Origin: Rhodothermales bacterium
Lineage (GTDB): Bacteria; Bacteroidota; Rhodothermia; Rhodothermales; Bin80
Direction of reading: 5' to 3'
Assembly (NCBI GenBank): GCA_965220935.1
Contig: OZ244857.1
Location: 1,672,929-1,736,928 of the forward strand
Length of the DNA: 64,000 nt
Of this stretch, positions 1 through 64,000 are shown one piece after another. Positions within the stretch are counted from its first letter, which is position 1, and every line of letters starts with the position of its first letter. Below the pieces are notes generated by a model that saw nothing but the letters and a program-made list of their open reading frames with translations, was not told the origin of the DNA and ran no database searches. A program made the translations under genes and the position numbers.

Positions 1-34
1 AGTTGTAGACACGACATCAGCTGTCAGTGACTCA

Positions 35-949
35 TTGACAATGCATAGTCCAGTTGACACCTCAGCTGCAAGCACCTCTACAATTCCACAGGCCTTTATG
101 GATGCAGGCACTTTGGTATATGAGGGACGGTTCTCGGAAGCTTGGAGCGCTGTATCAATAGATATCGCTTCTGGCATTGCAGGTATGGCTCCAAAACTTG
201 TTGGAGCCATTGCAGTGTTGATCATTTTTTATTCAGCCTACCGAATTCTATACAATCTACTTCGACGGATTCTCAAACGAAGTAATGCAGTTCAAATTGG
301 GCTGCAGACTTTGGCCATGCAGTCATTCAGACTTCTCTCGTTCATCCTTATTGGAATCACTATTTTACAAACGCTCGGTGTTGATCTCGCCGCCCTCATA
401 GCTGGTATAGGAGTTGCTGGCATTGCTTTTGGCTTTGCCGCCCGCGATACTGTTGAAAACATCTTATCTGGCGTCAATATTCTGACTGATAAGGCGTTCC
501 GTATTGGTGATACCCTAATTGTATCTGATACCTATTGTGTGGTTGAAAATATTACACTGCGCACCACGCGACTGCGCACACCGAAGAATGAAGTTCTAAT
601 CATTCCTAACCAGCAAATGGCAAACGAACGAATTCTAAATCATACCATTGGTGGGCAGCTTAGAATTGAGATCCCTTTCTCCATAGCTTATAAAGAACAC
701 CCTGCCGAAGCACGAAAGGTTGTTTTAGATTTGACAAAAGATGATCCACGCCTCCTCACAGACCCTACTCCTAAGGTGATTGTCGTCGCCTTAAATGACA
801 GCAGTGTTGATATGAGTCTCTGGGTCTATGTGTCTAATCCTAGTGCTGAGCGCCAAATCATTTACTATTATACCGAGGCAATCAAAGAAGGACTAAATCA
901 AGCTGGCATTGAAATTCCGTTCCCTCACATTCAAGTCATTCAAGAATAA
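35..949 (+). CDS. MscS-family small-conductance mechanosensitive channel
   Basis: 304-aa ORF with three hydrophobic helices (GIAGMAPKLVGAIAVLIIF, LLSFILIGITILQTL, LIAGIGVAGIAFGFAA). These are followed by the MscS beta-domain signature ENILSGVNILTDKAFRIGDTLIV. The ATG at 41 is a likelier start than the TTG at 35. Confidence 0.85.
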   Translation: MTMHSPVDTSAASTSTIPQAFMDAGTLVYEGRFSEAWSAVSIDIASGIAGMAPKLVGAIAVLIIFYSAYRILYNLLRRILKRSNAVQIGLQTLAMQSFRLLSFILIGITILQTLGVDLAALIAGIGVAGIAFGFAARDTVENILSGVNILTDKAFRIGDTLIVSDTYCVVENITLRTTRLRTPKNEVLIIPNQQMANERILNHTIGGQLRIEIPFSIAYKEHPAEARKVVLDLTKDDPRLLTDPTPKVIVVALNDSSVDMSLWVYVSNPSAERQIIYYYTEAIKEGLNQAGIEIPFPHIQVIQE

Positions 950-1169
950 GGTTTCTGATAAGATTTTCTCATTTGATTGTCAATTCAGGAAAAACCGTGT
1001 GTCTATATTATATATTCCGTCATATTTGAGGTATCCCTAATTAGATGACTTTTTGCAATATCGAAAAATTATTCTCGTCTAAGTTACACCTTTAACTCCA
1101 TATCACGCTCATCAAAATCTTTTATGCGTTTCAACTTTCTATGGATATCCATGCTATGCATCTATTACA

Positions 1170-1276
1170 TCACTGCACCCGCATCAAGTGCCCGACCTGC
1201 ACCGCTGATGTGCTACTTTCCAGCGAGCTGGCCATGACCCGATAGAGATAGGCCCCCGCAGGCAGGCTAACTGATC
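1170..1276 (-). other. Out-of-frame 3' tail that encodes the missing end of the T9SS C-terminal domain of the 1184..6652 gene
   Basis: In the alternative minus-strand frame this stretch reads SLPAGAYLYRVMASSLESSTSAVQVGHLMRVQ*. That aligns with the paralog's C-terminus LPSGPYLYQLRAISLEDHSSSVYVGHFISVQ*. The annotated frame instead reads LACLRGPISIGSWPARWKVAHQRCRSGT*. This implies a 1-nt indel near 1266..1276 (minus strand gatcagttagc). Confidence 0.8.
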
Positions 1277-4200
1277 CAGCGTGAGTTCATGCTCCCACCC
1301 CGCGGTCAGGCTCACCAGAGGATGGGCATAAACGCGCCGACCCGTAACATCCAGCACATCTATCTCAACTTGGGCCGGCCACGGCAGATCAAACACAATG
1401 CGTGTGGAACGGGTAAACGGATTCGGATAATTGGCATGCACGGTCAACGTCTGCGGAAGCGCGGTCTGCGCTTCTGCATGGACAGTAGACACCACCTCAA
1501 TGCTAAAGTTCAGACTATCTTCCGCGCCATGCACATCCACGGCTTTAAACGTCATCGGCGTTGGTGGGGTGACGGCTAGTGGCGTTCCACTGACGGTTCG
1601 GGTGGGGAGGTCAAACAAAAGCCCACTCGGCAGGGACAACACCGTGAATGAATAGGTGACCGGGTCTTTTCCACCGCTCACCTCTGGCAGGACGAGCATT
1701 CCAATGGGTTGCCCCCTTGGAACCACCTGATCGTCCACACGCGTTGTAAAGGACATGCGATAGACCTCAAGGCCGAAGTCTTGACGGGCCACGCTCCCAG
1801 TTGCGTCCTGCACGGCCCAAGTAAATGATGTCATCGCCGTGAGTTCTGAAGGGGTGCCACGGAGTGTGCGCTCCGAGCGCGTCAGCCCCGCGGGTAAGTC
1901 GGGTGTCAAGGTGTAGGTATAGGGCATGGTGCCATCGGTCGCCTCTGGAAGCATCACCTGAGCGATGGGCTGCCCAATCGGATAGATTTGATCGCTGATC
2001 GTGCTGCTTAGCGATAAGGCCTTGGGCGTGACATTGACCACCTCTGATGGTGTGCCCTGACCAATGGCATTAAGCGCAATCACCCGAAAATAGACAGGAG
2101 GGGGCAGATTGGTGACGGTATACGTGGTCGACGGTGTACTGGCCACCAAGACCGTCCAATCCGATTGTCCATCAGACGATGTGTCAATGCGGTAGCCCGT
2201 GATCGCAGATCCTCCGTCATCTAAGGGCGCGGTCCACGAGAGAACCAGGGTCGATGGCCCCGACGCTGTGATCGTTAACTCTGTGGGCGCATCGGGCGTT
2301 GCCAGGGCATCGGTGGTGGCACTGACGGTATTGGATGCATCGCTATTGCCAACGCTATTGATCGCACGGACTCGATAAACCTGCGTCGTACCCGCAGCGA
2401 GATTGGTGTGCGTATAGGTGGTTGCCCTGGTCGTCGCCAGCTCCGACCAAGCCCCCGCATTAGAGACTTCAATCTGATAGCCGGTGATCGTCGCACCCCC
2501 ATTATCAGAGGGGGCAGTCCACGACAGGTTGATGCTGGTTCGCCCTGCAGCTGTCGCGGTGAGCTGCGAGGGAGCATCGGGCACTGTGGCATTGGGCGTG
2601 TCGGTAGTGGCGCTACTTGTCGACGATACAGCCCCCGGTCCAACCGAATTGATCGCACGCACCCGATAGTGACGCGTCACGCCTGCCGAAAGCCCTGTGT
2701 GCGCATAGGTGGTCGTGGTGGACTGGGTATTGGCCACCAAATTGGTCCATGTGTTCGCTGTTCCCGTATTAGACACTTCAATCTGGTAGCCCGTAATCGC
2801 CGCGCCGCCGGTATTGGTAGGTGCGGTCCACGACAGGTTGATGCTGGTTCGCCCTGTAGCTGTCGCGGTGAGCTGCGTGGGCGCAGCGGGCACGGTGGCA
2901 TTGGGCGTGTCGGTGGTGGCGCTCCTTGTCGCCGATACAGCCCCCGGTCCAACCGAATTGATCGCACGCACCCGATAGTGACGCGTCACGCCTGCCGAAA
3001 GCCCTGTGTGCGCATATGTGGTCGCAGTCGTATTCGCCACCAAGTCCGACCAGTTACTGGTGCCACTGGGCGAGACCTCAATCTGATAACCCGTGATGGG
3101 CGCGCCGCCGGTATTGGTAGGTGCGGTCCACGACAGGTTGATGATGGTTTGCCCGTCTGCCGTTGCGGTCAGTCCAGTCGGCGCGCCCGGTGCTGTCGCG
3201 GCTGCGGTGGTGGCATTGGCCACATTAGAAGGCGCCCCAGAGTTAACCGAGTTGATCGCACGCACCCGGTAATGCCGCGTGGTAGTGGCACTGAGTCCTG
3301 TATGGGCGTAGGTGGTCGCAGTGGATCTCGTATTGGCCTGCTGATTGGTCCAGTTTGACGTGCCATTGGGCGAAACCTCAATCCGATAGCCAGTAATATC
3401 TGCGCCCCCCGTATTGGATGGCGCCGTCCATGAAAGATTGATGATCGTCGGGCCCGAGGCCGTGGCCGTCAATCCCGTTGGCGCATCAGGGGCTGTGGCC
3501 GTAGCAATCGTTATCGTTAGAAAAGCGGCGGCGGAGAACTGACTCTGAAGGGATTCGTTCTCGCTCTGACCAATCCAGGTGGTAACCCGATACCCATAGG
3601 TCTTACCCGCCGATACCTGAGCATCGGTATAGGTTGTCGTGGTGACATCCCGTGCGAACAGTGACCAAAAATCCCCATCATCATCAGATTTGTAAACATT
3701 ATATCCAAACGTCTGATGGCCGGAAGGAAGATCGGTCGGGGCATCCCAGGAAATTTGCGCCGCGTTGGCCGACGTCTGGCGCACCCGTACATTGGTGGCA
3801 ATGCCTGACCCAGAGGCCGAGGCGGCTGTGACCGACACTGCATCCGAAGGGGCACTATCTCCCGATGCACTGCGTGCCAGAACCCGAAAATGAAACACGC
3901 TCCCCGGCGTCAAGCGACTACTGAGAAACTCGTACCTCGTCCGAGTCAGATCGTCGTATCCAATCAACGTCTCCCAGTTGGTGCCACCATCGGTAGACCA
4001 TTCCACCTTGTATCCTGTGATCGGCGAATCACTGGGCGGACGTCCCCAGGTAAGTCTCACATCATGAAAACCTGTAGGAAAAACCTGTAAATCGGGCGGG
4101 GCACCCGGGGCTCTGACGGCGGCGGTCGTGGCACTGGCCACATTGGACGCTGCTGCACTGGTCCCCTTTGAATTTCTGGCATAGACCCGGTAATGCCGCG

Positions 4201-6652
4201 TCGTACCCGCCGTGAGCCCCGTATGGCTGTAGGTGCGCCCCGTTCCCGTGTGTGCAGGCGTAACATTGGTCCACGTGTCCGTGCCATTGGGCGAGACTTC
4301 AATCTGGTAGCCCGTAATCGGTACCCCGCCTCTATTGGTCGGGGCTTTCCAAGACAGATTGATGGTCGTTTGCCCGTCGGCCGCAGCGGTCAACTCCGTA
4401 GGAGCCGCAGGGACCGTGGCAGGGAGGGTCGTGGTATTGGCCACATTGGAGACGGCCCCCGCTCCCTGCGAATTGATCGCGCTGACCCGGTAGTACCGCC
4501 TGGTGCCGGCATCCAAGCCCCCATGGACATAGCCGGTCGTGGTGGACCCAGTATTGGCCACCAAATCATCCCAGTTAGAGGTGCCATTGGGCGAGACTTC
4601 AATCTGGTAGCCCGTAATGGCTGCGCCCCCGGTATTGGTGGGCGCGTTCCAGGATAGGCTGATCGTTTCCGGGCCTTCAGCCTCGGCCCTTAACCCCGTG
4701 GGGGCCGCGGGCGTGGTGAGGGTCGGTGCCGCCGCCGTGGTCGCATTGACGGTACCAGAACTGGTGCCCTCACCCACCGAGTTGCGGGCAAAGACCCGGT
4801 AATGTCGCGTCGTGCCTGCGCTGAGCCCCGTATGGCGGTAGGTGCGACCTGTTCCGGTGTGTGCAGGCGTAACATTCGTCCATGGCGCATTTCCGTTGGA
4901 CGACCACTGCACCCGGTAGCCCGTAATGGCCCTGCCCCCATTATCGGCCGGGAGCGTCCATCTCAGATTGATCACCGTTTGCCCGTCGGCCGTGGCGGTT
5001 ACATTCCTGGGCACACCCGGAGCTGTGGCTGCGGCGGTCGTGGCATTGGCCACATTCGAGCGATCACTAAAGCCCAGCCCCGAACTATTGGCCGCAACCA
5101 CCCGGTAATCGCGCCGCGTCCCCGCCGAAAGTCCCGTATGCGAATAGGTGGTGGCTCCCCGGACGTCGGCCAAACCGGTCCAACTAGTTCCTTGATTCGT
5201 TGACACGCCAACGCGATAATAGGTAATGGGTGAGCCGCCGTCATCTGCAGGGGCCGTCCAGTTTAGGATGATCGTGGTGCGGCCCGAAGCCGTGGCCCTC
5301 AAGTTCCTGGGGGCACTGGGGCGCGAGGCGGCCGCGGTGATGGCCGTGGCGGAACTGGATGCCGCCCCTGCTCCTTCGGAATTGATCGCGCGGACCCGGT
5401 AAAACCGCTGGGTCGATGGCGCGAGTCCGGTATGTGTCGTGTCCGTTTTGGTGGTTTTGGTGTCAGTGACGAGAGTGCTGAAGCTGGTTTCGGATCGCAG
5501 CCTTGACTCAATCCGGTAGCCCGTGATGGCCGCGCCGCCGTTGTCGGTGGGGGCCGTCCATGTTAACTTGATCTTCGTCCGACCATCGGCGGTGGCCGTT
5601 AATCCCGTCGGAGCGGCGGGGGCGGTCAGGGCGGCGGTGGTAGGTTGAACCAATTTAAACGAATCATCACTACCAATGGCATTAATGGGTTGTACACTAA
5701 TGGTATATTTCGTGGATGCCATAAGCCCAGTGACCGTGTAACTTCTAACTGTTGGTTCAACATCAACGAAAGTTTCAGTACTAAAATCCTCGCCAACAAG
5801 AACGCGTACCCTGTACCCCGTGATCGGCGAGCCTCCCGTTTCTGTGGGTGGAGTCCACGAAATGTCAATGGTGGAAGGCCCCGTAACCGTCGCTGTAAGT
5901 GTCGCAGGTGAACCAGGGCGGGTGGCGCGACTAGTGGTGGGTTGAACAAATTTAAACGAACCATCACTACCAATGGCATTATTGGGTCGTACACTAATGG
6001 TATATTTCGTAGATGCCAGTAGCCCAGTGATCGTATAGCTTCTAACTGTTGGTTCAACATCAACGAAAGTTTCAGTTGTAAAATCCTCGCCAACAAAAAC
6101 GCGTACCCTGTACCCCGTGATCGGACTCCCCCCATCATCGCCGGGTGTCCATGAAACAGTAATCATGGAAGGGCTGTCAACTTTTGCTGTCAGTGTAGAT
6201 GGTGGACCAGGGCGGGTTCGCCCGTTGGTCGTTCCAGAGACGACATCGGACCAGGGACCATCCCCGTCGGCATCCCTACTTCGGATCCGGATATGGCGCG
6301 TGGTGCCTGGCGAGAGGCCAGTGAAAAGCGTTTCCGTTAGTCCGCCTGAAACCGTGCGAAGATCCTTCCAGTCTGAGGTTCCATCCGACGACCACTCAAT
6401 CTCATGCCCTGTGATGGCTTTATTCCCATTCGGGTTGGCCGTCCAGGAAATGGAAAGGGTCTCGCGTGCATTGCGCCCGGTTTGATAGGGTGCAACGGTC
6501 ACGCCTGTGGGTTTTCCGGGCGGGCGTTGGCCTGCCGTCGTCTCATGGAAGCGTTCTTGATCCGTGTCAGAAAGCGGAGTCGACTTTGAAGAAAGTAGGG
6601 CGTCGCCTGCAATCTTATTCTCACCGTCACGCTCTGATGCACTCAGCTGCAC
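1184..6652 (-). CDS. Giant fibronectin type III repeat surface protein with a T9SS C-terminal sorting domain. This is the central ORF; both the N-terminal signal peptide and the end of the CTD are out of frame.
   Basis: 1822-aa ORF. About 15 FN3 modules are recognisable from the recurring motif P..LTA.A.G.T.I.LSWTAP...GG..ITGY(Q/R)IEVS...HTGL..G..R.YRV.A.N. Two Ig/cadherin-like modules follow (MPYTYTLTPDLPAGL...GTPSE and VTYSFTVLSLPSGLLFD...SGTP). The sequence NYPNPFTRSTRIVFDLPWPAQVEIDVLDVTGRRV is a Por/T9SS CTD. The ORF starts at a GTG and has no signal peptide of its own. Confidence 0.9.
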   Translation of the reverse strand: MQLSASERDGENKIAGDALLSSKSTPLSDTDQERFHETTAGQRPPGKPTGVTVAPYQTGRNARETLSISWTANPNGNKAITGHEIEWSSDGTSDWKDLRTVSGGLTETLFTGLSPGTTRHIRIRSRDADGDGPWSDVVSGTTNGRTRPGPPSTLTAKVDSPSMITVSWTPGDDGGSPITGYRVRVFVGEDFTTETFVDVEPTVRSYTITGLLASTKYTISVRPNNAIGSDGSFKFVQPTTSRATRPGSPATLTATVTGPSTIDISWTPPTETGGSPITGYRVRVLVGEDFSTETFVDVEPTVRSYTVTGLMASTKYTISVQPINAIGSDDSFKLVQPTTAALTAPAAPTGLTATADGRTKIKLTWTAPTDNGGAAITGYRIESRLRSETSFSTLVTDTKTTKTDTTHTGLAPSTQRFYRVRAINSEGAGAASSSATAITAAASRPSAPRNLRATASGRTTIILNWTAPADDGGSPITYYRVGVSTNQGTSWTGLADVRGATTYSHTGLSAGTRRDYRVVAANSSGLGFSDRSNVANATTAAATAPGVPRNVTATADGQTVINLRWTLPADNGGRAITGYRVQWSSNGNAPWTNVTPAHTGTGRTYRHTGLSAGTTRHYRVFARNSVGEGTSSGTVNATTAAAPTLTTPAAPTGLRAEAEGPETISLSWNAPTNTGGAAITGYQIEVSPNGTSNWDDLVANTGSTTTGYVHGGLDAGTRRYYRVSAINSQGAGAVSNVANTTTLPATVPAAPTELTAAADGQTTINLSWKAPTNRGGVPITGYQIEVSPNGTDTWTNVTPAHTGTGRTYSHTGLTAGTTRHYRVYARNSKGTSAAASNVASATTAAVRAPGAPPDLQVFPTGFHDVRLTWGRPPSDSPITGYKVEWSTDGGTNWETLIGYDDLTRTRYEFLSSRLTPGSVFHFRVLARSASGDSAPSDAVSVTAASASGSGIATNVRVRQTSANAAQISWDAPTDLPSGHQTFGYNVYKSDDDGDFWSLFARDVTTTTYTDAQVSAGKTYGYRVTTWIGQSENESLQSQFSAAAFLTITIATATAPDAPTGLTATASGPTIINLSWTAPSNTGGADITGYRIEVSPNGTSNWTNQQANTRSTATTYAHTGLSATTTRHYRVRAINSVNSGAPSNVANATTAAATAPGAPTGLTATADGQTIINLSWTAPTNTGGAPITGYQIEVSPSGTSNWSDLVANTTATTYAHTGLSAGVTRHYRVRAINSVGPGAVSATRSATTDTPNATVPAAPTQLTATATGRTSINLSWTAPTNTGGAAITGYQIEVSNTGTANTWTNLVANTQSTTTTYAHTGLSAGVTRHYRVRAINSVGPGAVSSTSSATTDTPNATVPDAPSQLTATAAGRTSINLSWTAPSDNGGATITGYQIEVSNAGAWSELATTRATTYTHTNLAAGTTQVYRVRAINSVGNSDASNTVSATTDALATPDAPTELTITASGPSTLVLSWTAPLDDGGSAITGYRIDTSSDGQSDWTVLVASTPSTTYTVTNLPPPVYFRVIALNAIGQGTPSEVVNVTPKALSLSSTISDQIYPIGQPIAQVMLPEATDGTMPYTYTLTPDLPAGLTRSERTLRGTPSELTAMTSFTWAVQDATGSVARQDFGLEVYRMSFTTRVDDQVVPRGQPIGMLVLPEVSGGKDPVTYSFTVLSLPSGLLFDLPTRTVSGTPLAVTPPTPMTFKAVDVHGAEDSLNFSIEVVSTVHAEAQTALPQTLTVHANYPNPFTRSTRIVFDLPWPAQVEIDVLDVTGRRVYAHPLVSLTAGWEHELTLDQLACLRGPISIGSWPARWKVAHQRCRSGT
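2460..3160. repeat. Near-identical tandem DNA repeats with a 309-nt period (one FN3 module each) inside the giant gene
   Basis: The string caaccgaattgatcgcacgcacccgatagtgacgcgtcacgcctgccgaaagccctgtgtgcgcata occurs at 2641 and again at 2950, an offset of 309 nt or 103 codons. The flanking sequence is also nearly identical. Confidence 0.9.
5643..6236. repeat. Two tandem copies, about 297 nt each, of a low-G+C FN3 module
   Basis: Units start near 5643 and 5940 (ggttgaac(c/a)aatttaaacgaa(t/c)catcactaccaatggcatta...). They encode ...SPITGYRVRV(L/F)VGEDF(S/T)TETFVDVEPTVRSYT(V/I)TGL.ASTKYTISV... They are visibly AT-richer than the rest of the gene. Confidence 0.9.
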
Positions 6653-6659
6653 ACCCGTC

Positions 6660-6794
6660 TCACTGGATGAAGAAAATTGGGGGGGGGGGTAATCTCAAAA
6701 AGTAGTCACTCACATTTGTATGGAGAGAGTCAGCACTCACAACAGATCCGTGAGCCATAAAAGAAACGCAGAGTAAAGTATTGAGAATTAACAT
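6660..6794 (-). other. Detached leader ORF encoding the Sec signal peptide of the giant FN3 gene. It ends just after the poly-C tract.
   Basis: Hand translation from the ATG at 6794 gives MLILNTLLCVSFMAHGSVVSADSLHTNVSDYFLRLPPPPIFFIQ*. It has a hydrophobic signal-peptide core and then L-PPPP-IF, exactly as in the paralog (MPILNFLLVVLLAS...SSILPPPPIFSGD). It is in the +1 frame relative to ORF 1184..6652. Confidence 0.8.
6679..6689. repeat. G11 homopolymer (C11 on the coding strand) between the signal-peptide leader and the body of FN3 gene 1
   Basis: Counted directly from ...aaaatt gg ggggggggg taatc. A tract of C10 or C13 would fuse the leader to the 1822-aa ORF (TTA CCC CCC CCC CAA TTT TCT TCA TCC AGT GAG ACG GGT GTG CAG...). 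Confidence 0.95.
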
Positions 6795-7122
6795 AATAAA
6801 TTAATGAGGTTATGAACCGTACCAGTCACTAAAAAACAGTCTACAATCAAAAGACTGTAAAGGTTCCTTATGAATGATAACTACTGTGCTACTGTTGTGT
6901 TGATTAACTGCCAAAAACATCCAAAATATTAGATATCAATTCTCTAGGAAGCCAAAGGAAACAACGCCGAGTACAAAGAAAAACTTAGTGCCTCTAGACC
7001 ATTCTATCAGCCCAAAATACATTTTGGGCTTCTACTCAGTCTTTTTCAAGATGACACGTGATAACCGATAGATGCAGATAACAAAATCCTGTGTGAGGTT
7101 TACTGAGCGTGAATAATTGTTG

Positions 7123-8049
7123 CTATGATTCTGCCCAGGGAATCCATCCATCCCACTTATGACCAAAATCAAATTGTTCAGGATATAGACATTCAGCGAG
7201 AATTTCTGCCGACTCAACAACTCGGGGCCCAGGCCGATTAAAATACTGATTCCCATCGGTCACATAAATTCTGCCATTCTTCACAGCTGACAGGTTTTTC
7301 CATTCCAGATGTGAGGTCAGTGGCTCCATCTCACGAAGACATCGCTCTATACCAAACCCGCAGGGCATGATTGCAATAACGTCGGGTTGTTGCGATATGA
7401 GGTCGTCCATTGAATAGTATCCTGAATGCTTGCCAGACTCGCTAAATAGATTTTGGCCTCCAGCAAAATCTACAAGAGTCGGAACCCAGTTCGCTGCAAT
7501 CATCAATGGATCAGTCCATTCAATACAAGCGATCCTTGGCTTCCAGGCGATTTTTTGAGTCTGATGATGGATTGACCTTAGTCGATTTTGCAAATTGGCG
7601 GTTAATTCTACTCCCCTATCTGGAACACCTAGTGCACTTGCAACCAACTGGATGTCAACCCATATATCTTCAAGCGACATGGGTTCTAATGAGACAATAG
7701 CAGGCGCGGAGCTCACCAATCTGCTGACCGCTAGTTCAACATCCTTGAGACTCACAGCACAAACTTCGCACTGTGTTTGTGTGACGATGAGCGTTGGTGA
7801 CAGTTGATTCATCAGATCGGAATCAACCTTGTATACAGATAAGCCCTCGTTAACGATCCCACGAACCTGATCGTCTATTTCACCACTGGATAATTCAGTT
7901 TGTACCTTTGAAGAAGAGCATACGGGGATGTGTTTGATCGTAAGAGGATAGTCGCATTCATGTGATTTACCAACAAGATTCTTTTCAAATCCAAGAGCAC
8001 ATACAATTTCTGTAGCACTGGCAATGAGAGATATAATGCGATGATCCAT
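7123..8049 (-). CDS. BtuF/FhuD-like (cluster A/TroA-fold) cobalamin or iron-chelate binding protein without a signal peptide
   Basis: 308 aa. The N-terminus MDHRIISLIASATEIVCALGFEKNLVGKSHECDYP is typical of the periplasmic-binding-protein type 2 (BtuF-like) family. No hydrophobic leader is present, and no permease or ATPase genes are adjacent. Confidence 0.6.
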   Translation of the reverse strand: MDHRIISLIASATEIVCALGFEKNLVGKSHECDYPLTIKHIPVCSSSKVQTELSSGEIDDQVRGIVNEGLSVYKVDSDLMNQLSPTLIVTQTQCEVCAVSLKDVELAVSRLVSSAPAIVSLEPMSLEDIWVDIQLVASALGVPDRGVELTANLQNRLRSIHHQTQKIAWKPRIACIEWTDPLMIAANWVPTLVDFAGGQNLFSESGKHSGYYSMDDLISQQPDVIAIMPCGFGIERCLREMEPLTSHLEWKNLSAVKNGRIYVTDGNQYFNRPGPRVVESAEILAECLYPEQFDFGHKWDGWIPWAES

Positions 8050-8429
8050 TTAGTTCAAATCTACTAGATATTCTTGATCTGCTCATAATTAAATCATGTG
8101 CATATTTGACTGAATATAACGCTCGTCTAAGACCATGGACTTACGGTTTGTGTAATAAGAGAAAAGATTAAACCTGCGGAGCGGGTCTTCTGCTGATCGT
8201 TTTTCTCATTCACCTGAATTTACCCAAGATTCCGTTATTTTTGTGAATATATGGCAAAGTGCCTGAAAACGCATAAACATCATCTATTAGCAAGACGGCT
8301 TACTCAACGAAAAGAGCGATCTAAGACTGACGGATCTTATCTTAGTCCCATCGCATTCAATCAGGTGCTGAGGATTGACCTACCAGTACCGCTGGATAGT
8401 GTCCAATATGATGCTCACAGCCTTTCACT

Positions 8430-10670
8430 TCAATACCGTCGACGCGGTCCTCCTCTGGAATGTCCCCGCCGGTTGTTTCCTCTATAACTTGATGCCGATC
8501 CGCCTCGTTGAGGGCGAGGGCCCTGTTTATAATTCGCTGGCCGGGGTACCGTCACTTTATGGCTGAGACGAAGCCTCCCACGGTCACGAATTTCCATAAG
8601 TCTGACCGTAAGCCTATCTCCGACCTGTACAAAATCATGAGGGCTGTTTACCCATTCCCATGAAAGTTCGCTCTTGTGCACCATGCCCTCTTTCCCTGGC
8701 AAAATCTCAACAATCGCGCCAATATCTGTAACACTCCGCACAGTGCCTTCATATTCTTCACCAACCACTGGCATGACAACTAAAGAGCGAATAATTTCAA
8801 TTGCATGCTCAACTGAGTTCTCATCTGAACCCGCAATCGTTACATATCCCAAATTATCCCTTTCTTCTACCTCAATGATAACCCCCGTATCAGCCTGAAT
8901 TCCCCTGACGATCTTTCCTCCTGGCCCAATAATTGCACCAATTAAATCACTATCTATCGTGATCTGAGTGAGTCGGGGGGCATGAGGAGACATCTGATCC
9001 CTTGGAGTTTCTAAAGTCTCATCCATTATATCAAGGATATGCAATCTTGCATCTCTAGCCTGCTGCAGTGCCTGCAACATGACATCGCGTGAAAGACCGC
9101 TGATCTTGATATCCATCTGGCAGGCAGTGATCCCGTCACGTGTGCCAGTAACCTTGAAATCCATGTCTCCGAGATGATCCTCTGTCCCAAGAATGTCTGT
9201 CAGGACAACATGCCGGTTTTCATCGGCAATCATTCCCATAGCAACACCCGCGACTGCTTTACGAAGAGGGACACCAGCATCCATCAGTGCAAGACTCCCA
9301 GAACAAACACTCGCCATGGATGATGAACCATTAGATTCCAGAACATCTGCGTTCACACGGATCGTATATGGAAACTCGTCCTGATCTGGAATCATTCCCT
9401 GTAATGCACGCTCTGCTAAGTATCCATGTCCAATTTCACGCCGACTAGCTCCTCGTAAAAATTTGACTTCGCCCGTTGAGAATGGCGGAAATTCATAGTG
9501 GAGAAAGAAATGCTTGTCCTCTTGGTCAAATACTTGATCAACAGGCTGCTGATCGCGTGTTGTGCCAAGCGTGACCGATGCCATCACCTGAGTTTCACCA
9601 CGAGTAAATATGGACGAACCATGCACGCGCGGCAGATACCCCGCCTCACACCATATAGGCCTGACAGATTCAGGATCACGACCGTCAATTCTTCGGTGAT
9701 CGGCCATGACCATTTCACGCATAACATCTCGTGAAACAACCGATGCAGCACCACGAATGTGATGTTCAACAGAGTCGAGGTCATCCTCGGGGAACTCAGC
9801 AGAAATTGTTTCTACGGCTTCTTCAACAAGATCAGAAAGCCCACCATAGAATTTTTTCTTTTCATAAGGTGCTCGAATGTGAGACTCTATCTTGAATTGA
9901 ATGAGTTCCCGGACTCTCTGAACCATTTCTGGTTCAGGAACATCAACTTCATATTCCATAGACTCTATCAGGCCATGTGTCGCTTCAAATTGAGACTGTA
10001 AATCAAGTTGAGATTGACAGATCTTTTTGATAACCACATGGGCGGTGGCCAGCGCCTCAACAATTTCTTCTTCTGAACATTCATTCATTTCCCCCTCTAC
10101 CATCATAATTGCATCTGTTTTCCCTGCGACCACCAGATTAAAGTCACTTGACCTTAATTCGTCAACTGTCGGGTTCACAATAAATGCGCCGCCAATACGA
10201 CCAATCCGAACTTCAACAATTGGCCCGTCAAAAGGGGAGCCAGAGAGCATCAGAGCTGCCGATGCGCCAATTCCGTATAGCATATCGCCATCGTTCTCAC
10301 CATCGGCGGAAATAACCGACCCGATGAGTTGGACCTCATTTCGGAAGCCCTCGGGAAACAAAGGCCTGATAGCACGGTCAACAAGTCGAGACGTAAGAAT
10401 CTCCTTGTCATTGAGTCGTCCCTCTCGTTTGATAAACCCGCCTGGAATTTTACCTCCAGATGCGAATTTTTCACGGTAATCCACAGTCAGTGGAAAAAAG
10501 TTGTGACCAGATCGCGCGGAATCTGAAATCACAGCCGTCGCTATGACCATTGTATCACCAGCCCGCACTATTACAGCACCTCCAGCTTGCTTGGCCAGTC
10601 TACCCGTTTCTATTGTTATTACTTTGCCAGGTGCATACTCTGTCTGCACCGTTATTGCTTTAGGTTTCAT
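8430..10670 (-). CDS. pnp: Polyribonucleotide nucleotidyltransferase (PNPase)
   Basis: 746 aa with two RNase PH domains, KH and S1 domains (EGTVRSVTDIGAIVEILPGKEGMVHKSEL), and an Arg/Gly-rich C-terminal tail. It sits in the conserved position downstream of rpsO. Confidence 0.95.
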   Translation of the reverse strand: MKPKAITVQTEYAPGKVITIETGRLAKQAGGAVIVRAGDTMVIATAVISDSARSGHNFFPLTVDYREKFASGGKIPGGFIKREGRLNDKEILTSRLVDRAIRPLFPEGFRNEVQLIGSVISADGENDGDMLYGIGASAALMLSGSPFDGPIVEVRIGRIGGAFIVNPTVDELRSSDFNLVVAGKTDAIMMVEGEMNECSEEEIVEALATAHVVIKKICQSQLDLQSQFEATHGLIESMEYEVDVPEPEMVQRVRELIQFKIESHIRAPYEKKKFYGGLSDLVEEAVETISAEFPEDDLDSVEHHIRGAASVVSRDVMREMVMADHRRIDGRDPESVRPIWCEAGYLPRVHGSSIFTRGETQVMASVTLGTTRDQQPVDQVFDQEDKHFFLHYEFPPFSTGEVKFLRGASRREIGHGYLAERALQGMIPDQDEFPYTIRVNADVLESNGSSSMASVCSGSLALMDAGVPLRKAVAGVAMGMIADENRHVVLTDILGTEDHLGDMDFKVTGTRDGITACQMDIKISGLSRDVMLQALQQARDARLHILDIMDETLETPRDQMSPHAPRLTQITIDSDLIGAIIGPGGKIVRGIQADTGVIIEVEERDNLGYVTIAGSDENSVEHAIEIIRSLVVMPVVGEEYEGTVRSVTDIGAIVEILPGKEGMVHKSELSWEWVNSPHDFVQVGDRLTVRLMEIRDRGRLRLSHKVTVPRPANYKQGPRPQRGGSASSYRGNNRRGHSRGGPRRRY

Positions 10671-10729
10671 CTATCCTCTTTAAATTTATGTTCTCTGAAC
10701 AGCTGTTAATGAAGTTCAGAAAACCGTGC

Positions 10730-10996
10730 CTACTTTCGTAGACCCAATGCCTTAGCTATAGTCCGATAACGCTCAATATCCTTATTCATCAAGTAGTTGA
10801 GCATTCTACGACGCTTACCAACGAGTTTCAATAGTCCGTGTCTCGTTGCATGATCTTTCTTGTTTCTGTTCAAATGTTGCGTCAAATGACGAATTCGTTC
10901 CGAGAAAATCGCAATCTGAACTTCGGCCGTTCCCGTATCCGTGGGGCCACTACCATATTTTGTAGCAAATTCTTCTGTCTGTTCTTTTGTTATCAT
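10730..10996 (-). CDS. rpsO: 30S ribosomal protein S15
   Basis: 88 aa containing [53 protein letters not shown]. Confidence 0.95.
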
Positions 10997-11087
10997 CCTG
11001 TTGTTATAAAATGCCTTGTACTAATCTGGTCCATGTCATACACCTCTATCAAAGGGTAAATGATGTTGACTTGATAAAATCAACACA

Positions 11088-12035
11088 TCAAACCAGATGC
11101 CAATGAGAGTGTTCCAAAATCGCTCTTGAAATCTTTTCGTCCCCCATCATGGCCGCCCGAAGTTCGTCTAATGAGTCAAAATATTGCTGATCACGAATCT
11201 TCTCAATGAAATAAACCGTTAACTCTTTTCCGTAAATAGACCCCTTAAAGTCTAGCAAATGGACCTCTAAATGAACCCCCTCACTATCTTCTATGGCCGG
11301 CCGCGTTCCAATACTCATGATACCACCCCTGCGCTGACCAGAGACATCAACACTGACCACATAAACGCCGTGCGCGGGAATCACTTTATCAGGATCTATA
11401 AGGGTAATATTTGCAGTTGGATACCCCAAGTTCCGCCCTCTCCCATCTCCATAAACCACATTTCCAGTGAGTGTGTAAGGGGATGTTAATAATGTTGCTG
11501 CGCGAGCGACATCTCCATTTTCTTGGAGTAGATCTCGAATTTTGCGAGATGAAACCACCGACCCATCTACAGAATGAGGGGAAACCGTCAAAACACTGAA
11601 GTTCAGAAGTTTTCCCTGAGAGATAAGTAAATTCAGATCTCCTTTACGATCATTACCGAATCGGTGATCATAGCCGATCACAATGCTATCAAGTCCTATA
11701 GATTTGACAAGAAATTCTGTTATAAACTGTGTTGCACTTAACTGAGAGAATTCATGAGTAAATGGCACGACCACCATTCGGTCTATTCCAAGAGAAGATA
11801 AAATTGATTCACGCTCATTGATCGTTGTAAGTTTGGGTGTTTTTTCTCCCAGTAGCACCTCGCGCGGATGGGGATCAAAGGTGATTAAACTGCTGAACCC
11901 ATTGTACTTTTGGGCGAGCGCCATGAGATGGCTAATAATTTTACGATGTCCCAAATGGATCCCATCAAAGATGCCGACGGTAACGATACTGTGATCATGC
12001 CGTGTCACTGAGTCAAGCCCCTGCTCAAAGATCAT
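11088..12035 (-). CDS. ribF: Bifunctional riboflavin kinase / FMN adenylyltransferase
   Basis: 315 aa with VGIFDGIHLGHRKII, LGYPTANI, and a C-terminal riboflavin kinase domain. It overlaps truB by 4 nt. Confidence 0.9.
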   Translation of the reverse strand: MIFEQGLDSVTRHDHSIVTVGIFDGIHLGHRKIISHLMALAQKYNGFSSLITFDPHPREVLLGEKTPKLTTINERESILSSLGIDRMVVVPFTHEFSQLSATQFITEFLVKSIGLDSIVIGYDHRFGNDRKGDLNLLISQGKLLNFSVLTVSPHSVDGSVVSSRKIRDLLQENGDVARAATLLTSPYTLTGNVVYGDGRGRNLGYPTANITLIDPDKVIPAHGVYVVSVDVSGQRRGGIMSIGTRPAIEDSEGVHLEVHLLDFKGSIYGKELTVYFIEKIRDQQYFDSLDELRAAMMGDEKISRAILEHSHWHLV

Positions 12036-12823
12036 GAGTTTTCAAGTGTATTGATGAGATCATTGAGCTGTAATGCTTGTTGAACATGGTAGCAACCTAT
12101 TGCGGTTCGTCGTAGCGCAATGAGGTGCGCTCCAACACCTAAGGTTTGTCCTATATCGTGGGCTAATACCCTAATATAGGTTCCTTTGCTACACTCCACT
12201 GAAAAACGAATATCCGTACCACTGACATCCAGGATCTCTGCAGTATAAACTGTCACAAGATTGGGCTTGCGAGAAATTGTTTGTCCACGCCTTGCCTTTT
12301 TATAAAGTCGCTCTCCTTGAACCTTGATCGCAGAATACATGGGTGGAATCTGCTCAATGGTGCCAATCTGATTTTCAATCGCACATTGAATTTGCTCTGC
12401 TGTGATGCCAGAAATACATTTTTGCTCAGTCACCTCGGTTTCTGAATCCATTGATGGCGTCGTTTGTCCCAGGCACATGGTTGCTTGATATCGTTTTGAT
12501 AGATTCATAAACGCCTGTTGAGACTTGGTTGCTTTTCCAAATAATAGGATCAATAAGCCTGTGGCTAAAGGGTCAAGCGTTCCAGCATGCCCGATCTTGG
12601 TTGACTTTGGAAAATATCTCTTTAACCGTCTAATGCAATCGTAAGATGTCCATCCAGTTGGCTTATCTAGTAAGAGTGCAGATCCCATCAAGCCAGCGGC
12701 AGATTGGAGGCTTGCCATCAAGGACACATCCAGTACATCTACCGATTCAAGGCGTAGTAACGTCATCTGTTTATCAATTCTAGTCGCGAGAGGGGCTCTG
12801 CCTGAAAAATTAACGCCTATCAA
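12032..12823 (-). CDS. truB: tRNA pseudouridine(55) synthase
   Basis: Contains LLLDKPTGWTSYD and GHAGTLDPLATGLLILL. The true start is probably internal (for example M at MGSALLLDKP), so the 5' end is uncertain. Confidence 0.9.
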   Translation of the reverse strand: MIGVNFSGRAPLATRIDKQMTLLRLESVDVLDVSLMASLQSAAGLMGSALLLDKPTGWTSYDCIRRLKRYFPKSTKIGHAGTLDPLATGLLILLFGKATKSQQAFMNLSKRYQATMCLGQTTPSMDSETEVTEQKCISGITAEQIQCAIENQIGTIEQIPPMYSAIKVQGERLYKKARRGQTISRKPNLVTVYTAEILDVSGTDIRFSVECSKGTYIRVLAHDIGQTLGVGAHLIALRRTAIGCYHVQQALQLNDLINTLENS

Positions 12824-12856
12824 TGAAATAAGTTAATATCCACACATTAAATTGGA

Positions 12857-13213
12857 TTACGAGTTTGAACGTGTCACGTTAATCTTCTCAAACAACGCAT
12901 CAATGTGCTGAATGTGTTCCTGAGAGTTATCTAAAAAAAATCTAATCTCAGGAATCGTACGCAACTGATGTCGCATCCTCAGTGCAAGAGATTTTCGGAT
13001 GGATGGAATCTGATTAACAATCAAGTCAAAGATTTCTTGACGAGATTCCGATGTGTCACTCATGACGCTAAGATCAACATTGGCAATTGAGAGGTCACGC
13101 GTCACGCGAACGCCTGTCACAGTGACGATCATAGGGGTATAACACTCGCGTGCAAGGATCTCCGCAATTTCGCGGTGCATTAACTTAGCAACGCGCTGCG
13201 TTCGCACGCTCAT
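12857..13213 (-). CDS. rbfA: Ribosome-binding factor A
   Basis: 118 aa with R.QRVAKLMHREIAEIL and ...IPEIRFFLD. It sits in the conserved infB-rbfA-truB context. Confidence 0.9.
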   Translation of the reverse strand: MSVRTQRVAKLMHREIAEILARECYTPMIVTVTGVRVTRDLSIANVDLSVMSDTSESRQEIFDLIVNQIPSIRKSLALRMRHQLRTIPEIRFFLDNSQEHIQHIDALFEKINVTRSNS

Positions 13214-13215
13214 GA

Positions 13216-16044
13216 CTATGATTGGACCTCAAGTGTACGTTTCGTATGAACCATCTCAAAGGCTTCAATTTGATCTCCGACTTTGATATCATTATAATTC
13301 TCTACACCTATGCCACATTCATAGCCCGTTAAAACTTCGCGTACATCCTCTTTAAAGCGCCGTAAAGATGCCAGTCGTCCCTTGTAGATGACGATTCCCT
13401 CTCTTAACACATGAACTGTATCCGCTCGGCGGATACGACCTTCGGATATATAACAGCCTCCAACTGCACCAATTTTAGGTACTTTGAATATCTCTCGCAC
13501 CTCTGCGACTCCGATAATTTTTTCTGACTCTTCGGGAGTGAGCAATCCTTCAAGCGCATCTCTCACATCTTCAATTGCATCGTAAATGATTGAATAGGTT
13601 CGTATATCAATTTCTTCTCGCTCTGACGCTGATCTTGCACCAGCAGTGGGGCGTACCTGAAATCCAATGATCACAGCATCGGAAGCGGAAGCAAGCATCA
13701 CATCGCTTTCTGTAATGGCCCCTACCCCGGCATGAATAATGTTGACGGCCACCTCATCGGTGGAAATTTTATGAAGCGAATCACTGATGGCTTCTACTGA
13801 GCCACCAACATCCGCTTTGATAATGAGATTGAGTTCATTAAAGTCACCAAGTGCCATTCGGCGCCCAACATCTTCAAGTCGAACATGTTTGTACTGACGC
13901 ATCTTCTGCTCACGCCAAATCTGTTGACGTCGTTGAGCGACATCACGGGCTTCTGCTTCCTCATTCATGCCAGCAAGTTGATCTCCCACAGTAGGTTGGC
14001 CTGGAAGCCCCAGAACCAATGCTGGTTCGCTCGGACCGACTGATTTGATCTGATGATCACGTTCGTCAAACATCGCACGAACTCGTCCACCATAAATGCC
14101 AGCGACGAATGGATCCCCTACTCTGAGCGTTCCATTTTGAACAAGAACCGTTGCCACATTACCTCGTCCTCGATCCAGTCGACTCTCTATGACAATTCCT
14201 ATAGCGTGGCGTTTCGGATTCCCCTTTAACTCCATGAGATCTGCCTCAAGAAGTACTTTTTCTAGGAGGTCATCAATCCCCTCTCCTGTCTTGGCAGATA
14301 CGAATGCGCATTGAACCTTACCCCCATATTGCTCAACTAAGACTCCATGATCAGACAGTTCTTTCATGACCCGTTGGACATCTGCCTGCTCTAAGTCAAT
14401 CTTGTTGATTGCGATAATTAGCGGAACACCAGCAGCTTTGGAATGGTTGATCGCTTCAATGGTCTGAGGCATGACGGAATCATTGGCGGCTACAACCAAG
14501 ATGACTACATCTGTCACTTTGGCTCCACGGGCTCTCATCGCTGTAAACGCCTCATGTCCAGGTGTGTCAAGGAATGTGACCACCCGATGATCGTCAAGCG
14601 AAACCTTGTATGCGCCAATATGCTGAGTAATTCCTCCCGATTCTCCAGCAGCGACACTTGCGTTACGAACATAGTCAAGCAAAGAGGTTTTGCCATGATC
14701 CACATGTCCCATGACCGTCACTACTGGAGCACGAGGGATCAAATCTTCGGGGTGATCCTCGTCGATGTTAATATCCTCGTCGCCAAATTCTGTAATGAAT
14801 TCAATGGTATAATCAAACTCATCAGCAACGTAAGCGATGGTATCTGCATCAAGTCGTTGATTGATGGATACCATCATCCCAGAGCTAAATAACATACTGA
14901 TGACATCCGTAACGGGAATGCCCATCAAGTCCGCAAGCTCACCAGTGGCAATGAACTCGGTGACTCGTATGTGGCGATCTTTCTCTTCTTGTTCAACCTG
15001 GACATTAAGACGCTCCTCAGCACGTTGCTGTCGACGCGCTCGTCGACGTCGCTGGCGCACCCTAGCAGTCCCTTGGTCAAGACTCCGTAATGTCTCTTGA
15101 ACGGACTGACCAACCGCCTCGGAGTCTATCTTTGATTTTCGCTTTGACTTTCCACTAGTTTTCTTGTCTGGATCGGTAGACTTGCCATCGGATTGGTTTG
15201 TAGACTTCTGAGTAGATGAAGTTACTTTTTTACGCTTACGTTTTCGTTTACGCTTTCGCCTTCCTGCAGCCTCATCATCGGTCTCTACAGTTGCGAGATC
15301 AATTTTACCAATAATTTTTGTGCCCTGAAGTTGATACCTATCGGCAGAAATGATTGTATCTTCATCTGAAGATTCAAGTTTTTCAATTTGCGTATTTAGT
15401 TGATCATCGGAGGCTGGGAGCGATATATCCTGATCAATCTGCTTAGCTTCATCAGGTGCTATCTCACCTTGATTAGAGTCCGCCTGAGAATCAAGAGCTT
15501 CGTCAATCGCTGGATCTGCGGATTCAACCTCCTCCTGCTGAATATCTTCTTCCTCTGATTCCTCTTCAATTGGGTCAGTCGTAGCTTCATCAATCTGCCC
15601 TGAGACGGGCTCTTGTTCAATGGCTGATTCCTCTGTGATCAGGTCAGCCTCTTCCTTTTTGAGGGCTTCCAGTTCATCCGAGGGTTCGGACAGAATCGCA
15701 GTGTCATCGGTTTCTGATGGTTCCACTGATTGAATTTCTTCACTACTCTCCTCTAAATCAACATCATTAGTTTTTTGATATTCTTCGGCGCGCTGGGCTT
15801 CTCTAATTGAGCGGAGTTCTCGAATACGGGCATGATCCTTCACATCCTCAGCAAAATGTTCTAATAAATCAAGGTATGCATCTTCGGACGTGATTGCAGC
15901 CCGAATACCAGAACCAGATAATGCATCAGCATATCCATGTTCTTCTATATACTCGACAATTGTATCAGTTGTCCGATTTAATTCCCTTGATACTTTATGG
16001 AGGGGAATTTTTTTGAATTTCTTGGCTGAGTCAGTTGAAGGCAT
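13216..16044 (-). CDS. infB: Translation initiation factor IF-2
   Basis: 942 aa with G-domain motifs [20 protein letters not shown] and NKID. The N-terminal region has acidic and then KR-rich low complexity ([12 protein letters not shown]). Confidence 0.95.
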
Positions 16045-16083
16045 TACGGTATTTTTTCTGTTTATAGTGGGATGAGAATCTCA

Positions 16084-17358
16084 CTATAAATTGAATTCTT
16101 CCTCCAGTTCTTCGTCTTCCTCAAATTCTGACTTAATTGAATCCATAATTCGTTTAGCAACCTCAGGATTTAAATTGCTTCGACGAATCAGTTCATCTAC
16201 GGATAACTGGAGAACTGCCTTGGCGGAATCACATCCAATTTCTCGAAGCGTGTTGATGATTTCTTGACTGAATTCATCGGAGAATTCTCCAATTTCTACA
16301 TCTTCTTCATCTCCAGGGATTTCTCTGAAAATGTCCAATTCCACACCAGTCATTCGGGCCGCAAGTCTAATATTGATTCCAAGCTTTCCGATAGCTTGGC
16401 TGACCTCGTCGGCTTTAACAATAACCTTGGCTTTCGGAGGATCTAGTGCATCATTGATGGTCACCGAAACTGGAGTGGACGGTGAGAGTGCACGCTTAAT
16501 CAGCAGAATAGGGTCCTCGGTCCATTCCATGACATCAATATTTTCATTACTGAGTTCACGAACAACTGCATGGATACGATTCCCTTTGAGTCCTACGCAG
16601 GCTCCGACGGGATCTATTCGTTCGTCATGCGTAATGACAGCAACTTTCGCCCGATCTCCTGGCTCTCGCACGATGGATTTGATTTCCACAATCGCTTCAT
16701 CAATTTCGGGGACTTCTAATTCAAACAGGCGCTCCATCAGCTGGGGTGCAGAACGACTAATGATCACTTGAGGGTTACTACTTGCATCTCTACGCACCTC
16801 TTTGACTATAGCACGGATGATATCTCCTTTTCGATAACGATCTCTGGGGATTTGCTCCTCACGAGGCATGATGAGTTCTACTCTATTGTGAATCACTAAT
16901 ATTTCACGTCTTCGAATCTGATAGACTTCACCGACGACTAATTCACCAACGAGATCGGTATAATCTTTATAGATATTATCTTTTTCATGATCTCGGATTC
17001 GGTTATGAAACGTATAACGTGCCGTCTGAACCGCGCGTCTGCCAAAACCAGAGATTGAAATCTCTTCGGCGACTTCATCATCCACCTCATAATCATCTTC
17101 AATCTTGACCGCATCATTGAGCTCAATTTGCGTCACTGGATCAACAAGATCATAATCTTCAACGACCTCACGAATATGGAGAATCTGCATATCCCCGTGA
17201 TCAGGATTAAAAATAATTTCAAACGCCTCATCAGAGCCAAAGCGAGTTTTAATCATGGCCCGCATGACATCTTCAACGATGAGTTGGAGCGAATCCCGGT
17301 CAATACCTTTCTCCCGGGCAATTTCTGCAAATGACGAAACAAGATCACTATTATTCAT
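16084..17358 (-). CDS. nusA: Transcription termination/antitermination factor NusA
   Basis: 424 aa with an S1 domain (GELVVGEVYQIRRREILV) and KH domains (GACVGLKGNRIHAVVREL). Confidence 0.95.
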   Translation of the reverse strand: MNNSDLVSSFAEIAREKGIDRDSLQLIVEDVMRAMIKTRFGSDEAFEIIFNPDHGDMQILHIREVVEDYDLVDPVTQIELNDAVKIEDDYEVDDEVAEEISISGFGRRAVQTARYTFHNRIRDHEKDNIYKDYTDLVGELVVGEVYQIRRREILVIHNRVELIMPREEQIPRDRYRKGDIIRAIVKEVRRDASSNPQVIISRSAPQLMERLFELEVPEIDEAIVEIKSIVREPGDRAKVAVITHDERIDPVGACVGLKGNRIHAVVRELSNENIDVMEWTEDPILLIKRALSPSTPVSVTINDALDPPKAKVIVKADEVSQAIGKLGINIRLAARMTGVELDIFREIPGDEEDVEIGEFSDEFSQEIINTLREIGCDSAKAVLQLSVDELIRRSNLNPEVAKRIMDSIKSEFEEDEELEEEFNL

Positions 17359-17378
17359 TACGAAATATTAAGGATTTC

Positions 17379-17840
17379 TTACCAAGGTAATTGAACTTTG
17401 GCCCACAGAATATCTTCAAAAAGAATCTCAACCTGTGAATTACCATTCTGAATCTGGATAAATGAGCCTTGGGCACCTACTAATTTGCCATGAACCTCTG
17501 TAGATGAATCTTTGTCTTTACGATAATGAACTCTCAGATCACGGCCTAGATGCTTCTGGTACTGTCGGGGGATTTGCAGTGAACGATCGGCGCCTGGGCT
17601 TGACACATTAAGGGTATAGGCACCAGGCATTACCTCTTCGGTATCCATCAAAAATCCAATCTCCCGGCTGATTTGAGCTAACAGATCAACTCCGAGGGTA
17701 TCATCACTCTCAACAAATACATCCACAGCGTGGGAGCCACGGCTACCCCGAACGCATAGATCAACCAAAAATACAGGCCCGTTATTCAGTAAGTCTTCAA
17801 CTAAGGTGCGAACGCGCCCCTCAAATCCAATCGTTTCCAT
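17379..17840 (-). CDS. rimP: Ribosome maturation factor RimP
   Basis: 153 aa located immediately upstream of nusA. It contains ...YTLNVSSPGADRSL..., the typical RimP core. Confidence 0.85.
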   Translation of the reverse strand: METIGFEGRVRTLVEDLLNNGPVFLVDLCVRGSRGSHAVDVFVESDDTLGVDLLAQISREIGFLMDTEEVMPGAYTLNVSSPGADRSLQIPRQYQKHLGRDLRVHYRKDKDSSTEVHGKLVGAQGSFIQIQNGNSQVEILFEDILWAKVQLPW

Positions 17841-17853
17841 AAATGATTATATT

Positions 17854-17885
17854 AAAAACGCCCAGTCTCGCAAACGTGACGGGCG
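17854..17885 (-). terminator. Intrinsic terminator/attenuator hairpin with a U-tract, 14 nt upstream of the rimP start
   Basis: The minus strand reads CGCCCGTC-acgtttgcga-GAC(T)GGGCG followed by TTTTTAATATAAT. This is a GC-rich 8-bp stem with one bulge followed by T5. It lies downstream of nadB and in the rimP-nusA leader. Confidence 0.55.
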
Positions 17886-18022
17886 GAGTTCAAGCAAATT
17901 AAACAAAAAAGGGCTCAAATTGAGCGCCTCTCTGCCGTCGGGTATCCAGTGCAAGTGGCAATCCATGTATGCAACTAGACACACAATAGGCATTTAACCA
18001 TCAATAAAATTCTTGGTTCCAA

Positions 18023-19627
18023 TCAAACCAGAGTTGGTCTTCGCTCTGTCTCTACTGTTTCTGGGTAATCCAATGTATAATGAAGTCCGCGGCTTTCTCT
18101 TCGCATCTGGGCGCTCTGAATAATGAGATAGGACACAGCGATTAGATTTCGGAGCTCACAGAGAGGGCTTGATATGCGGGTTCTGTTATAAAATTCTTCC
18201 ACTTCTTCATAGAGGAGGCGTGTTCGCCGCAGTGCGCGCGCTAACCTTAGATCGGAGCGTACAATTCCTACATAATTCCACATCGTCCGCTGTAATTCTT
18301 CACGGTTATGTGAAATGAGGACCCATTCACGTGGTCGCTGTGTCCCTGAGGCATCCCAGTCAGGAATGGGCTCTTGAATGGTTCGTTTTTCTGCAATTTT
18401 CGGAGCGACCTGAACAGCTCTCTGACCAAATACCAGCGCTTCTAGTAATGAGTTACTAGCGAGGCGATTCGCTCCGTGCAATCCAGTATAAGCAACCTCA
18501 CCAATGGCTAATAGTCCCGCAATACTGGTTCTGGCCATAGAATCTGTTTGGACACCTCCACACTGATAATGAGCAGCAGGGACCACAGGAATTGGATCTG
18601 TAATAGGATTAATTCCCAGTTTGCGGCATGTATTGACGATGAGGGGAAAAGATTCTTCTGTTTTGGTAGAATCAAGATGAGAGACATCAAGCAAGACATA
18701 ATCTTCGCCCCGATGTTTGAGCTGATCATCAATGGCGCGAGCAACAATGTCACGGGGGGCTAATTCGGCTCGAGAATCATACTGTTCCATAAATGCTTCT
18801 CCACTCTGATTCATCAGGATGCCTCCATGACCACGAACCGCTTCAGAGATTAGAAATGTGCGCCCTTTATGAGTCGTACCATGATACAGAGCCGTGGGAT
18901 GAAACTGAACAAACTCCATATTCGCCACGCGAGCTTTGGCGCGATATGCCATTGCAACCCCATCTCCGGTGGCAATGGAAGGGTTCGTGGTATGTTGGTA
19001 TACTGCGCAACAGCCGCCCGTTGCTAATATAGTTACGCGGGCAAGAAACGTATGAATGTCTTCGGATTTTTCATCTAAAACATAGGCACCATAGCAATTT
19101 ATGTCTGGGCGTAATTTTGTTACATGTTGCCCCAAATGATGATCGGTAATTAAGTCAACAGTGTAGTGGTAGTCGTACACTGTGATGTTGGGATGGGACA
19201 TGACCTTATCAAGAAGCACCCGGTCAATCTCGCGGCCTGTAGCGTCTTTTGCATGAAGAATTCTTGGGCGTGCATGGCCTGCCTCGCGTCCTAGATGTAG
19301 CCGCCCCTCACTTTTGGTGAATGACATACCCATCTTGATGAGCGATTGAATTTCTTTGGGGCCTTCGGTGACGACATCACGAACAATATCATGATCACAG
19401 AGTCCTGCCCCTGCAACGACCGTATCTTCAATATGGCTTTCGGTGGAATCATTTTCGTCCCATACCCCTGCGATCCCACCTTGAGCATAATTCGTGTTGG
19501 ATTCTGCGGTTTCTTTTTTCGTGATGATGGCAACTTGTGCATGATCTGCAACTCCAACAGAGAACCACAACCCAGCGATACCGCTTCCTATGACTAAATA
19601 ATCGTATTCGTAGCGGTGCGCCATCAA
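18023..19627 (-). CDS. nadB: L-aspartate oxidase
   Basis: 534 aa with YDYLVIGSGIAGL (FAD), FVQFHPTAL and GLHGANRLASNSLLE. Confidence 0.9.
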   Translation of the reverse strand: MMAHRYEYDYLVIGSGIAGLWFSVGVADHAQVAIITKKETAESNTNYAQGGIAGVWDENDSTESHIEDTVVAGAGLCDHDIVRDVVTEGPKEIQSLIKMGMSFTKSEGRLHLGREAGHARPRILHAKDATGREIDRVLLDKVMSHPNITVYDYHYTVDLITDHHLGQHVTKLRPDINCYGAYVLDEKSEDIHTFLARVTILATGGCCAVYQHTTNPSIATGDGVAMAYRAKARVANMEFVQFHPTALYHGTTHKGRTFLISEAVRGHGGILMNQSGEAFMEQYDSRAELAPRDIVARAIDDQLKHRGEDYVLLDVSHLDSTKTEESFPLIVNTCRKLGINPITDPIPVVPAAHYQCGGVQTDSMARTSIAGLLAIGEVAYTGLHGANRLASNSLLEALVFGQRAVQVAPKIAEKRTIQEPIPDWDASGTQRPREWVLISHNREELQRTMWNYVGIVRSDLRLARALRRTRLLYEEVEEFYNRTRISSPLCELRNLIAVSYLIIQSAQMRRESRGLHYTLDYPETVETERRPTLV

Positions 19628-20729
19628 TTATTGTAATAGATACGCTTTGATAAAGCTGTGAATATCCCCATCCATGATAGACTGGACATCAGGAATCTTG
19701 AGTTCTGTTCTGTGATCATTGACCATTGTATAGGGTTGGAAGACGTAAGATCGAATTTGACTTCCGAAGTCAATTTTTTTCTTTTGCGATTCACGTTTGT
19801 TTTTCTCCTCTTCTTGGATGGCCAACTCTAACCGATACACTCGGCTTTTAAGCATTGTCATTGCACGTTCTCGATTCTGAAGTTGGCTACGCTCTTCTGT
19901 ACATTCGGCAGCAACGCGAACCTGTTCACCGTTTGATAGTTCACCTTCCCAGATCAACCGCACCCCCGTGTCTAGCTTATTAACATTTTGGCCTCCTTTA
20001 CCTCCAGAGCGAAAGGTTTGGAGTTCAATGTCTGCTGAACGGAGATCAATTTCTATTGTGTCATCAATTTCTGGATAGACAAAAACGCTGGCGAATGATG
20101 TATGGCGGCGTGAATTTGAATCAAATGGGGAGATACGAACTAAGCGATGTACACCTGATTCTGCCTTGAGGTAACCATAGGCAAAGTCTCCCTGAATACT
20201 CAGGGATGCACTTTTAATTCCAGCAACTTCTCCCGCTTGATGCCCAAGAAGGTGTACATTGAATCCTTGTCGCTCCGCGTAGCGGGTATACATCCGCAAT
20301 AGCATTTCGGCCCAGTCTTGACTTTCGGTGCCTCCAGCCCCAGGATTAATGGTTAGAATTGCGTTGCGCTTATCATCTCCAGCGGAAAGCATACTCCGCA
20401 ACTCCAACGACTCAATGGATTTTAGCAATGCTTCGCAGGATTCAGCAATCTCTGCGTCAAGGTCTTCGGACTCTTCTTCGGAGAGTTCAATCAATACGGA
20501 TATATCTTCTGCATGCCCTTTGACTATGCTATAGTCGTCTATCCACGTATTTTCTGAGGCGATTGCGCGTTCATTCTCTTGAGCCGATTCTGCGTCATCC
20601 CAGTAATCGGGGGCAAGGCGTTTTTGGCTTAGTTCTTCAACTTTTTCAGATCGCTTATCAACGTCAAAGATAGCCTCCGAGCGCATGGGCACGCTCAATT
20701 AAGTTTTCGATATCTGGTCTGGATAACAT
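19628..20729 (-). CDS. prfB: Peptide chain release factor 2, requiring a programmed +1 frameshift at 20664..20669
   Basis: Frame 0 from the ATG at 20729 reads MLSRPDIENLIERAHALGGYL then TGA. The +1 frame continues DVDKRSEKVEELSQK... into the 356-aa ORF (SGGKGGQNVNK = GGQ motif, and SPF). The listed ORF start at 20698 is an artefact of the frameshift. Confidence 0.9.
20663..20678 (-). promoter_or_regulatory. prfB +1 ribosomal frameshift site (SD-like GGAGG followed by TAT CTT TGA C)
   Basis: The minus strand reads tcGGAGGcTATCTTTGACg, which matches the canonical RF2 autoregulatory site (E. coli: AGGGGG TAT CTT TGA C). Confidence 0.85.
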
Positions 20730-20879
20730 CAAGGTAAAATGATTTATACTAAAGACTGAAGATTGTCTTACTCAAACATAAATCATAGGTTTAACTAAGA
20801 GCATGAAATGCTATCGTATAGTCTGAATATTCGGGACTATTGTTACTTGACTTCCCAGTCAAATTCAATACACCTGATG

Positions 20880-23516
20880 TTAACTGGAATCTAAAATTTC
20901 AAAAAATGCTTCCTTAAACTCCTCCTTATTATGCCCCATTTGATTGAAAAAGGGCAATCCGCGCACAATGTACTCTTCTACCTGAAACACTTCTTGAACT
21001 TTATCAGTCCATTGTATATTCGCCATAAAATCTTGTTTCCATAAATCATTGGATATGAGATGTTCTCCTTTGGGCTCAATAAATAACTGGAGAATATTTC
21101 CAACTTCTTCACCTTTTTTCCGAAGAAATAAGATAAAGTCAGGCTCAAATCCCTCCCCATTTTCAAAAGAGTAAAGTTTTACGGCCTTTTCATTTCTCAG
21201 AAGAAAAAAATCATCATATCGTTTTTTGAGGTTTTCGGCCTCGTAATACAAATACTCAATGAAGCGCTTTTCCTCGCTTGTTCCATAACTCGTATCATAA
21301 GCGTGCCAATCTTCATCAATTGGATTAATAAGGTTTAGGTTCGGTAAATTGCTCTCCTTCCAGCTAAGCCCTTTTTCACCTTGAATTTTAATTTTCAGTG
21401 TCTTATCAACAAAGCACTGGCTGATTTTCTTACGCGTGAACTCAGTTGTTCCGACGAATTCTGCCCTACGACGCTTCAAACTAATCTCAATTTGATTAAG
21501 GGCATATTGTACAATTTTAACACTCTGACGAGCAGTTATTCGTTCAAGATCTTCACGATTTCCTCGAACCTGAATATTCACATTTCTTAGGAATAATTCC
21601 GAAGTTTGAAACTCTAGTGTACTTCGGAGGTGTGGAAAATATCTTTGTAGGTTAACGAAGTGAAAAAAATCATTGGAGTCCATGGCAAAATCCAAAATAG
21701 ATCTGTCAAATTCTGATACATTCAAGTTTTTAGAAACCACTGTAGAATTATTGCCACATTGACTTCCCCCTTCGTCATTGTGATTAAAGGCTGATATTTC
21801 GGTGACTTGTCCTGTCATCAGAGTGTGTGGAAATACAAAGTTTGTTTCTATTTCGTAGGATCTCAATTGGCCAATACTTTCAGGTAAGAACTTGCTTCTC
21901 CGATCATTGACCCACACATAACCGATCTTATAAAACTGTGATTGCTTAAAACTGTCTTTCAGACGTAGATGTACTGTACGGCTTTTTTCATCATGCATTC
22001 CGATTTTTTTAAGTGCTCGCTTAAGCTCATCAATGTATCTTGGATTATGGGAGCAGTGATAATGTAGCTCCTCCAAAATTCTTAGATTGTGTTCTATATT
22101 TCTATCGTACTTACGCTTTTCTGGTGTGGCTTCTGGTAAATCGGGATCCATAAACGGGAAATATCTGGCACCCCGCCCTATGAGTTGCGCCTCTGACATA
22201 GTTGTTGCGCCAATCCTTTCGCCTCTACTATCTCTAGTATTATATAGGCGCACAATGTCAAATAAATTTAGAACGTCCCATCCCTCATCCAACTTATTGA
22301 CTGCAAAAATTACTCGAAGATCATTAGATTTGTCTTCCAGATTGTTTAAGTCTATCTGAAGATCCTCAAGATCTATAAGTCTGTTTACATTTGCGGTCTT
22401 CCCGTCTCCAAAATCCCCTTTTAACTCAAGTGCAAAATCATCAAATTCTATTCCGCATTCGTCAATGATATATTCAAAAGCTCCTGATAAGGTCATGTCG
22501 TTCACTGATGAATTACGAATTTGTCTAAGATTATCACCAGACAATCCATTGACCATGGATACAAATAAAGTCTCATTTTCGGCCGATTGGGCAATAGTTT
22601 TGGACTTCATTAGAATCACAGGCTTACAAAATATTCCATGTGCTTCTGCTACTTTTCGCCTGTATTGACTTAACACCATGGCTTGTAGCATTCGATCATG
22701 CGGAGTTAAATCGGCCTGCCTTAATTCAATATCTTTTGAATATCCATCCGCCCTAAAATGCTTTAATTGGTAATCATAAATGACCTTGTCGTAATACTTT
22801 ATCTTAATTTCACTGTGATTGAGATCAGCAGTAGCAGTAAACTCCAATAGAATATTTTTAGAGTGTTGATCAAAAATAGATGTGACGGTATTTTCCCAGC
22901 TTTTGAGCCCAGTAACCTCGGTAGATGTTAAATTGTTTCTTGTGTGTGCATTTAGATGGTGAGCCTCATCCGAGATCATAACTATTTGGTGTTCCTGAAA
23001 ATCTTCCATTGTTACAGCATCTTCTCTGGGATTGAGCATTCTTGTGTGTAACCCTTGAATTGTAGTAAAATGAATATTGATCGTTTGAAGATTCGCTGCC
23101 TCAAAGGTATCAACTGCTTGAACTTCCACTTGCTTACCATCAATGCGTATGTTCTGACTGAATAAATATTTCAGCGATTGTGAGTTAAGAAAATTATCTC
23201 TGGTTTTTTCAATTATCTGATTTGAGTTTACAAAAAACAGGAAATTCCTATAGCCCCGACGATAAAGATCAAGTATTAAAGCAGCCATCAATACTGTTTT
23301 ACCGCTTCCTGTTGCCATGTGAAACAGCAAATGAGGTCTTGGTGATCTGTGGTTATACTTATCAATGTAGTAAAACCACCGTTCAATTGCTTCAACTTGA
23401 TAAGGACGAAGATTAATTCTTTGGGCAAGATTGTCAGTGATATTGGATGGTAAGTCTTTTTTTAAGATATCCTGCTCTGACAATGTGTCAAATGTTTCAA
23501 GAAGACTCCGTTTCAT
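20880..23516 (-). CDS. res: Type III restriction enzyme Res subunit (SF2 helicase + PD-(D/E)xK nuclease)
   Basis: 878 aa with motif I FHMATGSGKT, motif II MISDEAHHL and motif VI QLIGRGARY. The C-terminal nuclease-like segment is GFEPDFILF...LQLFIEPKGEHL. The start overlaps the upstream mod stop (ATGA at 23513..23516). Confidence 0.85.
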   Translation of the reverse strand: MKRSLLETFDTLSEQDILKKDLPSNITDNLAQRINLRPYQVEAIERWFYYIDKYNHRSPRPHLLFHMATGSGKTVLMAALILDLYRRGYRNFLFFVNSNQIIEKTRDNFLNSQSLKYLFSQNIRIDGKQVEVQAVDTFEAANLQTINIHFTTIQGLHTRMLNPREDAVTMEDFQEHQIVMISDEAHHLNAHTRNNLTSTEVTGLKSWENTVTSIFDQHSKNILLEFTATADLNHSEIKIKYYDKVIYDYQLKHFRADGYSKDIELRQADLTPHDRMLQAMVLSQYRRKVAEAHGIFCKPVILMKSKTIAQSAENETLFVSMVNGLSGDNLRQIRNSSVNDMTLSGAFEYIIDECGIEFDDFALELKGDFGDGKTANVNRLIDLEDLQIDLNNLEDKSNDLRVIFAVNKLDEGWDVLNLFDIVRLYNTRDSRGERIGATTMSEAQLIGRGARYFPFMDPDLPEATPEKRKYDRNIEHNLRILEELHYHCSHNPRYIDELKRALKKIGMHDEKSRTVHLRLKDSFKQSQFYKIGYVWVNDRRSKFLPESIGQLRSYEIETNFVFPHTLMTGQVTEISAFNHNDEGGSQCGNNSTVVSKNLNVSEFDRSILDFAMDSNDFFHFVNLQRYFPHLRSTLEFQTSELFLRNVNIQVRGNREDLERITARQSVKIVQYALNQIEISLKRRRAEFVGTTEFTRKKISQCFVDKTLKIKIQGEKGLSWKESNLPNLNLINPIDEDWHAYDTSYGTSEEKRFIEYLYYEAENLKKRYDDFFLLRNEKAVKLYSFENGEGFEPDFILFLRKKGEEVGNILQLFIEPKGEHLISNDLWKQDFMANIQWTDKVQEVFQVEEYIVRGLPFFNQMGHNKEEFKEAFFEILDSS

Positions 23517-24782
23517 AGATCTATTTTGTAGAATTTTCTGGTAATTTCTACATTTTCATCAGAGATTGAAAACCACTCATCGCCGAGTGAATGGATGTTA
23601 ACATATAAATGATTGGCATCCATACAATCTTTCAGCGCTCGCTTCGCATCATCCATGGAAAGATTCGTAAATTTTTCTGATGCAAAAGATTTCATATTGA
23701 CATCATAGCGAAGAAAACCAGTCTTTTGTATTTCGTTTTTGATGCAAAGTAGAGTTTTGAAGTCAGTAGCTGCGTCAATTTTCTCCATAAATTGTGAGTT
23801 AGAGTCTGCAAGTTGAGCATAAATAAATGAACCACCTCCTGCCCAGTCAACTACCTTAGAAACTCCACCCTGTTCGCCTTCAATGACCTTTTTTAGGCGG
23901 ATCTTGATTAAGTCATCAACATAGTTCATCTGTTCAATTGCAATCCATTGACGCCCCATCTTGTGAGCAACTGCTGGCGTGGTGCCTGACCCTGCAAAGA
24001 AATCCATCACAATATCATTCGGATTTGTTGATGCGCGGATGATTAGTTCTGCAAAGGCTTCTGGCTTTGGATAGGCAAAATCCACTTTCCCAAATATCTT
24101 ATTTCGTTCTTTGGTTGCTTTCTGATTCATGTATTGATTATCTGCACCTTCAAGGCTTCCAAGTAAATTATATTCGCTTTTGATTTCACTTAAATAGCGC
24201 TTAAAAATAAAGCCTCTCTGATTTTCAGAATGCTTTTTTCTAAATTTGATTTTTCCAGATTTAATGTAATCTCGAAGTCTCCCTCCCGAAAATAGCCACT
24301 GGCGATTTTCGGGAGGGAGATCAACTTTCCCTGTATATGGGTTCTTAATTGGAAAATAATAATCACCCGACCGAGCACTTGGATTATCACTTGCCCATGG
24401 TCCATTGGGATCATTGTCGGGGTTCTTGTAATTCTCAAATGTCTTTTTTTTACCAACTAATTCAATCTTGGACTTATCCTTTGCATAGATGAGTGTATTT
24501 TCGTGCTGAATATTAAATCCAGTTCTCGCATCATTAGTTGTTGACTTTGTCTTCCTTATTAAATCTCCCACGAAGTTCTCTCTTCTGAATATCTCATCCA
24601 TCAACACTTTGAGATAGGCCTGTTCATTATCGTCAATATGGATAACTATCAACCCATCATCTGTAAGAAACTGTTTGGCCACTTCAAGTCGATTACGCAT
24701 GAACGTGAGCCACGAACTGTGATTGAATCTGTCATTATATCTGAACCCATCATTCCCCGTATTGTAAGGGGGATCAATGTAA

Positions 24783-25391
24783 ATCAATTTCACTTTCCCC
24801 GCATAGCGAGTTTTCAGTGAATGGAGAGCTAAGAGATTATTACCCTTAATCAGCAAATTGTCATCTTCACGCACCTCACCTACTGCACTGGAAAATGCCC
24901 CCCCCCCCCCCCCATTTTTTCTGGATTGACACTCCAGCGCTCCCATCCTGTCAACACCTTTGGCTCAAACAATCTTGTAATGTCATCTGGAGACAACACA
25001 GTGTTCCAGAATATCTCTTTTCTCCCCCGATCTTCCTTTGTCATACCACCCTCCAAAACACAGTCCTTGTAAGGCCATGTAAGGACTACATCGCGTGACT
25101 GACTTAAATGATTCCCTCGCCCATCTACCAGACCAATACGATTTTTGAATGCCGTGTAACTGTTTGGGAGAAAGGTCTTGTTTGACACAAAACTTTGGAA
25201 TTTCACCTTGTCAAAAACCAGGGTTTTACCAACTTTGACAAAAAAGTGTGATTTGATTTTTTCGGATTGAAGTAGCAGTTCAAGAAGCCTTTTATCCAAA
25301 CGCAAGGCCGCTTCAATGACAACATTTCGGAGAATCTCTCCATCAGAAATATACTCAGACTCAGACTCTAATAACTTGATTAAATCGTTAA
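24783..25391. repeat. Direct repeat copy A: 5' module of mod copy 1 (609 nt including C16)
   Basis: By-eye alignment to 26830..27433 shows no differences apart from homopolymer length. The encoded N-terminal ~175 aa are identical in the two ORF translations. Confidence 0.85.
24898..24913. repeat. C16 homopolymer (G16 on the mod coding strand)
   Basis: Counted directly: ...gaaaatg ccc / cccccccccc / ccc atttttt. Tracts of G11, G14 or G17 would be in frame; G16 is not. Confidence 0.95.
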
Positions 25392-25562
25392 AGAGATTTT
25401 GCATGTTTGATGCTTATGACCGTGATTGTTCGGTTTGAAAGTTTATAAATTGATAGATCAATTAATGTTACCGTTAAATAGTATTCCAAATAAGACATAC
25501 GGGAGATCATCTCAAAGTCAAACCCTCAAAACCAGAAATATACGAACTTCTAAGTATAATCA

Positions 25563-27488
25563 TTACGAAATGCCGTAAAATTTACGAGTCAATTCTGCAT
25601 CTTCTTTGGAAATTGTATGCACTTCATCGCCGAGCGAGTTGAGGTTTACATATAGATTATTGGTATCCAAGCAATCCATCAACAAACGCTTTGCATCATC
25701 CAGAGGAATATTGAAGAAATCATTATCATCAAATGGTTCCAAGTTAACATCATATCTGAGAAAACCTGTTGCTTGAATTTGATTCTTTATCGCATAGAGT
25801 TTTGAAATATCAGTAGCGATAGAAATTTGATCTACAAAAACCGAATTTGAATCCGCAAGCTCTGCATAAATAAATGATCCACCTCCAGTCCATCCGATAG
25901 TTTTTGATATTCCACCTTGCTCACCTTCAATCACCCTCTTCATTCGTTCAATCGTAGTATTTTGGATATAATCCATTTGTTCAATTCCAATGAATCTCCG
26001 TTTCATTTTATGTGCGGTGCTAATAGTGGTACCGCTTCCTAAATGATAATCTAGCACAATATCTCCTTCATCGGTTGACAGTTGTATAATTCTTTCCATT
26101 AACCCCTCTGGTTTAGGATTAGCAAATACTTTTTGCCCAAATAACTGTTTAAGGTGTTGTGTGCCATTTGTAGTTGTTTGTAAATCTCTCCACAAGGTAG
26201 TTGTAACTTCCCCTCGTGATTTCGCTTCAGACCAAAATCTTTTTCTCTGAGGACCGGCTTCGCCAGAAATACCAAATACAATCCGACCATCAGCGAGTAA
26301 TTCATCAAAAACTTTTTTTTCATTTTTCCAACTATTTCCTTTATTGGGCTTATATACCACTCCTGTATGTGGATTAGTAATTTCATATAACTGATTAGGT
26401 CTTTTTCCCCCAACCTGGAAGGGATCTGCCACCCATTTGCCTCTTGCATCATTATCTGGATTTGAAAATTTACTTTCATCACTGGGGAGTCTAAACTGAG
26501 TTCTATTTTTCTTCAACTGTTTTATATCCTTTGAGTACAATAACAAATGAGTATGTGCATTGGAAATTAAAGCTGTATTGGTCACTGACTTTGTGGAATT
26601 CCATATGACATCAGCTACAAAATTATCTCTTCCAAAAATTTCATCCATCAATATTTTACAATAGTGCGCCTCTTCATCAGACAGTGAAATCCAGAATAAA
26701 CCATCCTTAGATAATAATTCTCTTGCCGCTTCCAAACGATTTCGCATAAACGTCAGCCATGTTGAATGCCTGAATCGGTCGTTATACTGGAAACCGTCAT
26801 TTCCTGTATTGTAAGGGGGGTCAATAAAGATCAATTTCACTTTCCCCGCATAGCGAGTTTTCAGTGAATGGAGAGCTAAGAGATTATTACCCTTAATCAG
26901 CAAATTGTCATCTTCACGCACCTCACCTACTGCACTGGAAAATGCCCCCCCCCCCATTTTTTCTGGATTGACACTCCAGCGCTCCCATCCTGTCAACACC
27001 TTTGGCTCAAACAATCTTGTAATGTCATCTGGAGACAACACAGTGTTCCAGAATATCTCTTTTCTCCCCCGATCTTCCTTTGTCATACCACCCTCCAAAA
27101 CACAGTCCTTGTAAGGCCATGTAAGGACTACATCGCGTGACTGACTTAAATGATTCCCTCGCCCATCTACCAGACCAATACGATTTTTGAATGCCGTGTA
27201 ACTGTTTGGGAGAAAGGTCTTGTTTGACACAAAACTTTGGAATTTCACCTTGTCAAAAACCAGGGTTTTACCAACTTTGACAAAAAAGTGTGATTTGATT
27301 TTTTCGGATTGAAGTAGCAGTTCAAGAAGCCTTTTATCCAAACGCAAGGCCGCTTCAATGACAACATTTCGGAGAATCTCTCCATCAGAAATATACTCAG
27401 ACTCAGACTCTAATAACTTGATTAAATCGTTAAGGATATTTTGTTGATTTCCTGAATAATCCTGATTTCTGTTCATGATTGATGCCAT
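25563..27488 (-). CDS. mod: Type III DNA methyltransferase Mod (copy 2, intact, N6-adenine beta-class order IV-TRD-I)
   Basis: 641 aa with IFIDPPYNTGNDGF (motif IV), a central region divergent from copy 1 (candidate target-recognition domain), and VLDYHLGSGTT (motif I). The poly-G tract encodes GGG in frame. Confidence 0.9.
   Translation of the reverse strand: MASIMNRNQDYSGNQQNILNDLIKLLESESEYISDGEILRNVVIEAALRLDKRLLELLLQSEKIKSHFFVKVGKTLVFDKVKFQSFVSNKTFLPNSYTAFKNRIGLVDGRGNHLSQSRDVVLTWPYKDCVLEGGMTKEDRGRKEIFWNTVLSPDDITRLFEPKVLTGWERWSVNPEKMGGGAFSSAVGEVREDDNLLIKGNNLLALHSLKTRYAGKVKLIFIDPPYNTGNDGFQYNDRFRHSTWLTFMRNRLEAARELLSKDGLFWISLSDEEAHYCKILMDEIFGRDNFVADVIWNSTKSVTNTALISNAHTHLLLYSKDIKQLKKNRTQFRLPSDESKFSNPDNDARGKWVADPFQVGGKRPNQLYEITNPHTGVVYKPNKGNSWKNEKKVFDELLADGRIVFGISGEAGPQRKRFWSEAKSRGEVTTTLWRDLQTTTNGTQHLKQLFGQKVFANPKPEGLMERIIQLSTDEGDIVLDYHLGSGTTISTAHKMKRRFIGIEQMDYIQNTTIERMKRVIEGEQGGISKTIGWTGGGSFIYAELADSNSVFVDQISIATDISKLYAIKNQIQATGFLRYDVNLEPFDDNDFFNIPLDDAKRLLMDCLDTNNLYVNLNSLGDEVHTISKEDAELTRKFYGIS
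26830..27433. repeat. Direct repeat copy B: 5' module of mod copy 2 (604 nt including C11)
   Basis: See 24783..25391. The copies are offset by about 2.04 kb in the same orientation. Confidence 0.85.
26945..26955. repeat. C11 homopolymer (G11 on the mod coding strand), in frame
   Basis: Counted directly: aatg cccccc / ccccc atttt. Confidence 0.95.
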
Positions 27489-27618
27489 TCTAACTTACAA
27501 TTGATCTGTTATTAATGTATCGGGGCCGGTCACCTTTTATTGGCACACAGTACGGTCCCATTCTATTTTCAACTAATATACTCAGATATCATGTTGCAAG
27601 ACCATGCTGAGGCAAAAT

Positions 27619-28848
27619 CTATTCATGGGGGGACGGTTTGGCCCAGATGGTTAAAACCAACTCCTCACCATATAAATTATACACGGGGGTTTGACCTGAA
27701 TGACTTTTGCATATGCTTAATATAGTCCTAACTCCCTCACCACGAGATTCAAGGATCACTTTACCAGTAGATGAGGCTTTTATTCGTGATAAAAAATTGA
27801 CCAATAGCTGATTTCTAGTGAATACGCGATACGCCATTAGCTCAATGGTAATTGCATTGGGTAAGTCACCAGGGCTATAAATCTCAATCCGGTCTGAAAA
27901 TAAAAACATCCGAATCTTAGATCCACGGATTGAGTAATCTCTGTGCGCCACAGCATTGACGATTGCCTCACGAATTGCGCGGAGGTCATACTGAGGATAC
28001 TCAATTCGTCCAGCAGGCTTACGAGCAGGTTTCAGCATAAATCGATCTACAAACTTAATCGCACTCTCAATCTGAGTATCCACAGTGCTCTCAATACGCT
28101 CACTATGGACTAAGTCATCCGAAGTAAATTGAATACTTTTATACACGGCTGCTTCAATATATGCGTTCTGCATGTAGTTCTGAGGTGACGTACCGAATAT
28201 CAAAAGTCCTGTAACAGTTGTGCGAAATAAATCATCATCAATTCTTGAAATTACTTTGGTGTTTCTTAGTAAATCAACCCATGAAAGAGTCTTGGAGTGC
28301 CCTCCAAAATAAGATTCTAATTTACTTTGATCAAGATCATCTATTGTGGTACCTGGAACTAATTGTTCATCAAAAATAAATGTGCGCTCCCTTTCTTGGT
28401 ATAGCCGGGGAAGCATAGGCCCTTTGAGCAATTGTTTAGTTGATCCAACGCGCACATAATGACGACCACTGCTGGTAATATGAACATATAATCCTTTTGG
28501 AATTTTGACTAATAAAATTGTAGCATTTTCACCGTTCGGCATGGGAAGATACTCCCACTGGAGTGAGGGATTTAATGGCGGATCGCAGCTATTTGTAGCT
28601 ACATTGATGATCCAGTGCTCAATATCCTTGAGACGATCTTTCGGAAACCCTCTAACAATTCCATCGTCATCTACCCCTAGGAAGATCGTACCTCCGTTAG
28701 AATTGGCAAAAGCAACCATTTCCGAAGCAATTGCATCCTCGTTTGGTGATCGCACGCCATGCTTTGCCATAACTACTTGTTTAAATTCAGAGTGAGAACC
28801 CTCTCCAAGAGATAACTGCTTAAAAATTTGATTTGTTGTGTAGTGCAT
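27619..28848 (-). CDS. AlbA_2 (Schlafen-like) DNA-binding domain + HATPase_c_4-like ATP-binding protein (COG2865-type putative regulator)
   Basis: 409 aa. The N-terminal SEFKQ...EMVAFANSNGGTIFLGVDDDGIVRGF is the AlbA_2 signature. The C-terminal IREAIVNAVAHRDYSIRGSKIRMFLFSDRIEIYSPGDLP...TRNQLL is the RecG-C-terminal-like HATPase_c_4 signature. Confidence 0.7.
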   Translation of the reverse strand: MHYTTNQIFKQLSLGEGSHSEFKQVVMAKHGVRSPNEDAIASEMVAFANSNGGTIFLGVDDDGIVRGFPKDRLKDIEHWIINVATNSCDPPLNPSLQWEYLPMPNGENATILLVKIPKGLYVHITSSGRHYVRVGSTKQLLKGPMLPRLYQERERTFIFDEQLVPGTTIDDLDQSKLESYFGGHSKTLSWVDLLRNTKVISRIDDDLFRTTVTGLLIFGTSPQNYMQNAYIEAAVYKSIQFTSDDLVHSERIESTVDTQIESAIKFVDRFMLKPARKPAGRIEYPQYDLRAIREAIVNAVAHRDYSIRGSKIRMFLFSDRIEIYSPGDLPNAITIELMAYRVFTRNQLLVNFLSRIKASSTGKVILESRGEGVRTILSICKSHSGQTPVYNLYGEELVLTIWAKPSPHE

Positions 28849-28854
28849 AGTTTT

Positions 28855-31839
28855 CTAAAATCCGTATCGTTTCCTCCGAAGACGAAATGCTTCTTCGCTA
28901 CCTTCTATGATGGCTGCAACAAGTTCCTTTATTTGTGATTTGTCAATACTTCCTGCACCCATCACTTTCCCTACTTTATTATCTGAACCCAATGCAACGA
29001 TGAGTTCAGCATCTCCATTCACTGGAACATTAGCATTATGGGTGGCAATTAGAATTTGGCGCTTGAATTTTTGTTGACGTAGAAGATCAACGATGATGTT
29101 GTAAACATATTGATTGTCAAGATCATCTTCTGGCTGGTCAATGAATATGGGTTGATTTCGTGCCGAAAGTAAAAGACTGATGATGGCCGTGTTCTTCTCA
29201 CCTACCGATCCAGTTTCAATTGTCTTAAACGTTCCATCCTTCGCGCGAACCTGCGCATGAACTAAATCCTCTGGCAAATAAGACTCCATTTCGTCTATTC
29301 TTGCATGGTCAAATTTTAGCAGTGCATTGAAAAAATATTTGGTGAGTGCTGTCTCCCCAACAAGAGACGCAACCTGTGAATCATCTGCAACTGTAGATTT
29401 GCCTTTATCTTTTGATGAGTTGATGTCTGTTCTAAGTGCTTGAAGAAGTGTTCTTAGGTTATATGGCACTTCGCTATCAGCAGAGAAGACATAATCACAT
29501 AAGACAAGCCAGTCACATTCTTGAAGTCCAGTGCCCCCAAACCATTAATCTCGTCTATTTTCAAAATCATTCCGATCACGAAAAGCATGAATCTGGATGC
29601 GAACATCTGCATCAATATCTTCAAGAGCATGAGCAATTTTCATACGGGCATTGTATCGATCGTGATGAATCAGTTGCAGTTCAATCTGAACATTCTTAAT
29701 TTTTTCTTCCACCTGGTTTAATTCGTCTTCAATATTTTTGATTGAACCCTTTTCATGTTCTAATCTTGCACGTTCTTGAAGGAGTTTTTCGTGATTAATT
29801 AAGTGTCCCTCTATATTCTCCGTTTCTTTAATTAGAGCATTGTATTCTAATTTGATTTCGTCGTAGTTCGGTTTCCAGTTTTCTAATTGCTCTGAACGAA
29901 TTTTTTCACTCAGTATCTTAATGGCCTTGACCTGATCATTAAGTGCTAGAAGTATCTTATCTCGGGTACTACGAATCTGATCTGTAATTGATTGTGACCA
30001 GAGTTCCTTCGGGGATGATTCAAGCTTTTCTTCACCTAAGTCCTCAACAGGTTCAATTGAACTCAATAAAATATTACTAACATTATTTATCTCTCTTAAT
30101 TGATCATCTATCCACCTACGTTCTTGCTCCACTTCATTGAAACGAGTAAATACCTGCTTATGCTTCTCTTTTTCAAAGAATGCAATCTTGTCTTGAACTT
30201 TCTGTAACGCAGTTAACACCGCGGGTGCGTTATTTTTTGATTCAACCAAACTGGTACGTAATGATTGACATTTACGAAGTGCAGAGGTAAGCCTTTTTTT
30301 ATCCTCATTGAAGTTGCGACGAGCACTGCTGTCCATTAATGAGTCAATCTCTCTACGCTGGGACACTGGATCATGGGCAATCTCAGCAATCTGTCGCTGA
30401 GATAAAATTCGAGGTGCAATCAAAGTTCGAACATCTAATGGAACTGATTCAGAATTATCTTTGTCTGAATGAAGTGTAGTGTTAATTCTATTTGAACATC
30501 TGATGACGCGATATATCCTTCCAGCTATTACAATTTCTACAATGATTTGATAGTCAGTAATCAGAGTTCCTCTGCTTTGACCAAAATCTTGTTGACTCTT
30601 CATTGAGAGAATAGATCGGATAGAATCATATACATGGCTATTCCTGTCCGATAGGTCAGCATCCCGATCACGGTCTAATACATGCCGTAAATACTCAATT
30701 ACGGTAGATTTTCCACTCCCACGCCCACCTATAGTGTTGTGAGGCAGGGACTAAGTGGAATTGTAATTTCTTCAAAGAAGTCTGTATTACGGATTATAAT
30801 TTGTTTAATGTATGGATAATCTGACCTTGGGGGGCCATGATCCATGCGGCGAAGACGTGACTCTGGATCAAGTAGAGCTATAGAATTCCTTCAACATCAG
30901 GAACCTCCATTTTAAGCCACGAAAATCGCGAGCCGATACACTCGTATTTCCTCGGATCTGAGCACTCAATTAAAGACCAATGTTTCTGATTCCGATAGCG
31001 TTGTTGTTCATCAGTCGAGAGATTCTTCCAATCATATCCTCGACGGGCCACATCCCATTGAAGTAGTAAATCTTGAAACCCCTCTGGCAATTCAAAGAAT
31101 GATTTGGATGTCTGAAACCCATCCCAATCCTTTCGTGCGATTGCATATTGTCTCAAATGGCCTTTCATTTGATCAATTATATCTCCAGTATTCTTAGAAC
31201 GTAGACCCGTTTCTTTAGCGACTCCCCGGTTGCTATCGGCATGAGCAGGAAGTAGAACTAATTGCATGTCACGTTCACCCGATTCTGGACGACAGTACTC
31301 AAACAAGCGGTCTATAAATGTGCTAATTGATTCGCCATTTGTCAACGGAATACCGGTTTGAGGATGGAAGCGTTCTTTATTTCCAAACATATGCCGGATT
31401 GTACTATTGATATTCTCAGTAGACGTTTCTGATGAGAATATCACTAAAAAATGAATAGGACGCTCCCCACCAATACTAAATTCAACCCTGGAAGAATCAC
31501 GGGTATATGAAACCCTTGATTTAGTAATTTCTCAGATAGTTGATCAAAATGAGGTTTTAGATAACTATACCCGTCAATACTATTATGATCGGTGATGGCT
31601 ACGAGGTCTAATCCTTTCCCATTTGCTCCGTTTTGACAGGCATTTATGAATTTTGACGCGATCTTGTATAGATCCTGTGACTTACTTTTCTTAAAATTTT
31701 CAATCGCCAGTTTCGTATTTTCACCAAATTTTTTCTCATGATCAAATGGAGTATGCACATGTAAGTCACAACGGAGCCATTGGGCGCCTTGACCAATATT
31801 ATTTTTAGGTTCCGATGTTGACATTCCAATAAAATTCAC
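28855..31839 (-). pseudogene. Decayed gene for a ~990-aa PHP-domain + SMC/RecF-like ABC ATPase (candidate single-protein defence ATPase)
   Basis: Pieces identified: PHP N-terminus WLRCDLHVHTPFDHE...LVAITDHNSIDGY...VILPG|VEFSIGGERPIHFLVIF; LLDPESRLR...; Walker A IGGRGSGKSTVIEYL (read by hand at ~30690..30735); a coiled-coil segment 29545..30603; and a C-terminal Walker B/H-loop PIFIDQPEDDLD...ILIATHNANVP. Lesions: frameshifts near 31485..31492, 30880..30890 and 30740..30760, plus an in-frame TAA at 29545..29547. Confidence 0.75.
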
Positions 31840-31884
31840 GGAGCTGCTAATGATAATCTACACAATGTAAATCAGATCCCCCAT

Positions 31885-32132
31885 TTATAAGCGAGTAAAT
31901 GTATAGAAAAATTTGAAAGTGCTTTCGCCTTTTCTTTGAACCGCTCTACGAACAAAATCAATTGCCTGAGGTATATCCAATTTCTCAAAGAATTCTAGCC
32001 AGTTTACAGTAGGTATTCTTCTTTGATCCTTAACCTAAATGCACTTGATATAGGTAGTCAATCTTTCCCAATAGATGATGGCTTGCAGTAGCGAGAGACG
32101 TGATGTTCGTCTTCAATCTTCAGATTAGACAT
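31885..32132 (-). pseudogene. Small decayed gene (~82 codons), translationally coupled to the upstream 113-aa gene
   Basis: Hand translation gives MSNLKIEDEHHVSRYCKPSSIGKD*LPISSAFRLRIKEEYL (in-frame TGA at 32058..32060). After a frameshift near 32000..32015 it continues ..TVNWLEFFEKLDIPQAIDFVRRAVQRKGESTFKFFYTFTRL*. The ATG overlaps the upstream stop (TAATG at 32130..32134). Confidence 0.45.
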
Positions 32133-32473
32133 TAAGGAATTGCTCTTATTATTGGTTTAATCATTTGCATGGCAGTCTCTTTGTTAGCTGAACCCTGTAA
32201 TCTAAGTGGAGGCTCTCGATTTTCCAGAGTTCCTGGAAATTCCACACTTCCGTCAGGCATGAAATTGACTAGTGCACAAGCAGGGGGAGAATTCCATTCA
32301 ATTTGAAGTGTTCCGTCAGGACATATGCCTATCTGAGGATAAGGTAAAATCCTTCCAAAATGTGAGAAAAACAAAGCTATTTGCATCAGAGAGGCAAACT
32401 GCATAGCAGGATTATCATCTATTGTAATTTCATTTTGATACCTTAAACGGTTAGCAATTTTCCCATATTCCAT
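32132..32473 (-). CDS. Hypothetical protein (113 aa), first gene of the decayed minus-strand cluster
   Basis: Intact ORF with no motif I can name. It is co-oriented with, and overlaps by 1 nt, the next (decayed) gene. Confidence 0.45.
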   Translation of the reverse strand: MEYGKIANRLRYQNEITIDDNPAMQFASLMQIALFFSHFGRILPYPQIGICPDGTLQIEWNSPPACALVNFMPDGSVEFPGTLENREPPLRLQGSANKETAMQMIKPIIRAIP

Positions 32474-32606
32474 CTTATAAAAATCTCTTCCTTTTCATGA
32501 GCATTTTGAATCTGATAAGAAAGCTGCCTGGGCTTGAAAGATATAATAGAAAGGAAGGTTCCCTCAGGAGTGTTATTTTTCGAGGTAACCAAATTTTCAT
32601 TTTATT

Positions 32607-33692
32607 ATGTCTTCTACATCTCATTGTTCACCTGTTCGCTACTACGTTGGATTAGACGTTCATCGTGACACAATCTCGGCGTATGTTTACGATGCGACTG
32701 AGAAGCGTTACTGTGATGAGCAGATGCTCACAAGCCGAAGAGTCTCGCTCGGTTTGTGGAATCTACGCGTTCAAAGTATGGGCCTTTCCGCTGTTGTTAT
32801 GAGGCATCCTTTTCGGGGACTGTGCTCTATGACACATTGACCGAACACGGCGTGGATTGCGCCATCATTGCTTGATTCCCAAGCGCTCAGGCGATCGAAT
32901 CAAAACCGATCAGCGCGATGCCAGGAATTTGTCCAAGTATTTTGGATCTGGGCTTTTGACTGAATGTTTCGTCCTGGACGAAGAGCTCCGAGCCGTGCGA
33001 GGACTTTTACGCAGTCGTGAGGCACTGATAAAAAGTCTTCACCAATCCAAAATGCGCGTGATTCATTTTTTGCATGCGCACGGGCACTGTTATACAACAG
33101 GAAGCTACTGGACAAAAAAGTTTAAGACTTGGATCAATCAGATTGAGTTAGAGCGTTCCCATGACGAGTTTGTACTACGCGGGCACTTGAATGATATTGA
33201 TTATCATCAGGGACGCATCTAAGAACAGCAAGTCAAAGCAGCATCCGAGTCCGAAAAGTTTCAGCAAGCAGTTCAGATTCTGCAAGGCTTCCGAGGCATT
33301 GGACTGATCTCGGCCATGCAGTTGGTTTGTGAGATTGGAGACTTTCGGCGGTTTGAGAGTCCGACGGCACTGATGGCGTATCTTGGATTAGTTCCATCTC
33401 CTCAGGAAACACCATCCGCACGGGTTCAATCACCAAAACTGGTAACACTCACGCACGAAAGGTCTTGGTCAGCGCAGCATGGAAATACATCTACGCGATC
33501 AGTGTTGCACTTCAAGAGCGGCAAAAACACTGCAGTGCTAAAGTCATCGCCATTACCCAGAAAGCACAAACACGCTTATACAAACGTTACAACGCAAACC
33601 TCCGAAAGTCGCGGTGGATCGTGAACTGGTTGGTTTTCTCTGGGAGGCGTTGCAACTTCCTGTTGAAACAGCCTAAACAACCTATACGATAA
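32607..33692 (+). pseudogene. IS110-family DEDD transposase, inactivated
   Basis: Pieces identified: YYVGLDVHRDTISAYVYD; (frame b) FRCCYEASFSGTVLYDTLTEHGVDCAIIA; LIPKRSGDRIKTDQRDARNL...; LQGFRGIGLISAMQLVCEIGDFRRFESPTALMAYLGLVPS; and ITKTGNTHARKVLVSAAWKY-type C-terminus (33465..33692). At least 3 frameshifts (near 32715..32725, 32865..32875 and 33420..33465) and an in-frame TAA at 33220..33222. Confidence 0.8.
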
Positions 33693-33893
33693 CTCGTCAT
33701 GGAGAAAGAGTCCAAAGCAACGATGGAGAGCCCAAGTCCATCCTTTTCGGTAGCGATTATCGCGAGCCCGAGTTTCAAGATCTTGGCAGCTCCGACGTAT
33801 TCAAATATTGAGCATTATGGCTTTTGCCTAGCATGCGGACACCAGATTGATAGACCGTCGACATTGCTATAAGACTCTTTCTCCATGACGAGT
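33693..33893. repeat. Perfect 21-bp inverted repeat (arms 33693..33713 and 33873..33893) immediately 3' of the IS110-type ORF
   Basis: actcgtcatggagaaagagtc and gactctttctccatgacgagt are exact reverse complements separated by 159 nt. Confidence 0.9.
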
Positions 33894-34883
33894 TGTCTAA
33901 ATTTATAACAAAATGTAACCCGAAACAAATACATACCAACCCCCGAAAGGGAACCTTCCTTTCTACACCAGTATTATCAGAAACCCTTGTAGGACTCAGA
34001 ATGGTGTGGGAAGTCCCATTTTCAAGCCCTATATCTGAATTATACTGCTCCACACATTCTCTCACATGACGGTTCGTGTTCAAAAATACACGGACATTTC
34101 GAAAGGACGAATCATCCAAATCCTTCCAATCAAACAGTGGCTATCGTCAACAAATATTGTTGTCATAATTAACGAATTATTAGTGAAAGTTTTATGTCGT
34201 CCAGATCTGATAAACTTTTGGGCATGGGAAAAAGTCTACTATCTCTTGGGGGAAATCAGAACGACCTGTAAACTGGAAGTAAATCTATAAGCGACAATAG
34301 ACAAACATAGAACGGACTGTTACACTTTTTTCTCAAACTAATGTTCCATCTGAAGTCTTCAGTGTAATTTCACTAAGTTGCACCTTAGGCAAAACCTCTG
34401 GATCAATCCCAACCTGAGTTAGAGACTTCCTTTTTCTCAGAGTCACTGAGGATAGAATTGAATGTTCCATTGGGATGTATATATTGGATTCATGATTGAA
34501 TCTGTTCATCCAGAATATGAGAATTACAATGACAGAGCAAAACCATGGTTGTTACACCTCACCTATGATTGTTTCTTGCATCTGGCCAATAATCATAGAT
34601 TTTTAGTCGCTCCGTTATCTGCATTTCCATCACGGACATTGGATGACATCTAGCAACGTAATTTTGAAAATATTTTGATTGCTAAACTATGGTGATTTTT
34701 TTGGCTTTAGATCTTGTCCATCTATGGCAATTACATAGAACACTGCATTATATGAATCAAGATTCTGATTAATTCGTTGAATGCCTTTCTTTTGAGTTTC
34801 CTTTATTGAATCATTTGCGGATGGCATGCGATTCAAAGAGGTAAAACATATTCAATCTTAGCTTAGAACATTTTTACATTATT

Positions 34884-35894
34884 ATGGCGCATAAACTTGC
34901 AATCAATGGTTTTGGTCGTATTGGCCGCCTTACACTCCGTTCAATCTTAGAACGTAATCTAACTGCGTTAGAAGTCGTTGCAGTCAACGACCTCACAGAT
35001 GCAGCCACGCTTGCTCATTTATTTAAGTATGATTCAGTCCATGGTCAGTGGTCTGGCCACGTATCTGCAGATGAGAATCATCTTCTGATAGATAGTCACA
35101 AAATTCCCGTATTAAGCGAACGTGATCCCTCATCATTACCTTGGATGTCGCTCGGGTGTGATGTTATAATTGAGTCAACTGGATTTTTCCGCGATCGCGC
35201 CAGCGCTGCTAAGCACCTAAGTGCTGGTGCTAAAAAAGTTGTCATTTCTGCACCTGCAAAGGACGAAGTTGACGCAACCATCGTGATTGGTGTCAACGAT
35301 CATGTCCTAACCGGACATGAAGAAATCATATCAAATGCTAGTTGTACAACCAATTGCATTGCCCCGATGATCAAGGTTGTTGATGAAGCATTTGGAATCC
35401 AAAGTGGATTGATGACGACTGTTCATGCCTATACTAGTGACCAGCGCATTCAGGATGCTCCTCATAAAGACCTCCGTCGGGCACGTGCTGCCGCATACTC
35501 TATTGTTCCAACCACCACGGGAGCCGCCAAAGCAGTTGGGCTGGTTCTACCCCATATGAAAGGTAAACTTGATGGGATGGCGCTGAGAGTCCCAATCCCA
35601 AATGGATCACTTACGGATCTGACTGTTCAGGTGTCTGCAACTCCCACGAAGGAGAATGTTAATTCAGCATTTAAATCTGCTGCGATCGGTCCCCTTGCAG
35701 GAATTCTTGAATATGCTTCGGATCCAATCGTATCCATTGACATCGTTCATAATTCACATTCTGTCATTTTTGATAGTCTTGCAACGATGGTTCAAGGAAA
35801 TACAGTAAAAATTCTTGGCTGGTATGACAACGAATGGGGATACGCAAACCGTGCGGTAGATATTGCCGCGCTATTGCTTTCAATAGATAGCTAA
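34884..35894 (+). CDS. gap: Glyceraldehyde-3-phosphate dehydrogenase (type I)
   Basis: 336 aa with INGFGRIGR, SNASCTTNC and WYDNEWGY. Confidence 0.95.
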   Translation: MAHKLAINGFGRIGRLTLRSILERNLTALEVVAVNDLTDAATLAHLFKYDSVHGQWSGHVSADENHLLIDSHKIPVLSERDPSSLPWMSLGCDVIIESTGFFRDRASAAKHLSAGAKKVVISAPAKDEVDATIVIGVNDHVLTGHEEIISNASCTTNCIAPMIKVVDEAFGIQSGLMTTVHAYTSDQRIQDAPHKDLRRARAAAYSIVPTTTGAAKAVGLVLPHMKGKLDGMALRVPIPNGSLTDLTVQVSATPTKENVNSAFKSAAIGPLAGILEYASDPIVSIDIVHNSHSVIFDSLATMVQGNTVKILGWYDNEWGYANRAVDIAALLLSIDS

Positions 35895-35905
35895 CATCAT
35901 GGAGA

Positions 35906-37135
35906 ATGCCAAAATTAACGATTGCAGATTTAGAGTTGCACGGCAAATGTGTGCTTGTTCGTGTGGATTTCAATGTGCCTTTGCACTTATCGTCTGATTC
36001 TGATTACTATAATGTAACTGACGATACTCGAATCCGTGCTGCGCTACCGACCATTCAAACCATCACAGAATCTGGAGGAAAAGCTATTCTGCTGAGCCAC
36101 TTAGGACGCCCAAAAGGGACTCCTGATGAGAAGTTTAGCCTCGCTCCTGTTGCAGATCAATTAAGTCAGATATTAAGTACAAACGTTCGGTTTTCAAGTG
36201 AAACCGTTGGACCTGTTGTAGAGAAGACCATCCGAACGATGCCTAATGGAAGTATTCTTCTGTTGGAGAATACGCGTTACTTTTCAGGTGAAACCACAAA
36301 TGATCCCACACTCGCTGCGGAACTTGCTCAATTAGGAGATATGTTCATTAACGATGCATTTGGGACGGCTCACCGCTCACACGCTTCAAATGTGGGCGTC
36401 GCAAGTCACTTCCCTGATCACGCAGCGGCTGGATATCTACTTGAAGAGGAACTACATGTGCTTGGAAAAGCGCTACAATCTCCCTCCCCTCCTATGGTTG
36501 CCCTATTAGGTGGAGCAAAAGTATCAGATAAAATGGGGGTCATCGCTAACCTCACTACGATTGTAGACCACATCCTCATTGGAGGTGCGATGGCCTATAC
36601 CTTCTTACTGGCCAAGGGAGTTAGTGTTGGAAAATCTCTTGTAGAGAAAGAGCGTCTCCATGATGCATCCGACTTGATGGACATTGCTGGTGACAAACTC
36701 CACTTACCTAGTGATCATATTGTAAGCACATCTCTGGATACACCGTCGGATAGTCAAACTATGGCGGGTGGCATTGATGATGGCTTACTCGGGGTTGATA
36801 TAGGTCCTCAAACCATCGCCACCTACTCCGACTTACTACGCCAAGCTAAAACCTGCATTTGGAATGGTCCAATGGGTATTTTTGAAGTTTCTGAATATGC
36901 ATCAGGAACCAATGCCATGGCCCAAGCAGTCGCATCTGCAACCGATCATGGTGCAGTCACTATTGTCGGAGGAGGAGACTCTGTTGCAGCGATGACTCAG
37001 GCGAATCTCCACCACAATGTTTCCCATGTATCTACTGGTGGTGGTGCAATGCTCAGATTCCTTGAAGGAAAATCACTTCCTGGAGTTGACGCACTGACAG
37101 ATATCAATGAAAGCGGTGAATCGTCCAAAACATAA
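35906..37135 (+). CDS. pgk: Phosphoglycerate kinase
   Basis: 409 aa with VLVRVDFNVP, SHLGRPKG and VGGGDSVAA. Confidence 0.95.
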   Translation: MPKLTIADLELHGKCVLVRVDFNVPLHLSSDSDYYNVTDDTRIRAALPTIQTITESGGKAILLSHLGRPKGTPDEKFSLAPVADQLSQILSTNVRFSSETVGPVVEKTIRTMPNGSILLLENTRYFSGETTNDPTLAAELAQLGDMFINDAFGTAHRSHASNVGVASHFPDHAAAGYLLEEELHVLGKALQSPSPPMVALLGGAKVSDKMGVIANLTTIVDHILIGGAMAYTFLLAKGVSVGKSLVEKERLHDASDLMDIAGDKLHLPSDHIVSTSLDTPSDSQTMAGGIDDGLLGVDIGPQTIATYSDLLRQAKTCIWNGPMGIFEVSEYASGTNAMAQAVASATDHGAVTIVGGGDSVAAMTQANLHHNVSHVSTGGGAMLRFLEGKSLPGVDALTDINESGESSKT

Positions 37136-37149
37136 TGGGATTAGAATCA

Positions 37150-38880
37150 TCAGAGATTAAGGCGCTTCAACTCCTGAACTGCATAACTTGCAGCTCTGGC
37201 CGTTAGCGCCATATATGTGATGGATGGATTCTGGCAGGCCGATGAGGTCATACATGCCCCGTCAGTAATAAATACATTTGGAACTGAATGGCACTGGTTG
37301 TGCGCGTTCAGAATGCTGGTGGCTGGGTCATGTCCCATACGTGCAGTACCCATCTCATGGATTCCAAGTCCTGGCTCTGCCCCAAGCTCCCCCTCAGCAT
37401 AATGGTCAAACATCTGAATGTTTTTCGCTCCTGACGCATCAAGCATCTCGGCTGCTGACTGTTTCATATCCTCACGCATAGCCAATTCATTTTCTCCCCA
37501 TGTACAGTGAATTTGAAGAACTGGGATCCCCCATTTATCTGTGATTGATTCATCAAGGGCCACGTAATTTTCATATCTGGGTAATGTCTCACCAAACGCT
37601 TCCAGAACCATTTCCCAGGGACCAGGATTTCTAAGTTCATTTTTGAGTGGCACTCCAAATCCTGGAACTGTTCGCCTCCAAGATGGCCGAGATGCTTCCC
37701 CCTGATATCCGAAACCTCTCAAATAATCGCTCTGATGTGTCCGCTTGGACACATTTCGAAATCTTGGAATATAAATCCCATTTGGGCGGTTGCCTTGATA
37801 ATATCGGTTTTCCCCGCCGACTAGTTGTCCCGTCGCTCCAATATGAAAATGGTGATCCATCAAGTAATGTCCTAAAACTCCACTATCATTAGCAAGTCCA
37901 TTGGGGAACCTTGATGATTTTGAATTCAGCATGATTTGCGTTGAGCCGAGTGCTGAAGCACATAGAAATATGACTCTTGCGTAGGCTTCTCGCATCATTC
38001 CTGTTTGACGATCAATATAGCGAACACCGATGGCTTTCCCTTTCTTATCATCATAGATCACGCTATGAACGATGCTCTCGGGTTGCAGTGTGAGATTCCC
38101 CGTTGCAGAGGCTGCGGGAAGTGTCGCACTCAGGCTACTGAAGTATGCTCCTGCTGAACAGCCTCTATAGCATTCACCGCAATAATGACATGCCGCCCTC
38201 CCAAGGTGAGGTTTCGTAAGAATTGCAGCTCGCCCAATCGTCAGTAAGCGATCGTCAAAATGTGTCGATATCGCTTCTTTGACTTGTTGCTCCCCCCAGT
38301 TCAAGTCCATAGGAGGAAGAAAAACGCCATCTGGACACTGATCCAATCCCTCTGGTTGCCCCGTAATTCCTACGAATTTTTCCACATAGTCGTACCATGG
38401 AGCGATCTCTTCATACCGAATTGGCCAATCAATGGCGGCTCCATCTCTTAGGTTCGCTTCAAAATCCAGGGCACCCCACCGGTAGCACTGTCGCGCCCAT
38501 AGCAGGGAACGTCCACCAACGACATCAGCTCTAATCCATGTAAATGGATCACGTTCAATATATGGATTTTCGTTGTCATTGATAAAGAAGTGTTCGGTGT
38601 GTTCGCCAAAAGCATATGTGCGAGATTGTACTGGGTATATATGCTTATGCCTGCGTGAGCCTTTACTGTTTCGGGCGGGAAATTCCCAGCTTTCTAGAAA
38701 TTCTGTGATATACCCTGCGCCATGAACAAGATTTAATCCTCGCTCTAACAAAAGCACATCCAGCCCAGCCTCTGTCAGCTCTTTTGCAGCAAATCCTCCA
38801 CTAATACCAGATCCAACAACAATGGCATCACTCTCTGTGTGAGGCCGTGCGATATGTGGAATTTTCGGGGACATCTTCAA
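37150..38880 (-). CDS. GMC-family FAD-dependent oxidoreductase
   Basis: 576 aa with an N-terminal VVGSGISGGFAAKELTEAGLDVLLLERG Rossmann motif and C-terminal HEMGTARMG...FITDGACM. Confidence 0.85.
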   Translation of the reverse strand: MKMSPKIPHIARPHTESDAIVVGSGISGGFAAKELTEAGLDVLLLERGLNLVHGAGYITEFLESWEFPARNSKGSRRHKHIYPVQSRTYAFGEHTEHFFINDNENPYIERDPFTWIRADVVGGRSLLWARQCYRWGALDFEANLRDGAAIDWPIRYEEIAPWYDYVEKFVGITGQPEGLDQCPDGVFLPPMDLNWGEQQVKEAISTHFDDRLLTIGRAAILTKPHLGRAACHYCGECYRGCSAGAYFSSLSATLPAASATGNLTLQPESIVHSVIYDDKKGKAIGVRYIDRQTGMMREAYARVIFLCASALGSTQIMLNSKSSRFPNGLANDSGVLGHYLMDHHFHIGATGQLVGGENRYYQGNRPNGIYIPRFRNVSKRTHQSDYLRGFGYQGEASRPSWRRTVPGFGVPLKNELRNPGPWEMVLEAFGETLPRYENYVALDESITDKWGIPVLQIHCTWGENELAMREDMKQSAAEMLDASGAKNIQMFDHYAEGELGAEPGLGIHEMGTARMGHDPATSILNAHNQCHSVPNVFITDGACMTSSACQNPSITYMALTARAASYAVQELKRLNL

Positions 38881-39065
38881 TTTCTCGGTGCAGTCCTAAG
38901 TTACAATATATTTACGCGGGTAGCGCAGGTTTTGCTCAGCCAGACAATTCACATATTACCACTTTGTCAGGTGCTCACATGCCAAGATATGCGATGGAAA
39001 CCCCAGATATAGCCTACAAAATAAGTAGGTTCATTTGATGTTTTTTAATGCGCTGATTTATTAAT

Positions 39066-40448
39066 GGGCCTCCCATTTTTTAAGTGGGTGATATTTTCAG
39101 AAATGGGTAAACGAGGGTAACAAGAATAAGGTTCGGTAAGGATTTTTATAGTAGTTTAGATTTGTTTATCTATCCTTCAACTTATCAAAAAAAGATGGCT
39201 TTAAAAATAACGGATGTGAATCATTTGATTGGTATTGCGTCACCGTGTCCGAGATTGAGCAGGAGACGAGTCGTTATGCGGCGAGGATCCATGTAGCGCT
39301 TTCGGGGGATGCGGAGTTAAGGTGTCCGGAGTGTGGGAAGGCGTGTCCGGGGTATGATCACCGAGAGCGACGCTGGCGCCATACTAATATCTGTGATTAT
39401 CGTACGGAGGTCGTCGCGAAGGTGCCCCGTGTGCAGTGTCCACAGCATGGTATGAGTACGATTTCGGTTCCTTGGGCCGATGCTCGTGTGCAATTCACGT
39501 CCAGTTTTGAGGCCTGTGTGATGGATTGGTTGCATGATGCAACCAGCATTTCAGTGATCGCGAAACGCTTAGGGGTGAGTTGGACGATGATCGCTCATAT
39601 TATGGATCGTGGAATCAAGCGTGGATTGGAGCGCAAGCCAGAGAAGATCGTGCCTCATATTTGCGTAGATGAGACAGCGTCCAAGAAGGGGCACAACTAT
39701 GTGACGATTGTATCGGATCCTGCAACGGGTACGGTGTTACATGTGTCAGAGGGGCGAACAATAGAGAGTTTATTAGAGTACTACGATAGTTGTTCACCTG
39801 AGCAAATTGCAGGGATTGAAAGTGTGAGTATGGATATGTGGCCTGCCTACATCACTGCAACAAGGATGCGTATACCCGATGCCGATTGCATTTGACCATT
39901 TTCATATCTCTAAATATGTTGGAACTGGGGTGGATGAGGTTCGCAGAGAGGAGAATCGTGCGTTAAAGAAACTGGGGATTCTGGATTTGGTAGGGACAAA
40001 GTATGATTGGCTTAAGAATCGGGCCAGCATGTCGGCCAAGCAAAAGAAGCGGTTTAACCTCTTGAAAAACAGTGCACTGAAAACAGCACGCGCTTGGGCG
40101 ATGAAAGAAGTGTTCCAGACGCTGTGGAAGTATAAACATCGCACTTGGGCGCTCAAAGCATGGAACCGTTGGTTAGGGTGGCTCTCACGCAGTCGTCTGG
40201 AGCCGATGAAAAAAGTGGCTAAAACCATTAGAAGTCATCTTTGGAGCATGATCAATGCGGTGGTTTTAGATGTGAGTAATGGGCCGGCTGAAAGCATCAA
40301 TAGTCGCATCAAAATGATCAAAATCCGTGCGCGTGGATTCAGAAATCCTGAACGATTAAAGAATGCAATTTACTTCTATCTTGGTGGACTTGATTTGTAT
40401 CCAGAAGGCACCAAAAATCGGCCAACCCACTCTTAAAACGGGAGGCCC
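39066..40448 (+). mobile_element. ISL3-family insertion sequence, copy 1 (degenerate)
   Basis: Imperfect terminal IRs are gggcctcccattttttaagtgggt (left) and the reverse complement of acccactcttaaaacgggaggccc (right). It is about 98-99% identical to copy 2. The flanks ttattaat and gatttaat are not a clean 8-bp duplication. Confidence 0.85.
39195..40436 (+). pseudogene. ISL3-family transposase in three pieces
   Basis: zf-ISL3 CPECGKAC...; DDE_Tnp_ISL3 (CVDETASKKGHNYVTIVSD, MDMWPAYI, FDHFHISKY). Relative to copy 2, a 7-nt net deletion at ~39246 shifts the N-terminus. The shared frame break is at 39879..39895 (RIPDADCI* / MPIAFDHFH). Confidence 0.85.
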
Positions 40449-40735
40449 GATTTAATTAGCTCATTAAACTGAATACCCCTATCAGGTGGGTCACTGATTT
40501 TGAGCATTTGCTCAGGGCAGTCATGCACAGAGGTACCTTGAGGCTTGAATGTTGGATGTTTTCTTGAACGAATGCTTTTTACACTGACATACCTTTGTTG
40601 ATAAACACTTTCGTCAAGAAATGCGTGCTGTCCGAAGAAAATTTGACCGATTGAACGACAGTAATCAACAAAACACTTTGATCCTTTAAGCTGCTGTATG
40701 ATCTGAAACGATTTGCCATGTTTACCGTGTTTCAT
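40433..40735 (-). pseudogene. Remnant ORF whose 3' end runs into the ISL3 right end (possible PD-(D/E)xK-like fragment)
   Basis: The last ~5 codons and the stop lie inside the IS terminal repeat. The frame is open upstream to ~40845 without an ATG (..GRALIISSEGSHRNWIIYIEMKHGKHGKS..). No secure family assignment. Confidence 0.25.
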
Positions 40736-41214
40736 TTCAATATAAATGATCCAATTGCGATGACTACCTTCGCTGCTGATAATTAGTGCCCGTCCAGAAA
40801 AGCATCTAACAGCGCTGAATCGCCTATTCTGTATGGGTTTATAGATTCAAAATAAACGTTATTTTGTTGCGAAGATTTTGCGGCCATTTTCTAGATTACG
40901 CGTTAGAGGTACCAAAAATGGGAGTTTTCAGTATACACCCTGTCATTTGTTACCTTGAATTCACACATCTTCTTAAATCTTCAAGCGAAATGATCGGCGA
41001 TAAATGTCATATAGAATAGGAACTTCAAAGAAAATTTTCTATTTCTGGACGGACACTAGTTACAAAATCACCCCTTTTGCATTCTCCCTTAATATGTCGG
41101 AAAATACTTATTGGCGCAGGAAACATGTCAGATTTGATCGGGATTGTATCCTCAGGAGGGTTAAGGATTTTCAATTGGTAGCCTGCCGAATTTCCTTGCC
41201 CAGATTCATAGAGT

Positions 41215-41517
41215 TTAAGAAACGTCCCTGTCATACTGATTTTGTGCTACGGTTATCAGGGCTTCGTCATTGATGAGATCGTGTAGAATATCAAAGTCAG
41301 TCTCCCATATGATGGCATCATAAATCTTGTTCATTTGATTAATGGTATCATCAAAGCTATAAGCATTAATTCCTTGTTGCTTAGTGATCTCCGCCTTCTT
41401 GAGTGTCTGATAGTGGTGCGGGCGTGTCCCAATAAAAATGACACGAATTTGATTCCATATTATGAATTGGGGTGTGTCACTTTTTATTGACACGCAGAGT
41501 TGACGAATCTTCAACAA
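41215..41517 (-). CDS. Hypothetical protein or gene fragment (TTG start, no recognisable motif)
   Basis: ORF only. It lies in an 1.1-kb poorly coding stretch between ISL3 copy 1 and menD. Confidence 0.25.
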   Translation of the reverse strand: MLKIRQLCVSIKSDTPQFIIWNQIRVIFIGTRPHHYQTLKKAEITKQQGINAYSFDDTINQMNKIYDAIIWETDFDILHDLINDEALITVAQNQYDRDVS

Positions 41518-41553
41518 TTATATAATGATTCAATCACTTACTAAGAGTTAAAA

Positions 41554-43263
41554 TTAGGGTGCAGTTGATTCTGTTACGTGGTTGAAGAGAGTTTGATGGA
41601 ACAGTGCATTTTGAACCCTATCCGTTTGAACTTCTATAATAGATGGTCCTGATGTGGTAATGGACGACCTGATTGATTCCCGAAACTCAATACATGAGCT
41701 CACTGCTGAATAAGGAATGTGGAATTGCTCGGCAGCATTTTGAAAATTCAGTCCATGAGGAGTTCCCAGAACTTTTTCAAATGCCTCGCTCTCCAAAGCT
41801 ATTGGGAGCATATTAAATATTCCTCCGCCATTATTATTGATTACAATGATGGTGACGTTGCACTCTTTCAATAATGTTAGGGAGTTAATATCATGTAACA
41901 TAGCAAGATCTCCTAAAAGTACAATACCCTGTCTAGAATCAGAATGAGCAATTCCAGCAACTGTGCTTAATGTGCCATCAATGCCACTCGCTCCACGATT
42001 AGCATAAACTTGTATATCAGAACGCTCTCTCCTATTTAAGAATGTCTGCAAATCTCTGATCGGCATGCTATTCGCACCAAAAATCCATCCTATCTGTTTG
42101 AGTAAATCGGATAGTAGCCATGCCACACATGGCTCTGAAATTTCCTTACCTAGTTCTGTGGAAAGGACACTTGATACATGTTGATCCGCTTGATACCAGT
42201 GATCCAACCATGATTTATTCGTCATTTTTTCGGATACATCATTGATGACTCCACTGCAAAATTCAGTAATTGATGCCTGTATACGGTCCGTGACTACATG
42301 AAAAGGATCAATGCGAATAGGTGCAGGCGAAATTATTGCATAAGTATCCGCTGAAGCATTCACTAAATACTTTTGCAATTCCTTAGAAACAGATGGAAGT
42401 CCAAAGTGCAAAATGACGTCTGGAGAATATCTTTGGCAAAACGTAGGGATACGAACGATTAAGTCAAAAAAATTTATAAAATTTTCAACTGAACCTACGG
42501 GAGCACAAATATCTGCCAGAAGAGGCCAACCTAAGTGTTGAGCCAAGTCTGCAATAGCCTTTCCATCTTCTTGTGTGCGTAATCTCCCAGCGATGATCAG
42601 CCCACGCTGCGCATTCAAAATAGTCTCACTCAGGTTTTCAATAGAGTATGATCTGCTTACCTGTACATTGTAGGAGGTTTGTGGGCGTTTTGTAGGTGTC
42701 CATGAAATCGATGGAATTGATTGGTGTTTATCGTCCATTTCTATCAATGGCTCTCTGAACATGCAATTCAGATGTACAGGACCATTGCGTGATTGATAGA
42801 CAGCATAATCAATGGTAGAGCGTACGGATGATTCTTGACAATTGCTATCTGGAGCAGGCAGATCCGCAAACCATCTTGGATAACGGCCAAAGATGTGAAT
42901 TTGATCAATCGTTTGATTAGACGCAGTGTCACGAAGATCTGATGGTCGATCGGCTGTAAGGCATATCATGGGCACATTATCCATTGAAGATTCAACCACG
43001 GCAGGCATGCCATTAGCAACTGCGGTGCCTGAAGTCGTGATCCACACACATGGCTTATGCGTAGTGCGGCCATAACCAAGTGCAAAAAATGCACTTCCAC
43101 GCTCATCAAAATGAACGGTTACATGGGCGGCTGGGTGACTAATGGCTGCCAGTGATAAGGGTGCACTCCGAAACCCTGGCGCGATGATAAATTCATCAAT
43201 ACCACAACGGATGAACTCGTCAATGATCAAGCGTGCTCGCTCGGCATTCGCTTGAATCATCAT
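41554..43263 (-). CDS. menD: 2-succinyl-5-enolpyruvyl-6-hydroxy-3-cyclohexene-1-carboxylate (SEPHCHC) synthase
   Basis: 569 aa with the ThDP motif GDLAMLHDINSL...INNNGGGIF. It overlaps menF by 4 nt. Confidence 0.9.
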   Translation of the reverse strand: MMIQANAERARLIIDEFIRCGIDEFIIAPGFRSAPLSLAAISHPAAHVTVHFDERGSAFFALGYGRTTHKPCVWITTSGTAVANGMPAVVESSMDNVPMICLTADRPSDLRDTASNQTIDQIHIFGRYPRWFADLPAPDSNCQESSVRSTIDYAVYQSRNGPVHLNCMFREPLIEMDDKHQSIPSISWTPTKRPQTSYNVQVSRSYSIENLSETILNAQRGLIIAGRLRTQEDGKAIADLAQHLGWPLLADICAPVGSVENFINFFDLIVRIPTFCQRYSPDVILHFGLPSVSKELQKYLVNASADTYAIISPAPIRIDPFHVVTDRIQASITEFCSGVINDVSEKMTNKSWLDHWYQADQHVSSVLSTELGKEISEPCVAWLLSDLLKQIGWIFGANSMPIRDLQTFLNRRERSDIQVYANRGASGIDGTLSTVAGIAHSDSRQGIVLLGDLAMLHDINSLTLLKECNVTIIVINNNGGGIFNMLPIALESEAFEKVLGTPHGLNFQNAAEQFHIPYSAVSSCIEFRESIRSSITTSGPSIIEVQTDRVQNALFHQTLFNHVTESTAP

Positions 43264-44654
43264 TCTTTACATCCCGGGTGACGTGAAGATGTGTTCAATT
43301 TAAGAAAATCTTCAAGGTCACCAATCTTGTGCCCAACCTCATTCCACTCATCTATTGGCGTTGAGCCCCGAACAATTCCAGCCCCAGAGTAGAGTCGAAG
43401 AATAGATCCTGACACTAATGCAGATCGTATGGCGACGGCGAATTCTGCTTCATTTACTCCGATCCAGCCAATTGGACCCGCATACCAACCCCTATCAAAT
43501 GCCTCATTGTCTTGAATAAACTTCAAAGCAAGGTCTGATGGATACCCTCCAACGGCGGGCGTCGGATGCAATGCTTCTAACACATCAAGACTTGTATACT
43601 CCTGTTTCATGATTGCGCGTAACCTAGAAACGAGGTGTCTTTCAGAGGCCAAACGCATAATTGAAGGGAGTGTATCCATGGTAACATGAGCAGCCAGTAA
43701 TGAAACCTCTTCCTGAAGACTCATCCGTACAAATTCATGTTCTCTCTGCTCTTTCGCACTTCTGACTAATTCGTCAATCATTCTTTCATCGTCAATATCG
43801 GATTCTCCACGAGGGCATGTTCCTGCGACTGCTTCGCTTTCAATTGATCGCCCCTCTCGTCTGAACAACCTTTCTGGAGAGCCTCCTATAAATGCTCCAT
43901 CTGAAGTTGGTTCAAAAAGAAAATGAAAACAGTTGATATTGATTTTTTTTAGATAACGAATCAATGCGATTGGATTCAAATCTTCAGTCACTCTTACAGC
44001 TGCCTCTCTTGCTAGAACCACTTTATCTAGTGGCGTTGATATGAATTGATTAAGTGCATACTGAACGGCCTCAGACCATTTTTGGTAATCTGGACGAAAG
44101 GTATGGTCAAGAGCGGTCAGTCGTTGCCCAGAGTCTCGTGAGTTGCAAGACAGATTATCGATCTGTTTGATGATGGAATCTAATTGATGTAGATCGTCTG
44201 GGAAGACAAGATTACAAACGAGAAGGGTCGAATGAGATTTTTTCTGAAGTTCAAATCTGGGTAGAACGAATCTCCACGAACCGAATGAAGTCCAATGCTT
44301 TTCAATTGGTGCATCAAGGTCAAATCGAATCCCACCATAATATCTGATACCTTGATTGCAATCTGAAAGTCTATCCATAAGATTTGTGCGCAACTCTTTC
44401 AGGTCAGTCGACTGAGACGAGTAATGGTAATCTGCCTCTCCAATTGCCGCAACCTCAATTCCATAATCTCTACCAGACCAGTAAATTCGCCGACCGGCGG
44501 GTTGACCAGCGAGCCAATCCAATGGATCTACTCCTTCAACTTGAACAGACAGTTTGACAATCTGTGTTTTCGGTAAGATGGACTGATCCTTAAATTGATG
44601 AATGATGGCATGTTTTAATTCATGAACAGAATCAACATATCTGTGACTAATCAT
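43260..44654 (-). CDS. menF: Isochorismate synthase
   Basis: 464 aa with the chorismate-binding motifs IGGSPERLF, LHPTPAVGGYP, DRGWYAGPIGW and AIRSAL. Confidence 0.9.
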   Translation of the reverse strand: MISHRYVDSVHELKHAIIHQFKDQSILPKTQIVKLSVQVEGVDPLDWLAGQPAGRRIYWSGRDYGIEVAAIGEADYHYSSQSTDLKELRTNLMDRLSDCNQGIRYYGGIRFDLDAPIEKHWTSFGSWRFVLPRFELQKKSHSTLLVCNLVFPDDLHQLDSIIKQIDNLSCNSRDSGQRLTALDHTFRPDYQKWSEAVQYALNQFISTPLDKVVLAREAAVRVTEDLNPIALIRYLKKININCFHFLFEPTSDGAFIGGSPERLFRREGRSIESEAVAGTCPRGESDIDDERMIDELVRSAKEQREHEFVRMSLQEEVSLLAAHVTMDTLPSIMRLASERHLVSRLRAIMKQEYTSLDVLEALHPTPAVGGYPSDLALKFIQDNEAFDRGWYAGPIGWIGVNEAEFAVAIRSALVSGSILRLYSGAGIVRGSTPIDEWNEVGHKIGDLEDFLKLNTSSRHPGCKE

Positions 44655-45310
44655 GAACTATTCTCGCCTCCCATTTGCTTTTTCCTCAACACATCTTGAA
44701 CAATACTCTGCTCAATATCCCGAAAATCTGATAGCGTAATTCCTTGACGCAATGCACCACGAATGATGAATGACCTTAAGATGTGGTCAGGAACTGGAAG
44801 TCTGTACATTGCATTCCAACACCTACTTACAACTGGGCGAATTAAATAGATCAAAACGCCCCACCGTAGAAGTACAAAGCCAATCAAGCCTACAGAGACA
44901 GCATGATATTTTCCCGACATTGCTAACAGAGACATGGTCGTTGCATAGAGTAATGCTTGTAGCAATACAGCATCAAATATCCTAAGGATTAGAGAAAAAT
45001 TGCAACTGACCAAAGACGGGGCAATGATTTGCCAAATCATAAAAAATATCACCACAGTTATGGCAACCTGCCATGGATTGAAATACATGACTCCAATAGC
45101 CAGAATCCAGAGTGACAAGGTATGCGGTGATCGTAGCCAAGTATCCGCGAGTGCTAATTGGACTTCAATCGGCTCCCGCTCAAAAAGCTCAGCGGCATAT
45201 TCATTGAGATGGTCAACTGTGGTTTTATACCAGATACCTGATTCGGTCAAGATGCCCTGAGGAGTGTTGTGATACTTAACTGCGCTCTTTGGCCAAAGCG
45301 GCCATCTCAT
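44651..45310 (-). CDS. Hypothetical polytopic membrane protein, translationally coupled to menF (ATGA overlap)
   Basis: 219 aa with several hydrophobic helices (LSLWILAIGVMYF, VAITVVIFFMIWQII, LLQALLYATTMSLLAM, VGLIGFVLLRWGVLIYLI). Confidence 0.5.
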   Translation of the reverse strand: MRWPLWPKSAVKYHNTPQGILTESGIWYKTTVDHLNEYAAELFEREPIEVQLALADTWLRSPHTLSLWILAIGVMYFNPWQVAITVVIFFMIWQIIAPSLVSCNFSLILRIFDAVLLQALLYATTMSLLAMSGKYHAVSVGLIGFVLLRWGVLIYLIRPVVSRCWNAMYRLPVPDHILRSFIIRGALRQGITLSDFRDIEQSIVQDVLRKKQMGGENSS

Positions 45311-45370
45311 ATTACAAGAATTTTGTCAAGTTTGAACCTGATCTCTGTAAGATTGTTGCGATTAGTAGCA

Positions 45371-46411
45371 TCATTGTGATCCGATGTTGATAAAATATCT
45401 CAGTTGACTCGGAGAAATCGTCACCTGACGCAACATTAAATCAGAGGGAAATTCAACCGTAGGTTGTATTCGCCCCGTGGTATCAGCATAGATTTGGCCA
45501 TAGGAAACCAGCGCACGAATAAGGTCTGTTTGCTGTGTCTCAGAAAATTTTGATAGAGGTACCTGATACGTAATCGTCACCGATTCAGGTTCTAATTGAA
45601 CAATACTTTGGGCATTAGGAATTCCGATAATCTCGACTTTGACCTGCTGCTTTTGCCCTTCGGTATATTGAGGCGCAACTGCTGTCAGCATCGTTCTTTT
45701 ATGAGACAAAATCACCAATCCACTAAGAGAATCACTTAATTCCACATAATGGTATATCGTATCATTGACGCCAAATAAAGTATCAATTTCCGTAGCCCAT
45801 GAGTAAATTTGACGAACCATTGACGCTGGTCCAGATATCTGGATGCTATCAGGATCAAGTTGGGGTGTACCTATGAAGAAATGTGGTGGACGAGAGATTT
45901 GAGTCACTCGTGACTCAATTGGAATCCGGCGCTCTACTCTCACCTCTTTTTGAACATCAATTCTTTCAGGAACGATAGATTCAATGGACACTCGCTCTGG
46001 AAGACCAAGGAGTAGTTGCGTATCAAGAGTACTTATTTCGGAATTAATTGTAATCGGATTCCCCCAATACCTCACCCATAATTGTTCCCAGATGAGGCTA
46101 TATCCAGGGCCATATAATGTCGTTCGGATGGCCTCTGGCAGAGGGTGAGTGAGCGCTGAGTCCTCATCTAATCCTATAACGCAGGATGACGATATTTCCT
46201 CGCCTTCCAGGTCACACATAGGATAGTCTACAGATAGGTAGTAATTCTCGTATAGGCTAAGAATAAACCAGATAAGAACGGACGCAGACAAACTGAAAAT
46301 CATAGTACGGCGGCGAATCCCAGAGGGCTTTGATGGTTCATTGAGCTTCGCTTGTTCACCCAAAATAACCCATCTCACATCACGCCATAACTTCTCTAAT
46401 CTATCAATCAT
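45371..46411 (-). CDS. Membrane-anchored protein with YbbR-like repeats (tentative)
   Basis: 346 aa with one N-terminal TM helix (MIFSLSASVLIWFILSL). Repeated segments of the type V.P..V.I.GP....I (PDSIQISGPASMVRQI, LEPESVTITYQVP) follow. Confidence 0.4.
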   Translation of the reverse strand: MIDRLEKLWRDVRWVILGEQAKLNEPSKPSGIRRRTMIFSLSASVLIWFILSLYENYYLSVDYPMCDLEGEEISSSCVIGLDEDSALTHPLPEAIRTTLYGPGYSLIWEQLWVRYWGNPITINSEISTLDTQLLLGLPERVSIESIVPERIDVQKEVRVERRIPIESRVTQISRPPHFFIGTPQLDPDSIQISGPASMVRQIYSWATEIDTLFGVNDTIYHYVELSDSLSGLVILSHKRTMLTAVAPQYTEGQKQQVKVEIIGIPNAQSIVQLEPESVTITYQVPLSKFSETQQTDLIRALVSYGQIYADTTGRIQPTVEFPSDLMLRQVTISPSQLRYFINIGSQ

Positions 46412-47041
46412 TGCGAATGATAATCAGTGGATATAAGCATTGATTTGCGTCAAAATGTATAACATCATCAAAATATACTAATTATGATCTATTCTCCAAC
46501 CAACTCACACTGCGTTGTGTCAATGAAAACTTCGTTGGCAACGATTAGGATTTTCAATGAATAGAGGTGGTCTACATCGTTGGGATTTGATTTTTCACAA
46601 GACTATTCAAGTTCTTCATGACTATTGAACTGATGGGCTTGACGAGAGATTTCTATCTGGCGATTCTTGTCAAGCCCAGAAGCCCAATGCCAGAGAATCA
46701 TCAGACAGGAGATGCAAATGATCATTGGTTACTAAATTTCGGACCAGAGCGGTCATTCAGGATATAAAAATCCGAGGTTTGGTTATTGTGCCAAAAATTT
46801 CAGTTGATGACTCTGTAATCATCACCCTCTGACCACACCCAACGGCGTTATGCGATGGATGCCTGTTCCTGATACGTCATGTATGATGATGCACATCTCC
46901 ATGCAGTCAGATAATCGTGCTACTATCTTTTTTGATCTTCAAATTTATGACCCAGACGAACCGAGTCATTTATCGGCGCAACCCAGTAAATCTATTCAAA
47001 ACTAAAATCGCTGGACATGTAATTTTCTGGATAATCCAAAT

Positions 47042-47290
47042 TTGCACCAAAAGCAAGGCATTACCCACTTGAACAAAGTCTTACAGTATGCTCCAATGGT
47101 TGCTACTGGTCAGGAAGCTGTAGTGCATTTAACGACTGAAGATTGGTATGTCGTTGCTGATACTCTCTTTCAGATGGATACACCCAAAGAGTTTTTGCCT
47201 GAAAGCATCAAAACTTTCCGCTTACGCGACGATCATAAAGCCATTGAGTTAGATACCGGTGAGCTACAGATCAGCATAGAGATGTTCTGA
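47042..47290 (+). CDS. Hypothetical small protein (82 aa, TTG start)
   Basis: ORF only, in a ~1-kb otherwise non-coding gap. Confidence 0.25.
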   Translation: MHQKQGITHLNKVLQYAPMVATGQEAVVHLTTEDWYVVADTLFQMDTPKEFLPESIKTFRLRDDHKAIELDTGELQISIEMF

Positions 47291-47440
47291 ATCCGACAGT
47301 CATTCAAGACTGTATAAAGAGATGACTGCTACGTAGAGCAAAGTAGTTATGTACTGTCTGATGATACCACCTAATTTATTCTGCCATTGAACAGTGAATT
47401 GTTCAGATTTTCCACATCGCCCGATAAATGGTCAGCCTCA

Positions 47441-50400
47441 TCACTGGACGCTGATAAAGTGCCCGACATAGACCGAAGATGAATGGTCTTCAAGAGAGAT
47501 CGCCCGCAATTGATAGAGATACGGCCCTGAGGGGAGTCCCAAATCGCTCAGTTCTAGTTCATGCCGCCATCCCGCGCTGAGGTGTACTTCTTGGGGCGCA
47601 GCCATGCGCCGCCCAATGATATCCAGAACCTCCACCTGCACCTGCGCAGGCCACGGCAGATCAAAGACTAAATGTGTTGACCTGTAGAATGGATTCGGAT
47701 AATTCGGATACACTTGAAACGCCTCAGGCAGCCCCGCTTCATCTTCGGTGTTGACCGGTGACACAACCTCTATGGTAAACATCAGACTGTCGCTCGCTCC
47801 ATTGGCATCGGTGGCCTTGTAGGTCAAAGAGACTGGCGGTATAACGTCTGTGGGCGTGCCACTGATCGTTCGGGCTAAGCCATCATAGCGAAGCCCAAGT
47901 GGGAGATCCAGTAGTGTTAAGGTGTAGGTAATCGGAGCTACGCCTGTGACTTCTGGAAGCACAAGTGGAGCAATGGGCTGAGCGCGGGAGTACGTCTGAT
48001 TTGGCACCGTCTCGGCAAACGACAGTTGATACACCTCAAGCGTGAAGGTTTGCTCTGTGCGCGTTCCCGCCTGATCTTGTACGCTGTAGGTATAGGTCTG
48101 AGCCGTGGCCACCTCGGAGGGCGTTCCGCTCAGCGTGCGCGTGGTCGCATCAAACATCAGTCCACTGGGGAGCTCTGGGGTTAAGGTGTAGCTGTAAGGG
48201 GCAATGCCGCCTGTGGCAACGGGAAAGACGAGGTCTTTCAGCAGCCTCTGCACGGGAACTCTCTGATCGTTGACCGTTTCGGTCAAGGTCAAGGCCTCGG
48301 CCTGAACAATCGCAATGGTAAACTGCTGCATCACTGAATGAGCACTGGCATCGGTCGCCGTGTAGGTATAGGTTTTCGGGGCCGTGACTTCGGTGGGAGT
48401 ACCACTTAAAGCCCGCGTAGACGCATTAAAGGTGAGACCCTTTGGCAACTCTGGGGTGAGCGTGTAACTGTAGGGAGGCGTTCCTTGCCGCGCGGCTGGA
48501 AGCATGAGAGCGTCAATGGCTAACCCGACATAATAGGATTGATCATCCAGCGTCTGAGCAAACGATAAGGCCACAGCATCATTATCGGTAATGGTGAGCG
48601 TAAACGCTGTGATGGATCCAAGTGTATAGGCGGTGCTACTGACCAGGGTCACGATGACGGTTTCGTCGGGTTCTTCGTCTTGGTCATCGACGATCACAAT
48701 GGGAATCTGTGCAGAGGTGCCATTGAGTGTGACCGAGGATTGAATCGTATAGTCCGAGCCCTGGGTGGCCGTCCCTGACAGGGTATAACTGAGCGTGGTC
48801 GCCGTGCTGGATGAGGCGCTGAGAGTCACGCTGATCGGATAGGTGCCCGCCGCTTCATCTACGCTGGCCGAGGCCACGGTAAAGGTGAGTGCTGGCGCAG
48901 TTGCGTCATCCTCTCCACCACCGTCGTCATCATCCCCATCTCTGTCATCACTCGCCGTGGTCGCATTAGCCACATTGGATGGCATCCCTGCACCTGCCGA
49001 GTTGATCGCACTGACCCGGTAATGCCGCGTCACACCTGCGGTCAGGCCCGTATGAGAATAGGAAGTCGTCGGATGACGCGCGACCAGCGAGCCAAATGTG
49101 GTCCCACCATCCGTGGATACTTCAATCTGGTAGCCTGTAATTCGCCCACCGCCATTACTTGATGGGGCCGTCCAGCCTAGGTTGATGATCGTTTGCCCAG
49201 AGGCGGTTGCGGTGAGCGATGTTGGCGCGCCGGGCACCGTCGGGTTTGCCGCATCCGCGGTCGTCGCCGTGGCCACATTAGATGCGGGGCCGGTATTAAC
49301 CGAGTTGATCGCACTAACGCGGTAATGCCGTGTCGTGGCTGCGGAGAGGCCGGTGTGCGCGTAAGGAGGCGTTGGGTGACTCGCTACCAGATCCGTAAAT
49401 GTGTTACCATCCGTGGATACTTCAATCTTGTATCCTGTGATTTCTGCACCACCCGTACTTGTCGGCGCTGTCCAACTCAGATTGATCGTCGTTTGCCCTG
49501 AAGCGGTGGCGTTGAGCGACGTCGGCGCACCGGGCGCCGTGGCTACAGCTGCGGTTGTGGCCATGGCCACATTGGACGGTGTACTTGTGTCCACATTATT
49601 GATGGCGCTGACCCGGTAGTGCCGCGTCGTACCTGCACTCAAGCCCGTATGAGAATAGGTCGTAGCCGTGGATTCGGTATTGTCCGCCAGATCGGTCCAC
49701 TCCGAGGTGCCATTGGGCGAGACCTCAATCTGATATCCCGTAATGCGCGTGCCACCCGTACTTTCGGGTGCTGTCCAACTCAGGTTGATGATCGTTTGTC
49801 CATCGGCCATAGCGGTCAGCGATGTCGGCGCACCGGGGGCGGTGATGGCCGGAGGGGTGCCCGTCTCGCCACGCACCACCTCGGACACAATGCCGACTGG
49901 AAAACGTCCCGTGATGGCGGTGACCCGATAATGACGCGCATCTCCTCTGGATAGTCCAGTATGTTGATAGAATGTGGCCGTGGACATGGTATTAGCCACC
50001 AGATCCGTGAAACTAGTGCCATCGGTGGATACTTCAATCTTGTATCCTATGACCAGAGAGCCTCCATGGCTCTCGGGCGGAGACCATCTCAGGTTGATGA
50101 TCGTATGCCCGCCCGGGGTTGCCGTCAGAGACTGGGGCGCCGTGGGCGCAGTCACCGTTCCTGTGATGCGGGCACGCACGATCTCAGACCGACTCCCCTC
50201 GCCCTTCGCATTGATGGCGCGTACAAAATAACGATAGGTCGAGTCCACCACTAAATCCATATGCGTATAACTTCGGATCGCCGGTCCAACGCTGGGCTGG
50301 TTATTCCATATATAATCACGCTCTCCGCTGAAATTATAATTCACCTCATAGCCCGTGATGGGAGACCCTCCGTCGTAGGGAGCGGTCCAGGTGATGGTGG

Positions 50401-51964
50401 CCGATCGATCCGTGCCGGCGGTCGCTGTCACTCCTGGTGGACGATTGGGTCTCACGCTTGGCCCCGTTGTGATGCGGATGATATTGGAGGGGTGTATGCT
50501 TTCTCCTGCCTGTCTGCTGATGGCATACACCCTGTAGTGATATACGGTCTCCAGGGTCAGCCCAGTATGGGTATAGGACGTCTCTACGGTCGTGAAGGAA
50601 GTAATGGGGCCCACCGTAGTCCAGCTATCGGTTCCATTAGGAGACACCTCAATCCGGTAGCCTGTGATTTGAAGGGTGCTCGCTGCGGGTGCGGTCCATT
50701 TCAGGCTCACTCGGGTGGGCGATCCCGAAGTGATGATCAGATTATCCGGCCGTCCCGTCATGGCCAAAGGGGGCGTCGGAGGGCCAGTCCCCGCCAAACT
50801 GATTGCACTGACGCGGTACTGGCGCGCCTGTCCCAACCAGACCTGCCCAGCATCGGTGGTATGGTCATGCGAGTAGGTTGTAGTCGTTGATTCGGTATCG
50901 TCTTCTAGCGTAATCCAGCTGCTCCCTGGAACTGTGAGTGAGAGGGCTTCCACCTTGTACCCCGTGATCGAGCTGCCTCCATCATCGGCGGGGGCAGTCC
51001 AGGAAAGATCCGTGGATTCAGATCCAGCGGTTGCACGTAATGCGGTTGGAGCATCCGGGGGATCCGTGAACGCAATGAAGACAGGATCTGAAAAATGACT
51101 GCTTCTAGTAATGAACTGATTACGACCATATTCCGAAGATATTACGTACCCATAGGTTTTGCCTATCTGTACATTATTGTCGGTATAGGTCAATGAGGTT
51201 GCGGGATGGGTCCTTTCAATTCGAGTGAGAAAATCTCCATTATTATCGGCACGAAACAAGGCATAAAAATAAACCTGATTTCCATCGGGGAGATCCGTCG
51301 GGGCATCCCAAGAAATCTGGGCTACATCAGTGGACGTTTTTGTTACCCTCACATTCGTGGCGATGCCTGGCCCTGAGGCAGCTATGGCCGTAGTGGAAGA
51401 TTCATTCGATGGAGCACTTTCTCCCTCCATATTCAGGGCACGAACCCGATAATGAAAGGTGGCACCTGGCGTCAATCGCAAACTCAGATGAGAGAATCGA
51501 CTAAGAGTTCTTTGGGTATCTCCAACCAAAACCTCCCAGTTTGTGCCACCATCGGTGGACCATTCAATCTTGTACCCCGTGATGGGAGAACCACCATCAT
51601 TGACCGGGGCAAACCATGACATATTGATTTGGTAAATGCCTGTGGGCGGCCCTGCCGAGAAATTCGTGGGGGGATCTGGTACGGCTTGACCTGTTGTCTC
51701 GGTGGAAACGAGTGTTGACCCTGCTGTCCAAGCCGTGATGGTTGTTGGTGTAATAGACGTTACGTCAGGTATTTCGCCAGCCAAGAGAGATGTACCCTCT
51801 AAAGACTCTGGCTCGGAAAATCCATCTGGCAAACTGCCTATGACGCGATCGCCCGAAAAAATGGGGGGGGGGGGCAGAATGGAAGAGTGACTATGAATCG
51901 CCCCACTTCCATCATTGGAAGCCAGTAAGACTACTAAAAGAAAATTAAGTATTGGCATTGTCAA
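47441..51964 (-). CDS. Giant FN3-repeat / Calx-beta / Ig-like surface protein with signal peptide and T9SS C-terminal sorting domain (intact paralog)
   Basis: 1507 aa. The signal peptide is MPILNFLLVVLLAS (likely ATG at 51958). About 9 FN3 modules carry the ..ITGY(K/Q)IEVS.. motif. A poly-Asp linker precedes a Calx-beta-like module (TLSYTLSGTATQGSDYT...IVIVDDQDEEPDETV). Four Ig-like modules follow (PYSYTLTPELP.GL.F...R.LSGTP). The CTD is YPNYPNPFYRSTHLVFDLPWPAQVQVEVLDIIGRR...GPYLYQLRA. Confidence 0.92.
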   Translation of the reverse strand: MTMPILNFLLVVLLASNDGSGAIHSHSSILPPPPIFSGDRVIGSLPDGFSEPESLEGTSLLAGEIPDVTSITPTTITAWTAGSTLVSTETTGQAVPDPPTNFSAGPPTGIYQINMSWFAPVNDGGSPITGYKIEWSTDGGTNWEVLVGDTQRTLSRFSHLSLRLTPGATFHYRVRALNMEGESAPSNESSTTAIAASGPGIATNVRVTKTSTDVAQISWDAPTDLPDGNQVYFYALFRADNNGDFLTRIERTHPATSLTYTDNNVQIGKTYGYVISSEYGRNQFITRSSHFSDPVFIAFTDPPDAPTALRATAGSESTDLSWTAPADDGGSSITGYKVEALSLTVPGSSWITLEDDTESTTTTYSHDHTTDAGQVWLGQARQYRVSAISLAGTGPPTPPLAMTGRPDNLIITSGSPTRVSLKWTAPAASTLQITGYRIEVSPNGTDSWTTVGPITSFTTVETSYTHTGLTLETVYHYRVYAISRQAGESIHPSNIIRITTGPSVRPNRPPGVTATAGTDRSATITWTAPYDGGSPITGYEVNYNFSGERDYIWNNQPSVGPAIRSYTHMDLVVDSTYRYFVRAINAKGEGSRSEIVRARITGTVTAPTAPQSLTATPGGHTIINLRWSPPESHGGSLVIGYKIEVSTDGTSFTDLVANTMSTATFYQHTGLSRGDARHYRVTAITGRFPVGIVSEVVRGETGTPPAITAPGAPTSLTAMADGQTIINLSWTAPESTGGTRITGYQIEVSPNGTSEWTDLADNTESTATTYSHTGLSAGTTRHYRVSAINNVDTSTPSNVAMATTAAVATAPGAPTSLNATASGQTTINLSWTAPTSTGGAEITGYKIEVSTDGNTFTDLVASHPTPPYAHTGLSAATTRHYRVSAINSVNTGPASNVATATTADAANPTVPGAPTSLTATASGQTIINLGWTAPSSNGGGRITGYQIEVSTDGGTTFGSLVARHPTTSYSHTGLTAGVTRHYRVSAINSAGAGMPSNVANATTASDDRDGDDDDGGGEDDATAPALTFTVASASVDEAAGTYPISVTLSASSSTATTLSYTLSGTATQGSDYTIQSSVTLNGTSAQIPIVIVDDQDEEPDETVIVTLVSSTAYTLGSITAFTLTITDNDAVALSFAQTLDDQSYYVGLAIDALMLPAARQGTPPYSYTLTPELPKGLTFNASTRALSGTPTEVTAPKTYTYTATDASAHSVMQQFTIAIVQAEALTLTETVNDQRVPVQRLLKDLVFPVATGGIAPYSYTLTPELPSGLMFDATTRTLSGTPSEVATAQTYTYSVQDQAGTRTEQTFTLEVYQLSFAETVPNQTYSRAQPIAPLVLPEVTGVAPITYTLTLLDLPLGLRYDGLARTISGTPTDVIPPVSLTYKATDANGASDSLMFTIEVVSPVNTEDEAGLPEAFQVYPNYPNPFYRSTHLVFDLPWPAQVQVEVLDIIGRRMAAPQEVHLSAGWRHELELSDLGLPSGPYLYQLRAISLEDHSSSVYVGHFISVQ
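51863..51874. repeat. G12 homopolymer (C12 on the coding strand), encoding PPPP directly after the signal peptide of FN3 gene 2, in frame
   Basis: Counted directly: at gggggggg / gggg cagaat. The minus strand reads ATT CTG CCC CCC CCC CCC ATT TTT TCG. Confidence 0.95.
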
Positions 51965-52079
51965 ATTTTAAGTAGTTGATTGTGAAACACCTTGCTGTTG
52001 GTTGTCTACAAATCTGGATAAAAGCACCAGTGCGTAGTTGTAGTTTTTTACTGGGTTTTGATAGATGATTTCTCAAAAT

Positions 52080-53471
52080 GGGCCTCCCGTTTTAAGAGTG
52101 GGTTGGCCGATTTTTGGTGCCTTCTGGATACAAATCAAGTCCACCAAGATAGAAGTAAATTGCATTCTTTAATCGTTCAGGATTTCTGAATCCACGCGCA
52201 CGGATTTTGATCATTTTGATGCGGCTATTGATGCTTTCAGCCGGCCCATTACTCACATCTAAAACCACCGCATTGATAATGCCCCAAAGATGATTTCTAA
52301 TGGTTTTAGCCACTTTTTTCATCGGCTCCAGACGACTGCGTGAGAGCCACCCTAACCAACGGTTCCATGCTTTGAGCGCCCAAGTGCGATGTTTATACTT
52401 CCACAGCGTCTGGAACACTTCTTTCATCGCCCAAGCGCGTGCTGTTTTCAGTGCACTGTTTTTCAAGAGACTAAACCGCTTTTTTTGCTTGGCCGACATG
52501 CTGGCCCGATTCTTAAGCCAATCATACTTTGTCCCTACCAAATCCAGAATCCCCAGTTTCTTTAACGCACGATTCTCCTCTCTGCGAACCTCATCCACCC
52601 CAGTTCCAACATATTTAGAGATATGAAAATGGTCAAATGCAATCGGCATCGGGTATACGCATCCTTGTTGCAGTGATGTAGGCAGGCCACATATCCATAC
52701 TCACACTTTCAATCCCTGCAATTTGCTCAGGTGAACAACTATCGTAGTACTCTAATAAACTCTCTATTGTTCGCCCCTCTGACACATGTAACACCGTACC
52801 CGTTGCAGGATCCGATACAATCGTCACATAGTTGTGCCCCTTCTTGGACGCTGTCTCATCTACGCAAATATGAGGCACGATCTTCTCTGGCTTGCGCTCC
52901 AATCCACGCTTGATTCCACGATCCATAATATGAGCGATCATCGTCCAACTCACCCCTAAGCGTTTCGCGATCACTGAAATGCTGGTTGCATCATGCAACC
53001 AATCCATCACACAGGCCTCAAAACTGGACGTGAATTGCACACGAGCATCGGCCCAAGGAACCGAAATCGTACTCACGCCATGCTGTGGACACTGCACACG
53101 CGGCACACTCGCGACCACCTCCGTACGATAATCACAGATATTCGTATGGCGCCATCGTCGCTCTCGGTGATCATATCCCGGACACGCCTTCCCACACTCC
53201 GGACACCTTAACTCCGCATCCCCCGAAAGCGCTACATGGATCCTCGCCGCATAACGACTCGTCTCCTGCTCAATCTCGGTCACCTCCCACGGTGACGCAA
53301 TACCAATCAAATGATTCACATCCGTTATTTTTAAAGCCATCTTTTTTTTTGATAAGTTGAAGGATAGATAAACAAATCTAAACTACTATAAAAATCCTTA
53401 CCGAACCTTATTCTTGTTACCCTCGTTTACCCATTTCTGAAAATATCACCCACTTAAAAAATGGGAGGCCC
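52080..53471 (-). mobile_element. ISL3-family insertion sequence, copy 2, with a perfect 8-bp target-site duplication
   Basis: It has the same terminal IRs as copy 1. CTCAAAAT occurs at 52072..52079 and again at 53472..53479, directly abutting both ends. An 8-bp TSD is typical for ISL3. Confidence 0.9.
52092..53340 (-). pseudogene. ISL3-family transposase split into two ORFs (52633..53340 and 52092..52649) by the same frame break as copy 1
   Basis: MALKITDVNHLIGIASPWEVTEIEQE...CPECGKAC...MDMWPAYITATRMRIPDADCI* then MPIAFDHFHISKYVG... Skipping one nt (the g of gcc-g-att) would give a continuous IPDA-IAFDHFH. Confidence 0.85.
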
Positions 53472-53769
53472 CTCAAAATATACAAACATTGAGATAATTT
53501 AGACGCATACAACCATCATATCCAACAAAAATTGAAGAAACAAATCAATGGGAAAATATAAGAAATCAGACTCCTATGAATGAAGACAGATATAGAACCC
53601 TCACTGTTACATTACTCTATGCCAGTGGATTCATCTGACCTGCATAACCATGGAAAAACCAACATTTTTTCATCTGGATCAATCCAGAAAATTAGTCCAT
53701 TATTTGGGCAACTTCTTTTCAAAAAAACTGCTGGATGATTTTCATTTTAGCAATCATATACAAATCCTT

Positions 53770-55878
53770 CTACAGCAATGGAGCAATCACCAAGGCAACA
53801 ACAGCTATCAATTTAATTAAGATATTTAGGCTTGGCCCAGATGTATCCTTGAAAGGATCCCCTACCGTGTCCCCAACAACTGCAGCCTTATGTGCTTCAC
53901 TGCCCTTACCCAGACTCTTCCCATTAATTGTCATCCCTCCTTCTATGCGCTTCTTCGCATTATCCCAGGCACCACCAGCGTTAGATTGAAATATGGCAAA
54001 TAGAACGCCCGAAACAGTTACGCCAACCAATAAACCCCCTAACATATCAATACTTATGAATCCTATAATCACGGGCACTAAGATTGCGAGTAGGCCAGGT
54101 GCAATCATTTCGCGAATCGCTGCCGCGGTGGAGATGTCCACACATTTGGCATATTCAGCCGTTGCAGTCCCATCGCGCAACCCTTTAATTTCGTTGAACT
54201 GGCGTCCAACTTCAACGATCATATCAGCCGATGCTCGTCCTACAGCACTCATCGCCATGGCGCTAAATACATAGGGAAGCGTTGCACCAATCAATAGTCC
54301 AGCCAATATGTTTGGCTGAGCAACATTAATGGTTTCAAGACCTGTCTGCTGCATGAACGCGGCAAATAGCGCTAATGCCGTCAACGCAGCCGACCCAATA
54401 GCAAATCCCTTTCCAATCGCCGCAGTTGTATTACCAACAGCATCAAGCTTGTCAGTCCTTTCCCGAACTTCGGCTGGAAGGTGCGTCATCTCTGCAATCC
54501 CGCCAGCATTATCACTGATCGGTCCATAGGCATCCACGGCTAATTGAATTCCAGTCACTGATAACATTCCAACCGCAGCGATGGCAATGCCGTAAAGCCC
54601 AGCCATAGAAAATGCACCAATGATGGCTAATGCAAGCACTAGTGCAGGAACTCCAGTTGAATACATGCCCGTCCCTAGTCCAGAAATAATATTTGTTGCC
54701 GCACCCGTGATACTCTGTTTGGCAATTTGATACGTGGGCCTAGTGTTAGTCGCCGTAAAATATTCTGTCGCTAATCCAATCAAAACCCCTGCAGTTAATC
54801 CGATCAACATAGCAAAAAAAACACCTACAGCAGTATATGAACGCTCCCCAACAATACTGGTGGTTGCAACCCACTCGGCAGGAAGCATCCATGAAATCAC
54901 AAAAAATGCGAGCACGGCCATGACCGCACTCGCCCCAAACTCACCAAGATTGAGCCCTCTCTGTGGATTACCACCTTCCTTGACTCGAACAAAAAAGGAT
55001 CCAAGAATAGAAACAAGAATCCCTACCGCACCCAATACCAACGGAAGTAAAACTGCACTCAAACTCCCAAAAGCTGCACTGGAACCACTAAAAACCGTCA
55101 GAAACCCTGTCCCTAATACCATCGCACCTATGATAGATCCAACATAACTCTCAAAAAGGTCTGCGCCCATTCCAGCCACATCCCCAACGTTATCCCCAAC
55201 GTTATCGGCAATGGTAGCAGGATTTCGTGGATCATCCTCTGGGATACCCTCATAGACCTTGCCAGCAAGGTCGGCCCCAACATCAGCTGCCTTTGTGTAA
55301 ATTCCACCTCCAACGCGAGCAAATAACGCAATAGATGATGCCCCAAGTGAAAACCCCGAAATGACTTCAATCACTCGCATAGGAGTCCAGTTGGTCAATT
55401 CACTGTAGACCATAAACAGTCCACCAAGCCCCAAAATTCCTAGTCCTACAACACATAATCCCATCACCAATCCACCAGAAAATGCAATATTGAGTGCTGG
55501 AGCCAAACCACTACGCGCGGCATTTGTCGTTCTTACATTCGCCTTTGTGGCGACACGCATCCCAATAAAGCCGGCAGCTCCACTACACAGTGCACCCACA
55601 AAAAAGGAAAGTGCTGTCATCGGTGACTGCCCACTATCAGAGTCACTGATGAGTCCTGTAAAGACTAAAATTGTAGCAACCGAAGCGACAAAGATCGCAA
55701 TGACACGATATTCACGTTTTAGAAATGCCTGTGCTCCACGAGCAATATACCCTGAAATTGCAACCATCTCCTGTGTACCTGGATCCTGTTTTGAAACCCA
55801 TCGTGCCCGAATCCAAGCGAATAAAAGTGCAATGATACCACAAAAGCACACGATAAGTATTAGATGAATTGATTGCAT
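53770..55878 (-). CDS. hppA: Membrane-bound proton/sodium-translocating pyrophosphatase
   Basis: 702 aa, highly hydrophobic, with [39 protein letters not shown] and [21 protein letters not shown]. Confidence 0.95.
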
Positions 55879-55935
55879 AATCTGTTAAAAAAATTCAATT
55901 AGCTAAGCGAAGTTTAATACATGATGGTTCAATCC

Positions 55936-56589
55936 TTAGTCCTGATGACTCTGCTCTGATTGAGCAACATCTGATTGTGTTTTTGATGACCGAACCCGCC
56001 GATTAAATCGGTTCATCGCTGTTTGTATTCCTTCTGCAACAAACATAAGTGCTGCATCCCGGGCGCGATTGAGGGCATCATCAATGACCTCAACTTCTTT
56101 ATGTTCAAAGCCAGAGAGAACATAATCTGACTGATGTCCCCGCTCAAATTCTTGCCCGATCCCTATACGTAATCGAGGAACGTTATGATCACCCAAAACA
56201 TCTATGACATTTTGCATTCCATTATGCCCTCCTGCACTTCCTCCACTGCGCAATCGAAATACGCCAAGCGGTAAGTTAATATCATCAAAAATAACTAACA
56301 GCTGCTGACACTCCAAATGCATCTTCTTCTGAAAGCTACGAGCGGATTCTCCACTAAGATTCATCCAAGTCTGAGGTTTAGCAATCGTCAATGGATACCC
56401 TCTCCAACTCCCTGTACCACTAATTGAGTTCGTTCGCGGATCTAATCTTAGGATGATTGCACATTGATGAGCAATCCGATCTATGATTTCAAATCCAACG
56501 TTATGGCGAGTTCCTTGATACGCCTCACCTGGGTTGCCTAACCCAAAGATTAGGCGTTGTTTATTTGACATGTGCCAGCACGCTGCCAA
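55936..56589 (-). CDS. pth: Peptidyl-tRNA hydrolase
   Basis: Contains LIFGLGNPG..Y.GTRHNVGF and GHNGM. The true start is probably the ATG at 56571 (MSNKQRLIFG). Confidence 0.9.
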   Translation of the reverse strand: MAACWHMSNKQRLIFGLGNPGEAYQGTRHNVGFEIIDRIAHQCAIILRLDPRTNSISGTGSWRGYPLTIAKPQTWMNLSGESARSFQKKMHLECQQLLVIFDDINLPLGVFRLRSGGSAGGHNGMQNVIDVLGDHNVPRLRIGIGQEFERGHQSDYVLSGFEHKEVEVIDDALNRARDAALMFVAEGIQTAMNRFNRRVRSSKTQSDVAQSEQSHQD

Positions 56590-56600
56590 TTTGATTCAGG

Positions 56601-57206
56601 TTATTCCTCGGTCTCTTCCTCTGCTTCATCTTCCGCACCATCTTCAATTGTTTCTTCCTCCTCAACACGAGGACGAACAACCGACATTAATATTTGATCT
56701 TGCGGTGCAAGAAACTCAAGCGCCTCTTCATCAAGATCACGAAGATAAATTGAATCACCAATTTCAAGATGGCGAACATCAATGTCTATCTGAGTAGGAA
56801 TATCTCGGGGATAGCACACAACGGTAAGTTCATTCATAAGATATCTCGGAAGGCCTCCCTTTGACTGACCTACTGATGTTCCCACAAAATTTAGTGGGAC
56901 AGACAGAGTAATCTTCTCTCCCGCTTGGAGGGCTTGAAAATCTACATGCATTGGGCGATCTGTCACTGGATGATACGCAATGTCCTTGACAATACACTCC
57001 CAGTTATCATCTCCAAGGCTTAGATTCACAATATGCGTTCGATTCGTAAAGATCAGCGGGTGTAGGCTCTGCTCACTCGTCACAAAGGGGTGTGAATCCA
57101 CATGCCTACCATACAAAATACAAGGAACATTGCCTTCACGACGTGCAGCCTTAGCCGAAGACTTTCCAGGCGTTCTCAATTGAGCATTAATTGTGATTAC
57201 GTTCAT
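56601..57206 (-). CDS. rplY: 50S ribosomal protein L25 / general stress protein Ctc
   Basis: 201 aa with GKSSAKAARREGNVPCILYG and an acidic C-terminal tail. It sits in the conserved prs-ctc-pth order. Confidence 0.9.
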   Translation of the reverse strand: MNVITINAQLRTPGKSSAKAARREGNVPCILYGRHVDSHPFVTSEQSLHPLIFTNRTHIVNLSLGDDNWECIVKDIAYHPVTDRPMHVDFQALQAGEKITLSVPLNFVGTSVGQSKGGLPRYLMNELTVVCYPRDIPTQIDIDVRHLEIGDSIYLRDLDEEALEFLAPQDQILMSVVRPRVEEEETIEDGAEDEAEEETEE

Positions 57207-57212
57207 AGATCG

Positions 57213-58154
57213 TTACTGATTAAATAATGTAGATACTGAATCGTCGGTTGAGATTCTACGAATTGCGTCGGCAAACATTTCTGCGACACTAACAACTTCA
57301 ATACGAGAAGATTGGCGTTTAAGAGGAATACTGTCGGTGACCAAGAGTTTACTTAAGACAGATGCTTCAATTCGCTCGTAAGCTTTTCCAGATAACAAAG
57401 GATGAGTGCAGGCGGCCATGATTTCATGGGCACCGGCATCCCTGAGAGAGTTTGCAGCCTTGGTGAGCGTTCCTGCAGTGTCAATGATGTCATCAATCAA
57501 CAGAACATTCTTCCCTTTCACTTCACCTATAATATTGACGATCTCAGCCTCATTCTGATGGGGTCTGCGTTTATCTATCACAGCCAGCTCAGCATCTAAA
57601 TTATTCGCATAGGCCCGTGCCATCTTAATCGCTCCTACATCAGGCGCGACAACGACAAGATTGGTCAACTGAATTTTTTGGAAGTAACCTGCGAACACTG
57701 CAGAAGCATACAAATGATCCACAGGTACATCAAAAAAACCCTGAATCTGAGACGCATGAAGATCCATGGTTAACAAGCGATTGATCCCTGCGGTTTGCAG
57801 TAGATCTGCCATGAGCTTCGCAGCAATCGGAACTCTTGGCTGATCTTTTCTTTCTTGACGCGCATATCCAAAGTAGGGGATCACGGCATTGATCCTATCG
57901 GCGGAAGCGCGCTTGGCTGCATCAATTAATAGAAGGAGCTCCATCCAGTTATCTGCGTTTGGGTAGGTGCTCTGTACGATAAATAGGTCTCTACCACGAA
58001 TTGACTCTTGATATTTTGCATAGAGCTCACCATCTGAAAAGATCACACGACTCAGCTGGCCGAGTGATTGACCGTATACTTCAGCAATCTTTTCTGCCAA
58101 AGCGGGGTTACTACTACCAGTAAAGATTCCAATGGGTAATTCGCGAGATGACAT
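57213..58154 (-). CDS. prs: Ribose-phosphate pyrophosphokinase
   Basis: 313 aa with YFGYARQERKD, DLHASQIQGFF and GKNVLLIDDIIDTAGT. Confidence 0.95.
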   Translation of the reverse strand: MSSRELPIGIFTGSSNPALAEKIAEVYGQSLGQLSRVIFSDGELYAKYQESIRGRDLFIVQSTYPNADNWMELLLLIDAAKRASADRINAVIPYFGYARQERKDQPRVPIAAKLMADLLQTAGINRLLTMDLHASQIQGFFDVPVDHLYASAVFAGYFQKIQLTNLVVVAPDVGAIKMARAYANNLDAELAVIDKRRPHQNEAEIVNIIGEVKGKNVLLIDDIIDTAGTLTKAANSLRDAGAHEIMAACTHPLLSGKAYERIEASVLSKLLVTDSIPLKRQSSRIEVVSVAEMFADAIRRISTDDSVSTLFNQ

Positions 58155-58178
58155 TAATGAGTCTAATTATGCCAGAAG

Positions 58179-58249
58179 TTGCCCGGGGAGGATTCGAACC
58201 TCCACCGACGGCTCCAAAGGCCGCTGTCCTGCCATTAGACGACCGGGCA
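58179..58249 (-). tRNA. tRNA-Gln (anticodon UUG)
   Basis: Hand fold of the minus strand: TGCCCGG TC GTCT AATGGCA GGAC A GCGGC CTTTGGA GCCGT CGGT GGAGG TTCGAAT CCTCC CCGGGCA A. It has a 7-bp acceptor, 4-bp D, 5-bp anticodon and 5-bp T stems, and a TTCGAAT T-loop. No CCA is encoded. Confidence 0.88.
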
Positions 58250-59082
58250 ATTGTGAACAATGATTGATACTAAATTAAATTTAAAATAGCTGGACACTTA
58301 TTTTCAAGCATCATCGTATATTGGAGTTAAGATCTACTCAGAATGAACCTAAAACCAAGCGATTTTATGGATGATTAAGCAAAAATATTTATAAATTCCG
58401 TGTTAAACTCACTATATATGGAAAATGCTCAAATTTACGCACATGCTGTGATTTGTTGGGTAATATTAGGATCTGAAGCCTTAAAATTTTTCATGTTTAC
58501 ACAAAACCTCAACAGACCATATACGAAAAAACGGTTTGAAAATCATTGATCAATGTAATTGTCATGACTTCTGGCAATCCAGAAAAAACCGTCACCATCT
58601 GCGAATCGGATCATAGGTCATAGTCATACAAATAGCCTCCATCAATTAACCTCTTAATATCAAAATTTGCCAGTTGACTGAAAAAGGGTCTCTTTGGGCT
58701 AAACTATCATTTTGTCTGAATATAGACGGATCTTAACGACCATCAATCAAAATGTCAAGTTTATACAATAACGAAAGTGAATGTTCCCTGTACGATTTTA
58801 TTCAGGAAGCTCAGGGTATAATATTGAACCCTCTAATCAATAAATCAAATGAAAATGATTAAATTTACATGCTCATCATTTCGGATTTAATGAATTTCAA
58901 TCTTGAGGTCTACCAATTTTCAACCATAGGTAGAGCATTTCGGTCTAGCATGATGCATGGTCAAACTAATTGACAACAGTCTACATCCACGGTGTCTCAC
59001 AATTTCAATTAACATCTATCCATATGATCCTCTGGCTTCAATTAGCCATCTTGCATCGGAATTCTCAACCAATTAATCAGAA

Positions 59083-59841
59083 TTGATGAGCACTCCTACG
59101 ATCGGAATTATCGGAGGGATGGGGCCTCAAGCTGGATTAGACTTGGCTGCTAAAGTGATCTCAGAAACAACGGCCAATACCGATCAAGAGCATCTTCCAA
59201 TGGCACTGTTGTCCTTCGGACACCTGATTGGTGATCGAAGTGCATATGTATTCGGTGATCCAATCCCAAATCCAGCCATAGCCATCGCATCTGTGGCGCG
59301 TAAATTAGCCCAACTTGGCGTTGAGGTTGCTGGAATTCCCTGCAATTCCGCCCATGCCCCTCAAATCATGAATGTAACGAAAGAAGAACTAAAGGGTGTG
59401 AACATCCGGATTTTACATCTTATTCAGGAAACAATCCGCTATCTGAAACAGTCTACACCAGATATCACACATGTCGCACCCCTTTCTACATTAAGTGTTC
59501 ACCGCTTAGGTCTCTATGAATTTGCACTGCAAGATGCCAATTTCTCGGCTGTAATGCCATCCGAAGATGTCGCAGAAAATCTGGTGCACCGGGCAATCTT
59601 TGACCATGATTTTGGAATCAAAGCACATTCATCCCCAATTACATCTAAGGCGAAAACGATGATCTTAGATGCAATTGATCACTGTTACAGAAAAGGAGCA
59701 CAGGCCGTTATTTTAGGATGCACTGAGCTACCCCTGGCTGTTTCAGCTGCAGATCATGTCCATCTGATTGATCCTGCCCGTGCTTTGGCAAGGGCCTTGA
59801 TTCGCGAAACCGCTCCAGAAAAACTAATTCCGCTCAATTAA
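59083..59841 (+). CDS. Aspartate/glutamate racemase family protein
   Basis: 252 aa with IGIIGGMGPQAG, GIPCNSAH and ILGCTELPL (the two catalytic Cys motifs). Confidence 0.8.
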   Translation: MMSTPTIGIIGGMGPQAGLDLAAKVISETTANTDQEHLPMALLSFGHLIGDRSAYVFGDPIPNPAIAIASVARKLAQLGVEVAGIPCNSAHAPQIMNVTKEELKGVNIRILHLIQETIRYLKQSTPDITHVAPLSTLSVHRLGLYEFALQDANFSAVMPSEDVAENLVHRAIFDHDFGIKAHSSPITSKAKTMILDAIDHCYRKGAQAVILGCTELPLAVSAADHVHLIDPARALARALIRETAPEKLIPLN

Positions 59842-59924
59842 ATTTATTGCAAGTGAGTACTTCATCGTTGACCATGAGTATAATGGCGCTAAATGCAACT
59901 GCCTAGATTGAACTTCCATCATTT

Positions 59925-60890
59925 ATGCTACGAACCTTGATCACAGGCGGTGCTGGATTCCTGGGATCTCATCTCTGCGACCGACTACTTGATGACGGTC
60001 ATGATGTTGTTTGTATAGACAATTTTCTCACTGGATCCCGAGAAAATATTTCTCATTTAACCGATCATCCACATTTTCAATTCTTGGAGCATGATGTGAC
60101 AAAATATATTACAGTAGATGGCCCACTAGATTATGTACTCCATTTCGCAAGCCCCGCTTCACCTATTGATTATCTGCGACTTCCAATCCAAACACTCAAA
60201 GTCGGTGCACTAGGAACTCACAACGCACTTGGATTGACGAAAGCTAAAAATGCATGCTTTCTTCTGGCATCCACCAGCGAAGTGTATGGCGACCCGCAAG
60301 AGCACCCACAAAAAGAGTCCTACTGGGGAAATGTGAATCCCGTCGGACTGCGCGGAGTCTATGATGAAGCAAAACGATTTGCTGAAACACTTACTATGGC
60401 ATATCATCGTTTTCATGGGGTGCAAACGCGAATCGTGCGGATCTTTAATACATATGGACCTCGAATGCGCCTCCATGATGGTAGAGCACTTCCTACATTT
60501 ATGCGACAAGCGCTCTGTGGAGAGGCCATCACCGTTCACGGAAGTGGAGAACAAACCCGATCTTTTACCTATGTGGATGACACCGTGGAAGGAATTGTAC
60601 GACTCCTATATAGCCAAATATTGACACCGATCAATATCGGATGCTGTGAGGAGATTTCTATTATTGAATTTGCAAAAAAAATTATTGCTATGACCAATAG
60701 TTCAAGTATAATTGAGCATCATCCACTACCAGAAAATGACCCCAAAAACCGTCAGCCAGATATTTCGTCAGCCCAACAGCTATTAAATTGGTCCCCCCAA
60801 GTTGACCGTGAAGAGGGGTTGCAACGGACGCTTGCTTACGTATCGGATAAGATCACACATTCTATAAACACCACTCATGCACCTCAATAA
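59925..60890 (+). CDS. UDP-glucuronate decarboxylase (UDP-xylose synthase), SDR family
   Basis: 321 aa with [18 protein letters not shown], and high similarity of pattern to UXS ([25 protein letters not shown]). Confidence 0.85.
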
Positions 60891-61848
60891 CTCTGAATCA
60901 TCAATCTATATTGCGGGGCATTCTGGGCTCCTGGGAAGAGCGGTGGTCAGTCAGCTTCAGAATAATGGATACCATAACCTCATCGTTCGGCCTAGCTCTG
61001 ATCTTGATCTTCGCTGTCAGAAATCCGTAAACGATTTCTTTAAGCAGACTAAGCCTGAATTTGTGATCCTTGCCGCAGCTCGCGTCGGAGGAATCCTTGC
61101 CAATGATCAATTCCCCGCAGATTTTCTTACTGACAATCTTTCAATTCAATTGAATGTTCTCAATGCAGCGCATCAATCTGGCATCAAGCGACTGATCTTT
61201 TTAGGCAGCACCTGTATCTACCCTCGCGAAGCGCCCCAACCCATTAAAGAAACTGCACTGCTCAGCGGACCACTTGAGGTTACCAATCAGTGGTATGCGG
61301 TTGCAAAGATTGCAGGGGTTCTGCAGTGTCAGGCACTCCGACAGCAGCATGGCCGTGATTTTATTGCTCTTATGTCCACGAATCTCTATGGACCTGGTGA
61401 TAACTTTGACCTCAAGACTAGTCATGTGCTACCCGCACTCATGCGACGACTCCATGAAGCCCATGTATCTGGAACCAAAGCGATCTCTGTGTGGGGATCT
61501 GGAAATCCGCGCCGTGAATTTCTTTACAGTGAAGATATGGCTAATGCCTGCGTATTTGTTCTCAAAACTCCCGAAGAGGATCTGATGCACATTGCACCTG
61601 ATTCAATGTTGAACGTAGGGTACGGAGAAGACCTCAGTATTCGAGATCTTTGTGGTATGCTTCAGCAAGTCATGCAAACCGATTGTATCCTGAACTTTGA
61701 TCCTTCAAAACCAGATGGTACTCCACGCAAGTTAGTTGATAATTCTCGACTGAAACAATTAGGATGGACTGCGCCGACTCCTCTGAGAAAAGGAATTCGT
61801 ATGACGTATGAATGGTACAAGTCTCAACAAATTAGCCTAAAGCATTAG
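60877..61848 (+). CDS. fcl: GDP-L-fucose synthase
   Basis: 323 aa with [25 protein letters not shown] and NLYGPGDNF. Confidence 0.9.
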
Positions 61849-62072
61849 CTCTGAATAAAACCTCTCCATGAGAGTTTAAACTTCATCTATGCTTCAATAT
61901 TAACTATATCTATATCATTATAATCTTGATGACTGCCATCAGTGTTGATCATATATTAATTTGATGGCTTTCTATCAATGCAGGCCAGTGTAACCGCATT
62001 TTATGATGGTGTGTCACTTGTCCGAACTTATTCACTCCATGATCTCCCTTAAATCTTACATGAACTCTTGTC

Positions 62073-63140
62073 ATGACCAATAAAACAGCACTCATCACTG
62101 GCGTTACTGGCCAAGATGGCGCTTACCTCTCTGAGCTTCTATTAAGCAAAGGGTATACCGTGCATGGCATTAAGCGCCGCGCAAGTCTCATCAATACGAA
62201 AAGAGTTGATCATCTGTTCGGCCATCCGATTGCGCATAAGGAGCGCTTTCATCTGCATTTCGGGGATTTAACTGACTCGACAAATCTCATTCGCATTGTG
62301 GAAGAAGTTCAACCTGATGAGATCTATAACCTTGGCGCACAAAGCCATGTTAAGGTCAGCTTTGATACGCCCGAGTACACGGCAAATGTTGATGCTGTTG
62401 GCGTGTTAAGGTTATTGGAATCTGTGCGAATCTTAGGACTCACCGATGCCATTCGATTTTATCAAGCATCTACAAGCGAATTATTTGGGAATGCTCCTGA
62501 ATCCCCACAATCGGAAAAAACTCCATTTCACCCTCGTAGCCCTTATGGTGCTGCAAAACTATATGCGTACTGGATCACCGTTAATTACCGTGAATCTTAT
62601 GGAATGTTTGCTTGTAACGGGGTCCTATTCAATCATGAGAGTCCCTTACGTGATGAGGCCTTTGTGACGCGTAAGATCACCAGAGCTGCTGCTCGAATTA
62701 AACTTGGGATTGATCAAAAATTATATCTTGGAAACCTTGATGCAAAACGAGATTGGGGGCATGCGCGTGATTATGTCAAAGGGATTTGGATGATTTTGCA
62801 ACAAGAAACACCCTGCGACTATGTCCTTGCAACTGGTCAAGCAACTTCTGTACGAACGCTCTGCTCACTGGCATTCAATGGGGTAGGACTACCCTTAGAG
62901 TGGGTTGGCAGTGGAATTGATGAGCAGGGACGATGCAAAAAAACTGGAAAAATTTTGGTAGAAGTCAATTCACATTTCTATCGACCTGCTGAAGTGCATC
63001 ATTTGTTGGGGGATGCCTCACTTGCTCGGAAAGAGTTAGGATGGGAACCAACAACGACCTTTGAAGAAATGGTCCATGAGATGGTGCAACATGACTTAAA
63101 ACACGAGCAGGCAATTTTAGACATCGGCGAAAACATTTAA
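62073..63140 (+). CDS. gmd: GDP-mannose 4,6-dehydratase
   Basis: 355 aa with [35 protein letters not shown] and NHESPLR. Confidence 0.95.
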
Positions 63141-63150
63141 CCTCTCTGAG

Positions 63151-63912
63151 ATGGATCAGCCCTTGAGCGGAATTGTTCTGGCTGGCGGCACTGGAAGCAG
63201 GCTTTATCCTCTGACCAAGGTAACCAATAAGCACCTGTTACCCGTTGGAAATTATCCAATGATCTATCATCCCCTGTTACGACTCCGCGAAGCTGGGATT
63301 ACCCGCGTCGCGGTTGTCACAAGTCCAGAACATATGGGTGATGTGGTAAATCTTCTTGGAAGTGGCCGTGATCTGGGATTGGATTTAACCTATCGTGTAC
63401 AAGATAAACCTCAGGGAATCGCACAAGCTCTAGGACTCTGTGAAAATTTTGCCCGAGAAAAACCATTTTTGGTGGCGCTCGGCGATAATATTTTACAAGA
63501 TAACCTATCAGATGAAGTAAAGATTTATCAAAGACAAAAAGGTGGTGCACGTATTCTACTGAAATCAGTCCCTGATCCAGAACACTACGGAGTTCCAGAG
63601 TTTGAGGGCGCTCAAATTACTGGTATTATTGAAAAGCCTAAGCATCCTCCAAGTGAATATGCGGTCACTGGACTTTATTTCTATGATGCAAAGGTTTTTG
63701 ACTACATCAAAAAGTTATCTCTTAGCGGACGTGGAGAATATGAGGTGAGCGATCTCAACTCCGCATATGTGGAACACGATCATTTGACGTATGGAATATT
63801 GAAAGGTTGGTGGGGTGATGCTGGAACCATTGAAGGTTGGCATCAGGCTAATGAACTTGCTAAAAACCTTGAATATCCTATTTTAAACCAGAAAGAATCT
63901 CTACCCGAATGA
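63151..63912 (+). CDS. Sugar-phosphate nucleotidyltransferase (glucose-1-phosphate thymidylyltransferase-like, short form)
   Basis: 253 aa with GIVLAGGTGSRLYPLTKVTNKHLLPV and GDNI. Confidence 0.8.
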   Translation: MDQPLSGIVLAGGTGSRLYPLTKVTNKHLLPVGNYPMIYHPLLRLREAGITRVAVVTSPEHMGDVVNLLGSGRDLGLDLTYRVQDKPQGIAQALGLCENFAREKPFLVALGDNILQDNLSDEVKIYQRQKGGARILLKSVPDPEHYGVPEFEGAQITGIIEKPKHPPSEYAVTGLYFYDAKVFDYIKKLSLSGRGEYEVSDLNSAYVEHDHLTYGILKGWWGDAGTIEGWHQANELAKNLEYPILNQKESLPE

Positions 63913-64000
63913 TCTGGAATAATGGCCGTGTCCACGACTGTGAAGTCACACATCTTGGTCGTTATGACGATCACCGCGGCTGGCTATCTGAATTATTCCG
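63909..64000 (+). CDS. Partial 5' end of a cupin-type sugar epimerase (dTDP-4-dehydrorhamnose 3,5-epimerase-like), truncated by the window
   Basis: The ATG overlaps the upstream stop (ATGA). It reads MIWNNGRVHDCEVTHLGRYDDHRGWLSELF, and D.RG.L.E.F is the RmlC-family N-terminal motif. Only 30 codons are visible. Confidence 0.4.
   Translation, partial: MIWNNGRVHDCEVTHLGRYDDHRGWLSELF

What the first reader, a model, noticed from the sequence alone, without database searches (positions are those of the whole stretch)
28855..31839. A PHP-domain + SMC-like ABC ATPase (~990 aa) defence-type gene inactivated by three frameshifts and one in-frame stop
Reassembling four ORFs and one unlisted frame gives a single architecture. 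It begins with an N-terminal PHP phosphoesterase (CDLHVHTPFDHE, ITDHNSIDGY, PG-VEFS..HFLVIF), then ..ALLDPESRLR.., Walker A (GGRGSGKST), a ~350-aa coiled coil, and Walker B/H-loop (FIDQPEDDLD, IATHNANV). From memory, and unverified, PHP+ATPase single-gene anti-phage candidates have been reported (I recall the name Ppl from the P2/P4 hotspot survey and an NCBI family label TrlF). Here the gene carries lesions at ~31488, ~30885, ~30750 and a TAA at 29545..29547, none in long homopolymers. The neighbouring housekeeping genes are all intact, which argues for true pseudogenisation rather than sequencing noise.
Basis: partly seen in the sequence, partly recalled or inferred. Interest (0 to 1): 0.6.

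Follow-up and report, generated by a model that had tools for sequence, protein, structure and literature searches.

The report
Decayed trlF defence gene, trlG intact
This is a genuinely dead copy of trlF, a Ppl-like nuclease/ATPase gene that is probably anti-phage, sitting next to its still-intact Schlafen-type partner trlG in a defence island; it is an ordinary decay of an already named gene pair.

Summary
On the minus strand, 31824..28855 carries five collinear pieces. Joined, they give a 992-aa protein that matches NCBIfam NF045780 (TrlF family AAA-like ATPase) end to end at 441 bits (cut-off 350). It aligns without gaps to about 120 intact 990-1000-aa homologues; the best is 77% identical.

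The gene is broken by three 1-nt deletions (~31487, ~30881, ~30733) and a TAA (29545-29547). Contigs from seven public runs in four studies show no difference wherever they cover it, so the lesions are not assembly errors. An eighth run from a fifth study lacks the third frameshift only, which suggests stepwise decay.

The intact 409-aa AlbA_2/HATPase_c_4 gene 6 nt downstream (27619-28848) is the conserved partner, present in 21 of 26 full-length loci. The pair is the published trlF-trlG "temperature restriction locus" of Photorhabdus. Related pairs sit inside BREX-1 and type I R-M operons.

It fails the curated Ppl cut-off (224 vs 1000 bits), so it is Ppl-like, not Ppl.

Verdict: a young pseudogene in a known family. 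Interest is low to moderate.

The parts
28855..31824 (-). trlF pseudogene (PHP domain plus Rad50/SMC-like ABC ATPase); 992 aa when read through
   Evidence: NF045780 TrlF_fam_ATP at 441.5 bits (cut-off 350), profile positions 2-944 of 944. Collinear with intact 990-1000-aa homologues.
31486..31824 (-). Piece A (113 aa): first half of the PHP domain, with the HxH and DH motifs
   Evidence: H24, D28, D79 and H80 are invariant in 65 sequences.
31486..31487 (-). Lesion 1: 1-nt deletion in a GGG run (frame 0 -> 2)
   Evidence: Identical in the contigs of X1, X2, X4 and X5. Not covered in X8.
30881..31486 (-). Piece B (202 aa): rest of the PHP domain and the linker
   Evidence: E116, H126, H196 and D291 are invariant.
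30879..30883 (-). Lesion 2: 1-nt deletion (frame 2 -> 1) in the codons for the invariant Arg316 and the next residue
   Evidence: Also present in X8.
30732..30878 (-). Piece C (49 aa): first strands of the ATPase head, just before Walker A
30732..30733 (-). Lesion 3: 1-nt deletion (frame 1 -> 0), immediately before the Walker A motif
   Evidence: Run X8 has one extra letter exactly here and is otherwise identical, so this is probably the youngest lesion.
29548..30732 (-). Piece D (395 aa): Walker A (GGRGSGKST), Q-loop and coiled coil
   Evidence: The fold of the relative matches SMC/Rad50/JetC heads with a coiled coil.
30005..30015 (-). In-frame 9-nt (3-codon) deletion in the coiled-coil region, relative to L001
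   Evidence: Probably benign.
29545..29547 (-). In-frame TAA nonsense codon, where 40 of 64 homologues have Gln
   Evidence: Present in all runs laid, including X8.
28855..29544 (-). Piece E (229 aa plus stop): ABC signature, Walker B, D-loop and H-loop
   Evidence: Pfam AAA_21 and SMC_N hits. Carries R773C, S881N and G892R at positions invariant in 64 of 64 homologues.
27619..28848 (-). trlG: intact 409-aa Schlafen (AlbA_2) plus HATPase_c_4 partner, 6 nt downstream of trlF
   Evidence: Pfam PF04326 at 70 bits and PF13749 at 64 bits. An ortholog lies directly downstream of TrlF in 21 of 26 full-length loci. The Ex4ExK motif E16..E21.K23 is intact, but the clade-invariant D17 is G here.

Best explanation
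The stretch is a recently and truly inactivated trlF gene. trlF is the large first gene of the two-gene trlF-trlG cassette (27619-31833), which lies in a defence island next to a type III R-M system.

The intact ancestor encoded a ~993-aa protein with a PHP metal-dependent phosphoesterase/exonuclease domain followed by a Rad50/SMC-like ABC ATPase head split by a ~350-aa coiled coil. By analogy with its characterised relative Ppl, it most likely dimerised through the ATPase heads, recognised DNA ends or overhangs made during phage infection, and degraded DNA with the PHP domain under nucleotide control. The downstream TrlG, a Schlafen-type RNase fold fused to a GHKL-like ATP-binding domain, is the likely growth-arrest effector. 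Related pairs are embedded in BREX-1 and type I R-M operons, which fits an anti-phage role.

In this genome trlF cannot make a working protein. Translation from the ATG at 31824 ends after 113 native residues. Walker A has no start codon of its own. The Walker B/H-loop part lies behind a TAA. Decay was stepwise, because one public run still lacks the third frameshift.

Shown here: the lesions, their reality in independent data, family membership, the fold of the relative, the conserved pairing and the defence-island contexts.

Inferred: the Ppl-like mechanism, the anti-phage role, and any TrlF-TrlG interaction.
For: - Family: TrlF_fam_ATP at 441.5 bits (cut-off 350), full length. P0001, the intact relative, scores 479.7 bits.
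- Collinearity: about 120 intact homologues of 975-1111 aa, most 990-1000 aa. The alignments need no gap at two junctions and one residue at the third.
- Lesions: three 1-nt gaps against L001 and a TAA at a mostly-Gln column.
- Reality: contigs with no differing letters in X1, X2 and X4 at depths 66, 1564 and 12.5, in X5 over 28014-32566 and in X3 and X6 over 30500-31150.
- Stepwise decay: X8 has one extra letter at 30732 only.
- Relaxed constraint: 15 deviations at columns >=97% conserved, against a mean of 2. These include R773C, S881N and G892R at columns invariant in 64 of 64 homologues.
- Fold: N-terminal model with pLDDT 85 and pTM 0.85 matches PHP proteins (3o0f, RNase AM, PolC, Pol III alpha) at Foldseek probability 1.0. 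The C-terminal part matches MukB, Smc, JetC, Rad50 and RecN.
- Pairing: the partner lies directly downstream, gap -1 to 18 nt, in 21 of 26 loci across many phyla. DNA homology to L001 spans exactly 27619-31833.
- Named precedent: the trlR-trlF-trlG operon of Photorhabdus, with TrlG = AlbA_2 + HATPase_c_4 (PMC7554251).
- Defence contexts: pglX-TrlF-TrlG-pglZ-brxL, hsdR-TrlF-TrlG-hsdS-AAA-hsdM, and solo TrlF homologues between a PglX-like methylase and BrxL and next to DISARM-type genes.
- Ppl mechanism. Schlafen tRNase defence and the Ex4(E/D)xK motif.
Against: - No experiment shows that any TrlF-TrlG pair defends against phage. The only phenotype in the held literature is temperature restriction in Photorhabdus, where no trlF mutants were recovered.
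- The Pfam PHP model gives no hit, and Foldseek TM-scores for the PHP match are low (0.33-0.38).
- The runs are Logan contigs, not raw reads, so minority intact alleles would be invisible. One of the runs may be the sample the window was assembled from.
- The X8 variant rests on a single 4.4x contig.
Confidence: 0.9

Rival explanations
1. The frameshifts and the stop are sequencing or assembly errors, and the organism carries an intact trlF.
For: All three frameshifts are single-base deletions, the typical error type of long-read assemblies. Together they restore the frame.
Against: Contigs assembled independently from seven runs in four studies show no differing letters wherever they cover the gene, at word depths up to about 2000. 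None of the sites lies in a long homopolymer. The nonsense codon is a substitution, not an indel. There are extra missense changes at positions invariant in 64 of 64 homologues. The one run that differs (X8) differs at a single lesion only and keeps the others.
Confidence: 0.03
2. The gene is still used, either through programmed frameshifting and read-through or as separately translated fragments that assemble into a working split enzyme.
For: The catalytic motifs are all still present. The fragments 29545-30603 and 28855-29469 are long ORFs with start codons.
Against: There is no slippery motif at the three sites. Four recoding events in one gene would be unprecedented. All listed relatives of this gene are single uninterrupted proteins. 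Walker A lies in a piece with no start codon, and the 352-aa ORF begins 43 residues after it. In X8 one lesion is absent, as expected for mutation and not for a conserved recoding signal.
Confidence: 0.02
3. The whole cassette is dead, not only trlF. On this view trlG is a still-open but functionally impaired or unselected ORF that has simply not yet been hit.
For: The window's TrlG has 7 deviations at columns >=95% conserved. One is D17G inside the otherwise invariant E-D-x3-E-F-K catalytic segment. trlG is 29% of the cassette, so four hits all landing in trlF has a probability of about 0.25 by chance (my calculation from the lengths).
Against: The catalytic E16, E21 and K23 are intact. The ORF is full length, with the same 6-nt spacing as in L001. 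In L028 and L032 trlG also survives a broken trlF. In Photorhabdus the growth-arrest phenotype maps to trlG alone, so TrlG may act without TrlF.
Confidence: 0.35

Closest known systems
TRL (temperature restriction locus) operon trlR-trlF-trlG of Photorhabdus laumondii (Hapeshi et al. 2020, Front Microbiol 11:548800; PMC7554251); NCBIfam NF045780 'TrlF family AAA-like ATPase'
   Same: The gene order is the same: a large PHP ('histidinol phosphatase')/ATPase gene followed directly by an AlbA_2 + HATPase_c_4 gene. The window protein passes the TrlF curated cut-off over the full length. The pair is horizontally spread and patchily distributed.
   Different: trlF is a pseudogene here. No trlR-like small regulator is conserved upstream in this clade. 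Sequence identity to proteobacterial members is low: TrlF about 25% to plasmid copies and TrlG 29% to the V. parahaemolyticus copy.
Ppl, the single-gene anti-phage system of E. coli (handled as 'Gao_ppl'; mechanism: Xu et al., Mol Cell 2026, as cited in PMC13648713 and PMC12904381)
   Same: Same architecture: a PHP exonuclease domain plus a Rad50-like ABC ATPase. There is significant profile similarity (NF042955 E=2.5e-66, PADLOC Ppl E=2e-45).
   Different: It scores far below the curated Ppl cut-off (224 vs 1000 bits). It is encoded with a Schlafen-type partner rather than alone. No activity data exist for TrlF.
Prokaryotic Schlafen nucleases of the pSlfn-HisKinase class (Taboada et al. 2025, bioRxiv 10.1101/2025.07.24.666596) and the Schlafen-HisK-wHTH genes linked to BREX (PMC12839542)
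   Same: The partner TrlG has AlbA_2/Schlafen plus HATPase_c_4 domains and the Ex4(E/D)xK motif. That fusion is the commonest pSlfn architecture. The same gene type is embedded in BREX.
   Different: The two pSlfn proteins shown to defend in that preprint have other fusions (DUF262, Ig-like). A TrlF partner is not mentioned there.
Spaf_1101 family AAA-like ATPase (NCBIfam NF045781)
   Same: A sister family with related ATPase regions (198 bits).
   Different: Below its cut-off of 475 bits. The best of the three matched stretches covers only the C-terminal ATPase part (residues 862-990).

Membership tests
TrlF family (NCBIfam NF045780) | Whole-protein score at or above the curated cut-off (350 bits), with end-to-end coverage of the profile | tested here: met
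   441.5 bits over profile positions 2-944 of 944, for the read-through with X at the four lesions. The intact relative P0001 scores 479.7 bits.
TrlF family (NCBIfam NF045780) | N-terminal PHP-type metal-dependent phosphoesterase fold with its His/Asp/Glu ligands | tested here: met
   H22, H24, D28, D79, H80, E116, H126, H196 and D291 are conserved. The model of the relative's residues 1-338 (pLDDT 85) matches PHP structures first, at E=2e-7 and probability 1.0, although TM is only 0.33-0.38. The Pfam PHP model itself gives no hit.
TrlF family (NCBIfam NF045780) | Rad50/SMC-like ABC ATPase head (Walker A, Q-loop, signature, Walker B, H-loop) split by a coiled coil | tested here: met
   All motifs are present. 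Foldseek matches MukB, Smc, JetC, Rad50 and RecN at E down to 1e-11. Pfam SMC_N, AAA_21 and AAA_29 hits are weak.
TrlF family (NCBIfam NF045780) | An uninterrupted reading frame, that is, a functional member | tested here: not met
   Three 1-nt deletions and a TAA, confirmed in independent runs. It is a pseudogene of the family.
TRL operon (trlR-trlF-trlG) | trlG (AlbA_2 + HATPase_c_4) immediately downstream of trlF on the same strand | tested here: met
   27619-28848, 6 nt downstream, with PF04326 and PF13749. The same layout is seen in 21 of 26 loci and in annotated plasmids.
TRL operon (trlR-trlF-trlG) | A small transcription-factor gene trlR upstream | tested here: not met
   The 113-aa upstream ORF has no Pfam or NCBIfam hit and no tblastn hit in any related locus. 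DNA homology to L001 stops at 31833. No conserved small upstream ORF exists in this clade.
TRL operon (trlR-trlF-trlG) | Temperature-dependent growth restriction that depends on trlG | not testable with these tools
   Phenotype known only from Photorhabdus.
Ppl (NCBIfam NF042955; PADLOC PDLC02208) | Score at or above the curated equivalog cut-off (1000 bits) | tested here: not met
   224.3 bits. P0001 scores 234.4 bits. The PADLOC Ppl model gives 153 bits, and its best stretch covers only residues 830-989.
Ppl (NCBIfam NF042955; PADLOC PDLC02208) | Works as a single gene | tested here: not met
   This clade has a conserved, tightly spaced downstream partner.
Ppl (NCBIfam NF042955; PADLOC PDLC02208) | 3'-5' ssDNA exonuclease activity gated by NTPs and 3'-OH ends | not testable with these tools
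   Known from the literature only.
Prokaryotic Schlafen nucleases (pSlfn), for the partner gene | Schlafen/AlbA_2 domain with the catalytic Ex4(E/D)xK motif | tested here: met
   PF04326 at E=3e-19. The segment E16-G-S-H-S-E21-F-K23 is present. Motif definition.
Prokaryotic Schlafen nucleases (pSlfn), for the partner gene | tRNA cleavage and phage protection | not testable with these tools
The HisKinase-fused class was not among the two shown to protect.

The most novel reading that the evidence does not exclude
Natural trlF-null / trlG-intact genotypes recur. This window carries point lesions. L028 carries a recent IS insertion, with a TrlG that differs by only 2 aa from the TrlG of an intact cassette. 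L032 carries internal deletions.

This would mean two things. First, TrlF is not an antitoxin-like brake that TrlG needs. Second, the Ppl-like nuclease/ATPase is the costly, preferentially shed half of the pair, for example through self-DNA-end autoimmunity as reported for Ppl when RecBCD is impaired. TrlG would then persist as an autonomous Schlafen-type effector.

If so, it constrains the still unknown wiring of a module found across many bacterial phyla.
Probability: 0.25. Interest if true: 0.45.

Novelty: new member of a known kind. Interest (0 to 1): 0.25.

Why it matters
The finding mainly matters for annotation. The four or five ORF fragments at 28855-31839 should be called one trlF pseudogene. 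The neighbouring 'RecG-like/ATP-binding' gene should be called trlG. The island should be read as type III R-M plus a half-decayed TrlFG module.

It adds a small piece of natural-history evidence on a widespread module that has not been tested against phage in any paper I found. Broken trlF can coexist with intact trlG in at least three lineages. One of these decays can be followed lesion by lesion in public data. That argues against models in which TrlF is required to keep TrlG harmless. The numbers are too small to show preferential loss.

Tried and rejected
I could not look for other trlF copies in the same genome or for syntenic loci in close relatives.
- Pfam gave no PHP hit.
- A PDB sequence search with the family profile found only an SMC head. 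The partner gave only a marginal hit to 3lmm. No Ppl or TrlF structure appears in that PDB copy.
- The Foldseek search of the full-length model returned only the ATPase part. A separate N-terminal model was needed.
There was no homology in any related locus, so I rejected it as part of the cassette.
- dN/dS was not attempted. At 82% DNA and 77% protein identity to the nearest relative, synonymous sites are likely saturated. I counted deviations at conserved columns instead.
- I tested whether trlF is lost preferentially. With trlF making up 71% of the cassette length, three of three single-gene decays in trlF has p of about 0.36, which is not significant.
- Literature searches for 'TrlF' first returned only laser-fluorescence (TRLFS) papers. 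Gao 2020 and Krishnan 2020 are not held.
- No RNA run holds the stretch, so expression is unknown.
Full report
**1. What is in the sequence**

Listing ORFs and translating the minus strand of 28800-31950 in three frames shows five collinear coding pieces:

| Piece | Coordinates | Length | Content |
|---|---|---|---|
| A | 31824-31486 | 113 aa | DLHVHT, TDHN |
| B | 31486-30881 | 202 aa | VEFS, IHFLV, PAHAD |
| C | 30878-30732 | 49 aa | ALLDPESRLRR |
| D | 30732-29548 | 395 aa | GGRGSGKST, then a long helical region |
| E | 29544-28858 | 229 aa | FIDQPEDDLD, ATHNAN |

A TAA lies at 29545-29547 between pieces D and E. The frame path is 0->2->1->0.

A global DNA alignment with the intact closest relative (L001, 82% identical) shows that the window lacks exactly one base at ~31487, ~30881 and ~30733. 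It also has one in-frame 9-nt gap at ~30011. The sites are not long homopolymers; the longest run is GGG. The TAA sits in a column where 40 of 64 homologues have Gln. The start is better placed at the ATG at 31824, which aligns with the relatives' initiator.

**2. Is it more than chance, and is it real?**

The joined 992-aa protein, with X at each lesion, gives:
- NCBIfam NF045780 (TrlF family AAA-like ATPase): E=1e-131, 441.5 bits against a curated cut-off of 350, over profile positions 2-944 of 944.
- About 120 listed intact homologues of 975-1111 aa, most 990-1000 aa; the best is 77% identical with 100% coverage.
- Alignments that need no gap at two junctions and one residue at the third.

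Public runs were then checked.
- Logan contigs of X1, X2 and X4 (three studies; word depths 66, 1564 and 12.5) match the window over 28700-32000 with no differing letters and no gaps.
- X5 matches over 28014-32566. X3 and X6 were laid on 30500-31150 only and match there.
- X7, a fourth study, matches wherever it has coverage, but has no depth at 30809-30919 and so does not cover lesion 2.
- X8, a fifth study from 2021 at 4.4x, is identical over lesion 2 and the TAA. It has one extra letter exactly at 30732, which is lesion 3.

An error that landed by chance on precisely that junction is very unlikely, so lesion 3 is probably the youngest event. Contigs hide minority alleles, and one run may be the assembly's own source. 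These caveats remain.

**3. Signs of relaxed constraint**

Among 65 aligned sequences, the window copy has 15 deviations at columns that are >=97% conserved. The mean for the others is 2, and its sister P0001 has 8, some of them shared.

R773C, S881N (beside the ABC signature) and G892R hit positions invariant in 64 of 64 homologues. All catalytic motifs survive. This is a young pseudogene.

**4. Fold**

- Full length (P0001 with 70 sequences): pLDDT 73.6. Residues ~340-993 match MukB, Smc, JetC, Rad50 and RecN heads with coiled coil, at E down to 1e-11.
- Residues 1-338 (24 sequences): pLDDT 85.3, pTM 0.85. The top eight matches are all PHP-domain or PHP-family structures: the BAD_1165 phosphoesterase, RNase AM, PolC, a PHP-type amidohydrolase and Pol III alpha. 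Probability is 1.0 and E is 2e-7 to 7e-4, but TM-scores are only 0.26-0.36.
- Pfam's PHP model is silent. NCBIfam gives only a weak CehA/McbA hit.

**5. It is half of a two-gene cassette**

The intact 409-aa gene 6 nt downstream (27619-28848) has Schlafen AlbA_2 (70 bits) and HATPase_c_4 (64 bits) domains.
- On the contigs that carry P0001, a 409-aa ortholog (85% identical) follows at the same 6-nt distance.
- Of 26 distinct loci with a full-length TrlF homologue and enough flank, 21 have this partner directly downstream, with a gap of -1 to 18 nt. They come from Rhodothermales, Acidobacteriota, Planctomycetota, Myxococcota, Bacillota, Spirochaetes and others.
- DNA homology between the window and L001 spans exactly 27619-31833. 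This delimits the mobile unit.
- The upstream small ORFs are not part of it.

**6. What is known about the pair**

'TrlF' comes from the temperature restriction locus trlR-trlF-trlG of Photorhabdus laumondii.
- There, trlF is annotated as a histidinol phosphatase, and trlG (mis-annotated recG) has AlbA_2 plus HATPase_c_4.
- Loss of trlG lets the bacterium grow at 36 C.
- No trlF mutants were recovered, and phage is not discussed (PMC7554251).

Annotated records show the pair inside other defence operons:
- pglX-TrlF-TrlG-pglZ-brxL on a V. parahaemolyticus plasmid.
- hsdR-TrlF-TrlG-hsdS-AAA-hsdM on an IncC plasmid.
- A plain pair on a B. thailandensis plasmid.

Solo TrlF genes are also common. 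Many sit on conjugative plasmids. One lies between a PglX-like methylase and BrxL, and another lies in a DISARM-like operon.

TrlF's relative Ppl is described as a single-gene system. It is a PHP 3'-5' ssDNA exonuclease with a Rad50-like NTPase, and it responds to 3'-OH overhangs and NTP depletion.

Prokaryotic Schlafens are tRNase effectors with an Ex4(E/D)xK motif. A histidine-kinase-like fusion is their commonest form. Such genes accompany BREX in more than 1000 taxa.

The window's TrlG keeps E16, E21 and K23. It has G in place of the clade-invariant D17, and six other deviations at conserved columns.

**7. Membership**

- TrlF family: met on score, coverage, PHP fold and ATPase motifs. The intact-ORF criterion is failed, so this is a pseudogene of the family.
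- Ppl: not met. It scores 224 bits against a cut-off of 1000 and is not single-gene.

It is 'Ppl-like' in architecture and probably in mechanism, but it is not Ppl.

**8. Other decays**

- In the Rhodothermales MAG L028, the orthologous trlF is split by a ~2-kb IS with 17-nt inverted repeats and a DDE_Tnp_1_4 transposase. Apart from the IS, its trlF differs from L001's at only about 10 of 2982 nt, and its TrlG differs from L001's by 2 aa.
- In L032, trlF is reduced to 106- and 300-aa remnants in front of an intact 416-aa partner.
- In L053, both genes are reduced to a 138-aa fusion.

So trlF-null / trlG-intact states recur. However, trlF is 71% of the target, so three of three such decays has p of about 0.36. 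This does not demonstrate preferential loss.

**9. Verdict**

It is an ordinary, recent, stepwise pseudogenisation of a known gene in a defence island. In the same island a neighbouring IS110-like element and some small ORFs are also decayed.

The mechanistic description of the ancestral system is inference from Ppl and Schlafen work. In the literature I could search, no TrlFG pair has been tested against phage.

Noticed in passing
window 32537-33800: The IS110-like remnant next to the cassette is a high-copy repeat in the runs, with summed contig depth about 40-100 times that of the flanking single-copy DNA. A sharp boundary lies at ~32537/32538, where loose ends pile up. The other copies differ by many substitutions and indels.
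   Followed up: no
L028 3994-6015: A ~2-kb IS splits the orthologous trlF of a Rhodothermales MAG (OZ241742.1). It has 17-nt terminal inverted repeats, and its DDE_Tnp_1_4 transposase is itself split into 268- and 279-aa ORFs. Five surplus bases at the junction suggest a target-site duplication.
   Followed up: partly
L032 2110-4522; L053 5980-6396: Two further decayed cassettes. In L032 (Terriglobia), trlF is reduced to two short ORFs before an intact trlG. In L053 (Bryobacterales), a 138-aa ORF fuses the first ~40 residues of TrlF to the last ~70 of TrlG, directly behind a 1140-aa gene.
   Followed up: partly
window 28798-28800 (codon 17 of trlG): TrlG has Gly where all 23 clade relatives have Asp, inside the E-D-x3-E-F-K Schlafen catalytic segment. 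A Photorhabdus temperature-tolerant mutant (Ser16Asn) probably maps to the same short segment, judged from the V. parahaemolyticus homologue (E14-N-S16-G-V-E19-F-K21). The window allele may be a hypomorph.
   Followed up: partly
L068 (V. parahaemolyticus pLH80-1) and L066 (IncC pNDM102337): TrlF-TrlG pairs are inserted inside a BREX-1 operon (between pglX and pglZ) and inside a type I R-M operon (between hsdR and hsdS). In L014 a solo TrlF sits between a PglX-like methylase and an unassigned 786-aa gene that is followed by BrxL.
   Followed up: partly
window 23513-25404: One of the two tandem type III mod genes is split into 174- and 477-aa ORFs. Earlier notes treat it as a poly-G phase switch. 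Not every broken gene in this island is therefore a dead gene.
   Followed up: no
runs X1-X6: The same 4.4-5.2-kb contig occurs at very high depth (up to about 2000x) in runs filed under four different organism labels and three studies. This suggests that the bacterium is a recurrent companion or contaminant of several cultures.
   Followed up: no

Follow-up and report, generated by a model that had tools for sequence, protein, structure and literature searches.

The second of two giant FN3 genes (gene 2) in the 64,000-nucleotide stretch of DNA analysed here, hereafter the window, carries an uninterrupted run of 12 cytosines at the junction between its leader and the mature protein, which raises the question of whether this run is an ordinary piece of coding sequence or a switch acting on its translation. 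The source organism is an uncultured member of the Rhodothermales, known solely from metagenome-assembled genomes (MAGs). The tract occupies 12 nt at positions 51863..51874 of the minus strand and is seen as G12 on the plus strand (...aaaaaatGGGGGGGGGGGGcagaatgg...); the coding strand reads TCC ATT CTG CCC CCC CCC CCC ATT TTT TCG (S-I-L-P-P-P-P-I-F-S). The initial annotation described the run as in frame and encoding ILPPPPIFS, and both the sequence and its translation agree, with the tract corresponding to codons 29-32 (Pro29-Pro32) of a 1505-codon ORF. The protein length of 1507 aa given there holds for the ORF counted in codons from a TTG (47441..51964, minus strand), whereas initiation at the leader Met at 51958 yields 1505 aa (47441..51958), identical to database protein P0001. 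The tract is directly abutted on its 3' side by A-T6-C (ATTTTTTC, 51855..51862, minus strand), and both alternative frames behind it reach stops within 7-31 codons. A change in length would truncate the protein early, as had been proposed, although not after about 35 residues: C11 (-1) leads to a stop after 39 aa, and C13 (+1) or C10 (-2) after 63-64 aa.

Upstream of the tract, the leader MPILNFLLVVLLASNDGSGAIHSHSSIL (51875..51958, minus strand) has a hydrophobic core (ILNFLLVVLLA) and a possible cleavage position after SGA, and looks like a Sec signal peptide with an n-region that has no Lys or Arg, i.e. without the usual positive charge. The same leader type, M-x-[IL]-L-[NS]-x-L-L, was found in gene 2 and its paralogs. 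Downstream, the protein consists of eight FN3 domains, a Calx-beta-like region, three He_PIG Ig-like domains and a C-terminal segment resembling a T9SS (Por) type A sorting domain (YPNYPNPF..., 47501..47701, minus strand). The match of this segment to PF18962 is weak (16.1 bits, E 0.014) and lies below the gathering score of 27, as does that of gene 1 (likewise 16.1 bits vs a cut-off of 27); the tail also gives a weak NCBIfam match to the C-terminal end of a family of T9SS-dependent proteins, and precomputed PF18962 matches are listed for many gene 2 paralogs. T9SS is common in the group to which the Rhodothermales belong, and no genes for its machinery (PorK/L/M/N, Sov, PorU/V) occur within the 64-kb window. 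The giant FN3 proteins are probably exported by a type IX secretion system, and the combination of leader with FN3, He_PIG and Calx-beta domains is compatible with surface exposure of the family products. A cyanobacterial origin, suggested by the sequence GCGATCGC adjoining the tract, was rejected, as the T9SS-type tail and the genome match favour the Rhodothermales; in a GTDB genome scan with gene 2, one locus was found among the matches listed, in the Rhodothermales MAG OZ244061.1.

The region upstream of gene 2 contains an ISL3-family insertion sequence (52080..53471, minus strand; 1392 bp) with 24-nt terminal inverted repeats, an 8-bp target duplication (CTCAAAAT) and a transposase split into two ORFs. 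The near end of the element lies 122 bp ahead of the ATG of gene 2; the element is missing from a sister strain described below, and may influence transcription of gene 2 independently of the tract. A scan of the upstream region for sigma-70-type promoters gave fewer matches than shuffled sequences and is uninformative for this lineage.

A census of the window leaves little room for a chance origin of the homopolymer. Only four G/C runs of at least 7 nt were found (11, 11, 12 and 16 nt), with none of 7-10 nt and the next longest being 6 nt, and no simple-sequence repeats other than these four were detected in the window. The expected number of runs of at least 11 nt is approximately 0.009 (0.0065 for C and 0.0023 for G) against four observed, in agreement with the initial view that the tract is not a random occurrence, despite the genomic G+C content having been put at about 40%: the computed value for the window is 45.2%, with ~40-46% outside the two FN3 genes and 53-60% within them. 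Two of the four runs are located in the paralogous FN3 genes and two in Type III mod genes, so all four belong to gene classes typical of contingency loci. Gene 1 (1184..6794, minus strand) had been described as carrying the same kind of poly-C tract, and a C11 run was indeed found at the equivalent place, 6679..6689 of the minus strand, following the leader (ATG at 6794) and out of frame. There, the leader and an intact 1822-codon FN3 ORF, encoding 15 FN3 domains, He_PIG and a sorting-domain-like tail, are split solely by the frameshift at the tract, and C10 or C13 would restore the frame (ON).

The two mod genes, arranged in tandem, carry their G tracts on the coding strand. In mod gene A (25563..27488, minus strand; 641 aa), a G11 tract at 26945..26955 is in frame, and in mod gene B a G16 tract at 24898..24913 of the minus strand is out of frame, dividing the gene into two ORFs (24880..25404 and 23513..24946) that G14 or G17 would join. 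An exact-protein look-up of the 477-aa ORF of mod gene B returned no database record. The pattern TG-C(n)-ATTTTTTC-N-GG is common to gene 2 and the mod genes, in the latter on the non-coding strand.

The initial annotation considered genes 1 and 2 as a pair of switches; both do carry tracts, but the scale was understated, because the gene 2 family comprises at least 13 paralogs on the 4.08-Mb contig. In 11 of the 11 family loci read at the DNA level, a pure C8-C13 tract is found at the same position. This genome contributes lengths of 12, 11, 9, 13, 10 and 10, the sister-strain sample ERZ25070844 lengths of 10, 9, 8 and 9, and OZ244061 a length of 12. Relatives with an interrupted run of proline codons were looked for among these loci and none was found, the tract being pure and identically placed even across subfamilies sharing just ~38% identity. 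It is followed throughout the family by A(A)T4-6, and the residue behind the prolines (I, H, N or Q) is set by the codon phasing of the C run and its flank. At the protein level, a P(n)[I/H]F motif is kept across the family, although the four prolines of gene 2 are not themselves conserved, their number varying from 2 to 6 among homologs, with VVPVPS in the distant ones. Codon bias was ruled out as the source of the run: CCC accounts for only 23% of proline codons in the other genes and 37% in the FN3 genes, and about 30 consecutive pure CCC codons across loci are therefore not explicable in this way.

Among the six loci of this genome read as DNA, two are ON and four are OFF. The OFF paralogs, like the OFF ortholog described below, would need a change of just one or two bases to be ON, and immediately after the tract the reading frame stays open for 1294-1852 codons. 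In a census of gene calls covering the family members among the best 120 homologs, 16 had the leader in frame and 31 started in an alternative frame or downstream. This ratio of roughly one third ON to two thirds OFF is that expected if tract length drifts freely relative to the reading frame. Versions of one allele with another in-frame tract length (C9/C15) were sought in the database and none was obtained, the clusters of P0001, P0002, P0045 and P0006 all being singletons.

Length variation was also examined at the orthologous tract in the two closely related strains available for this comparison. The syntenic ortholog of gene 2 in the sister strain (L003) has C10 instead of C12, resulting in a frameshift and an OFF state; its PPase is 100% identical and the flanks are 99.5% identical. 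Over the initial ~400 bp of the aligned sequences, the 2-bp tract difference is accompanied by a single mismatch, located upstream of the start codon. Within the gene as a whole, all indels outside the tract are multiples of three. Length variation at the same locus, which the initial annotation had proposed to look for, is thus present, and a second near-allelic pair within the family differs by C9 vs C12. Since genes 1 and 2 are in different states here, and gene 2 is ON in this genome and OFF in the sister strain, switching appears to proceed locus by locus, consistent with the independence of the two genes suggested earlier. Gene 2 itself is 95.7% identical between the strains, compared with 99.5% in the flanks, with patches of 20-27% mismatch; this excess divergence is consistent with paralogs recombining with one another, a behaviour known from surface-variation families. 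Further alleles were searched for by other routes: exact-protein look-up of the PPase retrieved strain B and two assemblies of strain A and nothing else, that of the periplasmic-binding protein beside gene 1 only strain A, and a scan of JGI metagenomes with a degenerate form of the downstream flank (ATTTTTTCNGGNGAYCGNGTNATHGG) yielded two unrelated chance matches lacking the tract and hence no population variants from this collection.

All these tract lengths were taken from metagenome assemblies with Mb-scale contigs, and homopolymers of at least 10 nt are the least reliable calls of long-read platforms, so that an error of one base is possible in any individual length. It may accordingly be asked whether every copy is truly in frame and encodes a proline-rich structural spacer, the non-triplet lengths being consensus miscalls. 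The modest coverage of the window's contig (~11x), the conservation of the P(n)[I/H]F motif in the proteins and the fact that random plus or minus errors would also produce an ON:OFF ratio of about 1:2 are all compatible with this explanation. The OFF ortholog, however, derives from a circular contig with 1281x coverage, the two strains agree at all other homopolymers over 12.5 kb, and housekeeping genes with A8/T8 runs are intact. Moreover, the lengths span 8 to 13 rather than scattering by one around a single value, a proline spacer has no need of a pure CCC run given the share of this codon among proline codons, and the proline number is variable, with the run missing altogether from distant homologs. 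Assembly error combined with a structural poly-proline is, on balance, quite unlikely to account for the tracts.

It was also considered whether the frameshifts are real lesions, inactivating members of a redundant family that is being lost, with no selected reversible switch. The prevalence of apparently OFF copies, the IS elements that adjoin several family members, and locus L004, where loss of sequence has removed the leader as far as the tract, would fit such decay. Yet the OFF copies are devoid of a second lesion over their 1,294-1,852 codons, the restriction of within-gene indels between strains to multiples of three indicates purifying selection on the frame, the tract has stayed pure and fixed in position despite the wide divergence of the subfamilies, and tracts of the same kind are present in the mod genes. 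Taken together, these features render mutational decay very improbable.

The C12 of gene 2 is thus most probably a simple-sequence contingency locus operating by slipped-strand mispairing, within an Opa/Pmp-like family of likely T9SS-exported proteins. In the proposed mechanism, the nascent and template strands would misalign within the homopolymer at replication, so that a C is gained or lost. Because the run separates the export leader from the mature part of the protein, C6, C9, C12 and C15 would give the full 1505-aa product with its leader (ON), whereas translation would end after ~39 residues with C8, C11 and C14, and after ~64 residues with C10, C13 and C16 (both OFF). Such changes in length would be heritable and reversible, and with a leader-C(n)-A-T(4-6) module on every examined paralog, each cell lineage would display a different subset of FN3 proteins. 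G/C tracts of at least 8 nt slip at a high rate in Neisseria, Haemophilus, Campylobacter and Helicobacter, and the slippage rate of the gene 2 tract is presumably high as well; we infer that FN3 switching is reversible and of adaptive value.

An ATG in an alternative frame (MMEVGRFIVTLPF..., 51915..51917, minus strand) lies 41 nt upstream of the tract and, with C10 or C13, reads into the whole downstream ORF, which would generate a full-length product without a leader; the OFF allele of the sister strain is annotated from this very codon (P0002). A third, cytoplasmic state at C10/C13, arising from this conserved start, is a possible element of the unlikely coordinated system considered at the end of this paragraph. 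A separate explanation is transcriptional slippage or ribosomal frameshifting on C12/A/T6, whereby tract length would set the level of expression, both in- and out-of-frame genotypes yielding some full-length protein. Slippage of RNA polymerase on long homopolymers is well established, and here the long homopolymer is followed by a second run, T6; on the other hand, the process is best documented on A/T rather than C runs, and the nearby stops in both alternative frames are those expected of a null OFF state. Although it could coexist with slippage at the DNA level, such tuning appears extremely unlikely as the explanation of the locus. Finally, the FN3 family and the mod genes may be viewed as parts of a single coordinated, sequence-programmed variation system instead of as unconnected accidents, with at least 13 FN3 proteins each placed behind a leader-C(n)-A-T6 cassette and two alternative Type III methyltransferases bearing this cassette as well. 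The shared cassette would then imply a common mechanism that generates, stabilises or recognises the tracts, candidates being a dedicated factor or a polymerase/repair bias acting on C(n)ATTTTTT. This broader reading is unlikely.

The proposed slipped-strand switching of gene 2 has several counterparts among known systems. One is the Opa family of Neisseria, in which the part of the gene coding for the leader peptide contains CTCTT repeats: both are multigene families of surface proteins, putatively so for FN3, with one slippage-prone repeat per paralog in or next to the signal-peptide region and most copies OFF, and the independent ON/OFF control by translational frameshift and the recombination between paralogs seen in Opa are proposed for the FN3 family as well. 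They differ in that the Opa repeat is a pentamer and that of the FN3 family a C homopolymer, and in that Opa proteins are small beta-barrels of a human pathogen, in contrast to the FN3 proteins of an uncultured member of the Rhodothermales, which are arrays of 1,500-1,850 aa ending in a T9SS-type tail. The pmp genes of Chlamydia likewise encode numerous paralogous surface adhesins that are long and repetitive, several of them with coding poly-G tracts that vary among strains and whose length differences break the frame as in the FN3 family; however, Pmps are autotransporters (type V secretion) with tracts in some members, whereas the FN3 tract is present at a fixed position in every member examined. 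Phase-variable Type III mod genes are known as phasevarions, and the mod genes of the window, with G11 in frame and G16 out of frame, exhibit the same device in this classic gene class; they represent a neighbouring restriction-modification locus, while gene 2 encodes a structural surface protein and no regulator. Contingency genes with poly-G/C tracts in Campylobacter, Helicobacter, Haemophilus and Neisseria (e.g. a review, PMC8355987, and an N. meningitidis survey, PMC5084427) resemble gene 2 in their intragenic tracts of ~8-13 nt near the 5' end, their strain-dependent length polymorphism and their frameshift switching. The genes concerned encode surface structures and restriction-modification enzymes, in a different lineage and in different gene families, and their switching was demonstrated by experiment and deep sequencing, whereas here it is comparative data that argue for it. 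In Bacteroides, surface proteins and capsules undergo phase variation through invertible promoters and shufflons (e.g. PMC3090145, PMC10028968). The similarity lies in the membership of the Bacteroidota/Rhodothermota group and in an outcome whereby chance decides which of many surface structures are made and the decision is inherited; the difference is that Bacteroides relies on site-specific DNA inversion by recombinases and the FN3 family would rely on recombinase-independent slippage in a coding homopolymer.

The slippage mechanism itself is already well known; the organism and the protein family are new for it. In the literature searched, no report was found that connects switching by homopolymers with T9SS cargo or with the Rhodothermales. 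To our knowledge, phase variation studied in the Bacteroidota-related group is almost entirely invertase-based. Because approximately two thirds of the FN3 family genes are truncated or mis-started by gene callers, the family is under-reported in MAG annotations, and apparent homopolymer errors at FN3 tract sites in long-read MAGs are worth examining rather than polishing away. If confirmed, the present findings would show the contingency-locus strategy known from mucosal pathogens at work in an uncultured lineage of the Rhodothermales: independent homopolymer switches on the members of a surface-protein family that is large and recombines, combined with phase-variable methyltransferases.

Homopolymer analysis of the 64-kb window revealed only four G/C runs of at least 7 nt, with lengths 7-10 absent and the next longest run being 6 nt. 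On the forward strand, these are G11 at 6679-6689 (FN3 gene 1), C16 at 24898-24913 (modB), C11 at 26945-26955 (modA) and G12 at exactly 51863-51874 (FN3 gene 2). Base composition predicts approximately 0.009 runs of 11 nt or longer, and four were observed; the gene 2 homopolymer is not a product of chance, as the initial annotation had argued. No other simple-sequence repeats were found in the 64-kb window. The coding (minus) strand of gene 2 reads TCC ATT CTG CCC CCC CCC CCC ATT TTT TCG, and the C12 tract covers codons Pro29-32, confirming its described in-frame position about 30 residues into the protein. The previously reported length of 1507 aa applies to the ORF from the TTG codon (47441..51964), while the leader ATG (47441..51958) gives 1505 aa. 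The octamer GCGATCGC (51846-51853), located 2 nt past the ATTTTTTC flank of the tract, is the palindrome that in cyanobacteria is called HIP1. Here it codes for the G-D-R conserved within the family motif IFSGDRVIG and does not speak for a cyanobacterial origin, which was rejected because the T9SS-type tail and the genome match indicate Rhodothermales.

Pfam analysis of the gene 2 protein identified eight FN3 domains, a Calx-beta-like stretch and three He_PIG Ig-like domains. The C-terminus (YPNYPNPF...) resembles a T9SS sorting domain (PF18962; 16.1 bits, under the cut-off of 27), and PF18962 entries are present on many paralogs. The N-terminus, MPILNFLLVVLLASNDGSGA..., possesses a hydrophobic core as in Sec signal peptides, without a basic n-region, and is a putative signal peptide. 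Lys and Arg are consistently absent from the n-region of family leaders (MPILNFLL..., MLILNTLL..., MSTLSFLL..., MWLINLFIFF...; window positions 51875-51958 and 6690-6794, and homolog N-termini), an unusual property for Sec signal peptides, and the leaders extend from 23 to about 90 residues ahead of the tract, depending on subfamily. An identical protein is encoded on a 4.08-Mb contig as well as on the 1.80-Mb contig of ENA analysis ERZ25072152 (coverage of about 11x), and the sole GTDB genome match was OZ244061.1 ("MAG: Rhodothermales bacterium").

Gene 2 yields the full protein at C9, C12 and C15, a stop after 38-40 aa at C8, C11 and C14, and a stop after 63-65 aa at C10, C13 and C16. Early termination upon a single-nucleotide slip was thus correctly anticipated, although the estimate of ~35 residues was too low for both C11 and C13. 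At C10 and C13, the main ORF becomes continuous with an other-frame ATG that lies 41 nt 5' of the tract, forming a leaderless full-length ORF whose product, if translated, would not be exported. This is the ORF called as P0002 in the sister strain (from ERZ25070844), where the syntenic ortholog (L003) lies on a 4.15-Mb circular contig (1281x). Its neighbours match those of gene 2, the H+-PPase being 100% identical and the flanking DNA 99.5% identical. Over the first ~400 bp of the alignment, the two alleles differ only by 2 bp in the tract (C10 vs C12) and by a single mismatch 5' of the start codon; length variants, for which a search had been suggested, exist at this locus, and C10 puts the leader out of frame. 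The orthologous comparison covers two close strains, all that the collection contains. All other indels inside gene 2 are multiples of three and no other homopolymer differs over 12.5 kb aligned, making generic homopolymer noise unlikely. L015 and L002, likewise near-allelic, have tracts of C9 and C12 within almost identical flanks.

The homolog search retrieved more than 2,000 FN3 proteins, the closest of which derive from a handful of related genomes with many paralogs each; gene-1-type paralogs share 86-91% identity. Among the family members within the best 120 of these homologs, a leader with in-frame P(2-6)[I/H/N]F is present in 16; for another 11 the gene call begins at an other-frame ATG reading through the proline run, and for 20 at a codon just 3' of it, so that about one third appear ON (leader in frame) and two thirds OFF. 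Pro4, whose conservation was to be tested, is not conserved in number: the run varies from 2 to 6 prolines among homologs, and VVPVPS stands at this place in distant ones. The residue following the run (I, H, N or Q) results from the codon phasing of C(n)-A(A)-T(n).

A pure C tract followed by A(A)T4-6 occupies this position in nine of nine further loci whose DNA was fetched from metagenome assemblies, and the interrupted proline-codon run proposed as contrary evidence was not found in any of them. Together with gene 2 (P0001, C12), the loci in the ON state are L002 (P0006, C12), L009 (P0011, C10) and L015 (P0004, C9); those in the OFF state are gene 1 (P0045, C11), L003 (C10), L005 (P0012, C8), L006 (P0068, C9), L007 (P0052, C13) and L008 (P0062, C10). 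L004 (P0003, C9) has lost the leader. CCC represents 37% of proline codons in FN3 genes and 23% in other genes, ruling out codon preference as the source of roughly thirty consecutive CCC codons across loci. Assembly miscalls over a structural proline spacer are an improbable explanation, given the 1281x coverage behind the OFF allele L003, the agreement of all other homopolymers between the strains, the 8-13 nt span of tract lengths and the purity of the codons. Non-adaptive decay appears more improbable still, as every OFF copy keeps 1,294-1,852 codons open directly 3' of the tract, with ON one or two bases away, and indels are triplet-only. Transcriptional or translational slippage tuning expression, compatible with DNA slippage, is the least expected of these alternatives.

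Gene 1 (main ORF 1184..6652, with its leader starting from the ATG at 6794) carries C11 at the equivalent site behind a similar leader, in agreement with the tract previously attributed to both genes; the frame is broken at this length and would be restored by C10 or C13. The Type III R-M locus (20880-27488) comprises two tandem mod genes and a downstream helicase/res-like gene (878 aa). ModA and ModB share an identical N-terminal part of ~190 aa, differ in the central (target-recognition) part and are interrupted at matching codon positions by poly-G: G11, in frame, in modA (26945-26955), and G16 in modB (24898-24913), which is frameshifted/split and would be rejoined at G14 or G17. The locus looks like a two-allele phasevarion. 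Large surface proteins and Type III mod genes are classic contingency-locus classes, and all four long G/C runs fall within these two. The context TG-C(n)-ATTTTTTC-N-GG is shared by the gene 2 tract (51853-51876, minus strand) and both mod tracts (24896-24924 and 26943-26966, plus strand), the C-rich strand being coding in gene 2 and non-coding in the mod genes. ATTTTTTC occurs only 15 times on both strands of the window (about 1.2e-4 per position), and this sharing may reflect chance or a common sequence preference in the way tracts form or are stabilised.

Gene 2 identity between the two strains (95.7%) is far below that of the flanks (99.5%), with patches of 20-27% mismatch (about 49094-48907 and 48506-48307, also 50279-49883) and indels of 3 or 6 bp that keep the frame; such mosaicism suggests exchange or gene conversion among FN3 paralogs. 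The FN3 genes (1184-6652 and 47441-51560) have 53-60% G+C against a background of about 40-46% and a proline codon usage different from that of other genes; together with more distant homologs in Gemmatimonadota MAGs, this suggests foreign origin or strong amino-acid-composition effects. An ISL3-family element (52080-53471), with 24-nt terminal inverted repeats and the 8-bp target duplication CTCAAAAT, has inserted between gene 2 and the H+-PPase gene, starting 122 bp upstream of the gene 2 ATG; the sister strain lacks it. Two overlapping ORFs (52633..53340 and 52092..52649) make up its split transposase, with no homopolymer found at their junction. ISL3 or IS110 fragments also adjoin family members in L004, L005 and L009. 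In L004 (3650-3780), homology to the family leader breaks off precisely where the C tract begins, which is preceded by unrelated sequence with IS110/ISL3 genes; a rearrangement breakpoint may fall at this tract. The FN3 paralogs are dispersed among housekeeping genes rather than clustered: P0062 (1843 aa; L008 1-10532, ctg52284_11x_l 921442-931973) lies between nusG and rplK, within the otherwise conserved tuf-secE-nusG-rplKAJL cluster.

The proposed ON/OFF switching of two FN3 genes is thereby supported and extended to a family with at least 13 paralogs on the 4.08-Mb contig. Slipped-strand changes in C-tract length would switch gene 2 by frameshift, and we consider it quite probable that gene 2 encodes a phase-variable, probably T9SS-exported surface protein, one unit of a multigene family comparable to Opa and Pmp. 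The literature searched contained no account of homopolymer switching in Rhodothermales or of T9SS cargo, nor any mention of the accessions. The slippage mechanism is well known; the Rhodothermales lineage and the FN3 protein family are new for it.
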